Virus record (IMG/VR): IMGVR_UViG_3300032213_001531 | Span: 40,994-104,993 of that record | Length of the DNA stretch: 64,000 nt | Source of the DNA: a virus | Direction: 5' to 3' (one strand) | Shown here: positions 1 to 64,000 of the stretch, piece by piece | Layout of the letters: each line of letters starts with the position of its first letter | Numbering within the stretch: position 1 is the stretch's first letter | Notes under the pieces: model-generated | Seen by the model: the letters and a program-made list of their open reading frames with translations, nothing else | Told to the model about the DNA's origin: nothing | The model's database searches: none | Position numbers and translations under genes: made by a program

Positions 1-202
1 TGTGACATGAAAAACAAAAGAAGGTTCCGTTATTTTTATCTACTTCTCCTGCAGGAGTCCGATTGTTATTATGAAATGGACAGAAAAGAATATAGTCTGA
101 GTCAACCTCTGACTCAATGTCTAGACCTGAGCCTGTGATGACTCTTTTGATTTGTTCTTTTGTATATGTATTGCCTTGGTTCCGTCTATTCCTGATATCC
201 AT
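1..202 (-). CDS. dnaG: DNA primase, N-terminal CHC2 zinc finger (partial, runs off window)
   Basis: Not in ORF track; manual translation MDIRNRRNQGNTYTKEQIKRV...ILFCPFHNNNRTPAGEVDKNNGTFFCFSCH has the CPFH...CFSC motif; lies downstream of helicase. Confidence 0.85.
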   Translation of the reverse strand, partial: MDIRNRRNQGNTYTKEQIKRVITGSGLDIESEVDSDYILFCPFHNNNRTPAGEVDKNNGTFFCFSCH

Positions 203-447
203 TCGCTTTGTCTCTTCCCTACGTATATTCCGTGTACTGTTAGTGCAAAATAAAAACTGTTCTTCTTCTCATTATAGTCTATCGTAAAATCTGGCTCAAT
301 GTCAAACCTTGGGACATATCCACTCATTCTCATTTCTGAGACAACAAGTCTAATATATTCAATCTTAAGTCTGCCAATAGACGATTCATCGTGGATTAAT
401 CCATCCAGATAAAACTTCTTAATAGGTTTATGGTGATAGTTTGCCAT
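121..447 (-). CDS. hypothetical protein
   Basis: 108-aa ORF; TATAAT 5 nt upstream of ATG. Confidence 0.75.
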   Translation of the reverse strand: MANYHHKPIKKFYLDGLIHDESSIGRLKIEYIRLVVSEMRMSGYVPRFDIEPDFTIDYNEKKNSFYFALTVHGIYVGKRQSEWISGIDGTKAIHIQKNKSKESSQAQV

Positions 448-468
448 ATCCTATTATAACTGCCAATC

Positions 469-1692
469 TTAGTTTTTATCTTCAAAATCCTTATATCTGT
501 AGTATCCCTTGTCAAAATCAACTTGAACAAGGAAGTCTCCCATAAAACCATTACGGTTTTTTCTAAAAGCACACTCGATGATATCGCTGTTAGTTGCACG
601 ACCTAAAGCAATAACCCAGTCAGCATCGTAGGCAATCTGTCTTGACCAAGCAGTCTGTCCCAATGTAGGAACTCCACTAAGATCATTAACATCATCTGGT
701 GTTGCAGATGAGATAGCAATAATAGGAACCTCTTCGCCAATAGCCATTAGCTTTAGTTCTCGTGATAGGTTTTTCATTCGTACCGTTTCATTATCTGACT
801 TCTGATTAGGAGCCATTAGTTGAAGGTAGTCAACAATAACAAAGTCTGGTTTGTATTGATCAATCTTTCCACGAAGAACTGAAGGATTTATTTCTCCACC
901 TTGATCATTAGAAATAATATGGAACTCTGGCTTGCCTTGTAAATGTTTGGCATGCCACATCTTTAACATGTCCATTTCAACTTCACCGTTGCTAAGTTTT
1001 CTATGAGACCAAAGACCCTCACCCATAATTGTAAATACACGGTTACGGACTTCTGTTTCAGACATCTCAAGTGATATTACAAGGGGTGTCTTACCCTGTT
1101 TCCAAGCCTGTACAGCAAAGTATAGAGCCATCCATGACTTTCCTATACCTGGGTATGCTAAGAAGACTCCTAGCTGCCCTGGCATAATTCCAGAAGGAAG
1201 GTAGTTATCAAATCCTGGCAAGTTAGTCTTAATCCCAACGTGGCCTGCTGCTTGTTGAGCTTTCAAGTTTTCAAAGTATGCAACTGCTGACTCAAGATCA
1301 GTTACATCAATATCACGAATTGCTGATGTGTTTTTCTTTAACTCAGATGTTTTAGTAATTAGTTGGTCAAGTGCTTCACCACCATTACCTGTTTGAATTT
1401 CTGAGGCTGCTGTGCGAATGATATCTTTTAGGCTATCAGTTAGATACTCTGACTGCAATTCTTCAAGGTGATGCTTAGTAGCACCAATGCCAGAGATAGG
1501 TTGAAAATCTCTAAACTTTTCTACAACTAACTCTACTGGTGGAACAGAACTGTTATGCTCAAAATAATTTCTAATGAAATTCCAAACATCATTATGGGTT
1601 CTAAGCAGGTTATCAACATTTGCCTGTAAGAGAACGTGCACCTGCTTATCGCTTAAAACTGCAGAGATTAGTTTTGCTTCTGTATTATTCAC
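469..1692 (-). CDS. dnaB: replicative DNA helicase (DnaB family)
   Basis: Walker A AYPGIGKS, SLEM, VIVDYLQLM, KNRNG motifs. Confidence 0.95.
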   Translation of the reverse strand: MNNTEAKLISAVLSDKQVHVLLQANVDNLLRTHNDVWNFIRNYFEHNSSVPPVELVVEKFRDFQPISGIGATKHHLEELQSEYLTDSLKDIIRTAASEIQTGNGGEALDQLITKTSELKKNTSAIRDIDVTDLESAVAYFENLKAQQAAGHVGIKTNLPGFDNYLPSGIMPGQLGVFLAYPGIGKSWMALYFAVQAWKQGKTPLVISLEMSETEVRNRVFTIMGEGLWSHRKLSNGEVEMDMLKMWHAKHLQGKPEFHIISNDQGGEINPSVLRGKIDQYKPDFVIVDYLQLMAPNQKSDNETVRMKNLSRELKLMAIGEEVPIIAISSATPDDVNDLSGVPTLGQTAWSRQIAYDADWVIALGRATNSDIIECAFRKNRNGFMGDFLVQVDFDKGYYRYKDFEDKN

Positions 1693-1993
1693 TTAGCCAC
1701 TCCCTTGCCATTCGTCTGCGCTCTGCTCTCTCTTTGTCATCTCGACCTTTATCTTTTTGTGCCTGTAAAATTTTTTCTGCGTTGTACGCAAAATAATTCC
1801 ATGAAGGATTTTCTGCAACCTTAAAATAGTACTCAAGTATATCGTAGCACCCAGAAACTCCGTATGACTCTACAAGAGCATCTGCTGCCCATTGCTCTAC
1901 GTTTAAGTTTAGTGATGGCTTTTGCTCATACCTTGCAGTATGGTATTTACTGTAGCGTGAAAGCAAAGCCATTCGGTCTTTGCGCTCTGCCAC
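1685..1993 (-). CDS. hypothetical protein (possible helicase loader)
   Basis: Overlaps helicase start; function inferred from position only. Confidence 0.65.
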   Translation of the reverse strand: MAERKDRMALLSRYSKYHTARYEQKPSLNLNVEQWAADALVESYGVSGCYDILEYYFKVAENPSWNYFAYNAEKILQAQKDKGRDDKERAERRRMAREWLSE

Positions 1994-2199
1994 TATTCGT
2001 TAATTTCAGCTTTTGCTTCGTTAATTTTTTCAGCAAGCTTGTCTTCAACAAATTTATAGACACGCTCAAAAGCTTGATCTGGCGTTTCTCCGTTACGTCT
2101 TGAATCAATAATGCCAAGATCAAGTCTTAGTGATTGAAAATTTCCAAGGTTAAGCGTATATCCTAATGTAACAGATACTTTTGTGTCTTCGTTTTCCAT
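1993..2199 (-). CDS. hypothetical protein
   Basis: Start moved to MENEDTK (GAAGGG RBS); coupled to next gene. Confidence 0.7.
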   Translation of the reverse strand: MENEDTKVSVTLGYTLNLGNFQSLRLDLGIIDSRRNGETPDQAFERVYKFVEDKLAEKINEAKAEINE

Positions 2200-2212
2200 T
2201 TTATACCCTTCG

Positions 2213-2755
2213 TTAAATAGACTCATTCCAAATTGGAATAAACCTTCCATCATCAGTTCTCGTATATGTAAGTATACCTTCTCCCATACGCCTTGTCAAC
2301 TCTTGCTTGGTGGGAGTAATATCATTTGTTATTAAATTATCTTTTCTTGGTCTTCCAATATGGTTCATTGCAAGTATATCACGTATCTCTTTTACTTGCG
2401 ATTCTGAGTAATATGATCTGACTTGCCATCCTCTTGCCCCGCCTTTTTGTGAGCCAGTTGGAAAGGGAATCAATCCTTTTTTCATTAATCTTGGCATATA
2501 TTTTTTATGACGATTAACTAAATCAGCAGTCTCCCCAACGGTGTATGCCTTCTCTCTTTTCTTTTTAAACTCACTAATTAAACAACTTTCAATCTGATCT
2601 TTTGTAATATTATAAACAGACATAATACCATTAGACTTATTAAAGTGATGTACTCTTACTAAATCCCCATTTAAAAACCAAACTTTTTTATTGCCAGGGA
2701 TTATAGGGAGGAGATTGTAGCCTTCGCTCTCTGTTGTTCCTTTTTTAGTAGCCAT
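2213..2755 (-). CDS. MerR-like helix-turn-helix DNA-binding protein
   Basis: YTVGETADLVNRHKKYMPRLMKKGLIP...RSYYSESQV resembles MerR/excisionase wHTH. Confidence 0.7.
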   Translation of the reverse strand: MATKKGTTESEGYNLLPIIPGNKKVWFLNGDLVRVHHFNKSNGIMSVYNITKDQIESCLISEFKKKREKAYTVGETADLVNRHKKYMPRLMKKGLIPFPTGSQKGGARGWQVRSYYSESQVKEIRDILAMNHIGRPRKDNLITNDITPTKQELTRRMGEGILTYTRTDDGRFIPIWNESI

Positions 2756-2892
2756 AAACCCTCTGATGTTTTTTCTGGAGGCGTAAAGAATACTCTGTTA
2801 CCACAAAGCAGGCAATAGGTTTCAAGGTGTGTTGGAGTGCTGTAAATTCTATCAACTAGCATCCTGCCTTTGCATTTTTTGCATTTTAACAT
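2701..2892 (-). CDS. small zinc-ribbon protein
   Basis: CKKC...CLLCG; TAATG coupling with upstream gene. Confidence 0.7.
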   Translation of the reverse strand: MLKCKKCKGRMLVDRIYSTPTHLETYCLLCGNRVFFTPPEKTSEGLWLLKKEQQRAKATISSL

Positions 2893-3335
2893 TAATTAGT
2901 AATGCCAATGATAATAAGGTTTACTCCAACAATAACATTACCAGTAGAGTCAAATTTTACAATACCATCAACTTTTGAGGTAGAAGCTGGATAGAGAATA
3001 ACAGAAGTATCTTTTCCAGCTACTGTATTTCCTTTATTAACCACCGTAGCAGTTACAATTGGTGGATACTTAAATTCTGCTTGTGAAAATCCATAAGTAA
3101 ATGGAATACCTTCTCCGCCCGTTACTGTTCCAGGCTTAATCTCTACATACCCGCCAATAAAACGTGAATTTTTCCCCATTGCTGTTTGAGTGCCAGACTG
3201 AGAAGTATCTATTGTTACATACTTAGACTGATTTGGACTAACTAAACTTTGAAGATCATTTACAGCACTTGCCATTTCAGAAATATAGGAAACATCCAGA
3301 GGTTGGCCAGCTTGAGGGATTTGTATTTTTGCCAT
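2892..3335 (-). CDS. minor tail/baseplate protein
   Basis: End of tail operon; beta-rich C-terminus (FKYPPIVTAT). Confidence 0.55.
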   Translation of the reverse strand: MAKIQIPQAGQPLDVSYISEMASAVNDLQSLVSPNQSKYVTIDTSQSGTQTAMGKNSRFIGGYVEIKPGTVTGGEGIPFTYGFSQAEFKYPPIVTATVVNKGNTVAGKDTSVILYPASTSKVDGIVKFDSTGNVIVGVNLIIIGITN

Positions 3336-3345
3336 AGTAATTCTA

Positions 3346-3768
3346 TTATACCAGAGACTGGCTTCCTGAATTATAGATTTTTAGCGCATCGTTTACAGTT
3401 CGATTGATTCCCTCTACTTGAATTTGAACCTCAACTGAAACTGTTCCTGTTTTTAAAAATGAATAGGAGTTAACAGATGAAGTTGCTCTCCAGGTAAGTG
3501 GTTGCCCATCAAATCCAACAAAAATATCGTAAGCTGTTGTGTTGGTTGGTGTTGCCCAAACTACGGTTACAGCATTTTCAAGTACCTGCACAGCTCCTGC
3601 TATTTGTGTAATCTCAGTTGCAGGAATAGCATAAGTTGGTGACCAATGAGATGTTCGGTTTTTATCTTCTGAAATTATCCTATACCTTAGAATATACTCA
3701 TTAGAGTTTCCTACTTTTCCTAAATCTTTTTTATATATTGTTGTTTTTTTAATTCCTAAGTCAGCCAT
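3346..3768 (-). CDS. minor tail protein (FN3/Ig-like)
   Basis: YILRYRIISEDKNRTSHWS and VTVVW...YDIFV pattern; tail operon. Confidence 0.55.
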   Translation of the reverse strand: MADLGIKKTTIYKKDLGKVGNSNEYILRYRIISEDKNRTSHWSPTYAIPATEITQIAGAVQVLENAVTVVWATPTNTTAYDIFVGFDGQPLTWRATSSVNSYSFLKTGTVSVEVQIQVEGINRTVNDALKIYNSGSQSLV

Positions 3769-4979
3769 TATAAAACATCAACTCCAAACCTAAATTCAAT
3801 ATAATTTTTTGTATTTGATAGTTTTGTTATTGTTTCAGCGCTTTCTGTTTTAACAACTGTGTATCCAGTTAATCCATAAACAGAATTTGACGAACTTACA
3901 TTTTCTAGGCGTAGTGCATCAAGTGCTACATAGTAATCTGAAGAGCCAACAAGAACTGGCGCTGAAATATTTTCAACTACTGTAACATAAACTTTTACAA
4001 CGTTTACAGAAGTCCAAGTAAAAGAAGTACTTTTTTCTAATTGTTGTAATTGTTTACTTGAAACAAAATATCTGTTTGTTGAAAAATCATAATCTGCATC
4101 AGATAAAACTGTTGAGAATTTAGCCCAAACACCAGTATCGGAAATATCTGTTGAAGCAAATTCAAATAAAACTCTAACCTGATCTGGAGTTCCATTTCCG
4201 CTAACGTTAATTAAAGAAAATGCAAGGCGTAATTCATCTAGTGCTGAGTTTTGATCAAAATTTAAACTAACTCCAGTTAAGTGAATATGATTAGAGTCTA
4301 CTGATGGATTTAAATTTCCATCAACATCTAGCTCAAGCTTTGCAGTATCACCACGCATCATAATCATATTATTTAAAAATCTAGAATTCTCATATCTTTC
4401 AGATCTGTTTGCAGTACTAAAAATTCTGTTATCGGAATTAGTTTGAAAAACTGGGGTTTCAGTTAACACACCATCAATAGAATATTCTCCAGTAATAATG
4501 TTGTCATTATTTGAATCTAATGGTTGTGGAATAAAAGGAATTTCTATTGCAAGTGCTGGACTTACAGTATGATATTCCCATAGCTCTGTATCTCTAAATG
4601 AATTAATAACTTTACTATCTCTTGCTCCAGCTGCTGGATTTGATCCTGCAGAATAAATCCCAATTTCTGAAATATCATATCTTTCTTCTGTTGGAAGCTC
4701 TGCTGTTAATACAATCTTAGAAACTTGTACAATTTGACCTTCTACCAAAACATCTTCTACGGCATAGCCACGAGAAGAAATTGGAACACGAAACATTTCA
4801 AAATCTAAAGATTCTTTATTTTGCATAGCTGCTACTTCTTCAGCATTGGCTGGATCGTTAAAATCGTAGGTGCTATCTAATGGTTTTGGGCCACAGCCAA
4901 CAGCAATATAAGAAGCATAGGCGGGAGCCTGCCCAACCAAATACTTTGCTAAAATGCCTTTGCCTTTATTAGTTATCAT
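3768..4979 (-). CDS. minor tail/baseplate protein
   Basis: MITNKGK...YIAVGCG...ISEIGIYS N-terminus typical of fibre-attachment/baseplate proteins. Confidence 0.6.
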   Translation of the reverse strand: MITNKGKGILAKYLVGQAPAYASYIAVGCGPKPLDSTYDFNDPANAEEVAAMQNKESLDFEMFRVPISSRGYAVEDVLVEGQIVQVSKIVLTAELPTEERYDISEIGIYSAGSNPAAGARDSKVINSFRDTELWEYHTVSPALAIEIPFIPQPLDSNNDNIITGEYSIDGVLTETPVFQTNSDNRIFSTANRSERYENSRFLNNMIMMRGDTAKLELDVDGNLNPSVDSNHIHLTGVSLNFDQNSALDELRLAFSLINVSGNGTPDQVRVLFEFASTDISDTGVWAKFSTVLSDADYDFSTNRYFVSSKQLQQLEKSTSFTWTSVNVVKVYVTVVENISAPVLVGSSDYYVALDALRLENVSSSNSVYGLTGYTVVKTESAETITKLSNTKNYIEFRFGVDVL

Positions 4980-4981
4980 AA

Positions 4982-5509
4982 TTACACCGCCTCATATATT
5001 GTATCACTTAATACTATTCCAGAACTTAAAATTTGAACTTCAACCTGCTCATCTTGTTGCAAGTTTATGACATTAATAATTATATTGCCAGTTTCAGGTT
5101 CAAGATAAACAATTTTGCAGTTAGGAACCTGCTCTATGTTTGGGGCTGTTCCAATTAGTGTATAGCCAGTTCCACAATCTGGAACCTTGTTCTCAAAAGA
5201 TATTGGAAAGTTTTTAAAATAGGCTAAATCCGCATCCTGCAACGCAAGGATGTTTTGAGGATTATACTGAAAGTTAATAGCAGCTAAATTTTTAATTGCT
5301 TGATATACAACATCTTGCCCATTGACTAAGTCGTGTCTGGCAATATTAATCATCTCTTGCCCACCTATGTCTTCAAAGGTAAGGTAGAATTGTATTTCTT
5401 GTGGTGGTAGAGAATCTTCTAGAATAATTAACTCTGGGATTGCCACCTTTACCGCCACAGAAGGCTTAGAAGGGGTATTAGACGCTAGATTAGCCGTTGC
5501 TTCAGTCAT
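4982..5509 (-). CDS. minor tail protein
   Basis: Coupled ORF in tail operon. Confidence 0.55.
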   Translation of the reverse strand: MTEATANLASNTPSKPSVAVKVAIPELIILEDSLPPQEIQFYLTFEDIGGQEMINIARHDLVNGQDVVYQAIKNLAAINFQYNPQNILALQDADLAYFKNFPISFENKVPDCGTGYTLIGTAPNIEQVPNCKIVYLEPETGNIIINVINLQQDEQVEVQILSSGIVLSDTIYEAV

Positions 5510-8500
5510 TATGCCACCTCACTTAAAAACACTGTCATATCAGGACCATCTGGGCTTTTGCTGTATTGAATATTGTATACTACGTATCGCTTAGATATGT
5601 CTCCTAGTTTATTTATAGATTTTTCATTATAGTCTATATTAACAATATCTCCTAATTGTAATGTTGGGTTAGCAAAAAGCTTTATACCTACAGACTTTCT
5701 AGGCTTCATAATTTTTGAAATAATCCACTTCATTAATGAATTTGCAGAATCTTGTGTTTGAATGTATTCTGCCTCAAGAGAAAAATCTTTTTTCCCATAT
5801 GTCATCCTACTCATTTTGATATCTTCATAGTCTTTTGTTAGCTTTAAGGGTGATGAGACAACACTGTCTCCATTAAACTCAAGGCCAGAAAAGCTACTAT
5901 TCTTAGAAAAATACTGATCAACAGTCAAGGTATTTTTTGTTTCTTGTGTGAATGTAACTCCCTGAATCTTTAGATAGTTTCCAGAAGTTTCATCTAAAAA
6001 TAATATAGAGTCCGTTGTATTAAAGATTAAAAACTCTGCACCGTATGCCCCTGCTCTAAAACCAGAAACAGTATATCCCCTAAGTCTATTAAAGGTTGGA
6101 GATAATTTAGCAAAAAGTGCTGGGAACGCTTTATCATATTTAATATTAAAAGATGCAACCTCTCTCATAATTGTTCCAAACTCATCAAAGAATATATTAT
6201 AGCGTAAAGGGTCTGAAGAACTGATGCCAGACAAATAGCTATTTTGAACTATTCCACTAATCGCATATTTTCTAAATGATTCACTTGCATTAATCTCTTT
6301 ATTTGCAAATGCAGAGCTTACTGGGGTGTCTAAAGCAAAGCCAGAATTTTGGCTATAGTTTTGTGTTAGCGCATAAACATGCTCAAACATGACTCTTGAA
6401 GATCCACGAACAAACATTGCCATATTATTATACTCTGGCAAAGGGTCATTATCAACTATTCTGGCTACAATATTTTCATTAATAAACAGATAGAAAACTT
6501 TCTTAGATCCTAAATTTTCATACTCAACAGATAGATCATAGACAGTTGTTGGGGAGTCCCCAATAAGTCTACCTTGACCAGTAAACAAGCCGTCATCTAC
6601 GGTAACACCAAGGAGTCCTTGCCATAGTGTTTCTGGAATAGCTTCGCCAGTTACTGAATCCTTTTTAATTTTATAAAAGATAACATCATTAAGATTTGCA
6701 TCTAAGTTTTTACTACGACTGTTTGTACCAAGTGCAATCAACTCAAAGTAGTATCCATTGTTTGTTGTTGGATTTAGCAATACTCCAAGCCCACCAGATC
6801 CACCAGAAATGTTGATTGGTTCATTAGGCGTTGTTCCATCAACAGTATAATTGATTGTACTTCCAACGGCAGTCTGAACAACATTAGTATCATTTTCAAT
6901 TCTTCCAACAATTCTCATTCTTGTTCCAAAGTGTTTAAATTTATTGTCTAATGGCCTATGAACATATGAAATAAAATCTAAAGGTTTTTCTGTTGTATTA
7001 AAAGATGGGCCATTCATCACTAATGCAGAAGACTGAACTGTTCCTCTTATCGGAGTAGTCTTCTTATTATTTTCTGATTCTGCAGTTTTAAATGAAGAAG
7101 CATAATTTTTTATTATTCCATTTCTTGTTGTTTTAACTGCTAAAGCATTGTTAACTCCTGCTGCGCCTATTCCTGTAGTTGGTAATTTTTGTAACTCTAA
7201 GTCTGCATTAACCAAAGCCGTTTGTGGAGGTAGAGTTATTTTAAATTTAGTTTCGTCAACAATTTCTGTAACTTTATTAACTACAGATAAGTCTAAAAGC
7301 CCAGTAGACAAAGCTGAAGTAAGGTTTACCCTTTGCCCCACCTTAACTAATGTTGTGCTACTTGCAGTAATAACATTTCCAACTGAGGTAACTCCAGTAA
7401 GGGTAACAACATCCTGATTTCCAAATAAATATTCAGAACGCATTGTGCAGCCCTTAACATTTTTATTATCTGACCAGTATGGATTTAATCCTGCAGTATG
7501 TGCTGTTGCAAAAGTTCCAAACTGTCTTCTTCCATGTTTAGCCACTGGACCATTTTTTAGTTTTGTTACACCATTTACTTCTTCATAATTTGGTTCAGAA
7601 TAGATTCTCAACCTGCCAGTTTTATACATTTTTCCATTAAATGGTAGTTGTGAAAAATATCTTTGATACTCTTCAGTGTTTTGAACCCAAACATTTCCAA
7701 GACTGTTTAGTGATACGCTAATGGTATAAAGGTCTTGTCCATTTGCTGTCACTGTTTCAAGTAGTCGTTCTGCTCCAGGTATGTTATATTCAACAGCATC
7801 GTACTTAATGATTTCTCCGTTAGCGTATAGGTATCCATTATTTCTTGACAATAAGCTAATGCCCTCGCCTAAATCAATTATATTATTTACAACCTGATTG
7901 TTTACAACATAGGGGATAGAGTTAGCAAGATCAGAGTTTAGTGGAATTGCCGATAACGCATAAGATGATTGAGTTCCTGCTGTCTCATTTTGAGCCTGAG
8001 TATTTTCGCTTGCTCCAACCTCCCACAAAAGTGCTGGCTTGTATCTCCAAGTTTTTGCATTATCTTCACCCTGACTAGTTTGATCTATAGAAGACAAAGT
8101 TCTTTGAATATATCTAGAAGTATAATTAATTAAACCATCATTATAAACATTGCTGTCTTGTGAAGATATTTCAATAATGTTAGCAATCTTATCTTTATTA
8201 GTTTTATTTTTTATTGCACCATCCTTAACCTGATCTGAAGACCCATAAAGAGTCATACTTGTTTCTCTTTGTGTTGCGGTTGGCATCATGTACTCTTTAC
8301 TCATTAAAATAAAATTATTGTATTCATCAAAAAACATTGCGGTTTGTGTAGAGATAGCCAATTGCTGCAAGACTTCTGCAACACTGATGTCTGGTTGTAC
8401 AAAGAAATAAGGGATTATAGACTCTGATTCTCCAGAAATTCTTTTAAAGGTATAGTTTGAAACACCTATAGCATCCATTAAAATAGAAACTGCTGAAGAA

Positions 8501-10089
8501 AAAGATATATCTTTAAGTAAAAGTTCTGGGGCTTTAATTGATTCTAAATAAAAATATAAATCTCTAAGCTCTAGACTAACTGTTTTGCTGGAGTTGTTGC
8601 TAACTAAAAAGCCATCAGAGTATAAAGTTTTTAGTGGTACGAAGTAGTCCCACCCATTAACCTCTTCAATAACTTCATAGAATTTAACCTGAATATACCT
8701 TGAGTTATATTTACTAATAATGCTTGTAGAATTGTTTTCATTAAAAGCATCATCATAATCAAAGAATTCAACTGAGCCATTAGACGCCAAGAGTTGTCCA
8801 ACTGGCAAACCACTAGACCCTAAATCTGAAGCAATCTTGTTTACCGAGTAGTTCAAAGTTTTTTCTGTAAGGTCCACAGATAGTCTAGGAGATAACTCAA
8901 TTAGATCAAAGGTTGATTGATTTGTATTCATTGATTCAACTACAACTCTTAAACCTTTAACATACTCAAACTCTCTGTATCTTGTTAGGCTGTCTGTTGG
9001 ATTTAAAAATGATAGTGGGCTTGTTACGTCAGTTACAAAATTTGTTAGTCTTGTAACAGTCTCTTCGTGAATTTGCCAAGCATATTCTGGAGTAAACGTA
9101 TCATATCTTAAGTTAGGTTGATTCCAAATATAAAATGTTCCAATGTCTGTTTCATTTGCTGTAATTAAATAAGCATAACCATTAACAGACTTTGCAGGTA
9201 AAAGATTAGCAGAAGAATACTTTTCAGCAAATACAAAAATATCTTTATATTGATTTGGAACCTTAAGTCCATACTCAATTTCTAAATATCCATCTGATTT
9301 AATGATTGGAGATCCATCTGATCTTAAATCTTGTGGCTTAAAAGATATAGCATCTACCCAGCTATTGTTTTTTAAATACTGAATTTTCCATTTTTTTGGA
9401 GTGGTTTTATTTACATCTCCGTAGTATGGGTCAGCAAATGAGCTACCTCTGTTTGTAAATGGGCCAAGATTTATGTCTCCAACATTTGTTTGCATTTTTA
9501 CAACAATTCTGTTTGTCGGAACAGCATCCTTATAAACTATAAAAGGAACACTGTCTGAAATTTTATACTCGTTATTGTGTAAACTAGAAACGCCATAAGA
9601 GTAACCATTTTCAGTTCTATAAGAAGTCCAGTATTTAAATGCATCTGTTTTATCTGGCATGTAATATCTTGGGCGTTGAGCCATAAATATATTTGGATTA
9701 TGTATAAAAAATTTACCAGGGAAGAAAGATGATTTATTTATTCCAGATCTTGGTCTAAATGGTTTAAAGCAATCCTCTAATGAATATAAAAATTTATTTT
9801 TTTCTTTTGTTTGGACTAGGGTAAACGGAGTTTCTGTCTCGTCAACTCCTCCATCAATCAAGATATCTGCATCGGTTGCTCCAGTATAAAAATTTCCAGA
9901 ATCTCCTGCATCAAATGTGTTTGGCAACGTTGAATAAGTTGTTCCAGTTTCTGCAGGTCTATATCTGTAATTACCAATAAGGCTAATGTTACTAGCAATA
10001 TTCATATTCCACTCACCAATAATCGATGATCTGCTTTTAATAACAGATGATGTTTCTAGGTGGTTTTTTAATTCATCACTCTTAAACAT
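5509..10089 (-). CDS. large tail/baseplate hub protein
   Basis: About 1526 aa (start MFKSDEL, TAATG overlap); second gene after tape measure; C-terminal ANPTLQLGDIVNI hub-like motif. Confidence 0.7.
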   Translation of the reverse strand: MFKSDELKNHLETSSVIKSRSSIIGEWNMNIASNISLIGNYRYRPAETGTTYSTLPNTFDAGDSGNFYTGATDADILIDGGVDETETPFTLVQTKEKNKFLYSLEDCFKPFRPRSGINKSSFFPGKFFIHNPNIFMAQRPRYYMPDKTDAFKYWTSYRTENGYSYGVSSLHNNEYKISDSVPFIVYKDAVPTNRIVVKMQTNVGDINLGPFTNRGSSFADPYYGDVNKTTPKKWKIQYLKNNSWVDAISFKPQDLRSDGSPIIKSDGYLEIEYGLKVPNQYKDIFVFAEKYSSANLLPAKSVNGYAYLITANETDIGTFYIWNQPNLRYDTFTPEYAWQIHEETVTRLTNFVTDVTSPLSFLNPTDSLTRYREFEYVKGLRVVVESMNTNQSTFDLIELSPRLSVDLTEKTLNYSVNKIASDLGSSGLPVGQLLASNGSVEFFDYDDAFNENNSTSIISKYNSRYIQVKFYEVIEEVNGWDYFVPLKTLYSDGFLVSNNSSKTVSLELRDLYFYLESIKAPELLLKDISFSSAVSILMDAIGVSNYTFKRISGESESIIPYFFVQPDISVAEVLQQLAISTQTAMFFDEYNNFILMSKEYMMPTATQRETSMTLYGSSDQVKDGAIKNKTNKDKIANIIEISSQDSNVYNDGLINYTSRYIQRTLSSIDQTSQGEDNAKTWRYKPALLWEVGASENTQAQNETAGTQSSYALSAIPLNSDLANSIPYVVNNQVVNNIIDLGEGISLLSRNNGYLYANGEIIKYDAVEYNIPGAERLLETVTANGQDLYTISVSLNSLGNVWVQNTEEYQRYFSQLPFNGKMYKTGRLRIYSEPNYEEVNGVTKLKNGPVAKHGRRQFGTFATAHTAGLNPYWSDNKNVKGCTMRSEYLFGNQDVVTLTGVTSVGNVITASSTTLVKVGQRVNLTSALSTGLLDLSVVNKVTEIVDETKFKITLPPQTALVNADLELQKLPTTGIGAAGVNNALAVKTTRNGIIKNYASSFKTAESENNKKTTPIRGTVQSSALVMNGPSFNTTEKPLDFISYVHRPLDNKFKHFGTRMRIVGRIENDTNVVQTAVGSTINYTVDGTTPNEPINISGGSGGLGVLLNPTTNNGYYFELIALGTNSRSKNLDANLNDVIFYKIKKDSVTGEAIPETLWQGLLGVTVDDGLFTGQGRLIGDSPTTVYDLSVEYENLGSKKVFYLFINENIVARIVDNDPLPEYNNMAMFVRGSSRVMFEHVYALTQNYSQNSGFALDTPVSSAFANKEINASESFRKYAISGIVQNSYLSGISSSDPLRYNIFFDEFGTIMREVASFNIKYDKAFPALFAKLSPTFNRLRGYTVSGFRAGAYGAEFLIFNTTDSILFLDETSGNYLKIQGVTFTQETKNTLTVDQYFSKNSSFSGLEFNGDSVVSSPLKLTKDYEDIKMSRMTYGKKDFSLEAEYIQTQDSANSLMKWIISKIMKPRKSVGIKLFANPTLQLGDIVNIDYNEKSINKLGDISKRYVVYNIQYSKSPDGPDMTVFLSEVA

Positions 10090-10784
10090 TACACTTCTTC
10101 CAATGTACAAGAAACATTCCAGAAGTCATAGTTACTTCCACCACGCTTAACGACAGTATAACTAAAATCTGAAATAAACATTTCTATTAATTCATTATAT
10201 TGTCCAAGGTGTGCGTAAGCTAAATTGTCTTTACCAAAATTAGAATACTTATCATAAGCAAGGTATACCCAAAAAGAACCTTTATGGCTATCATACCAAT
10301 CTACAAGATCTACTCCCCCTGCTCCACCATCAGTGGTGTATTCTTGATTTTGTATTGTAACATTTGGAAGTTGTGAGAATGACGCATCTGTTCCTGGCTC
10401 TCTTAAACCTTCATCAATTAAAGATGTTTTTCCAGATGAGTTAAATGATGGATTTAAACCATGAGATCTAGATGGAAGCATGTTCCAAGATGTACCAATA
10501 GTTAGTTTGTCAGCAATATGATATGAGCGCATACGACCATTAATCATTCTTTCACGCTTTTCAATTCTGTTGTTATTAAAATTAATCTCTCCTCTATTAT
10601 CATCAGATAATATTAAGAATTGATCTAGCAAAGATTGATCTGATATACCAGTAGTATCAGCTTTTACTTCATAGCCGTTGGGAACATAAAGACCATTAGT
10701 AAGGGTTCCTGAGTTATTAGCCCAAAGCATTGCTTGTGGTCTAGCATACTTTCTTCTACCATTGATATATGTTTCTGTTGCCAT
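10089..10784 (-). CDS. distal tail (Dit-like) protein
   Basis: Immediately downstream of tape measure; ends WNVSCTLEEV. Confidence 0.6.
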   Translation of the reverse strand: MATETYINGRRKYARPQAMLWANNSGTLTNGLYVPNGYEVKADTTGISDQSLLDQFLILSDDNRGEINFNNNRIEKRERMINGRMRSYHIADKLTIGTSWNMLPSRSHGLNPSFNSSGKTSLIDEGLREPGTDASFSQLPNVTIQNQEYTTDGGAGGVDLVDWYDSHKGSFWVYLAYDKYSNFGKDNLAYAHLGQYNELIEMFISDFSYTVVKRGGSNYDFWNVSCTLEEV

Positions 10785-13700
10785 TAAAATCTACTCCCTC
10801 GAATTTTTTGTGAATCTATCTGTTTAATTTGAGCCATAACTGATCTAGCAATTTCATCAGGATTCGCATCTGACTTAACGTTTACGCTAATACTATAATT
10901 ATACACTGCGTCGCCTACTGAATCTCCATTATTGATTGCTTTCATCTTGTCCGCACCATGAGTGTTAACAGCATACTTACTCATTACAAATTCTCCTGGA
11001 GTAAGCATTGCTGGTACTGTATCTGTTCCCATAGCATAACCGCCTGAAGCAAAGAACTGAGGAATTAATCCACCTGAAGATTTAGCAGCAAAACCAGTAC
11101 TAAAGTTAAACGGAGTAGGCTGGCCATCTTTATAATTAATTCCGTCTTTGTTACCAGTAAAAGGCTCCCAGCTATCAGTTTTTCTTCTATAGATAAGCGC
11201 TCCAACTCCTGTGTCTGTATAAACATCACCATTCTTATAATCATTTCCCCATACTGTATAGCTAGTCTGATTTGGTGATCCAATTAGTGGTTCAGAAAAT
11301 GTTAACATTGTTGCTGGATCATTTGCATTAGATGTTGTACTTGATGTTGTTGAAGAAGATGAAGATGTTGTTGAAGAAGATGAAGATGTTGTTGAAGAAG
11401 ATGAAGATGTTGTTGAAGAAGATGTTGTTGAAGAAGGGGAGGCTGTTGAAGTATTTCCAGATGTTGAATTTTTAGAGGCTATGGCTTTAGCTAATAAAGC
11501 ATTTGCTTTTGCTAACCTATCAGAGTTCTTGGCTAAGAGTGCTGCATTTTGTTCTATCAAAGCATTTAAATTTTCTGCAATAGAATTTGATATTGACATG
11601 CCTGATTCAATAAGCTTTAAATTATTTTCTGCTTTAGTAATTGCATCTTGAGCAGTTTGCAATTCTGCAAGCCTTCCCTTATTCATATAATCACCAAAAC
11701 GATCTGACATGTCAGCATAAACTTGTTTTGCGTTATTGACAGCTGCAACTCCTTCATCATAACCTACAGGCTTAGTGTTTGCATTATTATTTAAAGCTGC
11801 ATCTGCTGCTGCAAGAGCTGCGTCTAAAGCTGCTGTTGCCTGAGCGTCTATTGCATCTGCTGCATCTTGTGCTGCTTGTGCCATTGCTACTGCTGCTGCA
11901 GCTGCTGCGATGGCAGCGTTAGCTGCATCTTCCGCAATTTTAAGTGCTGCGTTAGCTGCTGCTGTATCTGCGTCTGCTGCTGCTTGTGCTTCTGCAAGAG
12001 CTTTTTCGGCTGCAGCTTTTTCTGCTGCAGTTACTGCCTCTGCTTTAATCTTGAGTGCTGCTGCAACAAGGGCGTCTGCCTCTGCCTTAGATTTTTCTGC
12101 TGCAGCTTTGGCATCAGCAATAATTTTGTCAGCAGCGGCTTTTGCATCCGCAGTAATTTTATCTGATGCAGCTTTAGCATCTGCTTCTGATTTAGCTACA
12201 TTTGCTGTGCTTCCAGAATTAGTAACAATGGTTTGTGCAGTAGTCATTATCTTGGAGTCTTTTGCAGGTGTTGCTGCATAGGCACCAATTTTTGTCATAA
12301 TTGATTCCCATTGTGCATTGATTGCTGTTGATGCTGCTAATAATGCAGCAAAGGCAGTATCTAAATCTTTTTTAGATAGATCATATGCTTTTACCTTAGC
12401 TTCAATTGCAGCCCAAGCATCTTTATTTTTTCCAAGGACAGTAGTTTCTTCAACTAATTTATCAAGTCTTGCTTGAATAGTTTCATTCTCGGTGTTTAAG
12501 GCAGCAATCATTCTTTCTCTATCTACAACACTATCTTTAGTAATTTTAGCAATTTCATTTTCATAAGTCCGAATCTGCTTTAAGTTATTTTCTCTTAGCT
12601 GTTCTAACTCATATATAGTTTTAGTTTTAGATTTAATACTATCTTGAATTGCTATTTTTCTAGGATCTGTTTCTAAAGCGTAAATGTCTTGAGAAATTTG
12701 ATACTGCTTTTCTTTAATTTGATCTTGAGTAAGGCCCTGAGTTGCTACAAGCCTATCTAGTTCATTTTTTCTGGCTAGTTCAAAAGATTTTTGTGCTGCA
12801 TTAGAGTATAAATCTGCGCTTGCTTTTCGCATATCCTGCATTGCTTTTCCTGCTGCAGAAATATCTCCGCTAGTTAAAGCATCTGCTAAGCTAATCTGTT
12901 TTTCTTGTTGTGATAAAATTGCATCATTAATCTCTTTAACTGTTGTTAGGGATTCTGCTTGCTGATCGTAACGTTTATTAATTTCTTCTGCAGCATGATT
13001 AATAAGATCTAAATCATGAGATAAGGCACTAGATTGATCTTGCAATGCTTGAATAGGCTCATTAAACTGAACATCAATTTGATGCTGTAGATCATTAATC
13101 TCTTTCTGATAATCATCAATCTTTTGACTAATATTAAGAGAAACTGCTGCTTGAATATCATTAATCTTATACTGAAGTTGCTCTATCTGTGCTTCATATG
13201 GGCGGAGTTGGCTTTGTAATTCTTTAATCTTTGTCTCATTAGCAGAAAGTTGTGCTACATCTTTAGTGCTTCTAGAATCTACACCAGTCTTAATTAGATC
13301 TTCCTGTACCGCAAACATTTGGTTAACCATATCAAGACCAGAAGAAGCAACTTGAGCATAGTCTCCCTTGTTAAAGTTGATTTGAATATCAATTAGTTTC
13401 TTAGCTTCGATGTCTTTCAAGAACTCAGAAATTGCTCCTGTTGAACCTTCAATAGCTGCTATGTCAATTTTGCCATCTTTAATGTTTTGGGTGAACTGTT
13501 TTAGCATTGCAGGGTTTCCAAGTACTGCGTCAATTTGCTCTACAGAATACCCCATAGACTTCATTGCACCTACTACTTCTGGAGTTTTTGCAAATACATC
13601 AAACTCTGCATTCTTTGTAAGGGTGTCAGTTATAACCTGCATCTTTTCCATTGCACTATTGGCTTCAGCAATATCTTTAATAAACTTCTTCATTTCATCT

Positions 13701-16700
13701 GAACCTGCAGCACCAAGGGTTCCAGCAGCAATAGCTGAAGCAAGAGATTGATCTTCAATTACTTTAAGTGCATCGGTAACAGACATTCCTGCACCTCTTA
13801 AAATCTCAAATGCTTCTCTTTGTTTTTTAATGTTGTCTATACTTTGGGCTGCACCAAATTGAGCCATACCAACAACTACTGAATTAAAGGCTTCGGACAA
13901 CCCTAGTAAGTCTTCAGTTATTCCAATGACGTTTCCTTTATCGTCTAGCTTGAATGGTTTTTGTTTATCCTTTTTACTTGGGTTTACATCTGAGTTTTTA
14001 AAAGCTTCAAACTCTTCTGCTGACATTCCAGATATTGCATCCATGAGTCCTGAAGATACTCCACCCTCTAGCATTATTTGCTGTAGGCCCTTAAACTTTG
14101 CAAACATTCTGCTAAGACCGCCTTCAGCACCTTTACTATTTTCAAAAATAGCCATGATAGATTTTAATGGGGTAAGAGCATTAAAAGCTGAATCTCTAAA
14201 TAGTTTTAGCTTCATTCCTAAATCCTCTAGAAAAGAATATGCTCCCTTTAATGTATCTGCAGCTTCTTGTGCAGCTAGCTTTTTTAGATCAGCAGTCTTT
14301 GGACCATAGATAGAATCCAGTCTTTCTTTTAGTAACTTATCCAAAGTGCTTTTAGCAATACCTGGGTTTGCTTTACTTAACTGATCTATTTGTGCTTGTA
14401 TGAGAGCTGCTGAGTTTGCTAATGGAAGAGGAATATCTTTCCAAAGTCCTTTTTTCTTAAACGCATTAATTAATTCTGCATTCAACTCTTGTTGGATGTT
14501 ATCTGATATCAACAACTGATTTAAAGTAACTGATGCTTCTAGCTGTAGTGTTGGATCATAACTACTTAATAGATCCCAATTTTTTACTGCAGCATCAAGT
14601 GCTTCATTTGGGCTTTTCCCTTTTAACTTTAATTCAGCTTGATACGCAATTAGCGCTGGTTTAGTAAGCTTTCCTCCTGGGAAATGTTTTCTAAGGGCAT
14701 CAATTTCTTTTCCAAGTTTTTTGAGTACGGGAATGTCATCTGGATCTGATTCTATATTTAAATCTATTCTAAACTCTGGAGGGAATTGAATAAAGTCTTC
14801 TAACATTGAGTAGAATTCTCTAGCTTGTTGAGGGCCTTCTTTGCCATTAAAAGTACCAGCAACATTGACTACAGTATTAATGTTTTCTTGATCTGATAAA
14901 TTTTGAAGAATCCAGCCAAGAGAATCCATCTCTTTAGCTCCTTGGCCTCCTAACATTAATTTCCAAGTTGTTTCAACATTTTTTCCAGTTGCTATAAAGT
15001 TCTCAATTAAAGCTTTTGCAGATCCAGCAGAAATGTCACCAGCTACGACTGATGCTTGAACCATAACTCCAATTTTTGTTACATCTTGAGTTGTTTTTGC
15101 TTTTAATCCTTGAATAATCCTTACTTGATTCTGCATTTCAGCAATATATTCTGCTTGCGCTGCAGTAAATTCACCACTATTACTATCGTAGGAATCTCTT
15201 CTTGCTTGAATTTCTGCTACTCTTTTTTCTGACTCTGCTAGTTGTTTCTTTAATTCTTTTCTTTCTTCTGAAGAAATTCCAGCTTCTTTTGGAATCAGTT
15301 TTGAATCTGGATTTAGCAATGCACTAAGTTCTGTTGCTGCAAGCTTTTCTGGACCTACGGCATCTTTATATTTATCATCAAAGGCTGTCTTGTATGCTTC
15401 TGCATATTTAACCTTTGCATCTTTGCCACTAATGTTGTCCAAGAATCCAGTAGCTCGATCTACAACGTCTACCCCTTGATTTCTTAACTCTTGTTGATCT
15501 TGAAGGTTTTGATCATTAAGATCTTTAATCTTCTTTTCAATTTCAAGTCTTTTTTCTGCAGTCTTAACGGCCTCTTTTTCTTTAGTAAGTTTTTCAATTT
15601 GAGCATCAGTTTGCATTTGTAGTAGATCCATAGATTGTTGAACTTGTGCTAGTGACTGAATTGAATTACCTGCTACTGCTCCAGCAACTGCTCCTACAGC
15701 TTTCTTCTCTCTACCTTGTTGATACTTTCTAAGAGCTAGATCTGCAGCAAGTGTTGTTGCTAATATAATTGCTCCAGGAAGTACTCCTGCGCCAGTTGCA
15801 GAAGCACCTGTTCCTAATGCTGCTGCTCCTCTTATAACTCCTGCGCCAAATCTTGCCTTTCCTAAAGTTCCTGCTATTTGTGACTCTTTTGCAAAAGTTG
15901 CTGCAGCAGGTAGCGATCTAGCCCCAGCTATAACCCCTGTTTTATCAAGTTGACTAGCAATACGGGCGCCAAGAAGAGCGCCACCGACTGTGCTTCCTGC
16001 AAGCTCAAACCCCTCACGTTTATTGATTCCAGTCCTTAGTCCAACAGCCCCTGCTCCAGGCACATTCTGCATGAGGTTAGCAAACCATCCGCCCATTTCT
16101 TTTTCAACAACATCACTAAAAATATTCTGCATTTGAGTAGTAAGTTGTTTTTGATTTTTTAATATCTTTAATTGAACCCCAATAGGGTTATCTTTTAGAT
16201 TTTTTCCATCGGGGCCGATGATTTCTCTTAAAATTCCTCTAGCTTCAATCTCTAAAGATTGATCTCCCATATCTCTTGCAAGATTTACAATGATTGATTC
16301 TGCCTGATCTGCAGACAATACTCCTTGGCTTACTGCTGAAGCAAGTTTTGTTCCTAGTTGTTTAGCTGCACCTCTACCGTTTGATTTTGCGTAAGTGTTA
16401 AACTCAGCAATAAATTGTTTTCCAAATTCGCTACCTGAAAAATCTTTACCAAATGTTTGATCAATTGGAGTTATCTCAAGTCTATTTGCTTCTCTCTTCT
16501 TGTCCATAATTTGTGTTGCAGACATTGTTCCAAGGATAGATCCAAAACCTTCCAAAGACTCAATGGTATTTCCAATAGATTGTCCTTGTTTAACTCCATC
16601 AGCAATAGATTTTCTAATTGCCATGCTCTGCATTTTAAATGAAACGCCTAATGCTACTACTGTGGCAATCAATTTCTTTAGCGGTGAATTAAGAAGTGGC

Positions 16701-19700
16701 AATATCATTGGAAGCATAGATGCTCCCATAATTGCTGTCATGTGATTAGAAGCAAATTTTCCTGCTGTTGAATCAGGTGATCCTTGTGCAATTCCTTGAG
16801 CAAGCATAGGAATCATCATGGCTGCCATTCCTACACCCATCATTGTTTGAGATGATTTCATTCTTTGATCTTGTCTTGCATTAATTCTTTGTTCTTTATT
16901 TAATGCATTACCATCTTGATCGTGGGTTGCAACTTTTCCATACCCTGTCCAATAACCACCATGTGGCTTAGGACCGCTAGGTCCACCAGGACCAGCAGGG
17001 CCACCCATAGATGACAGGCGAGCATCAATCTTTCTAACTCTATCCATTGCTTTTGCGCTTGCTGATTGAACCCTAGCATTATTTGCAACTGCCTTAGTTC
17101 CAGTTACTACCGCCGTTCCAAACTTGCTAACTTGAGCTGTAGCTTTTCCAAGTACATCTGCTCCCTTTGAAGGTGGTGGTGTATTTGCTACTGGAGTTGC
17201 TCCCCAACCATCACCCTTATCAACCATGGTGTATCCAGGAAGAGGTCTTGGAACTCCACCCTTACCGCCTCTACCACTACCATGTTCAGGAATTGTTCCA
17301 TTAATCATTCCTGAAACTAATGAAGAATATTTGGCTGCAGCCTTGGCTGGAATGACTGCTTCTCCAGGAGATAGCATTGCTGGTTGAATATCTCCCGCAC
17401 CCTTTGGCCCTGGAACTGAAAAAATTCCTTTTGCTAATGCAAGAGTATCCGCTGGCATATAGTCTGAGTCTTTAAATTTCTGATTCTTGTAATATCCATC
17501 ATGAATTCTTTTCCTTAATAAATGTTCAGTAATTATATCTGTAGTTGTCCAAGTGTCTGCTTTATTTTTTGCACCCCAACCTTTATATTGATGTCTTTTA
17601 CTTTCTAATTTACTAAGTGCTATCAATGCTTCTTTTTCAGTTGTTACGTGAATTGCGCCCATCCTTTTTGAAAGTGCATTCATTCCAGAGTTTATAACTG
17701 TCTGATCTCTCACAACATTGTCTGCTGGCCAAAACTCTAAATCTCTATTTTTACCAGTAGCTTTTATATGGCTTGCTGCGATTCCACCTTCGCCAGATCT
17801 GACTCTCTCTATTGCAGTTTGAAAGTCTGGTGCTTTTAATACAGCAAGTGCATCTGCTTCTGAAATTTTTCCAGTATTAACAAGATTCTTCTTTACAGAA
17901 GCAAGCTCTTCTGCATAATAATTTAATAGCTTTTGTGCTGGTTTATTTTTACTAGGGTCAGCAAGAACTTTTTGCCATCTACTATTTACCTCTGGTGGAG
18001 TGGCTCTAGTTCTTGATCCTGACCAAGGATTTACATTTGCAAACAAACCTTTACCAGAAGCTGTTCCTATGTCTAATGGTTTACCGCTTTCTTTATACTT
18101 TAAAATTCTTGCTTCTAAAGCTTTTACTTTTTGTGCATAAATTGTTTTATCTGGATATGCTGCTTCAAACTCTTTCCATCTTCCTTCAAACTTAGCAGCC
18201 TCTGATGCTTTTACGGTCATAGATTGACCACCTATTTGAATTTGTGACATTCCAGACCCAAGGCTACTAATCTTAAATGAGGTGCCAGGAGGTAATGGGG
18301 TGAGTGGTAATCTTGTTCTAGATTCTAGACTAGCAACTGTTGCTGCTTCTTTTGCCCCTGAAACTTTTACTGCTGAAGCTGCGCCGTACATGCCCAGTCT
18401 TCCAGCCATGTATCCTGGAACTACTCCACCCTTAGCGAAACCATTTCCTTGTGCCCATTTAGAAAAACCTTCCATAAAGTCTTTATCAGATAAGGATGAG
18501 GCGTGTCCCTTTTGTCTTGCTCTTAATGTAATTTCATCTTCTATTTTTTTTATTGCTGCAGGAGTTAATGCTTTCTTTGGATTAGCAATTACTGATGAAT
18601 GAATCCCGTGAAGTTCTCTCCAGTTCGCACCCCTAGAATCCTCTAAGCGTCTAACCATGTCTTGATAAATACCCTGCTCTTCTTTATTTAACTTAAATCC
18701 TGCTATTGTTGCTTTAAGTCTTGGAAGAGTTTCATCGATCTCTCGTATCATTCTTGTATGGTATTCTTCTGCAGTCATTCCCTTTGGAATATTAGATGTT
18801 GCTTCAGCAAAGAATCTTTTTGCATTTGATCCCTTTACGCCAAGTAAATTTATACGAACCTGATCTTCAACGGATGGCATGCCTTTTGAATATGTTCTAA
18901 AACCAGATGCTGTATCAAAGACTCCAGCATTTCCAGCATCAACCATATTTCTACCAGACACATTTGCCATTTGGAGATCTTTGTCTCCTCTTACTCCAGA
19001 AGCTAAAAGTTGTGCAAAGTATTCATCTTCACTAAACTTGCCCGTTGGTTTTGCAAACTCAGGGTTGTAAGGGGCTTCAGATACAATAATTTTTCTTTTC
19101 TTTTGTGGATCCGTTGGATCAATCATTGTACGAATTGTGTGCTCTGGTGCTTTTAGTGGAAAGGCTTTGTTTGTAATAGTAGCCATTCTTTCCTCTGCTA
19201 AAGCAGCAGTCTCATCAACATATGGCTTAACAAATACCTTAGTTCCATCTGGCTTTTGATACAATCCGCCAATTCCTTTAACAGGAAATGAGTGCCCTGT
19301 GGTTGCTTCAAGTTGAACGCCAAAATCTGTTGGATCCATGTTAGCAAATCGACTTGCTTCAGTTCCTTTTCCAATTGACTCCATTGATAGTCTTGCTTTA
19401 CGTTGTATATTAACTGCTTTAATGCTTTTTGGCATACCCAAAAATAGTGGCATTCTTCCAAGTATATGACCTGGCAAAGTTCCGTCAATCATCTGTCCAA
19501 TAAATGGTGCATACTTCTTAGCCATGTCAGCAGGAATAACGGCTTCTCCAGGGGTTAGAAGGGCTGGGGTAGTATCTTTATTACCTGTTCCAGGAACACT
19601 TGTCACACCCTTGGCAAAACGTCTTGGAGGGGTAACTCTGCCCCTGCTTGGCATAAACATTCCAGGGTTTGTACTAGCAAAACTAGACATTGCAACTTTT

Positions 19701-21625
19701 GCTTCTCTGTAAGCATTAGTTAAGGCAACAAGGCTTGCTGACTCAAGGACATATGCGGAAGACAAAGATTTATGGGCTGTTGCAAGACTATTTGATACAG
19801 CAATATTTTCTAGCTCTTCATTGCTGAGGTACTGTGTTCCAAGGGCTGCATCTTTTGATCCATAAGCTAAACCTTGAAAACCTTTACGAATAAGATTAAA
19901 CATCTTCATTAAGTTAGCTAAACCGTTAGCAACAAGACCAACGGTCATAAGTAGAATTGGACCAATACCAGCAACTGCTGCTACAATAATTGCTACTGCT
20001 TTTTTAATTCCTTCAGGAGCATTGTTAAATTTATCAAACAGCTTAACAAAGAAATTAATAACTGGAGTCAATACCTTTGCAAACAATTCACCAATTGGAG
20101 CAATAGATGCTTTAAGTTTTTCAATTGCTGCTTGCATTTTATACATAGGAGATGATTCCTGTGTTTTTAATTCTCTCTCAGATAACAGCGCCAACTCTTC
20201 TGCAGATGCAGATGCCAATTTTAAAACTCTGCTTGCTTGGTTTCCTTCTTTTGTTACGTTATTTAAAAGTGCTGAGATTCTTGAAAACTGATACTTGCCA
20301 AAAACTTTTTCAATTGTTTGTGCTCTTTGTAGGTCTGTTAGTGGTTGTAATGCTTGAGCAAAAGAAACAACAGTATTTTTTAAGTTACCCTGATTGCTTT
20401 CAATAATTCCCTTAAGGTTAATGCCTAGCTTTGAAGTTGCTTCAGTTGCTGCTTTTGATGGATTAATTAAAGATGCAAGACCAGACTTAAGTGCGTTAGC
20501 TCCTTGCTCTGCACTAATACCACCTTCTTTCATTGCTGTAAGGAAGAATGCTAAATCTTTTACATCTCCGCCAAGCTGTTTAATAACTGGAGCAACTCTT
20601 GGAATGGCATTAGATAAATCTTCAAGGCTTAAAACAGTTTGGTTTTCAACAGAGTTAAGAAAGTCCATTGTTTTAGATAGTTCGCCACTACCAATAGCAA
20701 AAGCATTTTGTAATGCAATTGTTGTTTCTAAAGCTTTGTCTTGTGCAACTCCACCAAGGACTGCTAATTTGTTTGCTTGTCTTACTACCGTATCAAGTTG
20801 CTGCCCTGAGTTACCTGCTGCTGCTGCATCTGCAGCCATCTTGATTGTTTCAGAAACTTTAAGTCCATACTTTGTATACTCTTTAGCAATATCTTTCATG
20901 TTTTTAAGGGCTTTGTCAGTATCATCTTGTGTTGTAAAGATGTCTCCATAAACCTTTTTAAATCTAATTGCTTGAGTTTCAATTTCTTTAAATGCTTTTA
21001 TTGCTGATCCTGCGAACATAGCTAAAGGAATTGTAAAACCAACCATAAGCTGGCGACCAGCCCACTGTGTATTCTTACCAAAGTTTAGAAGTTTTGTAGC
21101 ACCATCGTCAAGCAGCTTATTCATTATCTGTTGACGTTGAATAGTCATTGACATTCTTGTTAATGCGTCGTTATAATTAAGTGCTTTTGGTGTAATTCGC
21201 ATTGAGCGGATTGCACCCTGTGCGTCTTTACCTAGTTGGACATACTGGCTTTGAAGAGCCTTAACTCTTTTTTCAGCAAGGTTGCTAATTGTTTGAAATT
21301 CTCTAGCGTAATTCTTTCCAAATGTTTTAGTGGAAGCCATGCCATATCGATAGTATTCACGAAGTGATAGCTTGCCAGCTTCCAGACGTTTTGAAAACTG
21401 ATCTGTAGAAGTTGCCATCTTGCCCATTGAGGCATTAAACATGCCTGTGGCATTAATGTTATGTAAAAGTGATTTTGAAAAATCGGCTTGAGCTAGTGAT
21501 GCAGCTTTTGTGCCGACGATCATGGAACGGTTAAGTGCAGATATCTGCTTGTCTAGCCCACGTAGTGCGGACATAGCTTGTGTTGTATCAATATTAATTA
21601 AAATATTGCTGTTTACATCTGTCAT
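10784..21625 (-). CDS. tail tape measure protein with inserted cargo domains
   Basis: 3613 aa; TP901-type tape-measure region near N-terminus, hydrophobic segments, long coiled coils; follows tail chaperones. Confidence 0.92.
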   Translation of the reverse strand: MTDVNSNILINIDTTQAMSALRGLDKQISALNRSMIVGTKAASLAQADFSKSLLHNINATGMFNASMGKMATSTDQFSKRLEAGKLSLREYYRYGMASTKTFGKNYAREFQTISNLAEKRVKALQSQYVQLGKDAQGAIRSMRITPKALNYNDALTRMSMTIQRQQIMNKLLDDGATKLLNFGKNTQWAGRQLMVGFTIPLAMFAGSAIKAFKEIETQAIRFKKVYGDIFTTQDDTDKALKNMKDIAKEYTKYGLKVSETIKMAADAAAAGNSGQQLDTVVRQANKLAVLGGVAQDKALETTIALQNAFAIGSGELSKTMDFLNSVENQTVLSLEDLSNAIPRVAPVIKQLGGDVKDLAFFLTAMKEGGISAEQGANALKSGLASLINPSKAATEATSKLGINLKGIIESNQGNLKNTVVSFAQALQPLTDLQRAQTIEKVFGKYQFSRISALLNNVTKEGNQASRVLKLASASAEELALLSERELKTQESSPMYKMQAAIEKLKASIAPIGELFAKVLTPVINFFVKLFDKFNNAPEGIKKAVAIIVAAVAGIGPILLMTVGLVANGLANLMKMFNLIRKGFQGLAYGSKDAALGTQYLSNEELENIAVSNSLATAHKSLSSAYVLESASLVALTNAYREAKVAMSSFASTNPGMFMPSRGRVTPPRRFAKGVTSVPGTGNKDTTPALLTPGEAVIPADMAKKYAPFIGQMIDGTLPGHILGRMPLFLGMPKSIKAVNIQRKARLSMESIGKGTEASRFANMDPTDFGVQLEATTGHSFPVKGIGGLYQKPDGTKVFVKPYVDETAALAEERMATITNKAFPLKAPEHTIRTMIDPTDPQKKRKIIVSEAPYNPEFAKPTGKFSEDEYFAQLLASGVRGDKDLQMANVSGRNMVDAGNAGVFDTASGFRTYSKGMPSVEDQVRINLLGVKGSNAKRFFAEATSNIPKGMTAEEYHTRMIREIDETLPRLKATIAGFKLNKEEQGIYQDMVRRLEDSRGANWRELHGIHSSVIANPKKALTPAAIKKIEDEITLRARQKGHASSLSDKDFMEGFSKWAQGNGFAKGGVVPGYMAGRLGMYGAASAVKVSGAKEAATVASLESRTRLPLTPLPPGTSFKISSLGSGMSQIQIGGQSMTVKASEAAKFEGRWKEFEAAYPDKTIYAQKVKALEARILKYKESGKPLDIGTASGKGLFANVNPWSGSRTRATPPEVNSRWQKVLADPSKNKPAQKLLNYYAEELASVKKNLVNTGKISEADALAVLKAPDFQTAIERVRSGEGGIAASHIKATGKNRDLEFWPADNVVRDQTVINSGMNALSKRMGAIHVTTEKEALIALSKLESKRHQYKGWGAKNKADTWTTTDIITEHLLRKRIHDGYYKNQKFKDSDYMPADTLALAKGIFSVPGPKGAGDIQPAMLSPGEAVIPAKAAAKYSSLVSGMINGTIPEHGSGRGGKGGVPRPLPGYTMVDKGDGWGATPVANTPPPSKGADVLGKATAQVSKFGTAVVTGTKAVANNARVQSASAKAMDRVRKIDARLSSMGGPAGPGGPSGPKPHGGYWTGYGKVATHDQDGNALNKEQRINARQDQRMKSSQTMMGVGMAAMMIPMLAQGIAQGSPDSTAGKFASNHMTAIMGASMLPMILPLLNSPLKKLIATVVALGVSFKMQSMAIRKSIADGVKQGQSIGNTIESLEGFGSILGTMSATQIMDKKREANRLEITPIDQTFGKDFSGSEFGKQFIAEFNTYAKSNGRGAAKQLGTKLASAVSQGVLSADQAESIIVNLARDMGDQSLEIEARGILREIIGPDGKNLKDNPIGVQLKILKNQKQLTTQMQNIFSDVVEKEMGGWFANLMQNVPGAGAVGLRTGINKREGFELAGSTVGGALLGARIASQLDKTGVIAGARSLPAAATFAKESQIAGTLGKARFGAGVIRGAAALGTGASATGAGVLPGAIILATTLAADLALRKYQQGREKKAVGAVAGAVAGNSIQSLAQVQQSMDLLQMQTDAQIEKLTKEKEAVKTAEKRLEIEKKIKDLNDQNLQDQQELRNQGVDVVDRATGFLDNISGKDAKVKYAEAYKTAFDDKYKDAVGPEKLAATELSALLNPDSKLIPKEAGISSEERKELKKQLAESEKRVAEIQARRDSYDSNSGEFTAAQAEYIAEMQNQVRIIQGLKAKTTQDVTKIGVMVQASVVAGDISAGSAKALIENFIATGKNVETTWKLMLGGQGAKEMDSLGWILQNLSDQENINTVVNVAGTFNGKEGPQQAREFYSMLEDFIQFPPEFRIDLNIESDPDDIPVLKKLGKEIDALRKHFPGGKLTKPALIAYQAELKLKGKSPNEALDAAVKNWDLLSSYDPTLQLEASVTLNQLLISDNIQQELNAELINAFKKKGLWKDIPLPLANSAALIQAQIDQLSKANPGIAKSTLDKLLKERLDSIYGPKTADLKKLAAQEAADTLKGAYSFLEDLGMKLKLFRDSAFNALTPLKSIMAIFENSKGAEGGLSRMFAKFKGLQQIMLEGGVSSGLMDAISGMSAEEFEAFKNSDVNPSKKDKQKPFKLDDKGNVIGITEDLLGLSEAFNSVVVGMAQFGAAQSIDNIKKQREAFEILRGAGMSVTDALKVIEDQSLASAIAAGTLGAAGSDEMKKFIKDIAEANSAMEKMQVITDTLTKNAEFDVFAKTPEVVGAMKSMGYSVEQIDAVLGNPAMLKQFTQNIKDGKIDIAAIEGSTGAISEFLKDIEAKKLIDIQINFNKGDYAQVASSGLDMVNQMFAVQEDLIKTGVDSRSTKDVAQLSANETKIKELQSQLRPYEAQIEQLQYKINDIQAAVSLNISQKIDDYQKEINDLQHQIDVQFNEPIQALQDQSSALSHDLDLINHAAEEINKRYDQQAESLTTVKEINDAILSQQEKQISLADALTSGDISAAGKAMQDMRKASADLYSNAAQKSFELARKNELDRLVATQGLTQDQIKEKQYQISQDIYALETDPRKIAIQDSIKSKTKTIYELEQLRENNLKQIRTYENEIAKITKDSVVDRERMIAALNTENETIQARLDKLVEETTVLGKNKDAWAAIEAKVKAYDLSKKDLDTAFAALLAASTAINAQWESIMTKIGAYAATPAKDSKIMTTAQTIVTNSGSTANVAKSEADAKAASDKITADAKAAADKIIADAKAAAEKSKAEADALVAAALKIKAEAVTAAEKAAAEKALAEAQAAADADTAAANAALKIAEDAANAAIAAAAAAVAMAQAAQDAADAIDAQATAALDAALAAADAALNNNANTKPVGYDEGVAAVNNAKQVYADMSDRFGDYMNKGRLAELQTAQDAITKAENNLKLIESGMSISNSIAENLNALIEQNAALLAKNSDRLAKANALLAKAIASKNSTSGNTSTASPSSTTSSSTTSSSSSTTSSSSSTTSSSSSTTSSTTSNANDPATMLTFSEPLIGSPNQTSYTVWGNDYKNGDVYTDTGVGALIYRRKTDSWEPFTGNKDGINYKDGQPTPFNFSTGFAAKSSGGLIPQFFASGGYAMGTDTVPAMLTPGEFVMSKYAVNTHGADKMKAINNGDSVGDAVYNYSISVNVKSDANPDEIARSVMAQIKQIDSQKIRGSRF
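11343..11436. repeat. 21-bp tandem repeat (GATGTTGTTGAAGAAGATGAA) x3 plus partial copies, encoding a Ser/Thr linker in the tape measure
   Basis: Seen directly. Confidence 0.9.
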
Positions 21626-21655
21626 TTAACCGCCATGACCCCCTATTTTATTTTT

Positions 21656-21982
21656 TTATTCTTGTGAAGCAAGTGCAAGTAATGCTGAATCATTTAGATT
21701 GATACCTGATGCTGCTTCAATGATCTTGTATACTGTTGGCAGATCAACTAAATCTTCCAAATCAGCAACAGAGTAGTCTGCGTCTGCTTTATATTGTTTC
21801 ATTGCAATGTGGACACATTCAATTAGGATGTCCATTGATTTTTCGTTATCTGTTGCTACTGCTGTTAGTCCTTCAAAAGATTTCATAAACGGTCTAAGTA
21901 AAGAAATCTTAAGTGGCTGTGCGTCAATTTTTGTTCCGTCGATAAAGACGATCTCATTCTTTTCAATTGGCTTAGTTGCCAT
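21656..21982 (-). CDS. tail assembly chaperone (gpG-like)
   Basis: Start MATKPIE after GGAGG; between major tail and tape measure; paralogous to N-half of 22034..22720. Confidence 0.75.
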   Translation of the reverse strand: MATKPIEKNEIVFIDGTKIDAQPLKISLLRPFMKSFEGLTAVATDNEKSMDILIECVHIAMKQYKADADYSVADLEDLVDLPTVYKIIEAASGINLNDSALLALASQE

Positions 21983-22033
21983 GTATAACCTCCTGTGGTT
22001 GTAAATCAATTATACCATAGGCAGGCTTATTTT

Positions 22034-22720
22034 TTAGTCTATTTTTTCGTAAGACAATCCCATACCAATACCAAAACCAGCCTTTTGTGCATTTACTCCT
22101 TGCAATGCTAAAACGTCTTTTGAGTTAGCTGCTGTGCCACCGCTGTAAACTCTAGCTTTTAGCTCTTCCCAGGCATTTCCAGTACTCTTATTACTTGCCT
22201 TATCTAGGTCAACACCTTGCATTGCTGCTAAAAATTTCTGTTCATCGTATCTTGATTCTCTTTTACTTTCAAGAGTTGCTATTAGTTCTGGCATTGATAA
22301 AGACTCTTCTAATTGATTGTAGTCTTTCCAGATGCCCAGCAAAAATAACTCAGACTCTAGCTTTGCTAAATCTAATGTTTCCCAAGAAGATCCACTTTCT
22401 ACTGCTTGCTCTTTAACGCTTTGCTCTGAATCTTTATCTACTTTAATACCTGCTGCAATATCTATTAGTTTATATATTGTAGGAAGGTCAAAGTTATCTT
22501 CTAGATCCTCTACCGTCTTTATTTCTGGCATATATTGTTGCATGGCAATTCTGGCACACTCTACTAGATTTTCAATAGTGTCTTGATCCCCTTGAGATTT
22601 TCTAACAATTTCAAAAGCAACCATAAATTGTCTTAAATATTTTATTTTTAATGGAGTGATATAAAGTGGCGTTCCATCAACTAAATAAAGGACTTCACTA
22701 TTGTATATTCTCGTAGCCAT
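22034..22720 (-). CDS. tail assembly chaperone (gpGT-like long form)
   Basis: G-like N-half plus C-terminal extension in one frame; directly after major tail gene. Confidence 0.75.
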   Translation of the reverse strand: MATRIYNSEVLYLVDGTPLYITPLKIKYLRQFMVAFEIVRKSQGDQDTIENLVECARIAMQQYMPEIKTVEDLEDNFDLPTIYKLIDIAAGIKVDKDSEQSVKEQAVESGSSWETLDLAKLESELFLLGIWKDYNQLEESLSMPELIATLESKRESRYDEQKFLAAMQGVDLDKASNKSTGNAWEELKARVYSGGTAANSKDVLALQGVNAQKAGFGIGMGLSYEKID

Positions 22721-22744
22721 TAATATAGTATACCAAAAACAAAA

Positions 22745-22772
22745 TTGCCCCGCATCCTAAGATGAAGGGCAA
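22745..22772 (-). terminator. intrinsic terminator after major tail gene
   Basis: TTGCCC..CATC/GATG..GGGCAA stem followed by TTTTGTTTTT on minus strand. Confidence 0.7.
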
Positions 22773-22792
22773 CTCTGTATTATTAAGTTGTA

Positions 22793-23446
22793 TTATGATG
22801 CTGCTGGGATAGTGCGATCTACGATCTTGCCGTATGATGCATTATCATTTGGAAGTAGACGGAATGAAACCTCAAACATTGTTGCTTCATCACGCTTTGC
22901 TGATACTGAAACATTCTCAATTGAGAGTGCACGGTATGCAACATAGATTCTTTCCAAGCTTGAGCCAATTGCACAGTCACCTGTACCTGGACCTACTGCA
23001 ACCAAACCACGCTCGACTGGGCATTCGCCAATGTCTCCTGCTGAAAGGTTAAGTGATGCAGATCCTGCACCAATACCTGTTCCTGATAGGGCTGTTAGAT
23101 CTGAATCCTTGCCTGCTACTGCAAACAAAAGATTCTCTAGTGTTGCTTCAGCAAATGTAGTATTTAGGTTAACCTGCATACCTTGCTTGAACAACTTTGC
23201 TACGTCAAGAACCTGATCTACAGCAACTTCGCCGAAATCTGGCTGGAACTGTAGTTCCAAACCGTTCATTGTGTAACCAATATTACGGAAATCGGTTGTA
23301 TTTGGGGATGTGCTTAATGTATCCTTATACGAATCTCCGCTTACATATGCTGGCAAGTCACCATCTGTTAGTGTTCCTGCTTCATATGTGAAAAGTGCTG
23401 CTGCACCAACGATAATGTTAGTACTGTCGCCTCTTGTATATGCCAT
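22793..23446 (-). CDS. major tail tube protein
   Basis: Start MAYTRGD after GAGGTGG; NIIVGAA, GYTMNGLELQF and FEVSFRLLP motifs; position; downstream terminator. Confidence 0.85.
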   Translation of the reverse strand: MAYTRGDSTNIIVGAAALFTYEAGTLTDGDLPAYVSGDSYKDTLSTSPNTTDFRNIGYTMNGLELQFQPDFGEVAVDQVLDVAKLFKQGMQVNLNTTFAEATLENLLFAVAGKDSDLTALSGTGIGAGSASLNLSAGDIGECPVERGLVAVGPGTGDCAIGSSLERIYVAYRALSIENVSVSAKRDEATMFEVSFRLLPNDNASYGKIVDRTIPAAS

Positions 23447-23513
23447 AATTTCCACCTCTTTTTCTTGTATTGAATTGTAGGCGTGTTTCCTCAAATAAAG
23501 TATAACACGGGTT

Positions 23514-24086
23514 TTATATAATTATTTTAGTAGCCAAGCGGCTTTCTGGTCCTTCTGTGTTAATTAAAGCTGGCATTTGGTGGTAATCAAAATCAATAAT
23601 TATTTTATTTCCCCCATATGTACGAGCTGTTCCAAAATCAATGATGTCTCTGGTTTCTTCCAGCTGGTAGACTTTAAAATTGTGAAAATAGAACATGTTA
23701 TCTATGACCGTATTTTGATCTAACCTTATTTGTCTATTTGCACACCATGCGTTAATCTCTTCTGCGGTTTCATCAAACCTATCCATTAGCCTTAAGACTG
23801 ACTCTTGAATCTGTACCATATTTTCCACACTATTTTCTGCCGTAGCGTAAAAGTAATAAAGTAGTTGCTCACATTTAATATGAGGAAATCCTTTTTTATT
23901 CATTTTAATCAGTCTATCCCATGTAGCCATAACTCCGCCATCAGGAAAATATTGAGTTAAATCGTTTATTGTTGAAGGCGTTGATGGAAAAAATGGTGTT
24001 TCTATATCAGTAAGTAACTGAATTTTATTTTGCAAATACTTATTAATCCATAAAACTGGTGTATTTAATAAGCTATCGTTTGCCAT
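23514..24086 (-). CDS. tail terminator/completion protein (putative)
   Basis: Position between neck genes and major tail. Confidence 0.55.
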   Translation of the reverse strand: MANDSLLNTPVLWINKYLQNKIQLLTDIETPFFPSTPSTINDLTQYFPDGGVMATWDRLIKMNKKGFPHIKCEQLLYYFYATAENSVENMVQIQESVLRLMDRFDETAEEINAWCANRQIRLDQNTVIDNMFYFHNFKVYQLEETRDIIDFGTARTYGGNKIIIDFDYHQMPALINTEGPESRLATKIII

Positions 24087-24757
24087 TAAATACCAACTCC
24101 CGCACTAGCAACCCATTGAAATCCTACTTTAACTCCAGCAGATCTTCCTTGTTTCTTTCCACTTTGTAAATTTTTTCTATATACTGATGCATTCTTAAAG
24201 TGAGACTCTAGCCCACTTACTCTTAAAAAAGACTGTCTAAAGTAAACATTAAAAAATGTGCCTATAACTTCTTCAAATTTTCCCTGTGTTTCTCCACCAG
24301 GATTTAAGACAGTGACTGGCTCTTTAGTAAAAACCTCTTCGCCATCTATCTCAAACCTTAAAGCTTCTGCTTTTTTAGGAGTAATGGTTACAGCAATTCC
24401 GTTTTCCATAATTTTTGCTTTATCGTAAAAGGGAACCTTTGAACCATTTTTGATTGAAGTTGACTGTTTTAGATTAGTTTTAAACGTAAGTCCTAGATTA
24501 CTAACAGTATAATGAATGTCAAATAAACGACCTTCTGGAGTTCCAACCTGTGACCATTCATAAATATGATGAAGTGTAGATGGGCTTACTCTGGCATTAC
24601 TGTCAATATACTCATTCATAATCTTAGAAACGCCTTCACCTAAAGTTCTGTACATAGTTGTTTTTCCACGTTGAGCACCTTCTAAAAATCCAAAAGAATA
24701 TTGAACAATGTTATTCATGTCTTTTCTAAACGCTCTAGAGTCTATGTTCATTTTCAT
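24086..24757 (-). CDS. neck/tail completion protein (putative)
   Basis: Basic protein with PKKAEALRF motif; position. Confidence 0.55.
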   Translation of the reverse strand: MKMNIDSRAFRKDMNNIVQYSFGFLEGAQRGKTTMYRTLGEGVSKIMNEYIDSNARVSPSTLHHIYEWSQVGTPEGRLFDIHYTVSNLGLTFKTNLKQSTSIKNGSKVPFYDKAKIMENGIAVTITPKKAEALRFEIDGEEVFTKEPVTVLNPGGETQGKFEEVIGTFFNVYFRQSFLRVSGLESHFKNASVYRKNLQSGKKQGRSAGVKVGFQWVASAGVGI

Positions 24758-25200
24758 AGGTCTACCGCCTGATTCTCAGAACGACGGATAACAATTTTAT
24801 AATACTCTACTCCACCAAATGGTCCAACAAATGGCTCTACTGTAGCAACCTCAAAAATTGTTGGCTTTCCAGATCTTGGGCCAGCAGTTTCATTATAGAT
24901 TTCATTACAGTTTTTATCACGTATATTTGTGACAAGTATATTTGTTACTGAATTTCTTGAGTCTCTACTTGAAATTCTAAGATCACTTTTAACTCTTCCA
25001 AGCAATAAAGATTCTTGAGTAATATTGACGTTGGGTGTCACTTCTTCTTTAAAAGCTGATCCAGCTGAAGCAAAGCTGCCTGCAATTGTTTTATCTAGTA
25101 TCCACTGTTTTTTAACATTTCCATATGCGCCTTGCTCAACAATTGGATAATATATATCTGCTTGCATTGGAAATATGTAGTCCGTTGCTTCGCATATCAT
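24754..25200 (-). CDS. head-closure (stopper) protein (putative)
   Basis: Size, beta-rich composition, position after adaptor. Confidence 0.55.
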   Translation of the reverse strand: MICEATDYIFPMQADIYYPIVEQGAYGNVKKQWILDKTIAGSFASAGSAFKEEVTPNVNITQESLLLGRVKSDLRISSRDSRNSVTNILVTNIRDKNCNEIYNETAGPRSGKPTIFEVATVEPFVGPFGGVEYYKIVIRRSENQAVDL

Positions 25201-26108
25201 TAGATTATCCCTGGTTTAAGAATAGTATTTGCATACTTATCTAATATCTTATCTACTAGCATGTTTCCAGTTCCGTTAAGAACTGACTTATCAAACTGAA
25301 TTCTAAACTGATCTGTGTTGTAAGCAGTTACATATCTTTTATAGTAATCTAACTTTCCACACTGTATATCTTCAATTAGTGCCTTAGTAGCAACTTCAAC
25401 ATCTGAAGGAATTGTTTTATATCCACTATCTACAATAAAGGTATAATCATATCCCGCTGGAAAAGCAACTGATTGATATCCATAATATCCAAGATCGCCT
25501 CTTGCAATTGGAACATTTGGAGGAGATTGCTCTGAACGATTATAAGGATCAGTAATAACTCTTTGAATTGCAGAGTTATCTAAAGTAATAATATATTCAT
25601 ATGTATTTGTTTCTGGGGTTTCTACGTCATATACAAGAACATTGTTTTCGTATACTTTTAAGACTTTGCTTGTGTCATACCATATTGGGAAATAGTCTGT
25701 CCCCTGTCCAACTGCTTGAATAACTTGTTTATGATTATAGAAACCATTTGGAATAATGGTATCAATTACGGCTCTGGCAAGAAGTTCTTGCATTCTATAT
25801 TCTGCAATTTCTGAAGCTGTAGTAGCCATCTTATTAGCATTTACATAGGGTCTAATAATATCTAAATTCTCTTCATAAAGTGTGTGTATGTGTTCTGTAT
25901 CATAAAACTTAATATAAAATTTTCTATCGTATTGTACTTTTTCTAACGGTAGTTCATATTCAACTACCCCATTAGCATCAGATGTTACTTCTGTTTCTAC
26001 TACTGAGTGGTCCACCAGATCCTCAACATATTGAACGTACGTATAGTTTGGTATAGGTAATGTCCAAGTTGTTGTAATAGGATAAGGTGGAACTCTCATA
26101 ACCTCCAT
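25200..26108 (-). CDS. head-to-tail adaptor
   Basis: GYKTIPSDVEVAT...VDKILDKY adaptor-like C-terminus; position after capsid. Confidence 0.65.
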   Translation of the reverse strand: MEVMRVPPYPITTTWTLPIPNYTYVQYVEDLVDHSVVETEVTSDANGVVEYELPLEKVQYDRKFYIKFYDTEHIHTLYEENLDIIRPYVNANKMATTASEIAEYRMQELLARAVIDTIIPNGFYNHKQVIQAVGQGTDYFPIWYDTSKVLKVYENNVLVYDVETPETNTYEYIITLDNSAIQRVITDPYNRSEQSPPNVPIARGDLGYYGYQSVAFPAGYDYTFIVDSGYKTIPSDVEVATKALIEDIQCGKLDYYKRYVTAYNTDQFRIQFDKSVLNGTGNMLVDKILDKYANTILKPGII

Positions 26109-26111
26109 GTC

Positions 26112-26588
26112 TTACTTACCAAATTCCTTAGCAACTTCTTCAGGTGTGGCAAGTGAGATGTGTGAACGAGTAAGCCACTTTTCAGCAGCGCTCTTTGCTA
26201 CAATGTTGATACCAAAATAAACTTTGCCAACTTCTGGCCAGCTAACATTTTTTGTTGATCTAATAGCAACTGTCTCTTCTGGATTTATATCGATCTTTGA
26301 TTTCTTAGATGACTTTGGTAGTACTGGTGCTGCTGTAACTCCAATTGCACCACTATCTAATTGACCAACTGCCTGCTGTTCAGAATCTGATTTCCCAAAA
26401 TCTGATGTATTAATTGCTGTTGGTGCTTCTTCATGAGCTTCTGGCTCTAAAATAGATTCTTCAACAGCTGGTTGTTCAGCAACTACTGGCTCTTCAACTG
26501 CAGGGGTTTCAATAACCTCTGGTGTTTCTTCAATAATCGGAGCTTCAGTATTTTCTTCTACAACTGGGTTTTCATTTATATTTTCCAT
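26112..26588 (-). CDS. acidic hypothetical protein
   Basis: Glu/Pro-rich N-terminus; GGAGG RBS. Confidence 0.7.
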   Translation of the reverse strand: MENINENPVVEENTEAPIIEETPEVIETPAVEEPVVAEQPAVEESILEPEAHEEAPTAINTSDFGKSDSEQQAVGQLDSGAIGVTAAPVLPKSSKKSKIDINPEETVAIRSTKNVSWPEVGKVYFGINIVAKSAAEKWLTRSHISLATPEEVAKEFGK

Positions 26589-26627
26589 TATTTCCTCCTA
26601 AATAGTATTATATCATTATAAGTTATA

Positions 26628-26660
26628 AGGGGAGCAGGAGAATTAACTCCTACTCCCCCT
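26628..26660 (-). terminator. stem-loop after major capsid gene
   Basis: AGGGGAG.AGGAG / CTCCT.CTCCCCT inverted repeat. Confidence 0.7.
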
Positions 26661-26679
26661 AAATTTTACTGTTTACAGA

Positions 26680-27831
26680 TTATGCATCTGCTGCAGCATC
26701 AGCGTATGCGATAGCATCTTGCTCTTCCCATGTAATACCGAAGCGAACGAAGACTGTGTATTCTACAGTATCCTTCTTTGGCTTGTATTCACGGTTAACA
26801 GTGATATCACGCTGGAAGCCCCATACACGGTTCTGTGGGAATGTTAAATCAACATATCCTGCAGGGTAGTAAGGAACTTCTTGTACGTCAACTCCGAGAA
26901 CACGTGTTGTACGTGCTCCACCGAATGTCTGTGCTCCACCATCAAGGTATGCTTGACGATTAATTGGAGTTCCGCCAGCCCGTGAAGCAAATGCTTCAGC
27001 AACTGCGTCTGCTAGAGTACCGTTATTCTTAACGATTCCCTGGAATGCATCTGTACCAGCATAGAACTTCAAGTTAGACTTGATAGCACGATACTTACGT
27101 GGCATTGCTGTGATGATATTTTGCATTACTTCTGTTGTCCAAGCGTTATTAGCGACTGTTACAACTGATTCGTGAGCGTCATATCCTGCTCTAACTTGGT
27201 GAACGAAACCGTCCATAATTCCAAGGAATGCTCCATCTCCACTAAGACCTGTACCATTAATAGCAAGATCTTCAATGTCATTACCAAATGCGTTTGTCAT
27301 AAGACGAACGATATGATCTTCTAGTGCTGCACCTTCGATGTTATCTTCTAGTGCTTCTGATGTTACTTCCCAGTCAAGACGAATCTTCTTTGTAGTTAAT
27401 TCAACCTTTGAGAATGTTGCACCAGCATTTGTGTAATCACCAAGTGATTGTGCTGCTGCACGGATTACACGCTCTCCGACGTTTACCTTTTCGAGTTCCA
27501 TTGTATTGGCTCTCATAGTAACACGACGGCCATCTTGGGCGAGAGTGGTAGCATCCCACACGTAGTCAATAAAACGACGTGCTTGCTCTGGGCGTAGGAT
27601 ACCTGATCCAGCCTCACCTGAAGGATTTACTGCGTTTGGACCAGATGATGTACCTAATTGTGCTGATGGGATATTTCCCAACACGCCACCGTCAGTGTAG
27701 TTACCTGGTACGTTAACTGCTGCATCTGAACCTGATGCAAATGCTCCTTGACCCTGGTAGAGTCCTGGTGCTGTTCCGCCAATGTTACCTGAAGTACCTG
27801 GCTGGTTCTTTTCTATATTTTGTTCCGACAT
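26680..27831 (-). CDS. major capsid protein (HK97 fold)
   Basis: GILRPEQARRFID, EALEDNIEG, DIEDLAINGTG; strong RBS; follows protease. Confidence 0.92.
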   Translation of the reverse strand: MSEQNIEKNQPGTSGNIGGTAPGLYQGQGAFASGSDAAVNVPGNYTDGGVLGNIPSAQLGTSSGPNAVNPSGEAGSGILRPEQARRFIDYVWDATTLAQDGRRVTMRANTMELEKVNVGERVIRAAAQSLGDYTNAGATFSKVELTTKKIRLDWEVTSEALEDNIEGAALEDHIVRLMTNAFGNDIEDLAINGTGLSGDGAFLGIMDGFVHQVRAGYDAHESVVTVANNAWTTEVMQNIITAMPRKYRAIKSNLKFYAGTDAFQGIVKNNGTLADAVAEAFASRAGGTPINRQAYLDGGAQTFGGARTTRVLGVDVQEVPYYPAGYVDLTFPQNRVWGFQRDITVNREYKPKKDTVEYTVFVRFGITWEEQDAIAYADAAADA

Positions 27832-27854
27832 ATTGTCACCTCCTGTGATTTTTT

Positions 27855-29255
27855 CTAAATGAATAGATCGGCTGTTTTGAGGAAACTACCGCCCCATAGG
27901 GATTTTTCAACCGTTTCAGATTGATTCTGTACTATCTCGCCGAGATCGCCAGACTTTCGGAAAGCCGTGTCTGCTTCTACAGCATCTACTCGCTTACCAA
28001 ATTCATTAAATACATTTGAGGCTGTTGCAATATCTTTTGCTACTGCTTCAAATGAGCTTTTTACTTCGTCAACATCAACCTTTGAAGACTTAAGAAGTTC
28101 TACTTCTGCTTGTAAAGATTTAACTGTTGATACTAGATCGCTAAAGGCTGATGTAAGAGTGTTCTTGATTTCAGCAAGAGACTCAACAATTACTTCATCT
28201 GACTTAGCTGCCATAGGCTTTTTGGCCTCGGCATCTTCGTCTACTGGAGTTTCAGCAGCAGCCATAGCAGCAGATTCTTCTTCGTCAGTCATTGGCTTTG
28301 CAGCCTTTTCTGTTGAGTCTTTTGAATCTTCTGCAGCAGATTCTTCATCAGACATAGGCTTCTTATCAGCCTTTTCTGTTGCTTCTTCTACTGGTGTTAC
28401 TTCTACTGCATCTGCCTCTGGAGCGACCTCTACTGCTTCAACTGTAGCTTCTGATTTTGATACAATCTCATCTGCTACATTTTTTGTTGTTTTTGCCATA
28501 GGATTTGCCTCCTTGTTAATCTTAGAAGTATTAATGCCTTTAGCACTATCAACTAAGAACTTTATCATATTTGTTTTTTCATTATCCGTTTTTTCAACGA
28601 AACCTATATTAGTCATTTCATTACCATTTACTGGGCTAAGCTCAGACTCATTTTCTGAAACCATTACGAGTCCAGATTCTTTATCCCAAAATACATTCTC
28701 AAGCAATGTCTCATCTGCTTTAATAATATCTACACCATCTACTTTTTCAACAGATACAATGTTTGCAAACTGATTAGCAGGGGAATCAACAAGACTCAAC
28801 TCTACCAAATCATATTCCTTAATAACACGGATTGACTTATCTGATTTTTCATCATAAGCATCATCCCATTTATTCATTTTTCCGCCAATTGAAAAGCCAG
28901 TAAGGGTTCCGTCAAGAACTTTTTCCCAAGTATCTTGTGCACCCTTTGAAACATAAGCGGACACAAAAACACCTTTATAAAACTTCTTTGATGCTGGATC
29001 AAAATATTTATCTTCTTTAAAATCTACCATTTTACCTACTGCTACGGGCTGATGCATTTCTCTAATGTTCCCACGGAACTTTGCAAATGCTTCCATTGAT
29101 GCTTCTGCTGTAACAATATCATCTTGTTTATCAAGGTTATCTAGTGAAGCAAAACCAGAAACAATTCTTCGCTCTTTGTCTACTTTGGTAAGTGGCATTG
29201 AGAGACGAACATTTTCCCCATCGGTATCCCAATGAGCTTTTGATATACTATTCAC
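27855..29255 (-). CDS. prohead protease fused to acidic scaffold
   Basis: REMH, GFSIGG, ELSLVDSPAN HK97-type protease motifs; acidic coiled-coil C-terminus. Confidence 0.9.
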   Translation of the reverse strand: MNSISKAHWDTDGENVRLSMPLTKVDKERRIVSGFASLDNLDKQDDIVTAEASMEAFAKFRGNIREMHQPVAVGKMVDFKEDKYFDPASKKFYKGVFVSAYVSKGAQDTWEKVLDGTLTGFSIGGKMNKWDDAYDEKSDKSIRVIKEYDLVELSLVDSPANQFANIVSVEKVDGVDIIKADETLLENVFWDKESGLVMVSENESELSPVNGNEMTNIGFVEKTDNEKTNMIKFLVDSAKGINTSKINKEANPMAKTTKNVADEIVSKSEATVEAVEVAPEADAVEVTPVEEATEKADKKPMSDEESAAEDSKDSTEKAAKPMTDEEESAAMAAAETPVDEDAEAKKPMAAKSDEVIVESLAEIKNTLTSAFSDLVSTVKSLQAEVELLKSSKVDVDEVKSSFEAVAKDIATASNVFNEFGKRVDAVEADTAFRKSGDLGEIVQNQSETVEKSLWGGSFLKTADLFI

Positions 29256-29300
29256 TATTATATTATAATCCCTTTTTATTCGTTTATTTAAAAACTATGC

Positions 29301-30917
29301 TTATTCATCAAATTTGCGGCCTTCGCCTTTTGGATTTCTTCCAGCAACAGTAGATGAGCTATCAGAATTGTTATTTGTTCTTTGACTATCCCTTGCTCTA
29401 TTAGCAGTAGCATCTGCTGCCTGTTCTGGCTTCATCTCTAAAGGTTCATCCCCGCCATCTCTTTGAGGCATACCTAAAATTGTACGAGCCTCATTTGGAA
29501 CCATGATTTGAGCCTTAACATATCTTTCAAGAATTTGAGATTGTGTAATTTCATCAGTCAAGGTAAGCTCGTTAAACTTAAAATCCAAGATGTCTGTCTT
29601 TTCACGAATTACTTTACTAATCATTTTATTCAATTTATCTTGTGCTGGTCTGGCTACCTGCTCTTTAAAAGTTCTATCTTGTGCTAATGCTGCTGCAATT
29701 GCCGATGCATCACTACCGCCTAGCTTAGACAAAGGAACTTGATGTGCTACTAAAATATCATCACGGTTTTGTTTACGATACTTTTCAAAAGATCCTTCTT
29801 GAACACCATTTTCAATTGGCTCCATCTTAAACTCAACCTTATTGGTATCAGAATCTCCTGGTAGTGGAATGTAGAGAGTTCTATGAGATTGCCCCTTAAG
29901 TCCAGTCTGAAGGAATCTAAACATTTTATCTTCTGCTTCTGAGGAAAGCTTGGCACCTTTAAGGGTTACGACATATCTTGGAACAGCTTTATTTTGGAAA
30001 TAGTCAATATTGTACTGAGAGGCAAGGCTATCACCATACAAAGAGTTGATTGCTGAAATAATATCTGGAACACCATAAAAAGTGTTTAGTGGTGAGTATT
30101 GTTTAAAATGTATAATCTCATTTGGTCGTGCATCTGTCCCTAGTGGATTTGGATTAGTTGCTCCAAAGTTACGGAAATAAACAACCTTGTTTCCAATAAC
30201 TTGAACAAAGCCGTCACGAAGTCTGCGGACTCTAACTGTAGTAGATGGGATATGTCCAACGTATCCTATTTCTCCTTTTAGCGTTCTTCCGACTTCAAGA
30301 TACCCATTACCAGTTGCTTGAAGATCTGTATAAACTTTTTCCATTGAAGCAGTAAAAGAGTCATCGCTATTTAAACTTTCTAGCCAGTCTCTAACTTCAA
30401 TCTTTGCTCTTTCAATTCTTTTTCTTGCACGATCTACTGACGTAGCATCTGTAGAAGACTCTAGCTTTAGCATTGTTCTTGGAGATACCTCAAAGTCATA
30501 GCCTAGTCCAACTATATTTTCTACCTTAGCGTCAATAGCAGCATGATTAGCAAATGAGGTATCATAAAAATTAGCAAGTTCGTATAAATTCCAAGGCGGT
30601 GTAATAACATCAAATAAACCATATCCATTGCGATAAATAAGTCCAGGGTTAATTTCTTTTGATTGTGCTCCATCAATACCAGAACTAACAGCACGAGCTG
30701 AATCAATATATCCTTGGGATGCGTCAACCTTGCTTACATCTGTACCTAGTGATTTAACTACACGAGAAGCACGACGTTTAAAATTATTGTCCAATCCGTT
30801 AAGATTTTTTAAATCATCCCAGGATTTATTAAATGGGTCTTGTTTGTCAAAGGTATCATCGGCTTCAATTGTTTTATCAATTCTTGCTCCAATGACATAA
30901 TCGCTTTGATCTGACAT
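29301..30917 (-). CDS. portal protein
   Basis: GNGYLEV, NEIIHFKQYSP..FYGVPD, ILVAHQVP, PNEARTILG. Confidence 0.92.
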   Translation of the reverse strand: MSDQSDYVIGARIDKTIEADDTFDKQDPFNKSWDDLKNLNGLDNNFKRRASRVVKSLGTDVSKVDASQGYIDSARAVSSGIDGAQSKEINPGLIYRNGYGLFDVITPPWNLYELANFYDTSFANHAAIDAKVENIVGLGYDFEVSPRTMLKLESSTDATSVDRARKRIERAKIEVRDWLESLNSDDSFTASMEKVYTDLQATGNGYLEVGRTLKGEIGYVGHIPSTTVRVRRLRDGFVQVIGNKVVYFRNFGATNPNPLGTDARPNEIIHFKQYSPLNTFYGVPDIISAINSLYGDSLASQYNIDYFQNKAVPRYVVTLKGAKLSSEAEDKMFRFLQTGLKGQSHRTLYIPLPGDSDTNKVEFKMEPIENGVQEGSFEKYRKQNRDDILVAHQVPLSKLGGSDASAIAAALAQDRTFKEQVARPAQDKLNKMISKVIREKTDILDFKFNELTLTDEITQSQILERYVKAQIMVPNEARTILGMPQRDGGDEPLEMKPEQAADATANRARDSQRTNNNSDSSSTVAGRNPKGEGRKFDE

Positions 30918-31321
30918 TATTCATCACTTCCATACTTGGCAATTGTATCTTTAGCTGCTTGAACAGCGCCAAGATCATTAAGAGAAGGAATTAGGCCTGC
31001 TGCCATTCTTTCTTTTTGCTCTGAATATTCTTCTTCTGAAATTCTTGTAAGCCCTGGAACAAAAACACAAGTACCGTCACCTTCATCACCATAATGCTTT
31101 GCAGCATCCTTAAGTTTTGATATCTGCATAATGTCACCCTTCATAGATTCAATGTTTAAGACAGAACCATTTCCATCTGTAAACCATTTTCCATTGGCTT
31201 TTTTGTAGACATACAAGCCCCAGTCATAATGCTTTTCAATAATCTTGGCACGGGATTCTCCCACCTGCCCTTTCATTTTAGGTAAGGCTTTACGCTTTTT
31301 GTTTGGATTTTCCATATTCAT
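30917..31321 (-). CDS. hypothetical protein coupled to portal
   Basis: TAATG overlap with portal; ATG at 31321 lies 7 nt from TGGTATACT. Confidence 0.65.
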   Translation of the reverse strand: MNMENPNKKRKALPKMKGQVGESRAKIIEKHYDWGLYVYKKANGKWFTDGNGSVLNIESMKGDIMQISKLKDAAKHYGDEGDGTCVFVPGLTRISEEEYSEQKERMAAGLIPSLNDLGAVQAAKDTIAKYGSDE

Positions 31322-31339
31322 AACCATAAGTATACCATA

Positions 31340-34300
31340 TTAGATAGCGTTTTGAGTGTTACTTGTCCACAAAACATCTTGATAGAATAGGTATTGGTAA
31401 GACCCAAACTTTAAAACCTTATCTGGACCATCTCCTACAATAATTTTATTGGTTCCTGTGTAAATCTTATAAATAATTGATGGATCTACCCCATAATAAC
31501 TGCTAGAGGCAAGAATCAAAACATTGTTCCAAGTAACACTTGGTGAATCCCAGTAATTCCAGTCAAGCTCAGTAGATATGTCTGTCTTAACTTTAAACCA
31601 CGGTCTGTTTACTACCTTTTGCTTTTCTTGTAAATTTGTTGATTGATAATAAGAAATAGTATTAGTTAAAATTGGGCCAGTTATTTTAATTGATCCAACG
31701 ATATTTGAAAAATTGAGAGCATTTGTAAATGAAAGACCTAAGAACCCCCAGTCCTTGGTAGTAATTATAGGCTCTTTAACAACTTTACCATTCCAGTAAA
31801 ATCCAATATCATTTGAAAGCTGACCACTATTTGCATCAATGGCATAAAGTTTTGCTCTTCTGCCTTGTGGATCATTAGCAACCATGTAAATCTTAATTAC
31901 TTTATCCCTTGACTCAATCTCAAATATTTCTGTTGCTGCAAATGGAAAAAAGTCTTGAGTATATCTAATTGCTGCCTGGATTGCAATAACCTTAAACGAG
32001 TTTACTGCATTTTGATTTATTGGAATTGATATGCCACGATTTATAAGTGAATCATGGGTTCCCTTAATCTCAATACCGCTATGCCTTGTTGTGTAAAGAT
32101 ATGGAGAGCTTCCCTTATATATAGTAAATGGGTTTGCACCTTTATAGTCATAATAGATGCCTGTTTTTTTGTATGGATAAATAGACGTTCCAAACCTTGT
32201 GCCAATAGGATTTGGAGATACATCATTGAAGGCTTGAGAACAAATTTGCAAACTCTTAATATTAACTTTATTTTTTAAAGAAGATTTAACAGTAAAATCA
32301 ACGTGTGTAACTACAGCAATATCCAAAATATCCGAAGTTTTTGGAGGATACAAAATTGTGTTATTAACTACTTCATATTTTGTGTTTATCCAATTAATCC
32401 CTGGTTCAATAACTCCTTCTTTGGGAGCCAGCTCAGAATAGGTAAAAAATTCATCGATTGCATTTGCTCCAGAAGATAGGTACTCAAAAGATATATGAGT
32501 CTTTACCATTGATTTAGATGTATCATATTTATAGTTTTTAATTGACTTGTTTTGCAAATCTGAGTAATCGTTATAGCCTGTATACAGCTGATTGTCTAAA
32601 GACTCATAGGTTCTTTGTACTGGAATCGCATATTGTTCTTTAAGCTCTTGATATGTCCAAGTACCAGAAGACTGCTCTTCAACAAACTTTGAGGGTTCTG
32701 GATAGTTGATATTAAATTGCAAGAAATCTAAGTCGTAATAGAAATCGTTCTTTGCATCTTTTACATATTGAGCAAAATAAGAAAGCGGAACATAGTCTTT
32801 CCAAGAACCGTTAATGTCAATATCTAAACTGTATTCACCAAAGTATACAACTGGGGATAGCGTATAGCTTGCTGTGTGGTTAATAAGCATATATGTTGAA
32901 AATCCTGAAGGACTACCGCCATCCAATAAAAATTGCCAATAGGATGCTTGATTTCCAAAGTAAGTTTCTCCAGCATCGTAATCTACAAGGCTTCCATATA
33001 AATTAAAAACATTTTCATAATTTACTGGAACACCAATATCGTTAAAAAAATCTTTGATTTGCTGATAGTTTTTATTATTAGAAAATCCTACATTATAGAT
33101 ATTTCCATTAAAAGTATTCTCTAGTTCTTTTTTGCCACCAACATAAAATCTTAAACTACCACGATTTCCAAAAAATGAGGATACATTTCCACCAAAATTA
33201 CTTACAAAAGAATCTATATGAATTCCAGAAACAAATGTCTCTCCTGTTGAATATCCATATGATTCATATATTGTTTGTAGGACTCCATTATAATTTAGAT
33301 TATAGGAAATAGTACTACCATTTAAAGAAATTTCAAAATAATCATTTGAGTCTGCAGAGTCAATATAAATAAGAGTTTCATTGGTTGCTGGTGACTTGGA
33401 TTTAAATATTCCATAAAAACACTTAATTTCTTCTTGTAAGAAGCTTAAATTATTAAATAAAAGATATCCCTCGGAATAATCCCAAGAGTCTAGACCTCCA
33501 GGATATAAAGAAAAGAATAGATCAGACTCATTTTGACTAGATGCATTATCTGAATAAAAATCTTGCTCAGTTTTATTACTTATAACAATATCAGGAAGAA
33601 AGTATTCAGGAGTTGACAAAATTCCATTATTAGTTGTAAGATTGTCTACAGATCCCTGATTCCAATTAACCATATTAGGATAAGAGTGATTGTTTGTATA
33701 ATCTGCAAAAGGATAGTCAATAAAAACAGATGTTCCGCTATAGGACTGGTTTATTCCTTCTGGAAACTCAACGCCTTGGCCATACACAAATCTTCTTGTT
33801 GCAACAATAGAAGAAACTCTATAAGGATAAACTGCAATACAGTCAACTTGAAAAGGATAAACATCCTCATAAGACCAAAAAGCAAGCCAATCATTGCTTA
33901 GTCCTTCTGAAGAAATTTCTGGAAATTCTAGATCTGTAGTTAAATATGTTAAAGAAATTACCTCTTCTCCATTAACCAACAAGGAAGAACTGTTTTCTGA
34001 AACAGTTATATGGATTAACATAGGTCTGTCCCATTCACCAACAAAGTAAGACCCAATGCTTGATCCTATTTTAAGGATAAGAAAGGATCCATTAACCCAT
34101 AAACCATTATCCCCCCTAAGATTTCCAAATATCTTTTTAGGTTCTGTACAATCTACAGCTACCTTTAACCACATCTCAAAAGTGTAGTTTTTATATTGAC
34201 CAATTTTATTTAAAAAGCCTTTTCCTGGAACTATTAAAGAAGGACTGCCATTGGAGCTTGGAGACATGGCCGTAACATTAGAGGATCCGTAAACAATTGG

Positions 34301-35053
34301 AAGTCCCGAATTTTTAGATAAAAGTGTTTCATTCTCTGTTAAGTAATAGCCAAACTCTTCTTCTAATCCATAAGAATATGCTTTTATTCCTTTTGTTGTA
34401 GATGAAAAAATTCCAGTTGGCAAAGTTTGAGGACTTATGCCCAAAGAATATGACTGAAACTCTTCACTCCATTGCCCAACAGTAACTCCATTAATTAAAA
34501 ACAAATAGTCTTCTGCAGACAAAGATCCAGACAAATAGTTTATCTTAACAACAATTCTAACCGTTGCACTTTCTGGAAGAACGCTAAAAGTTTCAGAAAC
34601 AAAAAACCATTGATCTGTTAATGAGATATCAAAACTTTTTAAATGTTGTACAGTAGAAGAGGTTGTTGTATCGTAATACTCATATCCAATTTCAACACTA
34701 TTTATATATTGACTTAAAGAATATAGACAGGCTCCTACAGAAAATGTTGACAGATCAGAACTAAAGTCATTAAAGTTTAATATATCATCACTTATTGCAA
34801 CTATCTGCTCTATAGGATTAGAAGGGACATCAGCAGAAAATAAACCAACATAGCTTTCAGGAAATGGTTGATCGTTTACTGGGTAATCAAAGTTAAATGA
34901 CTCTGAAAAACCATTAGTTATTGTCCAGTTTGATAGATTTCTTTGAGATTCAGTGATTAAAGATATGTAGTCAACCTTGTCATCCAATGCCCACAAAGCC
35001 AATGGATGTTCCGCAAAAATCTTTTCAGCATATAAGTTAGATGGGTTAGTCAT
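31340..35053 (-). CDS. large virion-associated protein with LamG/concanavalin-like domain (putative)
   Basis: HPLALWALDD N-terminus; YTFEMWLK...PMLIHITV...LLVNGEEV LamG-like pattern. Confidence 0.6.
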   Translation of the reverse strand: MTNPSNLYAEKIFAEHPLALWALDDKVDYISLITESQRNLSNWTITNGFSESFNFDYPVNDQPFPESYVGLFSADVPSNPIEQIVAISDDILNFNDFSSDLSTFSVGACLYSLSQYINSVEIGYEYYDTTTSSTVQHLKSFDISLTDQWFFVSETFSVLPESATVRIVVKINYLSGSLSAEDYLFLINGVTVGQWSEEFQSYSLGISPQTLPTGIFSSTTKGIKAYSYGLEEEFGYYLTENETLLSKNSGLPIVYGSSNVTAMSPSSNGSPSLIVPGKGFLNKIGQYKNYTFEMWLKVAVDCTEPKKIFGNLRGDNGLWVNGSFLILKIGSSIGSYFVGEWDRPMLIHITVSENSSSLLVNGEEVISLTYLTTDLEFPEISSEGLSNDWLAFWSYEDVYPFQVDCIAVYPYRVSSIVATRRFVYGQGVEFPEGINQSYSGTSVFIDYPFADYTNNHSYPNMVNWNQGSVDNLTTNNGILSTPEYFLPDIVISNKTEQDFYSDNASSQNESDLFFSLYPGGLDSWDYSEGYLLFNNLSFLQEEIKCFYGIFKSKSPATNETLIYIDSADSNDYFEISLNGSTISYNLNYNGVLQTIYESYGYSTGETFVSGIHIDSFVSNFGGNVSSFFGNRGSLRFYVGGKKELENTFNGNIYNVGFSNNKNYQQIKDFFNDIGVPVNYENVFNLYGSLVDYDAGETYFGNQASYWQFLLDGGSPSGFSTYMLINHTASYTLSPVVYFGEYSLDIDINGSWKDYVPLSYFAQYVKDAKNDFYYDLDFLQFNINYPEPSKFVEEQSSGTWTYQELKEQYAIPVQRTYESLDNQLYTGYNDYSDLQNKSIKNYKYDTSKSMVKTHISFEYLSSGANAIDEFFTYSELAPKEGVIEPGINWINTKYEVVNNTILYPPKTSDILDIAVVTHVDFTVKSSLKNKVNIKSLQICSQAFNDVSPNPIGTRFGTSIYPYKKTGIYYDYKGANPFTIYKGSSPYLYTTRHSGIEIKGTHDSLINRGISIPINQNAVNSFKVIAIQAAIRYTQDFFPFAATEIFEIESRDKVIKIYMVANDPQGRRAKLYAIDANSGQLSNDIGFYWNGKVVKEPIITTKDWGFLGLSFTNALNFSNIVGSIKITGPILTNTISYYQSTNLQEKQKVVNRPWFKVKTDISTELDWNYWDSPSVTWNNVLILASSSYYGVDPSIIYKIYTGTNKIIVGDGPDKVLKFGSYQYLFYQDVLWTSNTQNAI

Positions 35054-35084
35054 AGTTCTCCTAACCTATTTTACCACAGAAGCC

Positions 35085-37115
35085 CTATTTAATTTTAATC
35101 TCACAGTAGTCTGTGGTGCAATAAGACTCTCCAAGTGCTTCAAGATTATCTACCCCGTCATAAATAGCAGAAAAATCAATATGTCCAATACGACCAATGT
35201 AATAATCATATTCTTCTTCTGTAATCTGAGTATAAGGTTGCTGAGGATAAGTATGATTTCCCATTGGAAGGAAGGACACTGCTTTTAGCTGACCCTCATA
35301 CATATGTAAGACTGTTGGAACGTGTTTAGACTCTGTTTCTTTATCAAAAGATAAAGTTACAGAAACTCCATTGTCAGACCAATACTTTTGGGCAGTGGCT
35401 GCAAGAGCAATCTTTTCAAATAAAGTTACATCCTTTTCAGATCTTGCATGACCTGATTTAACTGGGAAGTAAACTACTGACGTATTTGCTGATACTAAGT
35501 CATCTTCAATTTTATACCCTGCTGCTTTAAATAAATGAAGCATTGGATCGGTATTTCCAAAGCGAATAGCACGAAGGAAGAACTCTCCTCCTGGCCCCCA
35601 ATGAACTCCTGGTGTTGCTCCAGAAAGAATTGAAACAGATCCAGATGGCTTTACTGTTGTGACACGAATTGATTCACGAACGCAGAGCCACTCTGAATAT
35701 TGACGATCATACTTACGAATTGTATTATAACCTTCATCCATCCATTCACGAACTGCTGGCAATCCCTTTTGATCTGCAAATGAAGCAATGCCTGTAAGAG
35801 ATGTACCAATACGACGATTGCGCTGCATAATGCCATTTGTTTGTTGCCAGTATGTCGGAAGAAGTGTTACAGTCTTACCGTAAAGATAAGCAAACTTTAA
35901 TGTCTTGAGGAAGTCCTCCTTGGAATCATGACGATTTAAGTGCACCTCTACAAGTGTACAAAGTTCGTATGATTCTAATGGCTGCTCCGCACAAGGATTA
36001 AAGCCCATAACACGATAGTCTTTTCCATCCGCAGGATCTGCAAGACGACCATAGTTACGAGCAACATCAAGCCAAATAAAACCTGGCTCTCCATTGTTTA
36101 CAATTAAATCTGTATATTTTTCATAGTCCATTCCAACTGTTGCTGAAATGGAATTATTAGACATCCAAGCCCAACCTGGATTATCTGAGTCATACGAGTT
36201 GCGCTCTGGAAATATTTCTGGATTTTTGAGATTAATAAAGTCTTCATCCCCTGGAGCACCAAGAGCAAGTGTTGCAGAACGACGTACATTTCCTGAAACA
36301 ACACATGTTCCAATCAAGTTAATGATATCCGTAATAGCACGAGAATCTAGGATTTCCCCTGCTCTGGAGCCAATGACATGATTGATCTTATCATGTAATG
36401 CAATAAGAGGTGCTGGACCGCTGGCAACCCCTCCAAAGCCTTTAATGGGTGCTCCTAGAGGTCTAATAAGGTCGTAATTAAACTTTTGAATAGGTTGATT
36501 TGATCTTAAGTAAGAGTTTAATAGTATACGTACTGATTCTACCCAACCTTCACGAGTATCTGGAATTTCAAATGTAACTGCTGGTTCTGTTGGAGCATAG
36601 ATAGAGAAATTCTTTTCTTGTCCTACTGTATCAAATCCTACACCAATACCAAGCATAAGAGCATCCATAACCCAAGCAAACAAAGCTCCTGGGTCATTCT
36701 TATCAAGATCTTTAGTAGATACCATTGCACAGTTTTGAAGGGCTGCTGAGTTTTTCTTTTCCATTGTCATTGCTGTACCAAATGTCCACATACCACGACC
36801 TGGAGGAGTCCACTTTAGCTCAAACATTCTTTGGAATGCTTCTTGTGCTGACTTCTGTGCCTTATTGTCATTCCATGAAAGACGATTATCTTTAGCATGA
36901 TTCTTTTGAACTGAGTACATTCCTTCAATTACACGGCGACAAACTTCATGCCAACGTTCTTTTGTTCCATCTTCTTTAACACGAGAATAGGTACGAATAA
37001 AAGTAATTTCTCCTAAAGAGTTTTCCCCCGCATCTGAAAATCCAAATGGAGCTGGGATATTACTGTATTTATTTATAAAGTCCTCTGTTAAGCGAAAAGA
37101 AAAAATATCTGACAT
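35085..37115 (-). CDS. nrdJ: class II (adenosylcobalamin) ribonucleoside-triphosphate reductase
   Basis: PPGRG, NCA, GNVRRSA, FNPCAEQPL, TTVKPSG and C-terminal CTTDYC; no beta subunit nearby. Confidence 0.93.
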   Translation of the reverse strand: MSDIFSFRLTEDFINKYSNIPAPFGFSDAGENSLGEITFIRTYSRVKEDGTKERWHEVCRRVIEGMYSVQKNHAKDNRLSWNDNKAQKSAQEAFQRMFELKWTPPGRGMWTFGTAMTMEKKNSAALQNCAMVSTKDLDKNDPGALFAWVMDALMLGIGVGFDTVGQEKNFSIYAPTEPAVTFEIPDTREGWVESVRILLNSYLRSNQPIQKFNYDLIRPLGAPIKGFGGVASGPAPLIALHDKINHVIGSRAGEILDSRAITDIINLIGTCVVSGNVRRSATLALGAPGDEDFINLKNPEIFPERNSYDSDNPGWAWMSNNSISATVGMDYEKYTDLIVNNGEPGFIWLDVARNYGRLADPADGKDYRVMGFNPCAEQPLESYELCTLVEVHLNRHDSKEDFLKTLKFAYLYGKTVTLLPTYWQQTNGIMQRNRRIGTSLTGIASFADQKGLPAVREWMDEGYNTIRKYDRQYSEWLCVRESIRVTTVKPSGSVSILSGATPGVHWGPGGEFFLRAIRFGNTDPMLHLFKAAGYKIEDDLVSANTSVVYFPVKSGHARSEKDVTLFEKIALAATAQKYWSDNGVSVTLSFDKETESKHVPTVLHMYEGQLKAVSFLPMGNHTYPQQPYTQITEEEYDYYIGRIGHIDFSAIYDGVDNLEALGESYCTTDYCEIKIK

Positions 37116-37277
37116 TTGTTTGTGTTACCTTTCTAAAATTGATTAGTACTTTGCAAAATTCAAAGCAGTCCTAAGTATAGCATGAAATTTAAAAAGATTC
37201 TACGCTTAATTTTAATCTCTAAATCTATTGTTTATGGTTAGCACTTTTATATAACAAAAGTGTTATAAACAAAATAA

Positions 37278-37946
37278 TTAGCCATACTTGCTACTATGAA
37301 TATGACACATTTCAATTTCATTTATATTTACGTGACTTGGTAATGAGCCTACCCAATAAATTGCTTCTGCTAAATCCTCAGCAGTTAATGCTTGATCCCT
37401 TTTTTCTTCTTGGGTATCAATAGTTGCTGGACAAATTTCTGTAATCTTAATTCCAAACTGAGGAAACTCAAGTCTCATTGTGTCAATTAGGCCACGTTCA
37501 CCTCTCTTGGCATTTGTATAATTTCCTCCACCACGGTAAGGGACTTTACCACCAAAAGATGTAATAAAAATAATTGTTGGCGATTCTGATCTTTCCATAC
37601 AAGGAGCAAATAGTTGAGATAGGTACATTGGACCAGTGACATTTATGTCATAGGCTTTTCTAAAGTTTTCTGGTGTTTCATTAATAATAAAGGTTGGTCC
37701 AGATCCTCCGCCAGCATTATTTACTAAAAGGTCTAAAGTAATATCTTGATACTTATCAAAGAATTTTTCTATGGCTTGAGAATCTGTAACATCTAATTGA
37801 TAGACTTCAACATTATCAGAGACTAGTTTTGAAACTTTAGATAGGTTTCTTGAAACAGCAATAACCTTATAGCCGTTTTCAGACAGACGTTTAACTGTTG
37901 CTAAACCTACACCTTTGCTTGCTCCAGTTACAATTGCTGTTTTCAA
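37278..37946 (-). CDS. short-chain dehydrogenase/reductase (YdfG-like)
   Basis: TGASKGVG, NNAG, YTNAK catalytic motif. Confidence 0.9.
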   Translation of the reverse strand: MKTAIVTGASKGVGLATVKRLSENGYKVIAVSRNLSKVSKLVSDNVEVYQLDVTDSQAIEKFFDKYQDITLDLLVNNAGGGSGPTFIINETPENFRKAYDINVTGPMYLSQLFAPCMERSESPTIIFITSFGGKVPYRGGGNYTNAKRGERGLIDTMRLEFPQFGIKITEICPATIDTQEEKRDQALTAEDLAEAIYWVGSLPSHVNINEIEMCHIHSSKYG

Positions 37947-38678
37947 TTACATACTCTGGCTTTGATTAAGCTCCATATTATTATGGATCCAATGTCCAGG
38001 AATCATATACTTTACACCAGACTTAACTGTGTGTGCCGTGTGAAAATATGGAGCGTATGCTGGAAATATTACAACACTATTTTCTTTAGGCTTTACACCA
38101 AAACTAATAGCTTTATTTGCAACTGCAAGATCATAGTCTAACTCTACTGCTGGTGCGCCACTTACCCAACCTTCTGAGCTAGTCCATCCACCATCATAGT
38201 CCTTTAACTGAAAAGATATTTCTCCGCCTTCGCAGTCATCATTTAGATACATAACCAAAGAATATCTCAATGTTTTGTCGCCATCTAACTGATCAAAGTG
38301 TGCTCCCATAGCCATTCCAGTATTGTACTTTTTTATGTTAAATGTTGGGAAAAGCCTTGGTTCATCAAAGTCTCCCATAGAGGATGCATAGTCTTTACAA
38401 ACATTATACATCGTAGTCATAACGGCATCATAGATATATTTGCTTTTTTCTGCTACGTCTCCACTAAGATTGTTTATTGCATTAGCATCAAAAGTTTTTG
38501 TTTCTCCGTAGATAAAAGTTTTATCATTAGAAGATGTCCAAGGGTTCCAAACATTTACCCCTAACTCATCATACTGCTCAAGAGTGTCTAGCTCTTTCCA
38601 AACTTGTTTGAATTTATCAAAATTTTCAATTGCGTCAGTATAGTAATATACTTTTGGATCTAGTAGTTCTTTATTCAT
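37947..38678 (-). CDS. 2OG-Fe(II) oxygenase (prolyl 4-hydroxylase-like)
   Basis: HFD...YLNDDCEGGE...FH...K. Confidence 0.9.
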   Translation of the reverse strand: MNKELLDPKVYYYTDAIENFDKFKQVWKELDTLEQYDELGVNVWNPWTSSNDKTFIYGETKTFDANAINNLSGDVAEKSKYIYDAVMTTMYNVCKDYASSMGDFDEPRLFPTFNIKKYNTGMAMGAHFDQLDGDKTLRYSLVMYLNDDCEGGEISFQLKDYDGGWTSSEGWVSGAPAVELDYDLAVANKAISFGVKPKENSVVIFPAYAPYFHTAHTVKSGVKYMIPGHWIHNNMELNQSQSM

Positions 38679-38690
38679 TTGTTTCTCCCT

Positions 38691-39350
38691 TTAGTATCTA
38701 TTCTTTTCATAAAATCCTTTTTCTTTAATAAATCCAACCAAAACATATCTAATTGGTCCTGGACCTACATGTTTTACTCCATGATTATATTCTGCTGTGC
38801 CTGGAAAAATAAGCATTGATCCAGGATCAGGTTTAAACTCTAAACCATTGTTTGGAAAAAACAACTCTCCATCAACATAATCATTATTTAAATACAGAAT
38901 AGCAGCGTACCTAATTGATGGGTCTGTATCTTGATCTGTGTGAGCTTTTAACTCGACACCCTCTTGCATCCTTTGAATAGTTGCAAAACCACTTAACTCT
39001 ATGGTATCGTCAACATTTTGAACTAAATCATTTAGTCTATTAAAAAAATCTTTTTGAAATGAATGATTGCTAATGTTTAAATTTTTATCTTGCCAATTTT
39101 GAGTTATTTCAAATTTACCTTCAGCAACTAAATTATCAACATCATCTCTGCCAAATTTTTGCATACAAAAGTTTTTTAGGTTACCATGATACTCTACAAA
39201 CCACTCTTCATTGGGCGTTGTATTAATAATATCAAAAACTTTATCTAAATCTTCTTTAGAGAAAAAATCTTTTACCAACAAGACATCGTCAGTAATTTCT
39301 TCAATTTGAAAACTATTTTCCTCTAAAATGTTTTTTAAGAAGTTAGACAT
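38691..39350 (-). CDS. 2OG-Fe(II) oxygenase (P4H-like)
   Basis: HTD...YLNNDYVDGE...HGV...R. Confidence 0.9.
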   Translation of the reverse strand: MSNFLKNILEENSFQIEEITDDVLLVKDFFSKEDLDKVFDIINTTPNEEWFVEYHGNLKNFCMQKFGRDDVDNLVAEGKFEITQNWQDKNLNISNHSFQKDFFNRLNDLVQNVDDTIELSGFATIQRMQEGVELKAHTDQDTDPSIRYAAILYLNNDYVDGELFFPNNGLEFKPDPGSMLIFPGTAEYNHGVKHVGPGPIRYVLVGFIKEKGFYEKNRY

Positions 39351-40101
39351 TATTTCCTAAATCCTCAACTTTGTACTTGTTTCCATCAGCATCTAGCTTC
39401 CAACCTTCTTTTAAAAGATCTTGCCATTCAGCTCTTTCAATTTCTTGTTTAGCTCTAGTCTCTTTCATCTCTGCAGCCCAGGCATCTCTTAGCTCTTGTG
39501 GATAAGCATCTTCTTCTCTATCATCCCAGAAAGATCCTATAGTGTATCTTACTCCACTTTCTATTAATGATACTTCGTGCATATTGCTAAATCCCCCGTC
39601 AAAAACAGCAAGCATTCCAACTTCTGGTTTAATCTCTATGTTATGACTTGGAAACTTAAGCAGTCCCCCCTCAAAGTCATCGTTTAGATATAGGAACCCT
39701 GCATAACGACTTCTTGTAAAGGCTCCAGAATTTCCTTCAGCATCTGTGTTATCTGAATGAATTCTTGCGTATGCTCCTGGCTCCCATTTTTGAGTATGGT
39801 ATCCAATTTTAGAAATTGTTTTTGGATCAAGGTCATGTACTGAAGCAATTGCCTCTGGCATTGTTTTTTCAATGTCTGAAAAAATAGTTGGAGATAGTCC
39901 AGCGTCAAGCAATTCTTTATCGTTGTCTTGTGGCAGTACTGAAGAATATGACTCATAAAAAGAAATAGGCATCCAAGAAAGTGCACCATTATCTGCCTGA
40001 GCATCTAATGCTTGAATCATTTTTTTGCAATCTTCTTTACTTATAAAGTTCTTATAAATAACTATATCTTTTGTTAGTCTAACTTTATCGTTTAGGTTCA
40101 T
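39343..40101 (-). CDS. 2OG-Fe(II) oxygenase (P4H-like)
   Basis: HSD...YLNDDFEGG...HEV...R. Confidence 0.9.
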   Translation of the reverse strand: MNLNDKVRLTKDIVIYKNFISKEDCKKMIQALDAQADNGALSWMPISFYESYSSVLPQDNDKELLDAGLSPTIFSDIEKTMPEAIASVHDLDPKTISKIGYHTQKWEPGAYARIHSDNTDAEGNSGAFTRSRYAGFLYLNDDFEGGLLKFPSHNIEIKPEVGMLAVFDGGFSNMHEVSLIESGVRYTIGSFWDDREEDAYPQELRDAWAAEMKETRAKQEIERAEWQDLLKEGWKLDADGNKYKVEDLGNNV

Positions 40102-40985
40102 TGTATTCTTACTCCATTTTCTATTACAGCTCTTTGCGGATGCTTTAGTCTAAACTGCTCGTCTAAATCTTTTTGCATTTCCGCCCAAACATCTTTTCCA
40201 AACTCTTTTTCTTTTTCATACCAATCATCAGTTCCTTTTTGATATTTTTGCCAATACATTCTTGACAAGAACTTATTATTTTTATATGATGGCATAACTC
40301 CATGTAAATATGGTTTTCCTTCTTCTGTCAGATAGTCTGGGTGTCCTGATGGAAAAACTAAAACATCTCCTGCTTCTGGTTTATACTTTACAAGCTTATC
40401 TCCCATTGCAAAATCAATCTCGCCACCCTCGTAGTTATCATTAAAATATATTGTAGATGTTATTACAAACTTATATCCTGGAGTATGACCTTGCTCTCTT
40501 ATATAGTCTGAATGATAGTTCATTCCAACCGTACTATATTCATTGCTTACATGGTATTTGCCTATTGTTCCGCCAGCCCATCTCCAAGTTGGAATAGGAT
40601 TGCCATCATCGTCTATAGACATTGCATCTAAATCTACGTCTAAATTATGACTCTTGATATAGTCTTCTGTAGCTAAATAAAAATTGTCCATCATTTCAAT
40701 TACAAAGTTTTTATGATTTTCTTGCGTTTCTGTTGATGTTTCTACATCTTTCATATTTCCATATCTATCATTCATAGAGAATTGAGGAGTTATTGGATTT
40801 AAGTATTCTCCAAAAACAGACCAAGTGGTCCAAGGATTAAACAAACCGTCTTCTGTTTCCGATAAAGAATCTGTTAAAATTTTATAAGATTTTTCAATAT
40901 CTTTAAAAAGATTTTTGTACACAACAATATTTGGATATATTTCTATTGACTCAAGTTTATTATTGTTTGGCCAAGGATATGTCAT
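40098..40985 (-). CDS. 2OG-Fe(II) oxygenase (P4H-like)
   Basis: HSD...YFNDNYEGGE...HGV...K. Confidence 0.9.
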   Translation of the reverse strand: MTYPWPNNNKLESIEIYPNIVVYKNLFKDIEKSYKILTDSLSETEDGLFNPWTTWSVFGEYLNPITPQFSMNDRYGNMKDVETSTETQENHKNFVIEMMDNFYLATEDYIKSHNLDVDLDAMSIDDDGNPIPTWRWAGGTIGKYHVSNEYSTVGMNYHSDYIREQGHTPGYKFVITSTIYFNDNYEGGEIDFAMGDKLVKYKPEAGDVLVFPSGHPDYLTEEGKPYLHGVMPSYKNNKFLSRMYWQKYQKGTDDWYEKEKEFGKDVWAEMQKDLDEQFRLKHPQRAVIENGVRIQ

Positions 40986-41665
40986 TATGGTTGCCTATCT
41001 CCTGTATGCTTTGTAATTTCCCAGAAAAATGGGCATGTAAATCTTAGGCCACTTTTGATTTCAGTAACTCCATGAATATAGTTTTTATCTCCTGGGAAGA
41101 AGTATGCAGCTCCTTTTTTAGGCTTAAACTGCACACCTTGTAAAGGGAAGTATAGCTCTCCACCCTCATAGTCATCATTTAAATAAAACAAACTTGAAAG
41201 ATCATAGTTTGGAAAATCATTAGGGGTTCCAGCATCAGGTCCCTCGTGCAATTCTTTATCAGCATGAGGCTTTTGAAATTGTCCAGGAAGCCATTTAACA
41301 ATAGTTGTTCCAGTTGGATGAACCTCTACTTTGTAAAAATCTTCAACTATTGGCTTTAGTCTTTGAAACAAACCAGCAATAACTGGTGCAATTGTAGGGT
41401 CATTTTTATCTAAACTTGGAGTTGTTGCAACTCTATCTTTCCAATAGTCAGAATCGTAAGTAACAGTTCCATTTTCATTCATGTGGCTTTCGGTTACATC
41501 CCAAATTGTCAAAGATTTGGCAGCTTTTTCTAAAAACTCAATTTCTTCTTGAGTCATAAAATTTTCTAGCTCAACAATCATGTCTTTGCTATCTCCAAAC
41601 CAACCAGATGGAGTTATAGATGGTGTTCTTTTAACTACTGTGTACGACTCGTTATTTTGTTCCAT
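40985..41665 (-). CDS. 2OG-Fe(II) oxygenase (P4H-like)
   Basis: HAD...YLNDDYEGGE...HGV...R. Confidence 0.9.
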   Translation of the reverse strand: MEQNNESYTVVKRTPSITPSGWFGDSKDMIVELENFMTQEEIEFLEKAAKSLTIWDVTESHMNENGTVTYDSDYWKDRVATTPSLDKNDPTIAPVIAGLFQRLKPIVEDFYKVEVHPTGTTIVKWLPGQFQKPHADKELHEGPDAGTPNDFPNYDLSSLFYLNDDYEGGELYFPLQGVQFKPKKGAAYFFPGDKNYIHGVTEIKSGLRFTCPFFWEITKHTGDRQP

Positions 41666-41683
41666 GTTTTATTATACCATTTC

Positions 41684-42409
41684 CTATTCGTAGAATCTCT
41701 TAGTCCAGACTTCTTTTTGATAAACTCCGCCATCTGGGACACGATATTTTTTACTATTTTCTATATTATGATTCATCATTTCAGAAGCAGTTGGAACAGT
41801 TATTTCGGATTTCCAATCTTCCCTCAAAAATGGAAGCAACTGAGCATAAGGAGTTCCTGCTGGAAGAACTCCAGTCCAACCTTTTTGTACAAAAAATGGA
41901 AAAGATCCAGGCAAATTAACTTTGTCATTATCAATAATTCCAGAAACTGTCATAATTGGAAGATCGTATCTATTAAATGGGGCAACATATAAAACGCTAT
42001 AGCCATCTGGAACCTTTACTGCCCAATCTGGCATCCAAGCAAAATGATAATTATAGTATCCTTCTGGATGACGAAATTGTGGCATAGGAGTTCTTCTTGT
42101 AGCAAAATCTTTATACATTGGATCTTCAATTTTAACATCAATTTGCCCTGCGCCGTCAAGGAAAAATTCTATGTCACAGGGGGTTACAAGGCTATACCCC
42201 GTTGTCAAAATATCAAGAATTGCAGGACAGGCTTTCCATGTAGGGATCTTTCCCTTGTCTGGCCCTATCCAATATTCTCCATCTGGTTTTTTAGCAAATC
42301 TATCAGCTTCTTTATACCACTGTGGCATTGATCTTGAAATTGGTATTGGCTTTGATTTACTATCTTTACTTAGCCAAGGCCTATTAGTTATAAACTCAAT
42401 AATTTTCAT
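41684..42409 (-). CDS. conserved phage protein, DUF6065-related/dUTPase-like beta fold (putative)
   Basis: PQWYK, CPAILD..GY, SGIIDND, GTPYAQLLP. Confidence 0.55.
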   Translation of the reverse strand: MKIIEFITNRPWLSKDSKSKPIPISRSMPQWYKEADRFAKKPDGEYWIGPDKGKIPTWKACPAILDILTTGYSLVTPCDIEFFLDGAGQIDVKIEDPMYKDFATRRTPMPQFRHPEGYYNYHFAWMPDWAVKVPDGYSVLYVAPFNRYDLPIMTVSGIIDNDKVNLPGSFPFFVQKGWTGVLPAGTPYAQLLPFLREDWKSEITVPTASEMMNHNIENSKKYRVPDGGVYQKEVWTKRFYE

Positions 42410-43122
42410 TGTTCACTCTTTGTATTATCAATAACACTTAGCTTTAAATTTTTAACTTCATGAGATCCGACAGATTCGCCTTTTTCATTTACTGCATTTC
42501 TATACCAGTCTGTCCATTCACCTAATTTATTTATTTCTTGAGCAGCAGCTCCATAAGCGTTTACAGAATCACTATATTCTTGAGTATGAATAAAGTCAAC
42601 TATTTCAATTGACTCATCTTTTAAAGAAGTTAAAGATATAGGAATTATTGTTGCTACTGGAGTTCCTGCCTTAATGACAACTTCTTGATTAGGTATTCTG
42701 CATTTAATTGCTAATGGAAAATCAGTATTTAAAAATGAAGTTGAGATTAAAGAAGACATTACCTCAAAGTTTTCATTAAAATAATTTTGAGGAGTAATTG
42801 TCAATACGCTTATATCTTGAGCAGTTCTCAAAATAAAACCAGTATTAAAACTAATTGTAGATTGACCTCTACCAGTATAGACATATTCTTTACCTTCTAA
42901 AATTGTTACATTATCACCACTTGTATCATTTACACCATTCCAAATAAATTTTAAATCTATTGGCAAAGAAATGCTCCAGCCTATAACATTAGCAGAAGTT
43001 ACTGGATGACACCTATAGGCATGACCTTGAGGAGTTTCATCCATCCAATCTCTTTTAATTGACATTGGCTCTATATTTAATGCCATTGGTGTTTTTTTAT
43101 AAGCAGTGATAATTGACATCAT
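42406..43122 (-). CDS. DUF6065-like protein
   Basis: RDWMD...AYRCHPVTSANVIGW...GTPVATIIP; family name from recall. Confidence 0.6.
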   Translation of the reverse strand: MMSIITAYKKTPMALNIEPMSIKRDWMDETPQGHAYRCHPVTSANVIGWSISLPIDLKFIWNGVNDTSGDNVTILEGKEYVYTGRGQSTISFNTGFILRTAQDISVLTITPQNYFNENFEVMSSLISTSFLNTDFPLAIKCRIPNQEVVIKAGTPVATIIPISLTSLKDESIEIVDFIHTQEYSDSVNAYGAAAQEINKLGEWTDWYRNAVNEKGESVGSHEVKNLKLSVIDNTKSEQ

Positions 43123-43790
43123 GACCCAGTCTCTTGATACATCTCTGGAGTATGATACTTATCGCTATAGTCAAGCATTGTTACCAAAGAATACTTTGTT
43201 CCAGAGTGAACAACTTTAGCTTGATGTGGATACATAAAATTAGATGGGAACAATACAACATCTCCAGCTTTTGGAACATATGTAATTCCCTGAAGTCTAA
43301 AGAATAACTCTCCACCTTCAAAATTATCATTAATATAAGCAACTAAAGATAGTGTACAGTTATATGAAAATCCATGATCATGATGTTCCATAAAGTGTTG
43401 ACCAGGCTCATACTTAATATAATTAAAAGCTTCCCAGTATCTTAGGTTATTAATATTAAAGCGTCTGCAGTAATCTTCTACTGCTAACTTTTGTCTATCA
43501 TAACAGTCTTGCCAAATGCCCTGAAGTTTTAAGGAGTCTGGAGATACGTCTCTTTCAATGTCTGTTTTCTTAAATTTAAAATCAACGCAGTCTCTATACT
43601 CTGGCATTCTTTGTTGATAACCAACATAAGCTGGTTGCCAATTATAGTTTGGTCTGTCATTATTTAAAACCTCTTCCAACCTATCAATGATGTTTAATTC
43701 TGTTGGTAAAACGTCGTGGTAAACAAAAATTCCTGGAGCAATCTCTTCATAGCTACTCCAAGGTGCTGATGTTGTATTTTCTGTATTCAT
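43119..43790 (-). CDS. 2OG-Fe(II) oxygenase (P4H-like)
   Basis: HHDHG...YINDNFEGGE...PH...K. Confidence 0.9.
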   Translation of the reverse strand: MNTENTTSAPWSSYEEIAPGIFVYHDVLPTELNIIDRLEEVLNNDRPNYNWQPAYVGYQQRMPEYRDCVDFKFKKTDIERDVSPDSLKLQGIWQDCYDRQKLAVEDYCRRFNINNLRYWEAFNYIKYEPGQHFMEHHDHGFSYNCTLSLVAYINDNFEGGELFFRLQGITYVPKAGDVVLFPSNFMYPHQAKVVHSGTKYSLVTMLDYSDKYHTPEMYQETGS

Positions 43791-43803
43791 ATTTTCTCCT
43801 ATT

Positions 43804-44523
43804 TTAATTTCCTGTGTGACCTAAAAGATTAATGTCTGTCATAATGACAACACAGTATTTTGTTCCTGTTTTCATTGGCAAAGAAGCATGCTCATATATA
43901 TAGTTTGAAGGAAATATTGCTATATCTCCAACCTTTGGGGTATGAACAAAATTATCTAATCTTGGAAATTTAATTTCTCCACCTTCGTAATCATCATTAA
44001 TATAGATTACCGCAGAAACAGTACAATTATAAGCTGGACCATGATCGGCATGTATATTAAAATGAGTTCCTTCACCTTCATACTTTACAAAGTTAAATGC
44101 TTCATAATATGTAACATTTATCCCCCAGTAGTGTGCATAATCATCTATACACAATTTTAGTTTTTGATATATCTCTTCATGCAAATCAATCAAATCAGCA
44201 TTATGTTCATCTCTTGGACCAAGATTTTCTTGCTTATATTTAAAGTCTACAGCATCTCTTGCTTTTTTGATTGGAACAGTAGAGTTTGTTACCTGTGCTT
44301 CAGACCACTTATATTTATTATCCCCTGAAAGATTGTGCTCAAGAGTATTGATATATCTATCTGAATCATCTTTTGAAAAAACATTATGATAAATATTTAA
44401 ACCTAATCCTGGATTGCTAATCGAGATATTACTTTGAGGCATTAATCTTGAAATTCTTGTTGAGGCTGTTTCTGATCTATCTTTAGTAAACCAGTGATTA
44501 TCGTTTTCATCATATACTTGCAT
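43804..44523 (-). CDS. 2OG-Fe(II) oxygenase (P4H-like)
   Basis: Start MQVYDEN after AGGA; HADHG...YINDDYEGGE...EH...K; close paralog of 43119..43790. Confidence 0.9.
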   Translation of the reverse strand: MQVYDENDNHWFTKDRSETASTRISRLMPQSNISISNPGLGLNIYHNVFSKDDSDRYINTLEHNLSGDNKYKWSEAQVTNSTVPIKKARDAVDFKYKQENLGPRDEHNADLIDLHEEIYQKLKLCIDDYAHYWGINVTYYEAFNFVKYEGEGTHFNIHADHGPAYNCTVSAVIYINDDYEGGEIKFPRLDNFVHTPKVGDIAIFPSNYIYEHASLPMKTGTKYCVVIMTDINLLGHTGN

Positions 44524-44596
44524 GTGATTCCTATCTTTTAATGGTATGGTTTTATTATAGCATAAAAGTACTATTTGAAGCAAGATATAGCGAGTG

Positions 44597-44863
44597 TTAC
44601 CACTTATTGATAGGGCAAGTAGCGTGAGCCATTGTTGTTTTTATTTTCATAAAGCAGCCACATTTTTTACATTGAGATGTTAGTTTAATTAGTTCTGGAC
44701 AAGATTTGCATATATCAAATCTTTCTTTTGCAACTGATTCTTCAACATATTCAGTTTTTGGGTTTAATAAATCCCAAGGCTTTGCTGCTCTGTGTTTTTC
44801 TATATTTTCAACCATTTCTTTGTTGGCTTCTTTATAGACTTCCCAAGGTGTTTTTTCTGACAT
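44597..44863 (-). CDS. small Cys-rich metal-binding protein (DUF6171-like)
   Basis: RFDICKSCP...CKKCGCFM...ATCPINKW. Confidence 0.75.
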   Translation of the reverse strand: MSEKTPWEVYKEANKEMVENIEKHRAAKPWDLLNPKTEYVEESVAKERFDICKSCPELIKLTSQCKKCGCFMKIKTTMAHATCPINKW

Positions 44864-44882
44864 AACTACTTCCTGTTATATA

Positions 44883-45227
44883 TTAGTTATTATTAAATCC
44901 GTTAACAGCATCATATTTCCAACCAACTTGAACAACTTCTGGTTCTGAAATTACTGCTATTACGGGATTACTCATAAGCATTGTATAAAGGCCCTCGTCA
45001 GAGGCTACTGGCATATATGTATTTTCATCAACTGAAATTGTAAAATAATACATATGTGGATATTGATTATTTGTCAAAGCTCTTTTTTCTTCTGTTTGAT
45101 CTATAATGGTGTGTTCTTGTAAAAGAACATTAGCCATTGCTTCTGGCACAGTCATAATTTTTTCAACTACACCGTCTAAAATAAAACCTACAGCGGTTGG
45201 ACCAACCACAGTTTTTCCAGTAATCAT
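44883..45227 (-). CDS. hypothetical protein, possible fibre/adhesin assembly factor
   Basis: C-terminal VGWKYD..GF motif; directly after adhesin-like gene. Confidence 0.55.
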   Translation of the reverse strand: MITGKTVVGPTAVGFILDGVVEKIMTVPEAMANVLLQEHTIIDQTEEKRALTNNQYPHMYYFTISVDENTYMPVASDEGLYTMLMSNPVIAVISEPEVVQVGWKYDAVNGFNNN

Positions 45228-45284
45228 TATTGCTCCCTTTTGTATACTATAAGTATACCATTTAGATTTTTGTTTGTCAAGATG

Positions 45285-46283
45285 TTAGCAACCGCCACCA
45301 TCAAAGCATCCTGGGCTTGAGCAAGCTCCACCGCAACAGAACACTGTACAGAAGTTTGGTGAGCAACAGCTAGGAGAACATGATCCTCCGAAGCCATTAC
45401 ATGCTTGTGCAAAGTAAGGTGGGAAGAATGGGAATGAAGGTGGGAAGAATGGAGGGAAGAATGGTGGGAAGAACGGGAAGAACGGGAAGTAAGGGAAATA
45501 TGGTGGGAAGAACGGTGGGAAGAACGGTGGGAAGAAAGGTGGGAAGAACGGGAAGAATGGAGGGAAGAACGGTGGGAAGAATGGAGGGAAGAAAGGTGGG
45601 AAGAACGGGAAGAACGGGAAGAATGGTGGGAAAAATGGCGGGAAGAACGGGAAGAATGGTGGAAAGAATGGGGGAAAGAATGGAGACAAAGTAGTAATAG
45701 ATCCAGATGCAGGAGAAGCAGCGCTTGTACCATTAGCATTAGTTGCTGTAACTGTATAGGTTTGTGAAGTTCCAGCAGTATCTGCAATAACAATTGGAGA
45801 AGTAGCACCTGTTCCAGAAGTACCGTCAGATCCTGTTACAGTATAACCACTGATTGTCTTTCCACCAGTTGATGGGGCTGAAAAAGCAATTGAGTTTTGA
45901 TTTACGCCAGCTGTTGGAGTTGGAGCAGACATGGTTGCAGGAACTGTTGTTGCGGTAATAGAATCTGAAGCAGTTGAGGCTGCTGAAGTTCCAGCAGCAT
46001 TGCTTGCTGTTACAGTAAATGTATATGCAGTAGCAGACTGAAGTCCAGCTACAGTAATTGGAGAAGATGAACCAGTTCCAGTAAATCCTCCAGGACTAGA
46101 TGTTACAGTATAAGAAGTTGCTGCTGGAGATAGCGCAGGTAAAGAAAAAGATACTGTTGCAGCACCATTATTAAAGGCTCTTCCAGTTCCAACATCTGTT
46201 GCTGTTGCTCCTGTTGGTGCCAATGGCTCTAAAAAGTCATTTGATGCTTGTGACTTCTTACCTATTCTCTTACCTGATGCCAT
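45285..46283 (-). CDS. adhesin-like protein: two FN3 domains, (Pro/Phe) tract, 10-Cys C-terminal domain
   Basis: GLQSATAYTFTVTASNAAG and YTVTATNANG FN3 motifs; about 91-aa tract almost entirely P/F; CNGFGGSC...CFDGGGC end; GGAG RBS. Confidence 0.85.
   Translation of the reverse strand: MASGKRIGKKSQASNDFLEPLAPTGATATDVGTGRAFNNGAATVSFSLPALSPAATSYTVTSSPGGFTGTGSSSPITVAGLQSATAYTFTVTASNAAGTSAASTASDSITATTVPATMSAPTPTAGVNQNSIAFSAPSTGGKTISGYTVTGSDGTSGTGATSPIVIADTAGTSQTYTVTATNANGTSAASPASGSITTLSPFFPPFFPPFFPFFPPFFPPFFPFFPFFPPFFPPFFPPFFPPFFPFFPPFFPPFFPPFFPPYFPYFPFFPFFPPFFPPFFPPSFPFFPPYFAQACNGFGGSCSPSCCSPNFCTVFCCGGACSSPGCFDGGGC
45411..45683. repeat. degenerate 9/12-bp coding tandem repeat (PFF/PPFF)
   Basis: GGGAAGAA(C/T)GG(T/A) units. 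Confidence 0.95.
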
Positions 46284-46316
46284 TGTTAATCTCCTAATTT
46301 CTTATTGAATTTTGTA

Positions 46317-48701
46317 TTACGCTGTCAAGTCGCCAAAGACAACCCATGTATTTGCTGCTCTCTTAAAGAGAGTTGCAGATGACCATTGAGTTCTTAGCTT
46401 TAATCCTGGGGTTGAGTTAACTGTTACTCCAGTGTCTCCAGCAATTGTTACTTGTCCTGCTCCAGTTTGAAGAATATCAATAGATGTTCCTACTGGATAT
46501 GCTACTGCTGTATTTGTAGGGATTGTAATTGTTGTAGCTGTTGCTTTTGAAACTTCAATTAGTGAATCTCTTTCAGTTAATGCTGATAGTGTATAAGAAT
46601 CTGTTTTTTGAACAATTGGTGTCCGTGAAGGAACGCCTTCCTTTGTTTGTGTACCGTCTGTAAATGCTACACCTGAAGCAGAGGCTGTAATTAATCCTGA
46701 TGCTGTAAGTGCTGCTACGTTACTTGTACCAGTGAATGTTGGTGATGCAAGTGGAGCAAATCCTGAAATGCTTGCACCTGCAGGAATTGTTACTGTTCCA
46801 GTAAATGTAGGTGAAGCAATTGGGGCTTTTAGTCCAATTGAGGTTGTTAGTGTTGTAGATAAGTTTGCATCATTTCCAAGAGCGGTTGCAATTTCTCCAA
46901 GAGTGTCTAAAGTTGAAGTTGCGCTATTGACAAGTGCTGATATTTCTCCACGAACATAGGCAGTTGTTGCAACTTGTGTAGTGTTAGTTGTTGCTGCAGC
47001 CGTTGGTGCAGTAGGAGTGCCTGTAAGTGCTGGTGAAGCAAGAGGAGCAAATCCTGAAATTGATGCTCCTGCTGGAATTGTTACTGTTCCTGTGAATGTT
47101 GGAGATGCAAGTGGTGCTTTTGCAGTAAGGGCTGTATCAAGACCTGAAATTTTTGATGTTGCAATTGCTGCTGAAGAAGAAATATCTCCATCAACAATTG
47201 TTCCATCAAGAATCATTGTGCTTGTTACAGTGCCAGAAGGCAATGTTACAGTGCCTGTAAAGGTAGGTGAAGCTAATGGTGCTTTAGCATCTAATTGAGT
47301 CTGAATAGATGATGTAACTCCATCTAGATATCCAATTTCAACATCTGAAACATTGGCAACAGTTGCTTGCTTACCATTTAATTGTGTTTGGATAGATGAA
47401 GTAACTCCATCAACGTATCCTAATTCTGTTGAAGAAACAGTTGATGAAACTGCAAGCTTTGTCCAGTCAATTGCTGCTGCTGAATTTATATCGCTATTAA
47501 CAATTGTTCCAGCAACAATTTTTGCTGATGTAACTGAATCATCTCCAAGTTTAGCAGTAGTTACTGCACCGTCTGCAATCTTTCCAGTTGTTACTGATAA
47601 TCCACCAATTTCATTAGTTCCAACTGAATCATCTGACATCATTGATTGAGTAATTGTGTTTGCAGGTAGTGTTACTGTGCCTGTAAATGTTGGTGAGGCT
47701 AAAGGAGCTTTTGCATCAATTTGAGTTTGAATAGCTGAGGTAACTCCATCAAGGTATCCTAATTCAGTTGCTGAAAGGCCTACAATAACATCTTGCTTAT
47801 TATTTAGCTGTGTTTGAATAGCTGAGGTAACTCCATCAACATAGTTTAGTTCAACTGTAGATAAGGTTGCTCCATCAAGGATATTTAGCTCTGTAGCTGT
47901 TGCTGTAAGTGCTACTGCTTCATTAACAAGTGGGGAATTTACAGTTGCGGAAGTTAAAGTTTTATTAGTTAATGTTTCTGTTCCTGCAATTGTTGCTAAA
48001 TCAGCATCAGAAACTGCGGTATTAAACTGTGCAATTGTTCCACTTACTGTATTTGCATTTAAGTTAATAGTTTTATTTGATAATGTCTGGGTGCCGTCAG
48101 CAAGTACTACGGTACCTGTAGCATCTGGAAGTGTAATAGTTCTGTCTGCTGTTGGGTCTACAACAGTAAGGCTTGTTTCAAATGCGTTTGCTGTTAAACC
48201 TTCAAATTTAATTTCATTTTGAACATTAAGGATTGTACTATCAATAATAGTTGTTGTTCCTGATACTGTTAAGTCTCCTGATACTGTTACATTTCCGCTA
48301 CCGTCAGCAAGAAGAACTGTTCCTGTAGCATTAGGAATAGTAATAGTGCGATCAGCTGTTGGGTCTGTTACCTGTAAAGTTGTTTCAAATTCATTTGCTG
48401 TAGCGCCTTCAAAAACAACGCCAGTCTTTGTTAATACATTAAATGTAGCATCGAGTTCTGCAACTCCAGATGCTGCGCCTTTCTCTGTAAGAAGAATATA
48501 GTCGTCAAGAGATCCACCAAGGTCTTCAAGGTTTTTAAAATATGAAAGGTCGATCCAGTGACTAATTCCGTCACCAATTTTGAATTGACCAGTATCGCTT
48601 TCAAAACCAATTTCGCCAGCAGCGAGGATTGGACCATCTCCATTATTTAAAGAAATCCATTGCGCTGCAGTTCCTCTGCGCTGTTGCATTCTTGTTGCCA
48701 T
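46317..48701 (-). CDS. tail fibre protein (Mtd-N-like N-terminus)
   Basis: RRGTAAQW...GEIGFESDTGQFKIGDG; internal repeats APLASPTFTGTVT and GYxDGVTSxIQTQL; C-terminal WVVFGDLTA domain. Confidence 0.85.
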   Translation of the reverse strand: MATRMQQRRGTAAQWISLNNGDGPILAAGEIGFESDTGQFKIGDGISHWIDLSYFKNLEDLGGSLDDYILLTEKGAASGVAELDATFNVLTKTGVVFEGATANEFETTLQVTDPTADRTITIPNATGTVLLADGSGNVTVSGDLTVSGTTTIIDSTILNVQNEIKFEGLTANAFETSLTVVDPTADRTITLPDATGTVVLADGTQTLSNKTINLNANTVSGTIAQFNTAVSDADLATIAGTETLTNKTLTSATVNSPLVNEAVALTATATELNILDGATLSTVELNYVDGVTSAIQTQLNNKQDVIVGLSATELGYLDGVTSAIQTQIDAKAPLASPTFTGTVTLPANTITQSMMSDDSVGTNEIGGLSVTTGKIADGAVTTAKLGDDSVTSAKIVAGTIVNSDINSAAAIDWTKLAVSSTVSSTELGYVDGVTSSIQTQLNGKQATVANVSDVEIGYLDGVTSSIQTQLDAKAPLASPTFTGTVTLPSGTVTSTMILDGTIVDGDISSSAAIATSKISGLDTALTAKAPLASPTFTGTVTIPAGASISGFAPLASPALTGTPTAPTAAATTNTTQVATTAYVRGEISALVNSATSTLDTLGEIATALGNDANLSTTLTTSIGLKAPIASPTFTGTVTIPAGASISGFAPLASPTFTGTSNVAALTASGLITASASGVAFTDGTQTKEGVPSRTPIVQKTDSYTLSALTERDSLIEVSKATATTITIPTNTAVAYPVGTSIDILQTGAGQVTIAGDTGVTVNSTPGLKLRTQWSSATLFKRAANTWVVFGDLTA

Positions 48702-48754
48702 ATTCCACTCTCCTTATGGGTGCTGCCCATTGTTATATCTTATTATAACATCTT

Positions 48755-49213
48755 TTAATTAAAGTTATCCATTGATATTCCGCCATCCCATACTTCACTA
48801 AATAGTACTGTGTTGTATGTTGCTGTTTCTATCAAAGATCCTTCAGTATTATAACTTCCTGCTTCAACAAATATACTTGAAAGCAAACCATTTCCACCAA
48901 TTGAGGTATCATGAATATGCTCTTGTAGGAATTCTGCATCTGCAACATTTGCAAACGCTCTCCAACTGCTATTATAAAAAATATGAAGTCTATTAAAGAC
49001 TGTATCATAATATAATTGTCCATCTACTGGATCTGCAGGTGCTTCTGCTGCTCTTGGTACATTTGGTGCTTTAGTATCTACGTACCCTTTTGTTGCTGCG
49101 TGAGTACTTTCGGTTGGGGTAGCAACTACTACTGTTCCACCAAAGGAACCTCCGTTAGTTACGGATAACCCGTGTTTAACTTTAAAATCTTTAGTAGTAG
49201 TTGCCATTCCCAT
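48755..49213 (-). CDS. tail fibre-associated protein
   Basis: HAATKGYVD and DGQLYYDT fibre motifs; N-terminus similar to 49242..50978. Confidence 0.7.
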   Translation of the reverse strand: MGMATTTKDFKVKHGLSVTNGGSFGGTVVVATPTESTHAATKGYVDTKAPNVPRAAEAPADPVDGQLYYDTVFNRLHIFYNSSWRAFANVADAEFLQEHIHDTSIGGNGLLSSIFVEAGSYNTEGSLIETATYNTVLFSEVWDGGISMDNFN

Positions 49214-49241
49214 CCTCTTTTCTTTTTACTGTATTTTTAAA

Positions 49242-50978
49242 TTATGCTTCAACGTAAGTCTTGTGTAACTTAACTGAAGTGTCTGCTGCTGCAGCAGCTA
49301 CTGTAAGAACAACATTTCCAGCACTGTATGCTGCAGTAATTGTTCCAAGAGTAGCATTGCTAATTACGTTAGCATACTCTGTAATGTATACATTGTTTGC
49401 TCCGTCTACTGTTACAAGAATTTCACTTGTTTCAATATCCCCAGATTTTTTCATCTGAACTAAGTATTTAGCGCTTGAATAAGTTGTTGCTGACCATGTG
49501 TCAACTGTAGTTGCTGAAGTTCCAGCAGTTCCTGTTGCAGAACCAGCAAATGAGTCTGGGTATTCAACAGATGTAGCCTTTGCTGCTCCAAGTGTTGGAG
49601 TAACAAATGTTGGGCTATTTGTAAATGCTACAGTTGAAGATCCTGATTCATCAGTTAATGCTGATGCAAGGTTTGCAGAAGATGGTGTGGCAAGGAATGT
49701 GGCTACGCCAGTTCCAAGACCAGAAACATCATTTGCAATTCTTACTGTAAGTGTGTTGCTTGCGCCATCAATTGTCTTGTTTGTAAGAGTTTGTGTTGCA
49801 GCTGTTTCTAGTGTACCGTTTAGGTAAAATGCCTTACCAGAAGCAAGGTTAATGTGCTCAGATGAGGTCCATGCATCAGTTGCATCTACCCAGTTGAAAG
49901 TTTTATCTGTAGCACCCTTAAGAGTAATACCACCACCGTCAGCGCCTGCATCTGTTGGAGATGCTACTGAACCAAGTGTAAGGTTCTTATCATCAACTGT
50001 GATTTCTGTTGAGTTAATTGTAGTTGTTGTACCATTAACTGTTAGGTCCCCTGAAAGAACCAAAGATGTACCAGTTGCAGCACCAATATTTGGTGTTACA
50101 AGTGTTGGAGTATTAGCAAAAACAAGTGCTCCAGTACCAGTTTCATCAGAGATGATTCCAGCAAGTTCTGAAGAAGATGTTGATGCAAGTACGTTTAACT
50201 TATCTGTTGTTACAACAAGTGTCTTTGATGACGGGATAGTTGTACCGTTAACAGATGTAGCAGTAGCAACGCCAAGTGCTGGTGTTGTAAGTGTTGGGCT
50301 TGTAAGAGTCTTATTTGTAAGAGTCTGAGTATTTGTTGTTCCAACTACTGCACCAGTTGCGCCGTGTGCTTCTGTAAGGTTTGCGTGTGTTGATACATAT
50401 CCTGAAGCAGTTGATTCTGCTGCAGTCTGTGCTGATCCTGCTGCACCATAAGCATCATATGTATTTGGTGTTACTTTAATTTCACCTGTTGAATCTGTGT
50501 ATGTAAGTCCAGTTCCAACTGCGTTACCTACTGCATCTTGTGCTCGTTCATCTGTGAAGTAAAGGTTTGTTCCTTCTGATAATGAAGTTGTTGATGAAGG
50601 AATATCTGAAGTAAGTGCTACTGTACCAGTTGCATTTGGGAATGTGATTGTGCGATCTGCTGTTGGATCTACAATTGTAAGTGTAGTTTCAAAAGCATCG
50701 GCTGTTGCGCCCTCAAATGTAATTTCTGTTTGGAAGACACCAACAGCTGCTGGATCTGCCCATTGAACTCCGTATGTAGCACCTGATGCTGCTGTAAGGA
50801 CTTGACCATTTGAGCCAACGCCTAAACGAGCTACTGCATCATCTGCACTACCTACAATTAAATCACCCTTAGCATCAACGACGCCTGCTGTGATAATATT
50901 CTTGCCGTTAACGGTTGCAGATGAACCCTCAACGACGAGGCCATTCTTAATTCTAAAATCTTTATTTACTGTTGCCAT
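49242..50978 (-). CDS. tail fibre protein
   Basis: AKGDLIV, PTADRTITFP, TQTLTNKT repeats; Thr/Ala/Gly-rich. Confidence 0.8.
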   Translation of the reverse strand: MATVNKDFRIKNGLVVEGSSATVNGKNIITAGVVDAKGDLIVGSADDAVARLGVGSNGQVLTAASGATYGVQWADPAAVGVFQTEITFEGATADAFETTLTIVDPTADRTITFPNATGTVALTSDIPSSTTSLSEGTNLYFTDERAQDAVGNAVGTGLTYTDSTGEIKVTPNTYDAYGAAGSAQTAAESTASGYVSTHANLTEAHGATGAVVGTTNTQTLTNKTLTSPTLTTPALGVATATSVNGTTIPSSKTLVVTTDKLNVLASTSSSELAGIISDETGTGALVFANTPTLVTPNIGAATGTSLVLSGDLTVNGTTTTINSTEITVDDKNLTLGSVASPTDAGADGGGITLKGATDKTFNWVDATDAWTSSEHINLASGKAFYLNGTLETAATQTLTNKTIDGASNTLTVRIANDVSGLGTGVATFLATPSSANLASALTDESGSSTVAFTNSPTFVTPTLGAAKATSVEYPDSFAGSATGTAGTSATTVDTWSATTYSSAKYLVQMKKSGDIETSEILVTVDGANNVYITEYANVISNATLGTITAAYSAGNVVLTVAAAAADTSVKLHKTYVEA

Positions 50979-50994
50979 TTTTATATCTCCTTAG

Positions 50995-51441
50995 TTATGC
51001 CTTAAGTCCTGTGCGAGAATATCGTACAGTGACTGGCTTGATCGCTGGGTCTGGAGTGACTGATATAGCCACGGTATTTCCAGTGCGAGAAACATTAATG
51101 GTGCCAATATTCCCATCATTGTCGATTGTGCCATACTCATTAACAGATACATTTGATCCGTCAATAAGAATATCTAGTTTAGTTGCATAGAATTTATTAT
51201 CTCCTGCAGAAGTTTTTGAAATTGAAATAGAGTACGAGACTGATCTCCATGCTGTTGCATCAAAGCTGTCTATAGTTGTAGCATTCTCAATGCCATTAAT
51301 TGTGCTCTCATTATTACCCGCAGTGCCCAGATCTGTTGCCTGTGCTGAAGAGGTATCAATTAAATCTTCATAATTTTCTTGAGTAGGTCTATCTCCTGTT
51401 TGAAACAGGGCCTTTACGCTTGCAATTGATATTTTAGCCAT
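50995..51441 (-). CDS. virion structural protein
   Basis: FQTGDRPTQENYEDLID N-terminus; C-domain resembles C-terminus of 49242..50978. Confidence 0.65.
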   Translation of the reverse strand: MAKISIASVKALFQTGDRPTQENYEDLIDTSSAQATDLGTAGNNESTINGIENATTIDSFDATAWRSVSYSISISKTSAGDNKFYATKLDILIDGSNVSVNEYGTIDNDGNIGTINVSRTGNTVAISVTPDPAIKPVTVRYSRTGLKA

Positions 51442-51475
51442 GCTGTAATTATAACACCTATTTATAGTTATTTAA

Positions 51476-51697
51476 TTAGAGAATATAGTTGCTATAACCA
51501 ATTACTTGAAGCCCAATTCCTGGCGGATTACCAAATAAAGACTCTATCTGTATAGGAATAAACTTGACTCTAAAGGGAAGTATATCATTGACTACTGTTT
51601 GACGATTTTTATCTTCTATTTTTATAATTGAATAATTTATTGGATAAATACTTTTTGTTTTATTGTTTAATTCATCAAGTATTAATGCTCTGGCCAT
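51476..51697 (-). CDS. hypothetical protein
   Basis: TAATG-coupled ORF. Confidence 0.6.
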   Translation of the reverse strand: MARALILDELNNKTKSIYPINYSIIKIEDKNRQTVVNDILPFRVKFIPIQIESLFGNPPGIGLQVIGYSNYIL

Positions 51698-52101
51698 TAA
51701 TCTGTTACATCTTCAAGAATTCTCATTGCACCCTGAGCTACTGTCCAAACTCTTGTAGGGTCTGACAATTGAATATCAAAAATGTCTCCTGTTTGAAGAT
51801 TTTGAGATTGTGCTGCTTCAAGCCAAACTGTAAATTCTCCTGGACCATCATTTTGATCAGCAGCGGGAGTTAAAATCATAACTGTTGTAGCATCATCTGT
51901 AATAACTCCAAGATTAGCAACACTGTTCGGTCTTTTAATTTTCATACTAATATCCCAATCAGGAATATTTAAAGCAACTTTTGCATCATCTGTAGCATAG
52001 ACTCTAAAACCTGAAGTATCTCCACGAACTACAGTCCAAAGAACTGTTGGAGGTTTATTTCCAATGTCATAAGAGTTTGCTGATCCACGAGTAGTTGCCA
52101 T
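51697..52101 (-). CDS. BppU-N/Ig-like structural protein
   Basis: VVRGDT...FDIQL...WTVAQG; paralog of 56220 and 57454 genes. Confidence 0.6.
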   Translation of the reverse strand: MATTRGSANSYDIGNKPPTVLWTVVRGDTSGFRVYATDDAKVALNIPDWDISMKIKRPNSVANLGVITDDATTVMILTPAADQNDGPGEFTVWLEAAQSQNLQTGDIFDIQLSDPTRVWTVAQGAMRILEDVTD

Positions 52102-52119
52102 TTGTTTATTATATCACTA

Positions 52120-52641
52120 TTAGGCTAGTCCAGCCTTTAGTGCCCCCCATGTCCCGTTGCCTTTTGCCTCAACAATAATAATTCCAGATGAGGCTGCATG
52201 AGCTACAATTCCAACTGCACCAGAACCAGATGTTGGCCGTGTTGCTGTTAATCCACCAGACTCTGCAACATATAAAATATCTCCATTAGAAAAACCAGAA
52301 GTATTAATGTCTTCCATAACTCCTGCTACAACTGCAATACCTTCGGCATTGTTTGCTAAACTAGTTTTTAATAATCCTAAAATAGGAGATGTAGTTGTTG
52401 GAATTGCTTTTGAAACAGTTGTGACTGTAGTATATCCTGTTGCATATATTGGTGTTCCTGCTGAAAGTGTTGATCCCCCAGTATTTTTTACTTGAATTTG
52501 AAATTGAGATAATCCAAGTGGAGGTAAAATAATTTTTAATCTATCAGCTAATGCCTCAATGTCTCCGTGTACATTTACAGGATCTTCTGCAAGCGGGTAA
52601 GGTAAATTAAATAAACCATCATCTGTATTTCCAGTAGCCAT
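52120..52641 (-). CDS. virion structural protein
   Basis: Start MATGNTD; LPYP...DIEALA N-terminus; GDILYV...GGLTATRP. Confidence 0.65.
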   Translation of the reverse strand: MATGNTDDGLFNLPYPLAEDPVNVHGDIEALADRLKIILPPLGLSQFQIQVKNTGGSTLSAGTPIYATGYTTVTTVSKAIPTTTSPILGLLKTSLANNAEGIAVVAGVMEDINTSGFSNGDILYVAESGGLTATRPTSGSGAVGIVAHAASSGIIIVEAKGNGTWGALKAGLA

Positions 52642-52676
52642 AGTATATTTATTATACCACCTTCTGAACTGGGTGT

Positions 52677-52706
52677 TTGACTTTGACAATAAAATTATGC
52701 TATACT
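52677..52706 (+). promoter_or_regulatory. sigma70-type promoter for lytic transglycosylase
   Basis: TTGACT-18 nt-TATACT with TG extension; AAGGAGG RBS downstream. Confidence 0.7.
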
Positions 52707-52755
52707 TGGTAGTAACAACCCTGAAAAGGGTTTTTCGTTTCTAAGGAGGAAACAG

Positions 52756-53304
52756 ATGAACATAACACAAGATAAACAAAAACTCATCGGAATACTCACG
52801 ATTATAGTAATGGCAGCGCAGGGTTTAAATGTTGCTAATGCTAGTGAACGCAATAACTTAAGTACGGAAATTGTAGTGTCCGCAGATTCAGCCTCGCAAG
52901 AGGCTTTAAGTGTTTCTAAGGATAAAAAATTAAAAAAGTTTGAAAATAAGGGTTTTCTAACCGATGATGAACTCAAGGAACTTTTATACCTCGTTGGCTT
53001 TAGAGGCAACGATTTAAAGGAGGCTTGGGCAGTAGCCAAAAAAGAGTCTAATGGACAACCAATCAGATTTAATGGAAACACTAAGACTGGCGACAGCTCT
53101 TATGGAATGTTTCAAATTAATATGATTGGCGAACTGGGTCCTGATCGTCGAGATAAATTTAATCTTGATGCCAATTCAGATCTTTTAAATCCCGTTGTAA
53201 ATGCACAAATAGCATTTCATATGTCAGACGGTGGAAAAGATTGGTCTGCTTGGCATGGCATAACAGCTAAAACAAAAATGTGGATGAGTCGTTTTCCTAA
53301 TTAA
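52756..53304 (+). CDS. secreted/membrane-anchored lytic transglycosylase (SLT/lysozyme-like)
   Basis: N-terminal hydrophobic segment; AVAKKES catalytic Glu, SYGMFQIN, DWSAW. Confidence 0.85.
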   Translation: MNITQDKQKLIGILTIIVMAAQGLNVANASERNNLSTEIVVSADSASQEALSVSKDKKLKKFENKGFLTDDELKELLYLVGFRGNDLKEAWAVAKKESNGQPIRFNGNTKTGDSSYGMFQINMIGELGPDRRDKFNLDANSDLLNPVVNAQIAFHMSDGGKDWSAWHGITAKTKMWMSRFPN

Positions 53305-53319
53305 CATTTAAAAGTAAAG

Positions 53320-53349
53320 AACCCCTACCGTAAAAAGTAGGGGTTTTTT
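53320..53349. terminator. terminator between convergent genes
   Basis: AACCCCTAC/GTAGGGGTT stem with T-tract. Confidence 0.85.
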
Positions 53350-53360
53350 GTTTATTTAAA

Positions 53361-54422
53361 TTAACAGCTTCCTCCATCAAAACAACCAGGGTCTGAACAA
53401 CCAGAGCCACAACAGAATGTGGTACAGAATAATCCAGCACAACAATTTCCACAAGGTCCTCCAAACTCAGTACATGCTGCTGGAGCAAAATAAGGTGGGA
53501 AGAACGGTGCTGGTGCAAAGTAAGGAGGGAAGAACGGTGGGAAGAACGGTGCTGGTGCAAAGTAAGGTGGGAAGAACGGAGGGAAGAACGGTGCTGGTGC
53601 AAAGTAAGGAGGGAAGAATGGAGGGAAGAATGGTGACGGTCCACCTGGAGAACATGAAGGTCCAGTTGTGCCATAAATTAATGAATCTAAACATTCTCCA
53701 ATGTATGAACAGTATCCATTTCCAAGGTCACTTGAAGTACATTCCTTATAAAGCACTGTTGCAAAGTAAGGTGGGAAGAACGGTGGGAAGAACGGTGCTG
53801 GACCAAAGAACGGTGGGAAGAATGGAGGGAAGAATGGTGCTACTGCGTAGTTATGTGTAAATGTTATTGTTTGACTTGCTGCTCCAGGATTAACCGTAAT
53901 TGTGACGGTATAAGACTGAGCATTAACCATATTAACTAAATCGCCAGGCCAGGAAGCAGTATATGCTCCGTAGTTGTATAGTGATGGATAATTTGTAGCG
54001 CCATTGGTGGATGTATATAGATAATTAGCTATATTTGATCCAGTCCAAGAAAGAGTTCCAGTCGTTGTGCTATTAGCTGTATATGTAAGGTTTGAAATTG
54101 TTGCACTTGGCGTTGGAGTAAAGTAAGGTGGGAAGAATGGTGGGAAGAATGGTGGGAAGAATGGGAAGAATGGTGGTGCTACATAATTATAATAAACAAA
54201 ACTTACAGAAGATTGATAGTCAGCAAGTGTTCCTGATGTTGGTGTTTGAGACGCTACTTTATTTGATAAACCTGAATCCCCAGTATTTGTTGTAGAACTT
54301 GAAGAATAAGTTAAACCACTATTTGCAATTGCTGTTTGTGCTGCTGTATTTAATAGACCGATTAAGTTTGGTACTGCTACCATTCCTTTGGATGCTGCCC
54401 AACGGCCTATAAAACCCAGCAT
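53361..54422 (-). CDS. adhesin-like protein: PASTA domain, three Pro/Phe tracts, Ig/FN3-like domain, 4-Cys and 10-Cys domains
   Basis: VAVPNLIGL...KVASQTPTSG PASTA motif; (PFFP)n and APAPFFPPFFPPYF repeats; CTEFGGPC...CFDGGSC end. Confidence 0.85.
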   Translation of the reverse strand: MLGFIGRWAASKGMVAVPNLIGLLNTAAQTAIANSGLTYSSSSTTNTGDSGLSNKVASQTPTSGTLADYQSSVSFVYYNYVAPPFFPFFPPFFPPFFPPYFTPTPSATISNLTYTANSTTTGTLSWTGSNIANYLYTSTNGATNYPSLYNYGAYTASWPGDLVNMVNAQSYTVTITVNPGAASQTITFTHNYAVAPFFPPFFPPFFGPAPFFPPFFPPYFATVLYKECTSSDLGNGYCSYIGECLDSLIYGTTGPSCSPGGPSPFFPPFFPPYFAPAPFFPPFFPPYFAPAPFFPPFFPPYFAPAPFFPPYFAPAACTEFGGPCGNCCAGLFCTTFCCGSGCSDPGCFDGGSC

Positions 54423-54429
54423 ATGAAAC

Positions 54430-55056
54430 CTACGCTGTCAAATCGCCAATAAGAACCCAGGCATTGGTGTCTGTTTTAAAAATTGTACAACCTGAGTATC
54501 TTGCAGCAATTTTCTTATTTGAATTTTTGCTATAAATTGTAACAGCTACTGAAACTGGAGCTATTTCTGTTTGACCTGCGCCAATTTGAACAATGTCAAA
54601 TCTAGAACCTATTGGAAATGCAACACTAGCATTTGTTGGAATAGTGACTGTATTAGCAGTTCCAACATCCATTGTTACAGTTTTTCCAGCATCTGTTAAA
54701 GCAGCAGTATAACTTGCTGTTTTAGGTAGTAGTGTTGTAGCATCATTTAGTGATCTCCAAGCATTATCATAATATTGAAGCTCATTAATTTCATTACCGT
54801 TAGAGTTTTGACGAACAAAACAAACAATTCCATTTGTTGGAGATGGAAGTGCTGCGTCACGAGCAGCGGTATTTAAAAAGTTATTGACTCCTGCTTTAGC
54901 AGTTAAAACTTCAGTAAAACTAACGGCTGAACCAAAACTATGAGTTCCAGTCCAAGCGTAGTTTGCTCCAGTTGATGTTGTTCCCGCTACTGGATGCCAA
55001 GTAGATGTTGAATTTTGATAAACATATGCCACTTTTCCATTAGAACTAATTGTCAT
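54430..55056 (-). CDS. short tail fibre protein with WVLIGDLTA C-terminal domain
   Basis: C-domain homologous to that of 46317..48701. Confidence 0.75.
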   Translation of the reverse strand: MTISSNGKVAYVYQNSTSTWHPVAGTTSTGANYAWTGTHSFGSAVSFTEVLTAKAGVNNFLNTAARDAALPSPTNGIVCFVRQNSNGNEINELQYYDNAWRSLNDATTLLPKTASYTAALTDAGKTVTMDVGTANTVTIPTNASVAFPIGSRFDIVQIGAGQTEIAPVSVAVTIYSKNSNKKIAARYSGCTIFKTDTNAWVLIGDLTA

Positions 55057-55159
55057 CTGATCTCAACCCCAATGCTCTCAATTCTGCCTCAGTTAAACCA
55101 AGTGCAACTAATTTTCCAATTCCAAGTTCTTTTAATTCTTGATCTGATAGATTAGCCAT
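55046..55159 (-). CDS. 37-aa micro-protein
   Basis: Not in ORF track: MANLSDQELKELGIGKLVALGLTEAELRALGLRSDDN; TAATG-coupled, fills the gap. Confidence 0.65.
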   Translation of the reverse strand: MANLSDQELKELGIGKLVALGLTEAELRALGLRSDDN

Positions 55160-55614
55160 TACGCACCTATCTCTCTAAATGTAGTTAGGGCAGAATCATA
55201 GATATACATTTTAAGTGGTGAAGAGTCTTTGTCTACCCAAAGAAGTCCATCTGTTAATCCTGTAGTTGGTGCTGAGTTTGTATAAACTGCTGTTGGAATA
55301 CCAACTGAAGATGCACTAGATGTTGTTGAATCCATCCAAACAAAGCCGTCTTGTGGTGTAGCTGGCTCGGTGGCTGAATAAATTGAACCAATACCTTTTG
55401 CATCAACTGTTGCAATCGCTTCTGTTAAATCTTGTAAATGTTGAGCCAGTGATGGAGTCTTTAATTCTGCAACGTCAGTGTTTGATCCATCATAATCTTC
55501 ACCATAATGATATAGTCTAAGGGCTGCCTGAATGTCAGCTGCCTCTGAAAGTGCAGGAATCTTGGTATTGAATAAACCAGTCCCGCCAACGGTACCATCA
55601 ATATTTTCAGCCAT
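55159..55614 (-). CDS. tail fibre-associated protein
   Basis: DGFVWMDS and DGLLWVDK repeats. Confidence 0.65.
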   Translation of the reverse strand: MAENIDGTVGGTGLFNTKIPALSEAADIQAALRLYHYGEDYDGSNTDVAELKTPSLAQHLQDLTEAIATVDAKGIGSIYSATEPATPQDGFVWMDSTTSSASSVGIPTAVYTNSAPTTGLTDGLLWVDKDSSPLKMYIYDSALTTFREIGA

Positions 55615-55633
55615 AATATATCACCACTTTAGA

Positions 55634-56218
55634 TTATACCACAGTAATCAATAAATTGACTACCCTTGTCCCGTCTAGATTTTCCCAACTGGTGCCATCA
55701 TACTCAAGAGCAGTAATGGTTATAGGTAAAGATCTAAATCCTGCAACTATTGCAACTGTTCCTAAAGAGATAGTTGTTGCTACTGGATTTCCTAGATTAT
55801 TAATAGAGGCTTGAACATTAAAGTTTGTTGATTCTAAAGAAGAAACCAAACTTCCAGAAACAACATCTACAAGCTTTACATTAATTGTTGTAGATCCATC
55901 AACAAAAACTTTTTCAATATTTTTACTATAAATGTTTGGAATTAATTTTACTACAGGAACCCAAGTATCGCTTCCATTACTATTAATGTATTGATACATA
56001 TAAAGATATTCTGAATCTCCAACAAGTGTATTAATATATAAATCAAAGATCTCTAAACTTTGATCCCAAATATCATTATTAGGATTATTTGGTTGTCCAG
56101 ATCCAGTAAATATCTGACTTCCTCTTTGCCCTTGTGGACCAAAATCTAAATCTACAGTAATAGAACTTGGACCACCTAAAACTGTAAGATCATCCGCAGT
56201 TACTAGTGGCTCAGCCAT
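55634..56218 (-). CDS. virion structural protein
   Basis: GPQGQRGS mini-collagen, DLYINT motif. Confidence 0.65.
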   Translation of the reverse strand: MAEPLVTADDLTVLGGPSSITVDLDFGPQGQRGSQIFTGSGQPNNPNNDIWDQSLEIFDLYINTLVGDSEYLYMYQYINSNGSDTWVPVVKLIPNIYSKNIEKVFVDGSTTINVKLVDVVSGSLVSSLESTNFNVQASINNLGNPVATTISLGTVAIVAGFRSLPITITALEYDGTSWENLDGTRVVNLLITVV

Positions 56219-56219
56219 A

Positions 56220-56576
56220 CTATGCTCCTGCTGGAGTTACTTGTTCGGTTACAGTAACTGTTCCAGTTAACAAAGTGTGAACTAGGTTGTAAGGTGTTGC
56301 AGATTTCTTAACTTCAACATCATATACATATTGAGTTCCAGCTGTCATAGAGGCTCCCGCACCTGGAGTGATTGCACAGGTAGCATACGTGTTATCTGAA
56401 GAGATAGCTGCGTAACCTTCAATAATTGATGTGGCCCCTCTTGTTAATGCGATGGTAAATTTTATTGAATACCCATCTAAACTAAAAACTGTTCCATCAT
56501 TTTTCTTTGGGTAGACATTAAACTCATAGGTATCACCCTTGTAGTAGCTAATGTTTAATTCTCCTGGAAATGCCAT
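56220..56576 (-). CDS. BppU-N/Ig-like structural protein
   Basis: YKGDT...YVYDVEV...TLLTGTVTV. Confidence 0.65.
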   Translation of the reverse strand: MAFPGELNISYYKGDTYEFNVYPKKNDGTVFSLDGYSIKFTIALTRGATSIIEGYAAISSDNTYATCAITPGAGASMTAGTQYVYDVEVKKSATPYNLVHTLLTGTVTVTEQVTPAGA

Positions 56577-56593
56577 AGTTTTATTATACCATG

Positions 56594-57349
56594 CTAGGAT
56601 ATTGAAATGTAGATAGAGTTTAAGATAGCCGTGCCTTCTAAATCTGACATTATTTGTGGTGAAATACCAAGCCTTTTAACTTTTTCGGTATCTATAACAA
56701 AGCTATGAGTAGTAGATAAATTATATGTATGTTGATACTTTAAGGAAGCTACAAAACTTATAATACTGTTGTTATCATCTGGAAAAAGTGATTTTAGCCA
56801 TATTTCTGTATTATTATTAAGAGTTTCTATGCTTAGATTATAGGTTATGTCTACTCTTGATCCTAGCTTAATATGCTTAAAATTAAGCTTTTGAGATTCT
56901 ATGTTGTATAAAGGAATTTTATTTCCTGGAAGGTACACTTCATTTGTATTTGAACCCAAACCATCAACTGAAAGATCTACCCAACCATCTGTTCCTCTAT
57001 TTGCTCCAATTCTTAGGCCCTTATTATTTAAATTATCATAAATAGCCCAACCCGTGTGTTGTGCATATGGATTAGTTGTTGGATCTAACTCTCCAGGTTC
57101 CCCTTTAGGGCCTTGAGGACCTGGTTTACCGTCTTTTCCGTCTTTACCCTGAAGTCCACGTTCACCTCTTGGTCCTGCGGGTCCCTCTGGGCCAGGCAAA
57201 CCATCTTTTCCTGGATAGCCTTTTTCCCCTTGTGGTCCAGGAACTGGAATATAAATACTATTATCTACTTGACCATTTTCTTGTTTAACTTTATCGGCAT
57301 AGCTAGAAGATTTTGAAGCAGGAAAGTCCATAGATTTAGAAGTAGCCAT
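56594..57349 (-). CDS. collagen-like (Gly-X-Y) protein
   Basis: About 17 consecutive GXY triplets GPQGEKGYP...GPKGEPGE. Confidence 0.85.
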
Positions 57350-57367
57350 AAAGACATTATCTCATGA

Positions 57368-57454
57368 CTATTTGTTTACTTTAAATGTTTTGTTTTTAAT
57401 TCTAATTACTGGTGGCAACTCAGGTCTTGGAGTTGTAACTTTTATAACAGCCAT
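57368..57454 (-). CDS. 28-aa basic micro-protein
   Basis: Not in ORF track: MAVIKVTTPRPELPPVIRIKNKTFKVNK; TAATG-coupled. Confidence 0.55.
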   Translation of the reverse strand: MAVIKVTTPRPELPPVIRIKNKTFKVNK

Positions 57455-57834
57455 TACAAGGTACCTGAGACATCTCCGATAACATGAATAGTTCCAATAA
57501 CTGGAGTCCATGTAGTATCGCCATCAATAATTACTTGTAGATCAAAAATTAATTCAGCTACCGCTGTTTTGTAACCAGTTCCCCAATATTCTGTAATTGA
57601 GGCAGGAGCTGTAACATCAACATATCCATTATATGAGACAACTTCAAGCTCATCTATAATGTCACCTTTAGGATCATAACTTGAGGCTGTAAATTCCCAA
57701 TCAGAAATATCAAAATAAGTAGTCTCGTCATCTTCTAAGAATTCAATACGCAAAGGCGCAGTATCTCCTCTAACCACGTTCCACTTAATTCTAACGGGAT
57801 CAGCACCAAAAATCTCAGGACCACATGTACTCAT
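57454..57834 (-). CDS. BppU-N/Ig-like structural protein
   Basis: Start MSTCGPE; VVRGDT...FDLQV...WTPVIG. Confidence 0.6.
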   Translation of the reverse strand: MSTCGPEIFGADPVRIKWNVVRGDTAPLRIEFLEDDETTYFDISDWEFTASSYDPKGDIIDELEVVSYNGYVDVTAPASITEYWGTGYKTAVAELIFDLQVIIDGDTTWTPVIGTIHVIGDVSGTL

Positions 57835-57851
57835 AATCTTGATTATACCAT

Positions 57852-57904
57852 AAAAAATGACTAATACCAAGGTGGTGGGTATAAGACAACCAAGGTATTA
57901 GTCA
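57852..57904 (-). terminator. intrinsic terminator
   Basis: 11-bp perfect inverted repeat TGACTAATACC/GGTATTAGTCA followed by T6 on minus strand. Confidence 0.7.
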
Positions 57905-58125
57905 ATCTAAATTATATCATATCGGACATCATATATATTAAAGTAACAAAACGTTATAATAATAGATAACAAAAAGTTATAAAGTAAATCGTTATAAAAT
58001 TGTTATTTGTCAAGGTATAAAAATTAAGAAATCAGGACTGTAATAGTGTATACTAAATATATATAAGAAAAAAGAACTATCTTTAAAGGTTAATATTTAT
58101 ATATCTTATATATTATATATAGTAG

Positions 58126-58398
58126 TTATTTAGATTTTGCAATGTATTCTAAAAGTATATCGTACATATGGTCTAATTTTTCTTTCATAATTTTATGATC
58201 TTCTTTCATCTGCTTACGACTAACATCAGCATCATAAATTTTTTGTTCTAATCTTGAAATTTGATCTTTCATTGATGAGCCTGAATTGGGCTTAAGTTCG
58301 CTGAGATAATGTTTTACGAGAAATTTAATTCCACCCGCCATAATACCAACTATGGTCAGTACGCTCAAAATTAATGCTGCCCAGTCTTGTACGCTCAT
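58126..58398 (-). CDS. single-TM membrane protein (holin-like)
   Basis: N-terminal TM helix, KPNSGSSMKD, coiled coil. Confidence 0.55.
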   Translation of the reverse strand: MSVQDWAALILSVLTIVGIMAGGIKFLVKHYLSELKPNSGSSMKDQISRLEQKIYDADVSRKQMKEDHKIMKEKLDHMYDILLEYIAKSK

Positions 58399-58566
58399 AA
58401 GTTTTATTATACTATTAGTTTATTAAAAATACGGCGGGACATAGAGTTCGTCGATTTAAATTCGTCGAAATAGAGGATATCCAAACCCTCTATAGACAAT
58501 CTATGGGAGACACTCCCAAACATGTCTTAAATCGGTTCCTAGAGCCTTATACGCTATAATAGAAGT

Positions 58567-58767
58567 ATGTCTGATGATGTAAAATTTAGTGACTTATTTG
58601 ATCCTTCGCAACCAAGGAGTGATAAAGATCTAATTGAACAAAGGTTAGCAATTTGTAACGAATGTCCATCTTTTAACAAACGATTAATTAAGTGTAGAGA
58701 GTGTGGATGTTTTATGGCATTAAAATCTACTTTACGTCAAGCTACATGTCCGTTAGGGAAATGGTAA
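58567..58767 (+). CDS. small Cys-rich metal-binding protein (paralog of 44597..44863)
   Basis: RLAICNECP...CRECGCFM...ATCPLGKW. Confidence 0.75.
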   Translation: MSDDVKFSDLFDPSQPRSDKDLIEQRLAICNECPSFNKRLIKCRECGCFMALKSTLRQATCPLGKW

Positions 58768-58768
58768 T

Positions 58769-59359
58769 ATGAAAATCAATAGAATTTCTCCAGACCTATA
58801 TGAGATTGAGGACTTTATTACAGTCGATCAACAAAAAGAGGTTTTAGATTTTGCATCAGGATTAGATGAAGAGCAATGGTGGCTATCATTTGATGATGAG
58901 TATAAAAAGGGTTTGTGGTATGGAAAACAATATAACGGTGAAAAAAATCCAGTATTTAAAGAGATAGACGATCAAATTAATAACCTATTTGAATCATTAC
59001 TATATGTAGGACAAGTAGCACTTCAAAGATATCACAAGGGTGATGCTATTCAAGAACATAGGGACTATTGGTTAAAGGATGAGCCATATCACATCAGATA
59101 CGGTATATGTTTATATTATAATGACGAGTATGCTGGAGGAGAACTTGAGTACTCAGAGTTAGGTATTGTACATAAGCCTAAATCTAGGTCTTTAGTTATG
59201 CATGGTGGTAATATCCTGCATAAGTCATTACCTGTTACTAATGATCTCCCCCGATATTTTTCAACATGCTTTGTAAGAGGATCAAAAGAAAGTCCAGTTC
59301 TTTTAAATAAAGAACTCTTTAGCGAAATAGAGGAACACGATGGATCAACGTATCAATGA
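58769..59359 (+). CDS. 2OG-Fe(II) oxygenase (P4H-like)
   Basis: HRD...YYNDEYAGGE...LH...R. Confidence 0.88.
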   Translation: MKINRISPDLYEIEDFITVDQQKEVLDFASGLDEEQWWLSFDDEYKKGLWYGKQYNGEKNPVFKEIDDQINNLFESLLYVGQVALQRYHKGDAIQEHRDYWLKDEPYHIRYGICLYYNDEYAGGELEYSELGIVHKPKSRSLVMHGGNILHKSLPVTNDLPRYFSTCFVRGSKESPVLLNKELFSEIEEHDGSTYQ

Positions 59360-60002
59360 ACGAGTAATTGAGATAAACAATATGACTCGACCAGAGTTTG
59401 AAAAACATATGCGAGACAAAAGAGATTCTATGAGATCATCTGATAGCTTTGCTTTAGATATCTTAGAATATAAGAAAAATGGATATTATGTAGAAATGGG
59501 ATCAGCAGGTCCTATAAGTGGAAACACAACCTATAAAATGGAAAATGAATATGACTGGATAGGTGTTGGTTTTGATTTAGATAAAAGAAACGTAGATGAG
59601 TATAACTCTGTTCGCAAAAACCCTTGTTTAATGCAAGATGCCACAACATTTGATTATCTAAAATACTTTGAAGAAAACAACTTTCCAAAACAAATAGATT
59701 ACCTTCAAATTGATATTGAATCTCCAATGGATAAAGGTGGAAGACCTATTGCTCCTATTGGAACACCATTGAATGGTTTAATTGCCCTGCCATTATCTAG
59801 ATATCGCTTTACCGTGATTTCTTTTGAACACGAATATATTATCAACTATAAGAATGCTTCCTTGCGTGATGCTCAGCGAGAAATTCTAAATAACCTTGGA
59901 TATTCTTTAGTTGCAAAGATAGGTCATGAAGACTGGTGGGTAGACTCTACTGTTATTCCATATGAGATCTATAAGTATTATGGAAGATACGAAGCACCAT
60001 AA
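59340..60002 (+). CDS. FkbM-like SAM-dependent methyltransferase
   Basis: GYYVEMGS, IDYLQIDIE, ISFEH, EDWWV. Confidence 0.8.
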   Translation: MDQRINERVIEINNMTRPEFEKHMRDKRDSMRSSDSFALDILEYKKNGYYVEMGSAGPISGNTTYKMENEYDWIGVGFDLDKRNVDEYNSVRKNPCLMQDATTFDYLKYFEENNFPKQIDYLQIDIESPMDKGGRPIAPIGTPLNGLIALPLSRYRFTVISFEHEYIINYKNASLRDAQREILNNLGYSLVAKIGHEDWWVDSTVIPYEIYKYYGRYEAP

Positions 60003-60205
60003 TGCCAAAATATTATTATAAAGTAGATGAAAAAATTTGTGCTGAAACTTATGAGTTCCATGCAAAAAAAGATTTATTTAGAGATGGATATTATCCTTTA
60101 AACATGACGCTAGTTGTTGAAGCAACAAATGAAATTGAATCTGAAAAAATACGTATTGCAGCTACTGATATTAGAATGTGGAAATTAGACCATATAGAAG
60201 ATTAA
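60002..60205 (+). CDS. hypothetical protein
   Basis: TAATG-coupled ORF. Confidence 0.6.
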   Translation: MPKYYYKVDEKICAETYEFHAKKDLFRDGYYPLNMTLVVEATNEIESEKIRIAATDIRMWKLDHIED

Positions 60206-60375
60206 GGTCTTCCTAGGTCTCCCCAAAAAACTTCTCTACCCATGTTATCTGTTACAGGCATAAGTTTAGATTCGCATTCAGAACAAACAGTTTCTGAAAA
60301 TATTTTTTGAGCAAGACTTTCGTATTGAGGATCAAGTTCATCCCATGCGTTTTCTAGATTATCTAAGATTCCCAT
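60202..60375 (-). CDS. 57-aa protein with CxxC
   Basis: Not in ORF track: MGILDNLENAWDELDP...CSECESK...WGDLGRP; TGATAGAAT 6 nt upstream. Confidence 0.6.
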   Translation of the reverse strand: MGILDNLENAWDELDPQYESLAQKIFSETVCSECESKLMPVTDNMGREVFWGDLGRP

Positions 60376-60964
60376 TTAAATATTCTATCATGGTTTGTAG
60401 TGTTTGAATGTTATCTTTTACATTTCCTAGAGCTGCATTACAGTGATGACATAGCAAACCTCTTACACAATTACCACAAGAGCCTTCTCCTGGACAACAA
60501 GCGTGATCATGATCTACAGATAGTCGTTTTCTGAAACTTGTATCTTTTTGTTTACATATCAAACATGAGAAATTTTGACTTTGTAACAAATTGTGATAAT
60601 CATCAAGAGTTAAATTATATTTCTTAAGTGTGCGTGTTCTAGATAGCAATGGAGCACAGTCTAGACAATATGATAGTCCTTTATATCTTCCAGTCTTAGA
60701 CTGTTTCATTTGGTCTTCTTTAAAGTATTCCCCGCAATTTCTACAATGTATATTTCCATTCTCATCTAGCTTCCGTGGAAAAATACGTGTTGCGTCATTT
60801 TCCTTTAAATCATATTGTTTTACACAAACCTTACACCATTGCTTTAATCCATCTGGACCCTTGGAAAATTTATGAAATTCAGATGTCTCTTTGTATTCCT
60901 GGCAACTTGTACATTGTTTTAAACCATCTTTGTTATATTGGGCTTTTGTATATTGTTTTCTCAT
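60359..60964 (-). CDS. endonuclease VII family nuclease with N-terminal Zn fingers
   Basis: Start MRKQY; CLIC...LSVDHDH...VRGLLCHHCNAALG. Confidence 0.9.
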   Translation of the reverse strand: MRKQYTKAQYNKDGLKQCTSCQEYKETSEFHKFSKGPDGLKQWCKVCVKQYDLKENDATRIFPRKLDENGNIHCRNCGEYFKEDQMKQSKTGRYKGLSYCLDCAPLLSRTRTLKKYNLTLDDYHNLLQSQNFSCLICKQKDTSFRKRLSVDHDHACCPGEGSCGNCVRGLLCHHCNAALGNVKDNIQTLQTMIEYLNGNLR

Positions 60965-61105
60965 ACTTAAGTATATCACAAACTTCAGATTTTATTCAGA
61001 TTTCATATTGGAGATTTTCTGACAACATCTAGCTTGTGCATGATACGTGCTTTTAGAAAATGAAACAATAAAATATAGTGCGCCCATAAATAATTTTTTT
61101 TTATT

Positions 61106-61192
61106 TAGTAGTAGTACCTAGTAAAAGTTTAGCACTAGTACCAGCAAAAAGATTGGGAGTAGTGCCTAGTAAAAGTTAGACACTACTACCCT
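61106..61192. terminator. tandem imperfect hairpins sharing CCTAGTAAAAGTT
   Basis: GTAGTG..CACTAC stem; 13-mer duplicated near 61117 and 61165; at the end of the leftward micro-ORF operon. Confidence 0.5.
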
Positions 61193-61197
61193 AAAAA

Positions 61198-61383
61198 TTA
61201 TTTCTTAGCCTTGCCCTGTATCCAGCCTGAGTGAATACCTGCTAGTGGGGCATCAATATTTACCGCTGTACCTAATGGCAACGTATCACCAAACAATTCA
61301 ATAAATTGTAATAGGTTTTCTTTGCTATCAAATGTCATACCCTTAGTAGATCCGCCTACTGTTGTTAGTGTTGCGTTTATCAT
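61198..61383 (-). CDS. early hypothetical protein (paralog of 63115..63291)
   Basis: ORF track plus manual alignment. Confidence 0.75.
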   Translation of the reverse strand: MINATLTTVGGSTKGMTFDSKENLLQFIELFGDTLPLGTAVNIDAPLAGIHSGWIQGKAKK

Positions 61384-61530
61384 TTAGTTTTCTTCTTTCG
61401 CTAGTAGGTAATCGTTATTGAGTGGAGCAATATTGAGGGCATATAGTGCCTCACCTCTTGCCTTGTCTTTTGCTCGCTGTAATGCGTAGCGTTCTTGTTG
61501 TTCTTGTCTAATGCGTTCTAGTGTATTCAT
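61384..61530 (-). CDS. 48-aa early protein
   Basis: MNTLERIRQEQQERY...; abuts both neighbours. Confidence 0.7.
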   Translation of the reverse strand: MNTLERIRQEQQERYALQRAKDKARGEALYALNIAPLNNDYLLAKEEN

Positions 61531-61653
61531 TTAGTTACCCCCGTTAATAAAACATAATCCGATTGCGATTGCTATGCCAATGAAGGCTCCTACTGGTGCC
61601 ATGAAGTCTGCGTTATCATCTAACCAGTCTATTGCGTATGTGAATGGATTCAT
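61531..61653 (-). CDS. 40-aa membrane peptide
   Basis: MNPFTYAIDWLDDNADFMAPVGAFIGIAIAIGLCFINGGN; AAGGAG RBS. Confidence 0.7.
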   Translation of the reverse strand: MNPFTYAIDWLDDNADFMAPVGAFIGIAIAIGLCFINGGN

Positions 61654-61668
61654 GTTAATTCTCCTTAG

Positions 61669-61806
61669 TTAGTTTGAACGATATTGAGGAGTATATTCTC
61701 CGTCAATTTCTATTGAGCAAGGGGCACAGCCGTAGCCGTCACAGATGTCATCATTTTCAATAGCCCAGCAGATTTCATCTGTTGCGTAGATTGTGTTAGT
61801 GTTCAT
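61669..61806 (-). CDS. 45-aa Cys-containing early protein
   Basis: MNTNTIYATDEICW...CDGYGCAPC; GAAAGG RBS; own promoter. Confidence 0.7.
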   Translation of the reverse strand: MNTNTIYATDEICWAIENDDICDGYGCAPCSIEIDGEYTPQYRSN

Positions 61807-61838
61807 TTTTGAACCTTTCTTGTTGTTGTTATAATGGA

Positions 61839-61860
61839 AGTATAGCAGGGGGTACTGACA
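61839..61860 (-). promoter_or_regulatory. early promoter TGTCAG-N7-TGC-TATACT
   Basis: One of five copies with identical spacing. Confidence 0.8.
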
Positions 61861-61892
61861 TTTTTACCCCTTTTGGGGGTGTGTCTGATGTG

Positions 61893-62060
61893 TTACTCGT
61901 CACACTCGCAAGGCTGAGCGTAGTCAAACTCACAGAAATAGCACCCCTGAGCCTGAAAGTGCTTGTCGCAATAGTGACGGAATTGGATCTCGCCACAGTG
62001 GATAAATTGGGTGTTATCAGTTAAATAGTACTGATTAACGGGATATAGGGTAAGTGACAT
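61893..62060 (-). CDS. 55-aa Cys/His-rich early protein
   Basis: MSLTLYP...HCGE...YCDKH...GCYFC...PCECDE; GAAAGGA RBS; own promoter. Confidence 0.7.
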   Translation of the reverse strand: MSLTLYPVNQYYLTDNTQFIHCGEIQFRHYCDKHFQAQGCYFCEFDYAQPCECDE

Positions 62061-62091
62061 TTTTATGTCCTTTCGTTGTTGTTATATGGCA

Positions 62092-62113
62092 AGTGTAGCA
62101 GGTAGCACTGACA
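62092..62113 (-). promoter_or_regulatory. early promoter TGTCAG-N7-TGC-TACACT
   Basis: Repeat copy. Confidence 0.8.
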
Positions 62114-62188
62114 AAAACAACCCGACACGCCGTAATTGTGTAATATTTATATGTGATATACACCACATAAAAAAATGTCGAAAAAAAG

Positions 62189-62197
62189 TTATCCACA
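62189..62197 (+). promoter_or_regulatory. DnaA box (TTATCCACA)
   Basis: Perfect consensus 9-mer in the divergent intergenic region; single copy. Confidence 0.45.
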
Positions 62198-62267
62198 GGG
62201 TGATGTGTATATCCTTGTCAAGCCGACACGCCCTAATAATTATAACAATTTGATAACGATCTAATCA

Positions 62268-62299
62268 TGTGACATGAAACACATGTGACCTACCTCACA
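62268..62299. promoter_or_regulatory. tandem CRP/GlxR-type sites
   Basis: TGTGA-N6-ACACA then perfect TGTGA-N6-TCACA. Confidence 0.7.
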
Positions 62300-62332
62300 A
62301 TGTCCGAATTGTTCTATTTGTACCCCTCAATT

Positions 62333-62354
62333 TGTCAGACCCCTGTGTTAGACT
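62333..62354 (+). promoter_or_regulatory. early promoter TGTCAG-N7-TGT-TAGACT
   Basis: Repeat copy; GAAAGGTGG RBS downstream. Confidence 0.8.
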
Positions 62355-62389
62355 TACAGTATAAAGAAATTAAAGAAAGGTGGTCTAAA

Positions 62390-62563
62390 ATGACTACATT
62401 AACAAAAACACATGAGCATAACCCTATGCTTTCCGCTATCTCAGAGGTATCAGATACCCAATACACTTTCTGCCAAGATTGTGAGCAAAACATTGAGCGT
62501 TACTACTATGATAGTGACCCTGAGCAATTCCCTATGTGGACAGATTGGAAGGTATCTCAATGA
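62390..62563 (+). CDS. early protein with CxxC
   Basis: Start MTTLTKTH after GAAAGG. Confidence 0.7.
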   Translation: MTTLTKTHEHNPMLSAISEVSDTQYTFCQDCEQNIERYYYDSDPEQFPMWTDWKVSQ

Positions 62564-62760
62564 TAGCCCTCTCCCATAATCTATCTAAATGCCTTTCTTG
62601 TAATTGGACAGGTGACTCTTGGGATAATTTCTGCTCAATAGATAAATCTCACCCTACCGTTGAGGCTTGGGCTTGGCTCAATAAGCCTAGTGATGACTAT
62701 CACACTTGGTTTTACACTTATTCGTCTGATTTGTCAGACCCCTCTGCTAAACTTGCTTAA
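62560..62760 (+). CDS. early protein with CxxC
   Basis: ATGA overlap; MIALSHNLSKCLSC. Confidence 0.6.
   Translation: MIALSHNLSKCLSCNWTGDSWDNFCSIDKSHPTVEAWAWLNKPSDDYHTWFYTYSSDLSDPSAKLA
62732..62753 (+). promoter_or_regulatory. early promoter TGTCAG-N7-TGC-TAAACT
   Basis: Repeat copy. Confidence 0.8.
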
Positions 62761-62785
62761 TAACAAAAAGAAAGGTGGTCATAAT

Positions 62786-62965
62786 ATGACTATACTAAAA
62801 ACACAAGAGGTTATAGATAACGCCCTGTTATCCGTACTAGAGCCTCACCTATACGGCAGAGCCTCTACCGCACTTATCCCATGCTCTAATTGTAATGATA
62901 ATTATTTAGAGGTATTTGCTAAAGATAAAAAGTTCACTAAGTTCACATGCGAGGGGTGTAAGTAA
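62786..62965 (+). CDS. early zinc-ribbon protein
   Basis: Start MTILKTQ after GAAAGG; CSNC...CEGC. Confidence 0.7.
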   Translation: MTILKTQEVIDNALLSVLEPHLYGRASTALIPCSNCNDNYLEVFAKDKKFTKFTCEGCK

Positions 62966-63111
62966 TGAATAAATATGAACTAAGAGATTTAGCATTTAGC
63001 CTTGCTAAAGAAAATCATGGAGATCAAAAATATGCTGCGCTCTGGGGTGCTGCTGCTGTTCTACTTTCAGAAAAAGATTTAGAAATTATTGTAAAAGTAA
63101 TGGAGATGTAA
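62965..63111 (+). CDS. 48-aa early protein
   Basis: MNKYELRDLAFSLAKENHGDQKYAALWG...; TAATG-coupled. Confidence 0.7.
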   Translation: MNKYELRDLAFSLAKENHGDQKYAALWGAAAVLLSEKDLEIIVKVMEM

Positions 63112-63114
63112 ATA

Positions 63115-63291
63115 ATGATAACCCTAACCCTAACCTCATATAACGGCAACACTAAGAAAATGCCTTTCTATTCTAAGCAACAGGTACTAGATTTTCTTTC
63201 TGCGTTACCTTCACGCCTTAACAAAAACACATCTCTAAAAGTAGAGTGTGACATCTTAGCAATTAACGGAACTATTAGAGGGGCTAACTAA
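63115..63291 (+). CDS. 58-aa early protein (paralog of 61198..61383)
   Basis: MITLTLTSYNGNTKKMPFYSKQQVLDF... Confidence 0.75.
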   Translation: MITLTLTSYNGNTKKMPFYSKQQVLDFLSALPSRLNKNTSLKVECDILAINGTIRGAN

Positions 63292-63482
63292 TGTTAGATT
63301 TTGATGTCGCTTTTGAAATTAAATCATGGTTTGATGACATGCTAGACGAATCGTATAAGCCTTTTGAAATTGGTAACTTATCTTTTTCTGCCTCACAGAT
63401 TTTGCGAGAGTGTGACCCTGTTGCTTATCACCAATCACTTTTAGATTTTGAGGACGCTATTAGAGAAAATGAAGAGGGGTAA
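63291..63482 (+). CDS. acidic early protein
   Basis: FDDMLDESY...ASQILRECDPVAY. Confidence 0.75.
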   Translation: MLDFDVAFEIKSWFDDMLDESYKPFEIGNLSFSASQILRECDPVAYHQSLLDFEDAIRENEEG

Positions 63483-63484
63483 AA

Positions 63485-63589
63485 ATGGAAATAGATTTAT
63501 TCGGATTTGCTAACGCAATACAATTAGATCATTTAACTAATGAACAACTTTTAGAATTAGAAAAAATACTTAACGGAATTGGAGAATAA
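63485..63589 (+). CDS. 34-aa early protein
   Basis: MEIDLFGFANAIQLDHLTNEQLLELEKILNGIGE; GAGG RBS. Confidence 0.6.
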   Translation: MEIDLFGFANAIQLDHLTNEQLLELEKILNGIGE

Positions 63590-63592
63590 AAA

Positions 63593-63685
63593 ATGGATCT
63601 AACTTTTTTTACTGACGGCAGAGCTTTATTTTTCTTAACTTTATTTTTTGCTTTTCGTTTTTTATATTTACTTGGGAAGGGGTAA
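63593..63685 (+). CDS. 30-aa hydrophobic peptide
   Basis: MDLTFFTDGRALFFLTLFFAFRFLYLLGKG; GGAG RBS. Confidence 0.55.
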   Translation: MDLTFFTDGRALFFLTLFFAFRFLYLLGKG

Positions 63686-63758
63686 ATAAAATTTTCGAAA
63701 AAACCGACACGCCGATAAGTTTAAGATTGTTATAAAATTGTTATAAAGTTTACAATTA

Positions 63759-63774
63759 TGTGATAATGATCACA
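63759..63774. promoter_or_regulatory. CRP/GlxR-type site
   Basis: Perfect TGTGA-TAATGA-TCACA. Confidence 0.7.
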
Positions 63775-63822
63775 AAAATAAATATCAAAATGTCCGAATT
63801 GTTAGCATTTCTAATTTGATAA

Positions 63823-63844
63823 TGTCAGTCTAATCTGCTAAACT
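63823..63844 (+). promoter_or_regulatory. early promoter TGTCAG-N7-TGC-TAAACT
   Basis: Repeat copy; GAAAGG RBS downstream. Confidence 0.8.
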
Positions 63845-63876
63845 TACATAGTAAGCAATTAAACGAAAGGTCAAAA

Positions 63877-63990
63877 ATGACACTAGAGGAATATAAGGCG
63901 CTAATACAGGCGCAACGCAACGCAAGCAAGGCTCAGGCTTTGTCAGTCCTATCCGCTACAATTAAAGAAATAAAGAAAGGTGACAACTAA
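63877..63990 (+). CDS. 37-aa early protein
   Basis: MTLEEYKALIQAQRNASKAQALSVLSATIKEIKKGDN; next ATG overlaps the stop. Confidence 0.65.
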   Translation: MTLEEYKALIQAQRNASKAQALSVLSATIKEIKKGDN

Positions 63991-64000
63991 TGTCAGCAAA

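Follow-up and report, generated by a model that had tools for sequence, protein, structure and literature searches.

The window analyzed here is a stretch of 64,000 nucleotides (positions 40,994 to 104,993) of the IMG/VR virus record IMGVR_UViG_3300032213_001531, a genome of 104,993 bp that is ~97% complete, has a G+C content of 36.5% and encodes a portal, a protease, a capsid, a 3613-aa ORF, tail and fiber proteins and a ribonucleotide reductase. Portal and capsid have their nearest counterparts in large Streptomyces siphophages (44-50% identity), and a WhiB-family gene (above the Pfam cut-off) and an 87-aa thioredoxin are encoded outside the window (G000:C1:16527-16700 and 19109-19351). The presence of the WhiB gene together with a Streptomyces-phage-like portal and capsid points to a host that is very probably an actinobacterium, and the low G+C content suggests that this host belongs to a low-GC aquatic lineage. 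Positions 10784-21625 of the window (minus strand) encode the 3613-aa ORF, which lacks any Cys, followed by a 1533-aa minor-tail-like protein; both proteins are unusually large for a 105-kb siphophage.

Two proteins encoded on the minus strand of the window end in a 10-Cys peptide, here called the tip. The type-A protein (P0001; 332 aa, 45285-46283, minus strand; Pfam fn3, 2e-8) consists of a conserved N-terminal peptide (..NDFLEP..), two FN3-like domains, a 92-residue Pro/Phe tract of PFF and PPFF units (45411-45686, minus strand) that joins the FN3 domains to the tip, and the tip itself (45288-45401, minus strand), which forms the last 38 residues ahead of the stop codon at 45285-45287. The N-terminal peptide is the best-conserved part of the protein, as expected of a putative docking end. 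The type-B protein (P0002; 353 aa, 53361-54422, minus strand), which has a full-length relative in locus L005, is built from a PASTA-like N-terminus (assigned by a match just under the Pfam cut-off), an Ig-like domain, an internal 4-Cys module (53652-53741, minus strand) and a tip that comprises the last 37 residues (53364-53474, minus strand), with Pro/Phe tracts between these elements. The internal module aligns with one that a different phage protein, P0065, carries as its terminal tip (E 4e-5), indicating that Cys modules are found as beads within proteins as well as at their ends; a further protein, P0003, has 22 Cys spread over several such modules. The 10-Cys peptides that a preliminary description of this DNA had picked out, with no strand given, are thus exact C1-to-C10 spans on the minus strand at the C-termini of two ORFs. 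A plus-strand reading of 45288-45401 and 53364-53474 was ruled out, as the translation is full of stops. Calling the two carriers adhesins, as was done in that description, is an interpretation rather than an observation.

Both carrier genes lie in a tail-fiber module. Directly upstream of the type-A gene is a 794-aa tail fiber protein (46317-48701, minus strand; PHROG tail-fiber families), and directly upstream of the type-B gene is a 208-aa protein (54430-55056, minus strand); these two neighbors have in common a C-terminal domain of ~100 aa (45% identity). Downstream of the type-A gene are a 114-aa Cys-free protein, p114 (44883-45227, minus strand), which is the partner gene of the tip and the sole copy of its family in the genome, a small 6-Cys DUF6171 protein (44597-44863, minus strand; Pfam 8e-8) that is often part of the cassette described below, and a cluster composed of an SDR gene, seven 2OG-Fe(II) oxygenases (PF13640) and two DUF6065-like genes (37278-44583, minus strand).

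The two tips have the same scaffold, C-C-CC-C-CC-C-C-C with Cys as the last residue, as had been described. The type-A spacing is C-6-C-3-CC-4-C-3-CC-3-C-4-C-5-C, and that of type B differs only in a second loop of 2 residues; the two tips are 63% identical. Since Cys accounts for only 0.38% of residues in the other proteins of the window, most structural proteins being Cys-free, ten Cys in 38 residues are far beyond chance (~3e-16 for at least ten at the window Cys frequency), and the tip occurs in just two copies in the whole 105-kb genome. The PGCFDGG motif is invariant in the four sequences compared, and in a 9-sequence alignment the type-A framework is common to eight other tips, with 7 of the 10 Cys invariant. 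The same framework with quite different loops was found in IMG/VR loci L132, L140 and L144. Modified versions are present in L204, in which C5 is lost and an extra Cys is gained beside C2, and in L154, an 8-Cys tip from which C6 and C8 are both lost. The claim of a conserved Cys framework with variable loops is upheld by the seven tip lineages that keep the framework. Conservation of the spacing holds among homologues of the tip and fails among orthologues of the whole protein, which carry unrelated Cys frameworks.

Searches with the tip returned little beyond its immediate relatives. At E-values up to 10, Pfam gave only keratin B2 (0.04) and a profile search of the PDB gave nothing, so that no described Cys-rich family (toxin, hevein, CBM, granulin or EGF) was recovered; the ESM Atlas gave no match to the tip, and the Atlas model matched nothing above a TM score of 0.38. 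A word-indexed sequence search with the tip alone and a search of GTDB genomes were both negative, and an exhaustive HMM search of 1.84 billion representatives gave no match, probably because a short profile of Cys alone is too weak. Direct searches of IMG/VR and JGI returned three close relatives only (L003, L004 and L005), and in a scan of IMG/VR for the spacing of Cys codons, TGC/TGT simple repeats dominate among the matches listed. No relative of the type-A or type-B protein was present among the cultured phages of the collection searched, and full-text searches of the literature returned no description of such Cys-rich fiber tips, their partners or the repeat motif. The inhibitor cystine knot (ICK) consensus has six Cys (CX3-7CX3-6CX0-5CX1-4CX4-13C). 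The first six Cys of the tip are separated by loops of 6, 3, 0, 4 and 3 residues, the last of which is one residue short of this consensus unless C7 is used, and the ten-Cys pattern is not known to be among the listed conotoxin frameworks. Knottins also have I-IV, II-V and III-VI disulfides that thread a ring, and a small triple-stranded beta-sheet. Because no family matched and the AlphaFold2 prediction of the tip (4-sequence alignment, pLDDT 48.5) was unusable, the knottin or conotoxin likeness noted earlier appears to be a resemblance of spacing only.

The carriers were collected with two queries. The first, the Pro/Phe tract plus the tip, found 82 proteins with FN3 or PASTA N-termini, F-P-P-[FYH] repeats in common and diverse C-ends. 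The second, an alignment of type-A proteins searched against IMG/VR, found 475 relatives, of which 79 loci were fetched; in the type-A loci that were kept, identity to P0001 over residues 1-206 is 50-94%. Directly behind the repeat tract, these orthologues carry a Cys module (2-12 Cys), a Hint domain or nothing. The Cys modules that occupy this slot have many unrelated spacings and fall into at least 12 different frameworks. Many orthologues are Hint-ended (PF14890; for example P0028, P0033, P0056, L163-L169, L182 and L189), with an intein-like domain of ~170 aa that has Cys or Ser as its first residue, starts with C[IV]xxDT and ends with ..FIAGGxLVHNK; since this domain follows directly on the tract, self-cleavage at the tract end is implied. 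The existence of tip-less orthologues indicates that the tip is dispensable for the role of the body.

The oxygenase cluster is kept downstream whatever the tip, including behind Hint-ended and tip-less orthologues, and is therefore not tip-specific. In some orthologues the aromatic tract is composed of FxFTP, FGFTP or FGA repeats without Pro-Pro (L168, L173, L174, L177, L181, L185 and L196). Within 9-10 kb downstream of loci with such non-PPxF tracts, no match to the 2OG-oxygenase cluster was found in 7 loci, with L178 and L183 as exceptions, and in the comparison across L126-L204 the cluster is present in almost all loci with PPxF tracts. This distribution supports a link of the oxygenases to the Pro-Pro tract rather than to the tip.

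Presence of a Cys tip is mirrored by the gene content immediately downstream. Between the stop codon of the type-A gene and the next conserved gene, loci in which the type-A protein ends in at least 4 Cys have one small ORF of 110-149 aa; at tip-less and 2-Cys variants there is no ORF in this slot and the gap measures 56-111 bp. Most of these ORFs cluster by BLAST, and a family profile recovers the remainder. A member of this partner family stands behind 22 of 22 distinct tips with at least 4 Cys and behind 0 of 15 tip-less, 2-Cys or Hint variants, a perfect association (Fisher p = 1e-10, uncorrected for shared descent). No partner-family gene was found behind the Hint-ended orthologues; four of these with Ser-type Hint domains (L126, L128, L135 and L136) have three extra ORFs of ~170, 190 and 197 aa in the partner-gene slot, none of which belongs to the family. 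For the internal 4-Cys module of type B there is no separate partner gene. Members of the p114 subfamily (28-38% identity) are confined to tips of the framework seen in the window, and the tree of partners groups by tip framework, requiring 10 label changes compared with at least 11 in 500 shuffles.

Comparison with related loci revealed that tip and partner are exchanged as a cassette with sharp boundaries. L129 combines a body 94% identical to that of the type-A protein with a tip of another kind, a 6-Cys module. At the DNA level, identity to this locus is 91.6% from the fiber gene through the last Pro/Phe codon; homology is lost exactly at the junction of tract and tip and is regained in the middle of the DUF6171 gene. 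In comparisons with phages that have related tips, the flanks are ~80% identical, but divergence prevents alignment of the tip and partner. Of the 22 loci with Cys tips, 14 have a DUF6171 gene behind the partner gene, compared with none of the 15 other variants (uncorrected for shared descent); the identity of this protein to the copy in the window tracks the tip class, reaching 79-82% behind the same framework. DUF6171 may be a third member of the cassette, perhaps a zinc-ribbon or redox helper. The window itself has two proteins with the same tip and one partner gene. Similarly, in L207 and L208 both Pro/Phe proteins are on one 6-Cys framework and a single partner lies downstream. The two tips of L206 differ more, and there a separate partner gene stands behind each carrier. 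Such a pattern fits a partner that would have to match its tip.

Clues to what p114 might do came from its predicted structure and its position. An AlphaFold2 model built from the family alignment has a pLDDT of 89.1. Foldseek with this model found nothing in the PDB and only uncharacterized phage proteins in BFVD; p114 falls in unnamed PHROGs families only, Pfam gave nothing credible, and the best PDB profile E-value was 0.11. In a VIA-align comparison of the model with 48,161 chains, the top match was to residues 1-57 of 7YPX chain a (Z 6.0, rmsd 2.8, 54 aligned) and the second to 5YVQ chain B (Z 3.6), Z values that lie below the level rated reliable. The first is identified as gp25 of cyanophage Pam3 because its 162-residue length matches gp25, and 5YVQ is a complex of the Mu tail fiber with its chaperone, so that both top matches are tail-fiber chaperones, a class that presumably has very few members in the library. 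Residues 1-55 of Pam3 gp25 form a fiber-binding beta-sandwich domain (PMC9608196). The nearest named ESM Atlas clusters are N-terminal domains of tail-fiber assembly (Tfa) proteins, with scores of 0.77-0.81 that are rated as leads only. An hhalign comparison of p114 with Mu Tfa (Mu U) gave a probability of 2% and no profile similarity. Tfa proteins are defined by a conserved helical trimerization domain at the C-terminus, which p114 lacks; its model has no terminal helical bundle. With its position directly downstream of the carrier gene and its co-variation with the tip, p114 appears Tfa-like in these two respects rather than an established member of the Tfa family.

Several features of the Cys modules favor disulfide bonds. 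The Cys number is even (2, 4, 6, 8, 10 or 12) in 36 of the 38 spacing patterns that the distinct tails provide (binomial p = 3e-9). Some of these patterns are related and hence not independent, yet the rule holds in all of ~20 unrelated frameworks. A bias toward even Cys numbers is, as Dutton and colleagues reportedly described in 2008, a signature of disulfide bonding in exported proteins. In addition, the joint loss of C6 and C8 in L154 suggests that these two residues may be bonded to each other, an indirect hint and the only one to the connectivity. The preliminary description had proposed a five-disulfide mini-domain; the even Cys counts and the kept framework bear out a small domain of disulfide type at the end of two fiber-module proteins, and from these we infer the bonding itself. 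No oxidase of the Erv1 or DsbA type was found in the genome, and oxidation would then come after release from the cell; the one thioredoxin is distant from the tip locus and is uninformative.

Taken together, these observations are best explained, at what we consider an even chance, by a disulfide-stabilized distal binding knob that is exchanged as a cassette with its cognate chaperone and binds the host envelope. The 10-Cys stretch would be a self-contained mini-domain of ~38 residues with five disulfides, placed at the far end of two accessory fiber or adhesin proteins of an actinobacterial siphophage in which a docking N-terminal end is followed by FN3 or PASTA/Ig domains, an aromatic Pro/Phe stalk and the Cys knob. 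In the reducing cytoplasm the tip would be handled by p114, a Cys-free chaperone resembling tail-fiber assembly proteins, and the disulfides would close upon release of the particle into oxic water. This would yield a small, stable knob whose variable loops could bind a structure of the host envelope, and tip and chaperone would be swapped between phages by recombination at the repetitive Pro/Phe DNA. One chaperone gene would serve both carriers in this genome, which would explain why both have the same tip. Several observations count against this explanation: the weak fold matches of p114, its missing helical Tfa domain and lack of profile similarity to Mu Tfa, the genome's want of an Erv1- or DsbA-type oxidase, the tip-less orthologues and the partnerless internal module of type B.

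It is improbable, by our estimate, that the Cys tip is instead a socket and that p114 remains on the fiber as the true co-varying adhesin or cap, in the way that gp38 sits on gp37 in T2-type phages. Such an arrangement would account for the co-variation of the tip with p114 and for their joint exchange, and it would suit the resemblance of p114 to fiber-binding chaperone domains, given that Mu Tfa stays on the virion (PMC9608196). Against this arrangement, the p114 homologues behind related tips have conserved cores (28-38% identity), and a single p114 goes with two tips that are only 63% identical.

A C-end that is hypervariable, next to a small downstream gene that co-varies with it, would also suit a polymorphic toxin with immunity: the tip could be a bacteriocin- or defensin-like peptide, carried on the protein or released from it, for which p114 would be the cognate immunity protein. 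Hint domains, which are frequent in polymorphic toxins, fill the same slot in orthologues, and a conserved Cys framework with variable loops is typical of peptide toxins. We nevertheless regard this explanation as unlikely, since the gene is within a tail-fiber module behind a fiber gene, neither a protease or exporter nor a conserved cleavage motif was evident at the junction, the Hint domain is terminal here and not ahead of a toxin, the fold and feature comparisons of p114 point foremost to fiber chaperones, and immunity would be of little use to a lytic phage. Just as unlikely, in our judgment, is a variant in which the tips are not adhesins and form an arsenal of knottin-like effectors (polymorphic Cys-knot toxins or receptor blockers) of at least 12 frameworks, each with a cognate protective p114-family protein; that such tips are displayed on or shed from virions and act on competing bacteria or grazers merits the same low degree of belief.

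A metal-thiolate cluster, in which the ten Cys would bind Zn, Cu or Fe, had been put forward as an alternative to disulfides and is highly unlikely in our estimation. The segment is 26% Cys and has CC pairs, the virion is assembled in a reducing cytoplasm and a small Zn-ribbon-like DUF6171 protein is encoded nearby, all of which would suit metal binding. However, no CxxC, CxC or His is conserved, and the tip has only CC pairs and four Phe, which does not agree with the features of metallothioneins, namely CxC or CxxC motifs, few aromatic residues and a Cys number set by cluster geometry. Cys4 metal sites are at odds with modules of 6 or 10 Cys, which are common, and both the even counts and the loss of Cys in pairs favor disulfides over metal sites. 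We give hardly any credence to the suggestion that the tip is a RiPP-like core peptide matured by the neighboring oxygenases and released: it is indeed a C-terminal Cys-rich peptide beside seven 2OG oxygenases, an SDR and DUF6065 genes, but this cluster is retained where the slot holds a Hint domain or nothing, similar Cys modules are also internal, between Pro/Phe tracts, the genome has no radical-SAM gene, the "leader", which is short in RiPP precursors, would span ~290 aa and contain folded FN3 domains, and the neighbors scanned included no family of the lanthipeptide, YcaO, protease or exporter/transporter type.

The disulfide-stabilized knob with its putative chaperone resembles several known systems in part. 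As in Mu S/U, lambda Stf/Tfa and Pam3 gp24/gp25, a variable C-terminal tip in a fiber module co-varies with, and is exchanged jointly with, a small downstream gene, and the best matches of the p114 model, weak as they are, are the fiber-binding domains of Pam3 gp25 and Mu Tfa. In contrast to these Tfa-type cassettes, in which the tip is a trimeric beta-structure, the tip here is a 20-50-residue Cys-rich module, the stalk is a Pro/Phe repeat and p114 is without the helical C-terminal Tfa domain. Inhibitor cystine knots and conotoxins are likewise short, with a conserved Cys framework that includes CC pairs, hypervariable loops and a C-terminal Cys, whereas the phage tip has ten Cys and no signal or pro-peptide and ends a 330-aa phage protein. 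In gp38 of T2/S16-type phages, too, a conserved scaffold bears hypervariable segments in a small distal element that the fiber module encodes; gp38, however, is a separate host-range protein built on polyglycine-II repeats, while the tip is part of the carrier chain and would be built on disulfides. Finally, hevein/CBM18, fungal CBM1 and the solanaceous lectins have a 30-45-residue module rich in Cys, Gly and aromatic residues that ends a proline-rich stalk, and in the solanaceous lectins this stalk is rich in hydroxyproline; prolyl-hydroxylase-like genes are next door to the phage carrier. The tip has no Pfam match to these families.

If this model is correct, the tips would be the smallest phage host-recognition modules known to us and a natural counterpart of engineered knottin display, in which interchangeable disulfide knots of 20-50 residues are presented on a conserved carrier. 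Two undescribed families, the Cys tips and the partner proteins, would be defined, and the question would arise of how a virion built in a reducing cytoplasm gains five correct disulfides. The cassettes would also provide a sequence handle on host-range switching in the abundant, mostly uncultured actinophages of aquatic habitats, and the tip-partner pairs, which are compact and testable, might be adapted as binder scaffolds.

A single gene on the plus strand is found in the fiber region of the window (52756-53304). It converges on the type-B gene, is conserved in L003, L005 and L206, and codes for a lysozyme-like protein (SLT_3) whose N-terminus is a signal or anchor segment.

What the first reader, a model, noticed from the sequence alone, without database searches (positions are those of the whole stretch)
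61839..63844. Five-copy early promoter with an upstream platform of host transcription-factor-like sites
Seen: TGTCAG-N7-TGY-TANACT occurs five times with identical spacing (minus 61839-61860, 62092-62113; plus 62333-62354, 62732-62753, 63823-63844). Two copies share an ordered upstream array: CCGACACGCC (62223, 63704; also 62122), then an 11-bp-spaced GTTAT pair (62242-62257 reversed; 63729-63744), then TGTGA-N6-TCACA (62284, 63759), then ATGTCCGAATTGTT (62300, 63790) exactly 33 bp before TGTCAG. Near-consensus CRP sites are also at 61889, 62152 and 62268. Established: TGTGA-N6-TCACA is the CRP/GlxR consensus, GACAC is the WhiA motif, and 11-bp direct repeats typify OmpR-family sites. Inference: early transcription integrates host cAMP/carbon, nutrient and cell-cycle signals.
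Basis: partly seen in the sequence, partly recalled or inferred. Interest (0 to 1): 0.75.

Follow-up and report, generated by a model that had tools for sequence, protein, structure and literature searches.

The report
Phage promoters copying host PafBC promoters
An uncultured 105-kb lake phage of actinobacteria starts its block of tiny genes from five or six promoters built like the host promoters that PafBC, the host's single-stranded-DNA alarm protein, switches on. Each one also has a CRP-type site upstream, so the phage probably wires these genes to host alarm and nutrient signals, though nothing has been tested at the bench.

Summary
TGTCAG-N7-TGY-TANACT occurs exactly five times (0.01 expected), and these are the only copies in the whole 105-kb phage record. 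Each lies 22-31 nt upstream of a ribosome-binding site and the ATG of a small ORF, in a divergent small-gene block.

It is the 22-nt actinobacterial PafBC-dependent (RecA-NDp) promoter, tGTCgg-N10-tA-N3-T: a "-26 element" at -28..-23, a -10 box and no -35, read by "sigma adaptation" (PMC8635444).

Streamlined actinobacterial genomes that are candidate hosts carry pafBC, with both DNA-reading arginines of PafB kept. They use the same motif at recA, a LysM/ChiZ-like gene and carD, often next to LexA boxes. The phage has no WYL, PafB or sigma gene.

The upstream "platform" is also real.
- CRP-type palindromes are 11-fold enriched and sit at discrete distances (-64.5, -69.5, -74.5, -85).
- A (C)GACACGCC box or ATGTCCGAATTGTT occupies -61..-46.
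- What binds these sites is untested. The OmpR reading is weak.

About 30 diverse uncultured phage contigs share the promoter type. Five cultured actinophages do not.

This scan has already reported the same PafBC, CRP and WhiA reading on other DNA (at least 83 genomes). I reached the PafBC reading independently before looking. I found no paper describing it.

The parts
61839..61860 (-). Promoter E, PafBC type. TGTCAG at 61855-61860, TG at 61846-61847, -10 TATACT at 61839-61844, predicted start at 61832. Drives the 45-aa ORF 61669-61806 and the small ORFs to its left.
   Evidence: The geometry equals tGTCgg-N10-tA-N3-T. There is no -35: the hexamer at the 17-bp position is GTAAAA.
62092..62113 (-). 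Promoter D, PafBC type (TGTCAGTGCTACCTGCTACACT). Predicted start at 62085. Drives the 55-aa ORF 61893-62060.
62333..62354 (+). Promoter A, PafBC type (TGTCAGACCCCTGTGTTAGACT). Predicted start at 62361. Drives the 57-aa ORF 62390-62563 and the overlapping ORF 62560-62760.
   Evidence: The core is invariant in six relatives while the palindrome centres upstream vary.
62732..62753 (+). Promoter B, PafBC type, embedded in the 3' end of ORF 62560-62760. Predicted start at 62760. Drives ORF 62786-62965 and four further small ORFs.
63823..63844 (+). Promoter C, PafBC type (TGTCAGTCTAATCTGCTAAACT). It is the only one with a -35-like hexamer (TTGATA, 17-bp spacer). Predicted start at 63851. Drives ORF 63877-63990.
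63941..63962 (+). Candidate sixth promoter of the same geometry without the TG extension (TGTCAGTCCTATCCGCTACAAT), 28 nt before the ATG at 63991.
   Evidence: The identical site is present in relative L040.
61889..61904 (.). CRP-type palindrome TGTGTTACTCGTCACA, centred at -64.5 from the predicted start of promoter E.
62152..62167 (.). CRP-type palindrome TGTGATATACACCACA, centred at -74.5 from the predicted start of promoter D.
62268..62299 (.). Two abutting CRP-type palindromes, TGTGACATGAAACACA and TGTGACCTACCTCACA, centred at -85.5 and -69.5 from the predicted start of promoter A.
   Evidence: In relatives the half-sites are conserved and the centres vary.
62689..62704 (.). CRP-type palindrome AGTGATGACTATCACA, centred at -63.5 from the predicted start of promoter B. 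It lies inside a coding region.
63759..63774 (.). Perfect CRP-type palindrome TGTGATAATGATCACA, centred at -84.5 from the predicted start of promoter C.
62122..62131 (+). CCGACACGCC box (GACAC core), 9 nt upstream of promoter D on the opposite strand.
   Evidence: The opposite-strand class, centred near -41, recurs 9 times in relatives.
62223..62232 (+). CCGACACGCC box at the far end of the promoter A cassette, preceded by TTGTCAAG.
63704..63713 (+). CCGACACGCC box at the far end of the promoter C cassette.
61878..61887 (-). Degenerate box CAGACACACC starting 27 nt upstream of the TGTCAG of promoter E. This is the offset at which relatives carry nCGACACGCC.
62300..62313 (+). ATGTCCGAATTGTT box, 33 nt before the TGTCAG of promoter A (-61..-48).
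63790..63803 (+). ATGTCCGAATTGTT box, 33 nt before the TGTCAG of promoter C.
62242..62257 (-). GTTAT-N6-GTTAT pair centred near -111.5 from the predicted start of promoter A. Binder unknown.
63729..63744 (+). GTTAT-N6-GTTAT pair centred near -114.5 from the predicted start of promoter C. Binder unknown.

Best explanation
The repeats are promoters of the actinobacterial PafBC-dependent (RecA-NDp) class. Each has a '-26 element' TGTCAG at -28..-23, exactly 10 bp upstream of a -10 box TAnAcT that carries a TG extension, and no usable -35.

Proposed mechanism (inferred, not shown):
- The host sigma-A RNA polymerase reads these promoters with host PafBC wedged between sigma region 4 and the DNA ('sigma adaptation').
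- PafBC becomes active when it binds single-stranded DNA, which phage entry, nuclease attack or host-DNA breakdown would produce.
- The strong extended -10 probably gives some basal firing without PafBC.
- Upstream, each promoter has a CRP-type palindrome on a preferred face or distance, probably a docking site for the host CRP or another dimeric regulator. A second box, (C)GACACGCC or ATGTCCGAATTGTT, lies in the -61..-46 zone and its binder is unknown.

Together these cassettes drive divergent operons of very small genes, most of unknown function. They form a regulatory class apart from the phage's canonical -35/-10 promoters.
For: Geometry:
- The published in vivo PafBC consensus is the 22-nt tGTCgg(N10)tA(N3)T. 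The PafB HTH reads -23..-28, and no -35 is present (PMC8635444). The phage motif TGTCAG-N10-TAnAcT fits it base for base.
- The spacing is rigid. In 286 sites anchored on the extended -10 alone, 81 have TGTCAG at exactly that offset and none at neighbouring offsets.
- Only one of the five copies scores as a canonical sigma-70-type promoter.
- A purine is present at the predicted start in all five copies. Across relatives it is an A in 73 of 94 sites, followed by an A-rich leader. In a wider set of 186 sites, 154 have SD plus a start codon within 60 nt.

Host side:
- Among 401 sampled Actinomycetia genomes, the strict motif hit almost only 1.3-1.5 Mb genomes, once each, at a conserved site upstream of carD.
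- Five such genomes have tandem WYL genes that match PafB and PafC of PDB 7P5X (E 1e-35 and 6e-28). PafB keeps R46 and R50, the residues that read the GTC triplet.
- TGTCRG-N10-TAnnnT sits upstream of their recA, a LysM/ChiZ-like gene, a nuclease gene next to pafBC, and others. LexA boxes lie immediately downstream at recA, the LysM gene and a third gene.

Phage side:
- The phage has no WYL, PafB/PafC, sigma-70 or phage-RNAP hit and no LexA box.
- It has a separate class of canonical TTGAC[AT]-N16-18-TAnA[ACT]T promoters, 22 observed against 3.8 expected.

Spread:
- About 31 of 119 viral contigs fetched by the pattern hold 2-10 copies. Their protein identity to this phage ranges from 85% to none.

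CRP-type sites:
- Density is 5.5 per kb in the 130 nt upstream of the promoters against 0.49 per kb overall. Centres peak at -64.5, -69.5, -74.5 and -85 in 77 promoter clusters.
Against: - There are no transcription or binding data. The host is uncultured and not identified, so the five genomes used are only candidate hosts.
- A lytic phage that depends on a damage-activated factor for its first genes is paradoxical. The small-gene block may not be the earliest class.
- The bases after TGTCAG differ from most host sites: phage A/T-C-C-C-C, host mostly TGG.
- Sites in relatives were collected with a pattern that already required TGTCAG, so their logo does not test that element. Only the anchored count does.
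- Candidate-host genomes show no excess of TGTGA-N6-TCACA (0-1 perfect sites; 8-18 one-mismatch sites against 9-19 in the control). The palindrome could therefore belong to a phage-encoded dimer.
- The -69.5 group is half a turn out of phase with the others.
Confidence: 0.7

Rival explanations
1. A phage-encoded, so far unrecognisable factor reads TGTCAG and redirects host RNA polymerase, as T4 MotA/AsiA do at middle promoters. On this reading the block is a middle class and host PafBC is irrelevant or is mimicked.
For: - The layout (a box about 10-12 bp upstream of the -10, no -35) is also that of T4 middle promoters, a parallel drawn in PMC8635444 itself.
- The phage has canonical promoters that could make such a factor first.
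- Most small phage proteins here have no family match.
- The phage encodes a WhiB-like protein. WhiB family proteins bind sigma region 4 (PMC10243135).
Against: - The candidate hosts use the same hexamer at the same spacing at recA and other damage genes, and they encode PafBC with the reading arginines intact.
- The phage has no WYL or PafB/PafC similarity.
- The motif is shared by phages with little or no protein similarity, which fits a host factor better than a phage one.
Confidence: 0.12
2. The repeats are plain extended -10 sigma-A promoters. TGTCAG and the upstream boxes serve mainly to bind and soak up host regulators (a PafBC/CRP decoy array), or as operators for repression, rather than to activate.
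For: - The TG extension and near-consensus -10 are much stronger than in host PafBC promoters. By general knowledge such promoters can work without a -35.
- The site density is high, and the sites would be amplified with phage DNA copy number.
Against: - The absolutely fixed TGTCAG-to--10 spacing is what a factor built into the initiation complex needs. A sponge or an independent operator does not need it.
- The asymmetric 6-bp element is unlike dimeric operators.
- The CRP-type sites lie at -64 to -85, which are activator-like positions that do not overlap the core promoter.
Confidence: 0.1
3. One reading: an ordinary early promoter whose regulation comes from an upstream platform for host CRP, WhiA/WhiB and an OmpR-family regulator, integrating carbon, nutrient and cell-cycle signals.
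For: - The CRP-type sites are real, enriched and positioned.
- The host CRP helix is of the GASRETVNKALADF type.
- GACAC is the published WhiA motif and can lie on either strand.
- The host has WhiA and the phage has WhiB.
Against: - It leaves the most conserved element, TGTCAG at -28..-23, unexplained.
- The 9-mer CGACACGCC is not enriched in candidate-host genomes (3-6 copies against 5-13 in the control).
- GTTAT pairs occur upstream of few promoters and without a fixed position outside homologous cassettes. The identical 16-mer also lies in an unrelated AT-rich spacer.
- No OmpR-type evidence could be obtained.
Confidence: 0.15
4. The repeats are sigma-54 type -24/-12 promoters (TGGCAC-N5-TTGC) with upstream enhancer sites.
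For: There is a superficial resemblance between TGTCAG-N7-TGC and TGGCAC-N5-TTGC, with activator-like sites 60-140 bp upstream.
Against: - The invariant GG is GT here.
- The spacing is one base too long.
- The conserved TAnAcT right after TGC is a sigma-70-family -10.
- Actinobacteria are not known to have sigma-54 (general knowledge, not tested here).
Confidence: 0.01

Closest known systems
PafBC-dependent (RecA-NDp, recA P1-type) promoters of Mycobacterium and other Actinobacteria, read by 'sigma adaptation' (Mueller et al. 2021, PMC8635444; Schilling et al. 2025, PMC11804915)
   Same: - The same 22-nt layout, tGTCgg-N10-tA-N3-T.
- The GTC triplet at the same place (-28..-23).
- A canonical -10 and no -35.
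- The same motif at recA and other damage genes in the candidate hosts, which encode PafB/PafC with the DNA-reading arginines.
   Different: - These promoters lie on a phage, in arrays of 5 to more than 10, heading operons of tiny genes rather than repair genes.
- The hexamer is almost always TGTCAG rather than TGTCGG.
- There is an added TG extension and a near-consensus -10.
- There are no LexA boxes.
- CRP-type and other boxes lie at fixed places upstream.
- Dependence on PafBC is untested.
T4 middle promoters (MotA box at -30 plus -10, used through AsiA/MotA 'sigma appropriation')
   Same: - A phage promoter class with a specific box about 10-12 bp upstream of the -10 in place of a -35.
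- It is read by host RNAP with an adaptor at sigma region 4.
   Different: - In T4 the adaptor proteins are phage-encoded and remodel sigma.
- Here no phage adaptor is recognisable, and the box is identical to a host regulon's own element.
Class I CRP(CAP)-dependent promoters of E. coli (sites near -61.5, -71.5, -82.5, -92.5) and actinobacterial Crp/GlxR sites
   Same: - A 16-bp TGTGA-N6-TCACA palindrome upstream of the core promoter.
- Discrete distances about one helical turn apart (-64.5, -74.5, -85).
   Different: - The distances are shifted by 2-3 bp, and there is an out-of-phase group at -69.5.
- The palindrome is combined with a PafBC-type core.
- The binder is not identified.
- Candidate-host genomes show no excess of such sites.
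WhiA/WhiB co-activated sigma-A promoters (S. venezuelae sepX; Lilic et al. 2023, PMC10243135)
   Same: - A GACAC core upstream of the -35 zone, on either strand.
- The host has WhiA and the phage encodes a WhiB-like protein.
   Different: - The conserved box is longer, (C)GACACGCC.
- These promoters have no -35.
- PafBC would occupy the sigma region 4 surface that WhiB uses.
- No binding evidence exists.
Bacillus phage phi29 promoters carrying host Spo0A boxes (from memory, not checked here)
   Same: A lytic phage that places binding sites for a host global regulator at its early promoters, so that its development follows host state.
   Different: - In phi29 the host factor represses canonical promoters.
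- Here the host factor would be a required part of promoter recognition.

Membership tests
PafBC-dependent (RecA-NDp) promoter | 22-nt bipartite motif tGTCgg-N10-tA-N3-T with fixed spacing | tested here: met
   All five copies, plus the sixth at 63941, are TGTCAG-N10-TAnnnT. The motif definition comes from PMC8635444. The spacing is invariant in 81 of 81 sites anchored on the extended -10.
PafBC-dependent (RecA-NDp) promoter | Conserved GTC triplet at -27..-25, read by PafB R46/R50 | tested here: met
   GTC is present in every copy. With the -10 at -12..-7 the hexamer falls at -28..-23. The candidate-host PafB aligns to 7P5X PafB with both arginines kept in RMFERDK.
PafBC-dependent (RecA-NDp) promoter | No -35 element | tested here: met
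   The hexamers at the 17-bp position are CTCAAT, TCTGAT, TTGTTT, GTAAAA and TTGATA. Only the last scores in the sigma-70 scan. Across 94 sites there is only a weak TtgAAA trend.
PafBC-dependent (RecA-NDp) promoter | A host that encodes PafB and PafC and uses the motif at DNA-damage genes | tested here: met
   Tandem WYL genes are present in 5 of 5 candidate-host genomes and match PafB and PafC of 7P5X. The motif lies upstream of recA, a LysM/ChiZ-like gene and carD, with LexA boxes alongside some. Caveat: these genomes are candidate hosts, not proven hosts.
PafBC-dependent (RecA-NDp) promoter | Transcription depends on PafBC activated by ssDNA | not testable with these tools
   This needs in vitro transcription or reporter assays.
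Class I CRP-dependent promoter | TGTGA-N6-TCACA palindrome upstream of the core, on one helical face | tested here: inconclusive
   Six sites with at most one mismatch lie in 2.5 kb. In 77 promoter clusters the centres peak at -64.5, -74.5 and -85 but also at -69.5, with Rayleigh p about 1e-4 to 7e-4.
Class I CRP-dependent promoter | A CRP-family protein of matching specificity is available | tested here: inconclusive
   There is one CRP-family gene per candidate-host genome, with helix GASRETVNKALADF. The host genomes show no excess of the palindrome over the control. No binding test was possible.
WhiA/WhiB-activated promoter | GACAC motif upstream of the -35 zone, bound by the WhiA C-terminal domain | tested here: inconclusive
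   A GACAC core is present in three exact CCGACACGCC boxes and one degenerate box. In relatives it recurs at -51 on the same strand (11 sites) and at -41 on the opposite strand (9 sites). The host has WhiA. CGACACGCC is not enriched in the host. No binding test was possible.
OmpR-family site (direct repeats about 11 bp apart) | Direct-repeat half-sites at one-turn spacing that recur at a fixed position upstream of regulated promoters | tested here: not met
   GTTA-N7-GTTA occurs upstream of 17 of 99 promoters, at scattered positions and in both orientations. The identical 16-mer also lies in a GTTATAA-rich spacer at 57991, away from any such promoter.
Sigma-54 (-24/-12) promoter | GG at -24 and GC at -12, exactly one turn apart | tested here: not met
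   The sequence has GT instead of GG, and the TGC lies one base too far.

The most novel reading that the evidence does not exclude
A large group of uncultured lake phages has turned the host's ssDNA alarm into its own ignition key. The small-gene block would fire only when host PafBC is loaded with ssDNA, and would be tuned by a second host input (cAMP-CRP) and perhaps a third (WhiA with the phage's own WhiB). Each micro-operon would then be a two- or three-input gate that reads host damage, energy and division state. This would be the first virus known to be transcribed by sigma adaptation through a host WYL-domain sensor. The many amplified sites could at the same time drain PafBC from the host's repair regulon.
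Probability: 0.3. Interest if true: 0.8.

Novelty: new variant of a known kind. Interest (0 to 1): 0.62.

Why it matters
PafBC-type promoters are known only as the switch for the actinobacterial DNA-damage regulon. WYL-domain sensors are otherwise linked to anti-phage defence.

A phage that builds whole promoter arrays on that switch would show a virus exploiting the host alarm that its own entry sets off. It would give the sigma-adaptation mechanism a second biological role. It would also offer simple, portable test promoters: 22-nt cores with very strong -10 boxes.

The hosts are probably among the most abundant freshwater bacteria and are hard to grow. Promoter grammar of this kind is therefore one of the few handles on how their phages time infection and sense host state. 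The motif is also a practical marker for assigning uncultured phage contigs to actinobacterial hosts.

Tried and rejected
- Canonical -35 reading of TGTCAG: rejected. The spacer to the -10 is 10 bp, and the true 17-bp position holds no conserved hexamer.
- Sigma-54 reading: rejected (GT in place of GG, spacing off by one).
- Phage-encoded sigma factor, single-subunit RNAP, WYL protein, or PafB/PafC by tblastn: none found. The PF00940 control rang nowhere, so that one search is uninformative.
- Temperate lifestyle with prophage induction through PafBC: no tyrosine integrase was found. Serine integrases were not searched.
- Recent duplication as the cause of the shared upstream array: rejected. 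The blocks recur with different spacers and in non-homologous promoters of distant phages.
- General host promoter: rejected. The strict motif occurs about once per candidate-host genome, and the phage also has canonical promoters.
- phiC31 early promoters (a vague memory): no such motif in phiC31. Streptomyces phages BillNye and Daubenski and mycobacteriophages L5 and TM4 also lack arrays.
- blastn of the region against cultured phages: no match.
- WhiB-based search for host genomes returned only phage-like contigs binned into unrelated MAGs. One of them served only as a taxonomic anchor.
- Nine literature searches found no paper on phage promoters of this type. A 2025 ACS Infect Dis paper on pafBC and mycobacteriophage resistance is cited in PMC12848934 but could not be read.
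- The position of GACAC in the sepX promoter could not be extracted from the text, so distances were not compared.


Full report
**What the DNA is.** The window is the last 64 kb of a single 104,993-bp IMG/VR virus record (36.5% GC, estimated 97% complete, no end repeats).
- It encodes a portal, a protease, a capsid protein about 44% identical to that of Streptomyces phages, tail fibres, RNR and a DnaB-type helicase.
- It encodes a WhiB-like protein, which points to an actinobacterial host.
- No tyrosine integrase was found.
- The finding lies in a divergent block of very small ORFs at the right end of the contig.

**Observation.** TGTCAG-N7-TGY-TANACT occurs five times at exactly the stated places. 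Shuffles expect 0.01 copies, and these are the only copies in the whole record.
- Each copy lies 22-31 nt upstream of a GAAAGG-type ribosome-binding site and the ATG of a 37-59-aa ORF. Two point left and three point right.
- I add the following:
  - a sixth CRP-type site at 62689;
  - a sixth promoter-like site without the TG at 63941;
  - a degenerate GACAC box upstream of the leftmost promoter.

**What the core motif is.**
- With TAnAcT as the -10 (-12..-7), the TG falls at -15/-14, an extended -10. TGTCAG falls at -28..-23, only 10 bp from the -10, so it cannot be a -35.
- The hexamers at the proper 17-bp position are not conserved. The generic sigma-70 scan finds only one of the five copies.
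- A scan of IMG/VR with one version of the motif returned 119 loci. About 31 of them hold 2-10 copies.
- Ninety-four unique sites from these loci show the following:
  - an A in 73 of 94 at the position 7 nt after the -10;
  - an A-rich leader;
  - only a faint TtgAAA trend at the -35 position.
- Anchoring on the extended -10 alone removes the selection bias. Of 286 such sites, 81 have TGTCAG at exactly this offset and none at neighbouring offsets.

**The host link.**
- I searched the strict motif in 401 sampled genomes of the class Actinomycetia. Matches were almost confined to 1.3-1.5 Mb genomes. Each had one conserved site, TGTCAG(N)GATGGCTGGTAGAAT, about 25 nt upstream of carD-ispDF-cysS.
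- This recalled the mycobacterial RecA-NDp motif, so I checked the literature. PMC8635444 gives the in vivo PafBC consensus as the 22-nt tGTCgg(N10)tA(N3)T. The PafB HTH reads -23..-28 (the '-26 element'), there is no -35, and PafBC sits between sigma-A region 4 and the DNA ('sigma adaptation'). The phage motif has this geometry exactly.
- Five of the small genomes have tandem WYL genes that match PafB and PafC of PDB 7P5X (E 1e-35 and 6e-28). PafB keeps R46 and R50, which read the GTC triplet.
- In one of these genomes, TGTCRG-N10-TAnnnT sits upstream of several genes:
  - recA;
  - a LysM/ChiZ-like gene;
  - a RecB-like nuclease gene beside pafBC;
  - a DNA methyltransferase gene and others.
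- At recA, the LysM gene and one further gene, a LexA box (TCGAAC-N4-GTTCG) follows immediately. In these bacteria the motif therefore marks the DNA-damage regulon.
- The phage has no WYL, PafB/PafC or sigma homologue and no LexA box.

**A distinct promoter class.** The phage also carries canonical TTGAC[AT]-N16-18-TAnA[ACT]T promoters, 22 observed against 3.8 expected. Six of them are leaderless, mostly in the left arm and the replication region.
- The TGTCAG promoters are therefore a separate regulatory class, not simply the way the host reads all promoters.
- It also means that 'early' is not established. The canonical class could fire first, and the TGTCAG class could fire once PafBC is loaded with ssDNA. 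PafBC responds to ssDNA as short as 6 nt (PMC11804915).
- Compared with host sites, the phage promoters have stronger -10 boxes. In 186 loosely defined sites, 138 have the TG extension and most of the others have TATAAT. That suggests basal activity without PafBC, boosted when PafBC is active. This last step is inference.

**The upstream platform.**
- CRP-type palindromes:
  - Nine with at most one mismatch occur in the genome, six of them in the last 2.5 kb. Each of the five promoters has at least one.
  - Taking the start at motif position 29, the centres lie at -63.5 (B), -64.5 (E), -69.5 and -85.5 (A), -74.5 (D) and -84.5 (C).
  - In relatives, 70 of 99 promoters have such a site within 200 nt upstream.
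  - After collapsing to 77 clusters, the centres pile up at -64.5, -69.5, -74.5 and -85. Density is 5.5 per kb against 0.49 per kb overall.
  - In aligned homologous promoters the half-sites are fixed while the 6-bp centres vary. This is the footprint of a dimeric HTH protein.
- Candidate binder for the palindromes:
  - The candidate hosts have one CRP-family gene with the helix GASRETVNKALADF. From memory this is the helix of mycobacterial CRP and GlxR.
  - Their genomes show no excess of the palindrome. The binder therefore stays open.
- (C)GACACGCC box:
  - In relatives it starts 27 nt before TGTCAG on the same strand (GACAC at about -53..-49), or lies at about -41 on the other strand.
  - ATGTCCGAATTGTT, 33 nt before TGTCAG, is an alternative occupant of the same zone.
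- WhiA reading of that box:
  - GACAC is the published WhiA motif and may lie on either strand at variable distance (PMC10243135).
  - The hosts have WhiA and the phage has only WhiB.
  - CGACACGCC is rarer in the host genomes than its control, with three syntenic intergenic copies. The WhiA reading is possible but unsupported.
- GTTAT pairs: they recur only in homologous cassettes, and the identical 16-mer also lies in a GTTATAA-rich spacer elsewhere. I see no support for an OmpR-type site.

**Spread and novelty.**
- The multi-copy contigs range from 85% protein identity to this phage down to none. They come from lake metagenomes, and WhiB-bearing relatives are mis-binned into unrelated lake MAGs.
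- Close relatives show that this contig stops inside the array. L064 and L075 run 3.3-4.4 kb further and hold more such promoters, and L040 runs about 0.6 kb further.
- Five cultured actinophages (phiC31, BillNye, Daubenski, L5, TM4) have 0-2 hits, no more than the control.
- I found no paper on phage promoters of this type. One unread paper links pafBC to mycobacteriophage resistance.
- After reaching this reading I looked at the scan's own notes. The same PafBC-type promoters, phased CRP boxes and GACACGCC boxes had already been reported on other DNA from at least 83 genomes. Those notes agree with, but are not independent proof of, what I tested here.

**Verdict.**
- The core is best explained as a phage copy of the host PafBC promoter, a new use of a known promoter class, with a genuine but unassigned upstream platform.
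- My confidence that these are promoters is about 0.9. That host PafBC reads them, about 0.7. That host CRP reads the palindromes, about 0.45. That WhiA reads the GACAC boxes, about 0.25.

Noticed in passing
window 63845-64000, with loci L064:5223-9667, L075:4109-7385 and L040:1-565: The contig ends inside the small-gene array. Relatives align up to the last base and then continue: L064 and L075 for 3.3-4.4 kb with four or more further PafBC-type promoters, and L040 for about 0.6 kb. None of this continuation matches the left end of the record, so part of the genome is missing or the block lies at a physical end.
   Followed up: partly
outside the window: G000 22730-22767 (-), locus L154: A hybrid promoter with both a perfect TTGACA -35 and TGTCAG at -26 (TTGACATTGTCAGTGTTTAGGACTATACT), followed 6 nt later by the ATG of a leaderless 60-aa ORF.
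   Followed up: no
window 276-305 (-), 2271-2299 (-), 45252-45280 (-), 52677-52706 (+); outside the window: G000 3853, 6525, 8328, 10328, 11161 (+): A second promoter class of canonical TTGAC[AT]-N16-18-TAnA[ACT]T sites (22 observed against 3.8 expected). Five in the left arm are leaderless, with the ATG 6-7 nt after the -10.
   Followed up: partly
window 62189-62197: A perfect DnaA box (TTATCCACA) lies in the spacer between divergent promoters D and A. A one-mismatch box lies at 61997 (-).
   Followed up: no
window 57950-58015: An AT-rich spacer holds five GTTAT(AA) units, including the exact 16-mer GTTATAAAATTGTTAT of the promoter C cassette, followed by TTGTCAAGG as in the promoter A cassette. 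No PafBC-type promoter is nearby.
   Followed up: no
loci L127-L130 (candidate-host genomes G403, G144, G343, G253): The carD-ispDF-cysS operon of these streamlined actinobacteria has a conserved PafBC-type promoter with a TG extension (TGTCAGnGATGGCTGGTAGAAT). It is the best host match to the phage consensus.
   Followed up: partly
loci L141, L142, L148 (G403): At recA, a LysM/ChiZ-like gene and a 92-aa gene, a LexA box (TCGAAC-N4-GTTCG) lies directly downstream of the PafBC-type -10. Both damage pathways therefore converge on the same promoters.
   Followed up: partly
loci L155-L157 (G403) and syntenic places in G144, G253 and G237: CGACACGCC is rare in the candidate hosts, but three copies are syntenic, intergenic and all on one strand. 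One lies upstream of rpsL-rpsG-fusA.
   Followed up: partly
L131 (G237:424788) and L132 (G165:481917): Two small actinobacterial genomes carry a phage-style site (TGTCAG-N7-TGnTATAAT, the leader TGCTACATACAG..., and a strong SD). This may be an integrated or phage-derived element.
   Followed up: no
loci L122-L126: Contigs encoding a WhiB 66-74% identical to the phage's are binned into MAGs named Polynucleobacter, Chitinophagaceae, Methylococcus, Beijerinckiaceae and Aquiluna. Three of these MAGs hold the promoter motif on a single contig. They look like phage contigs mis-binned into bacterial MAGs.
   Followed up: partly
window 62390-62965: The small ORFs behind promoters A and B carry CxxC pairs (for example CQDC, and CSNC...CEGC), which suggests zinc-ribbon micro-proteins. 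None has a Pfam match.
   Followed up: no
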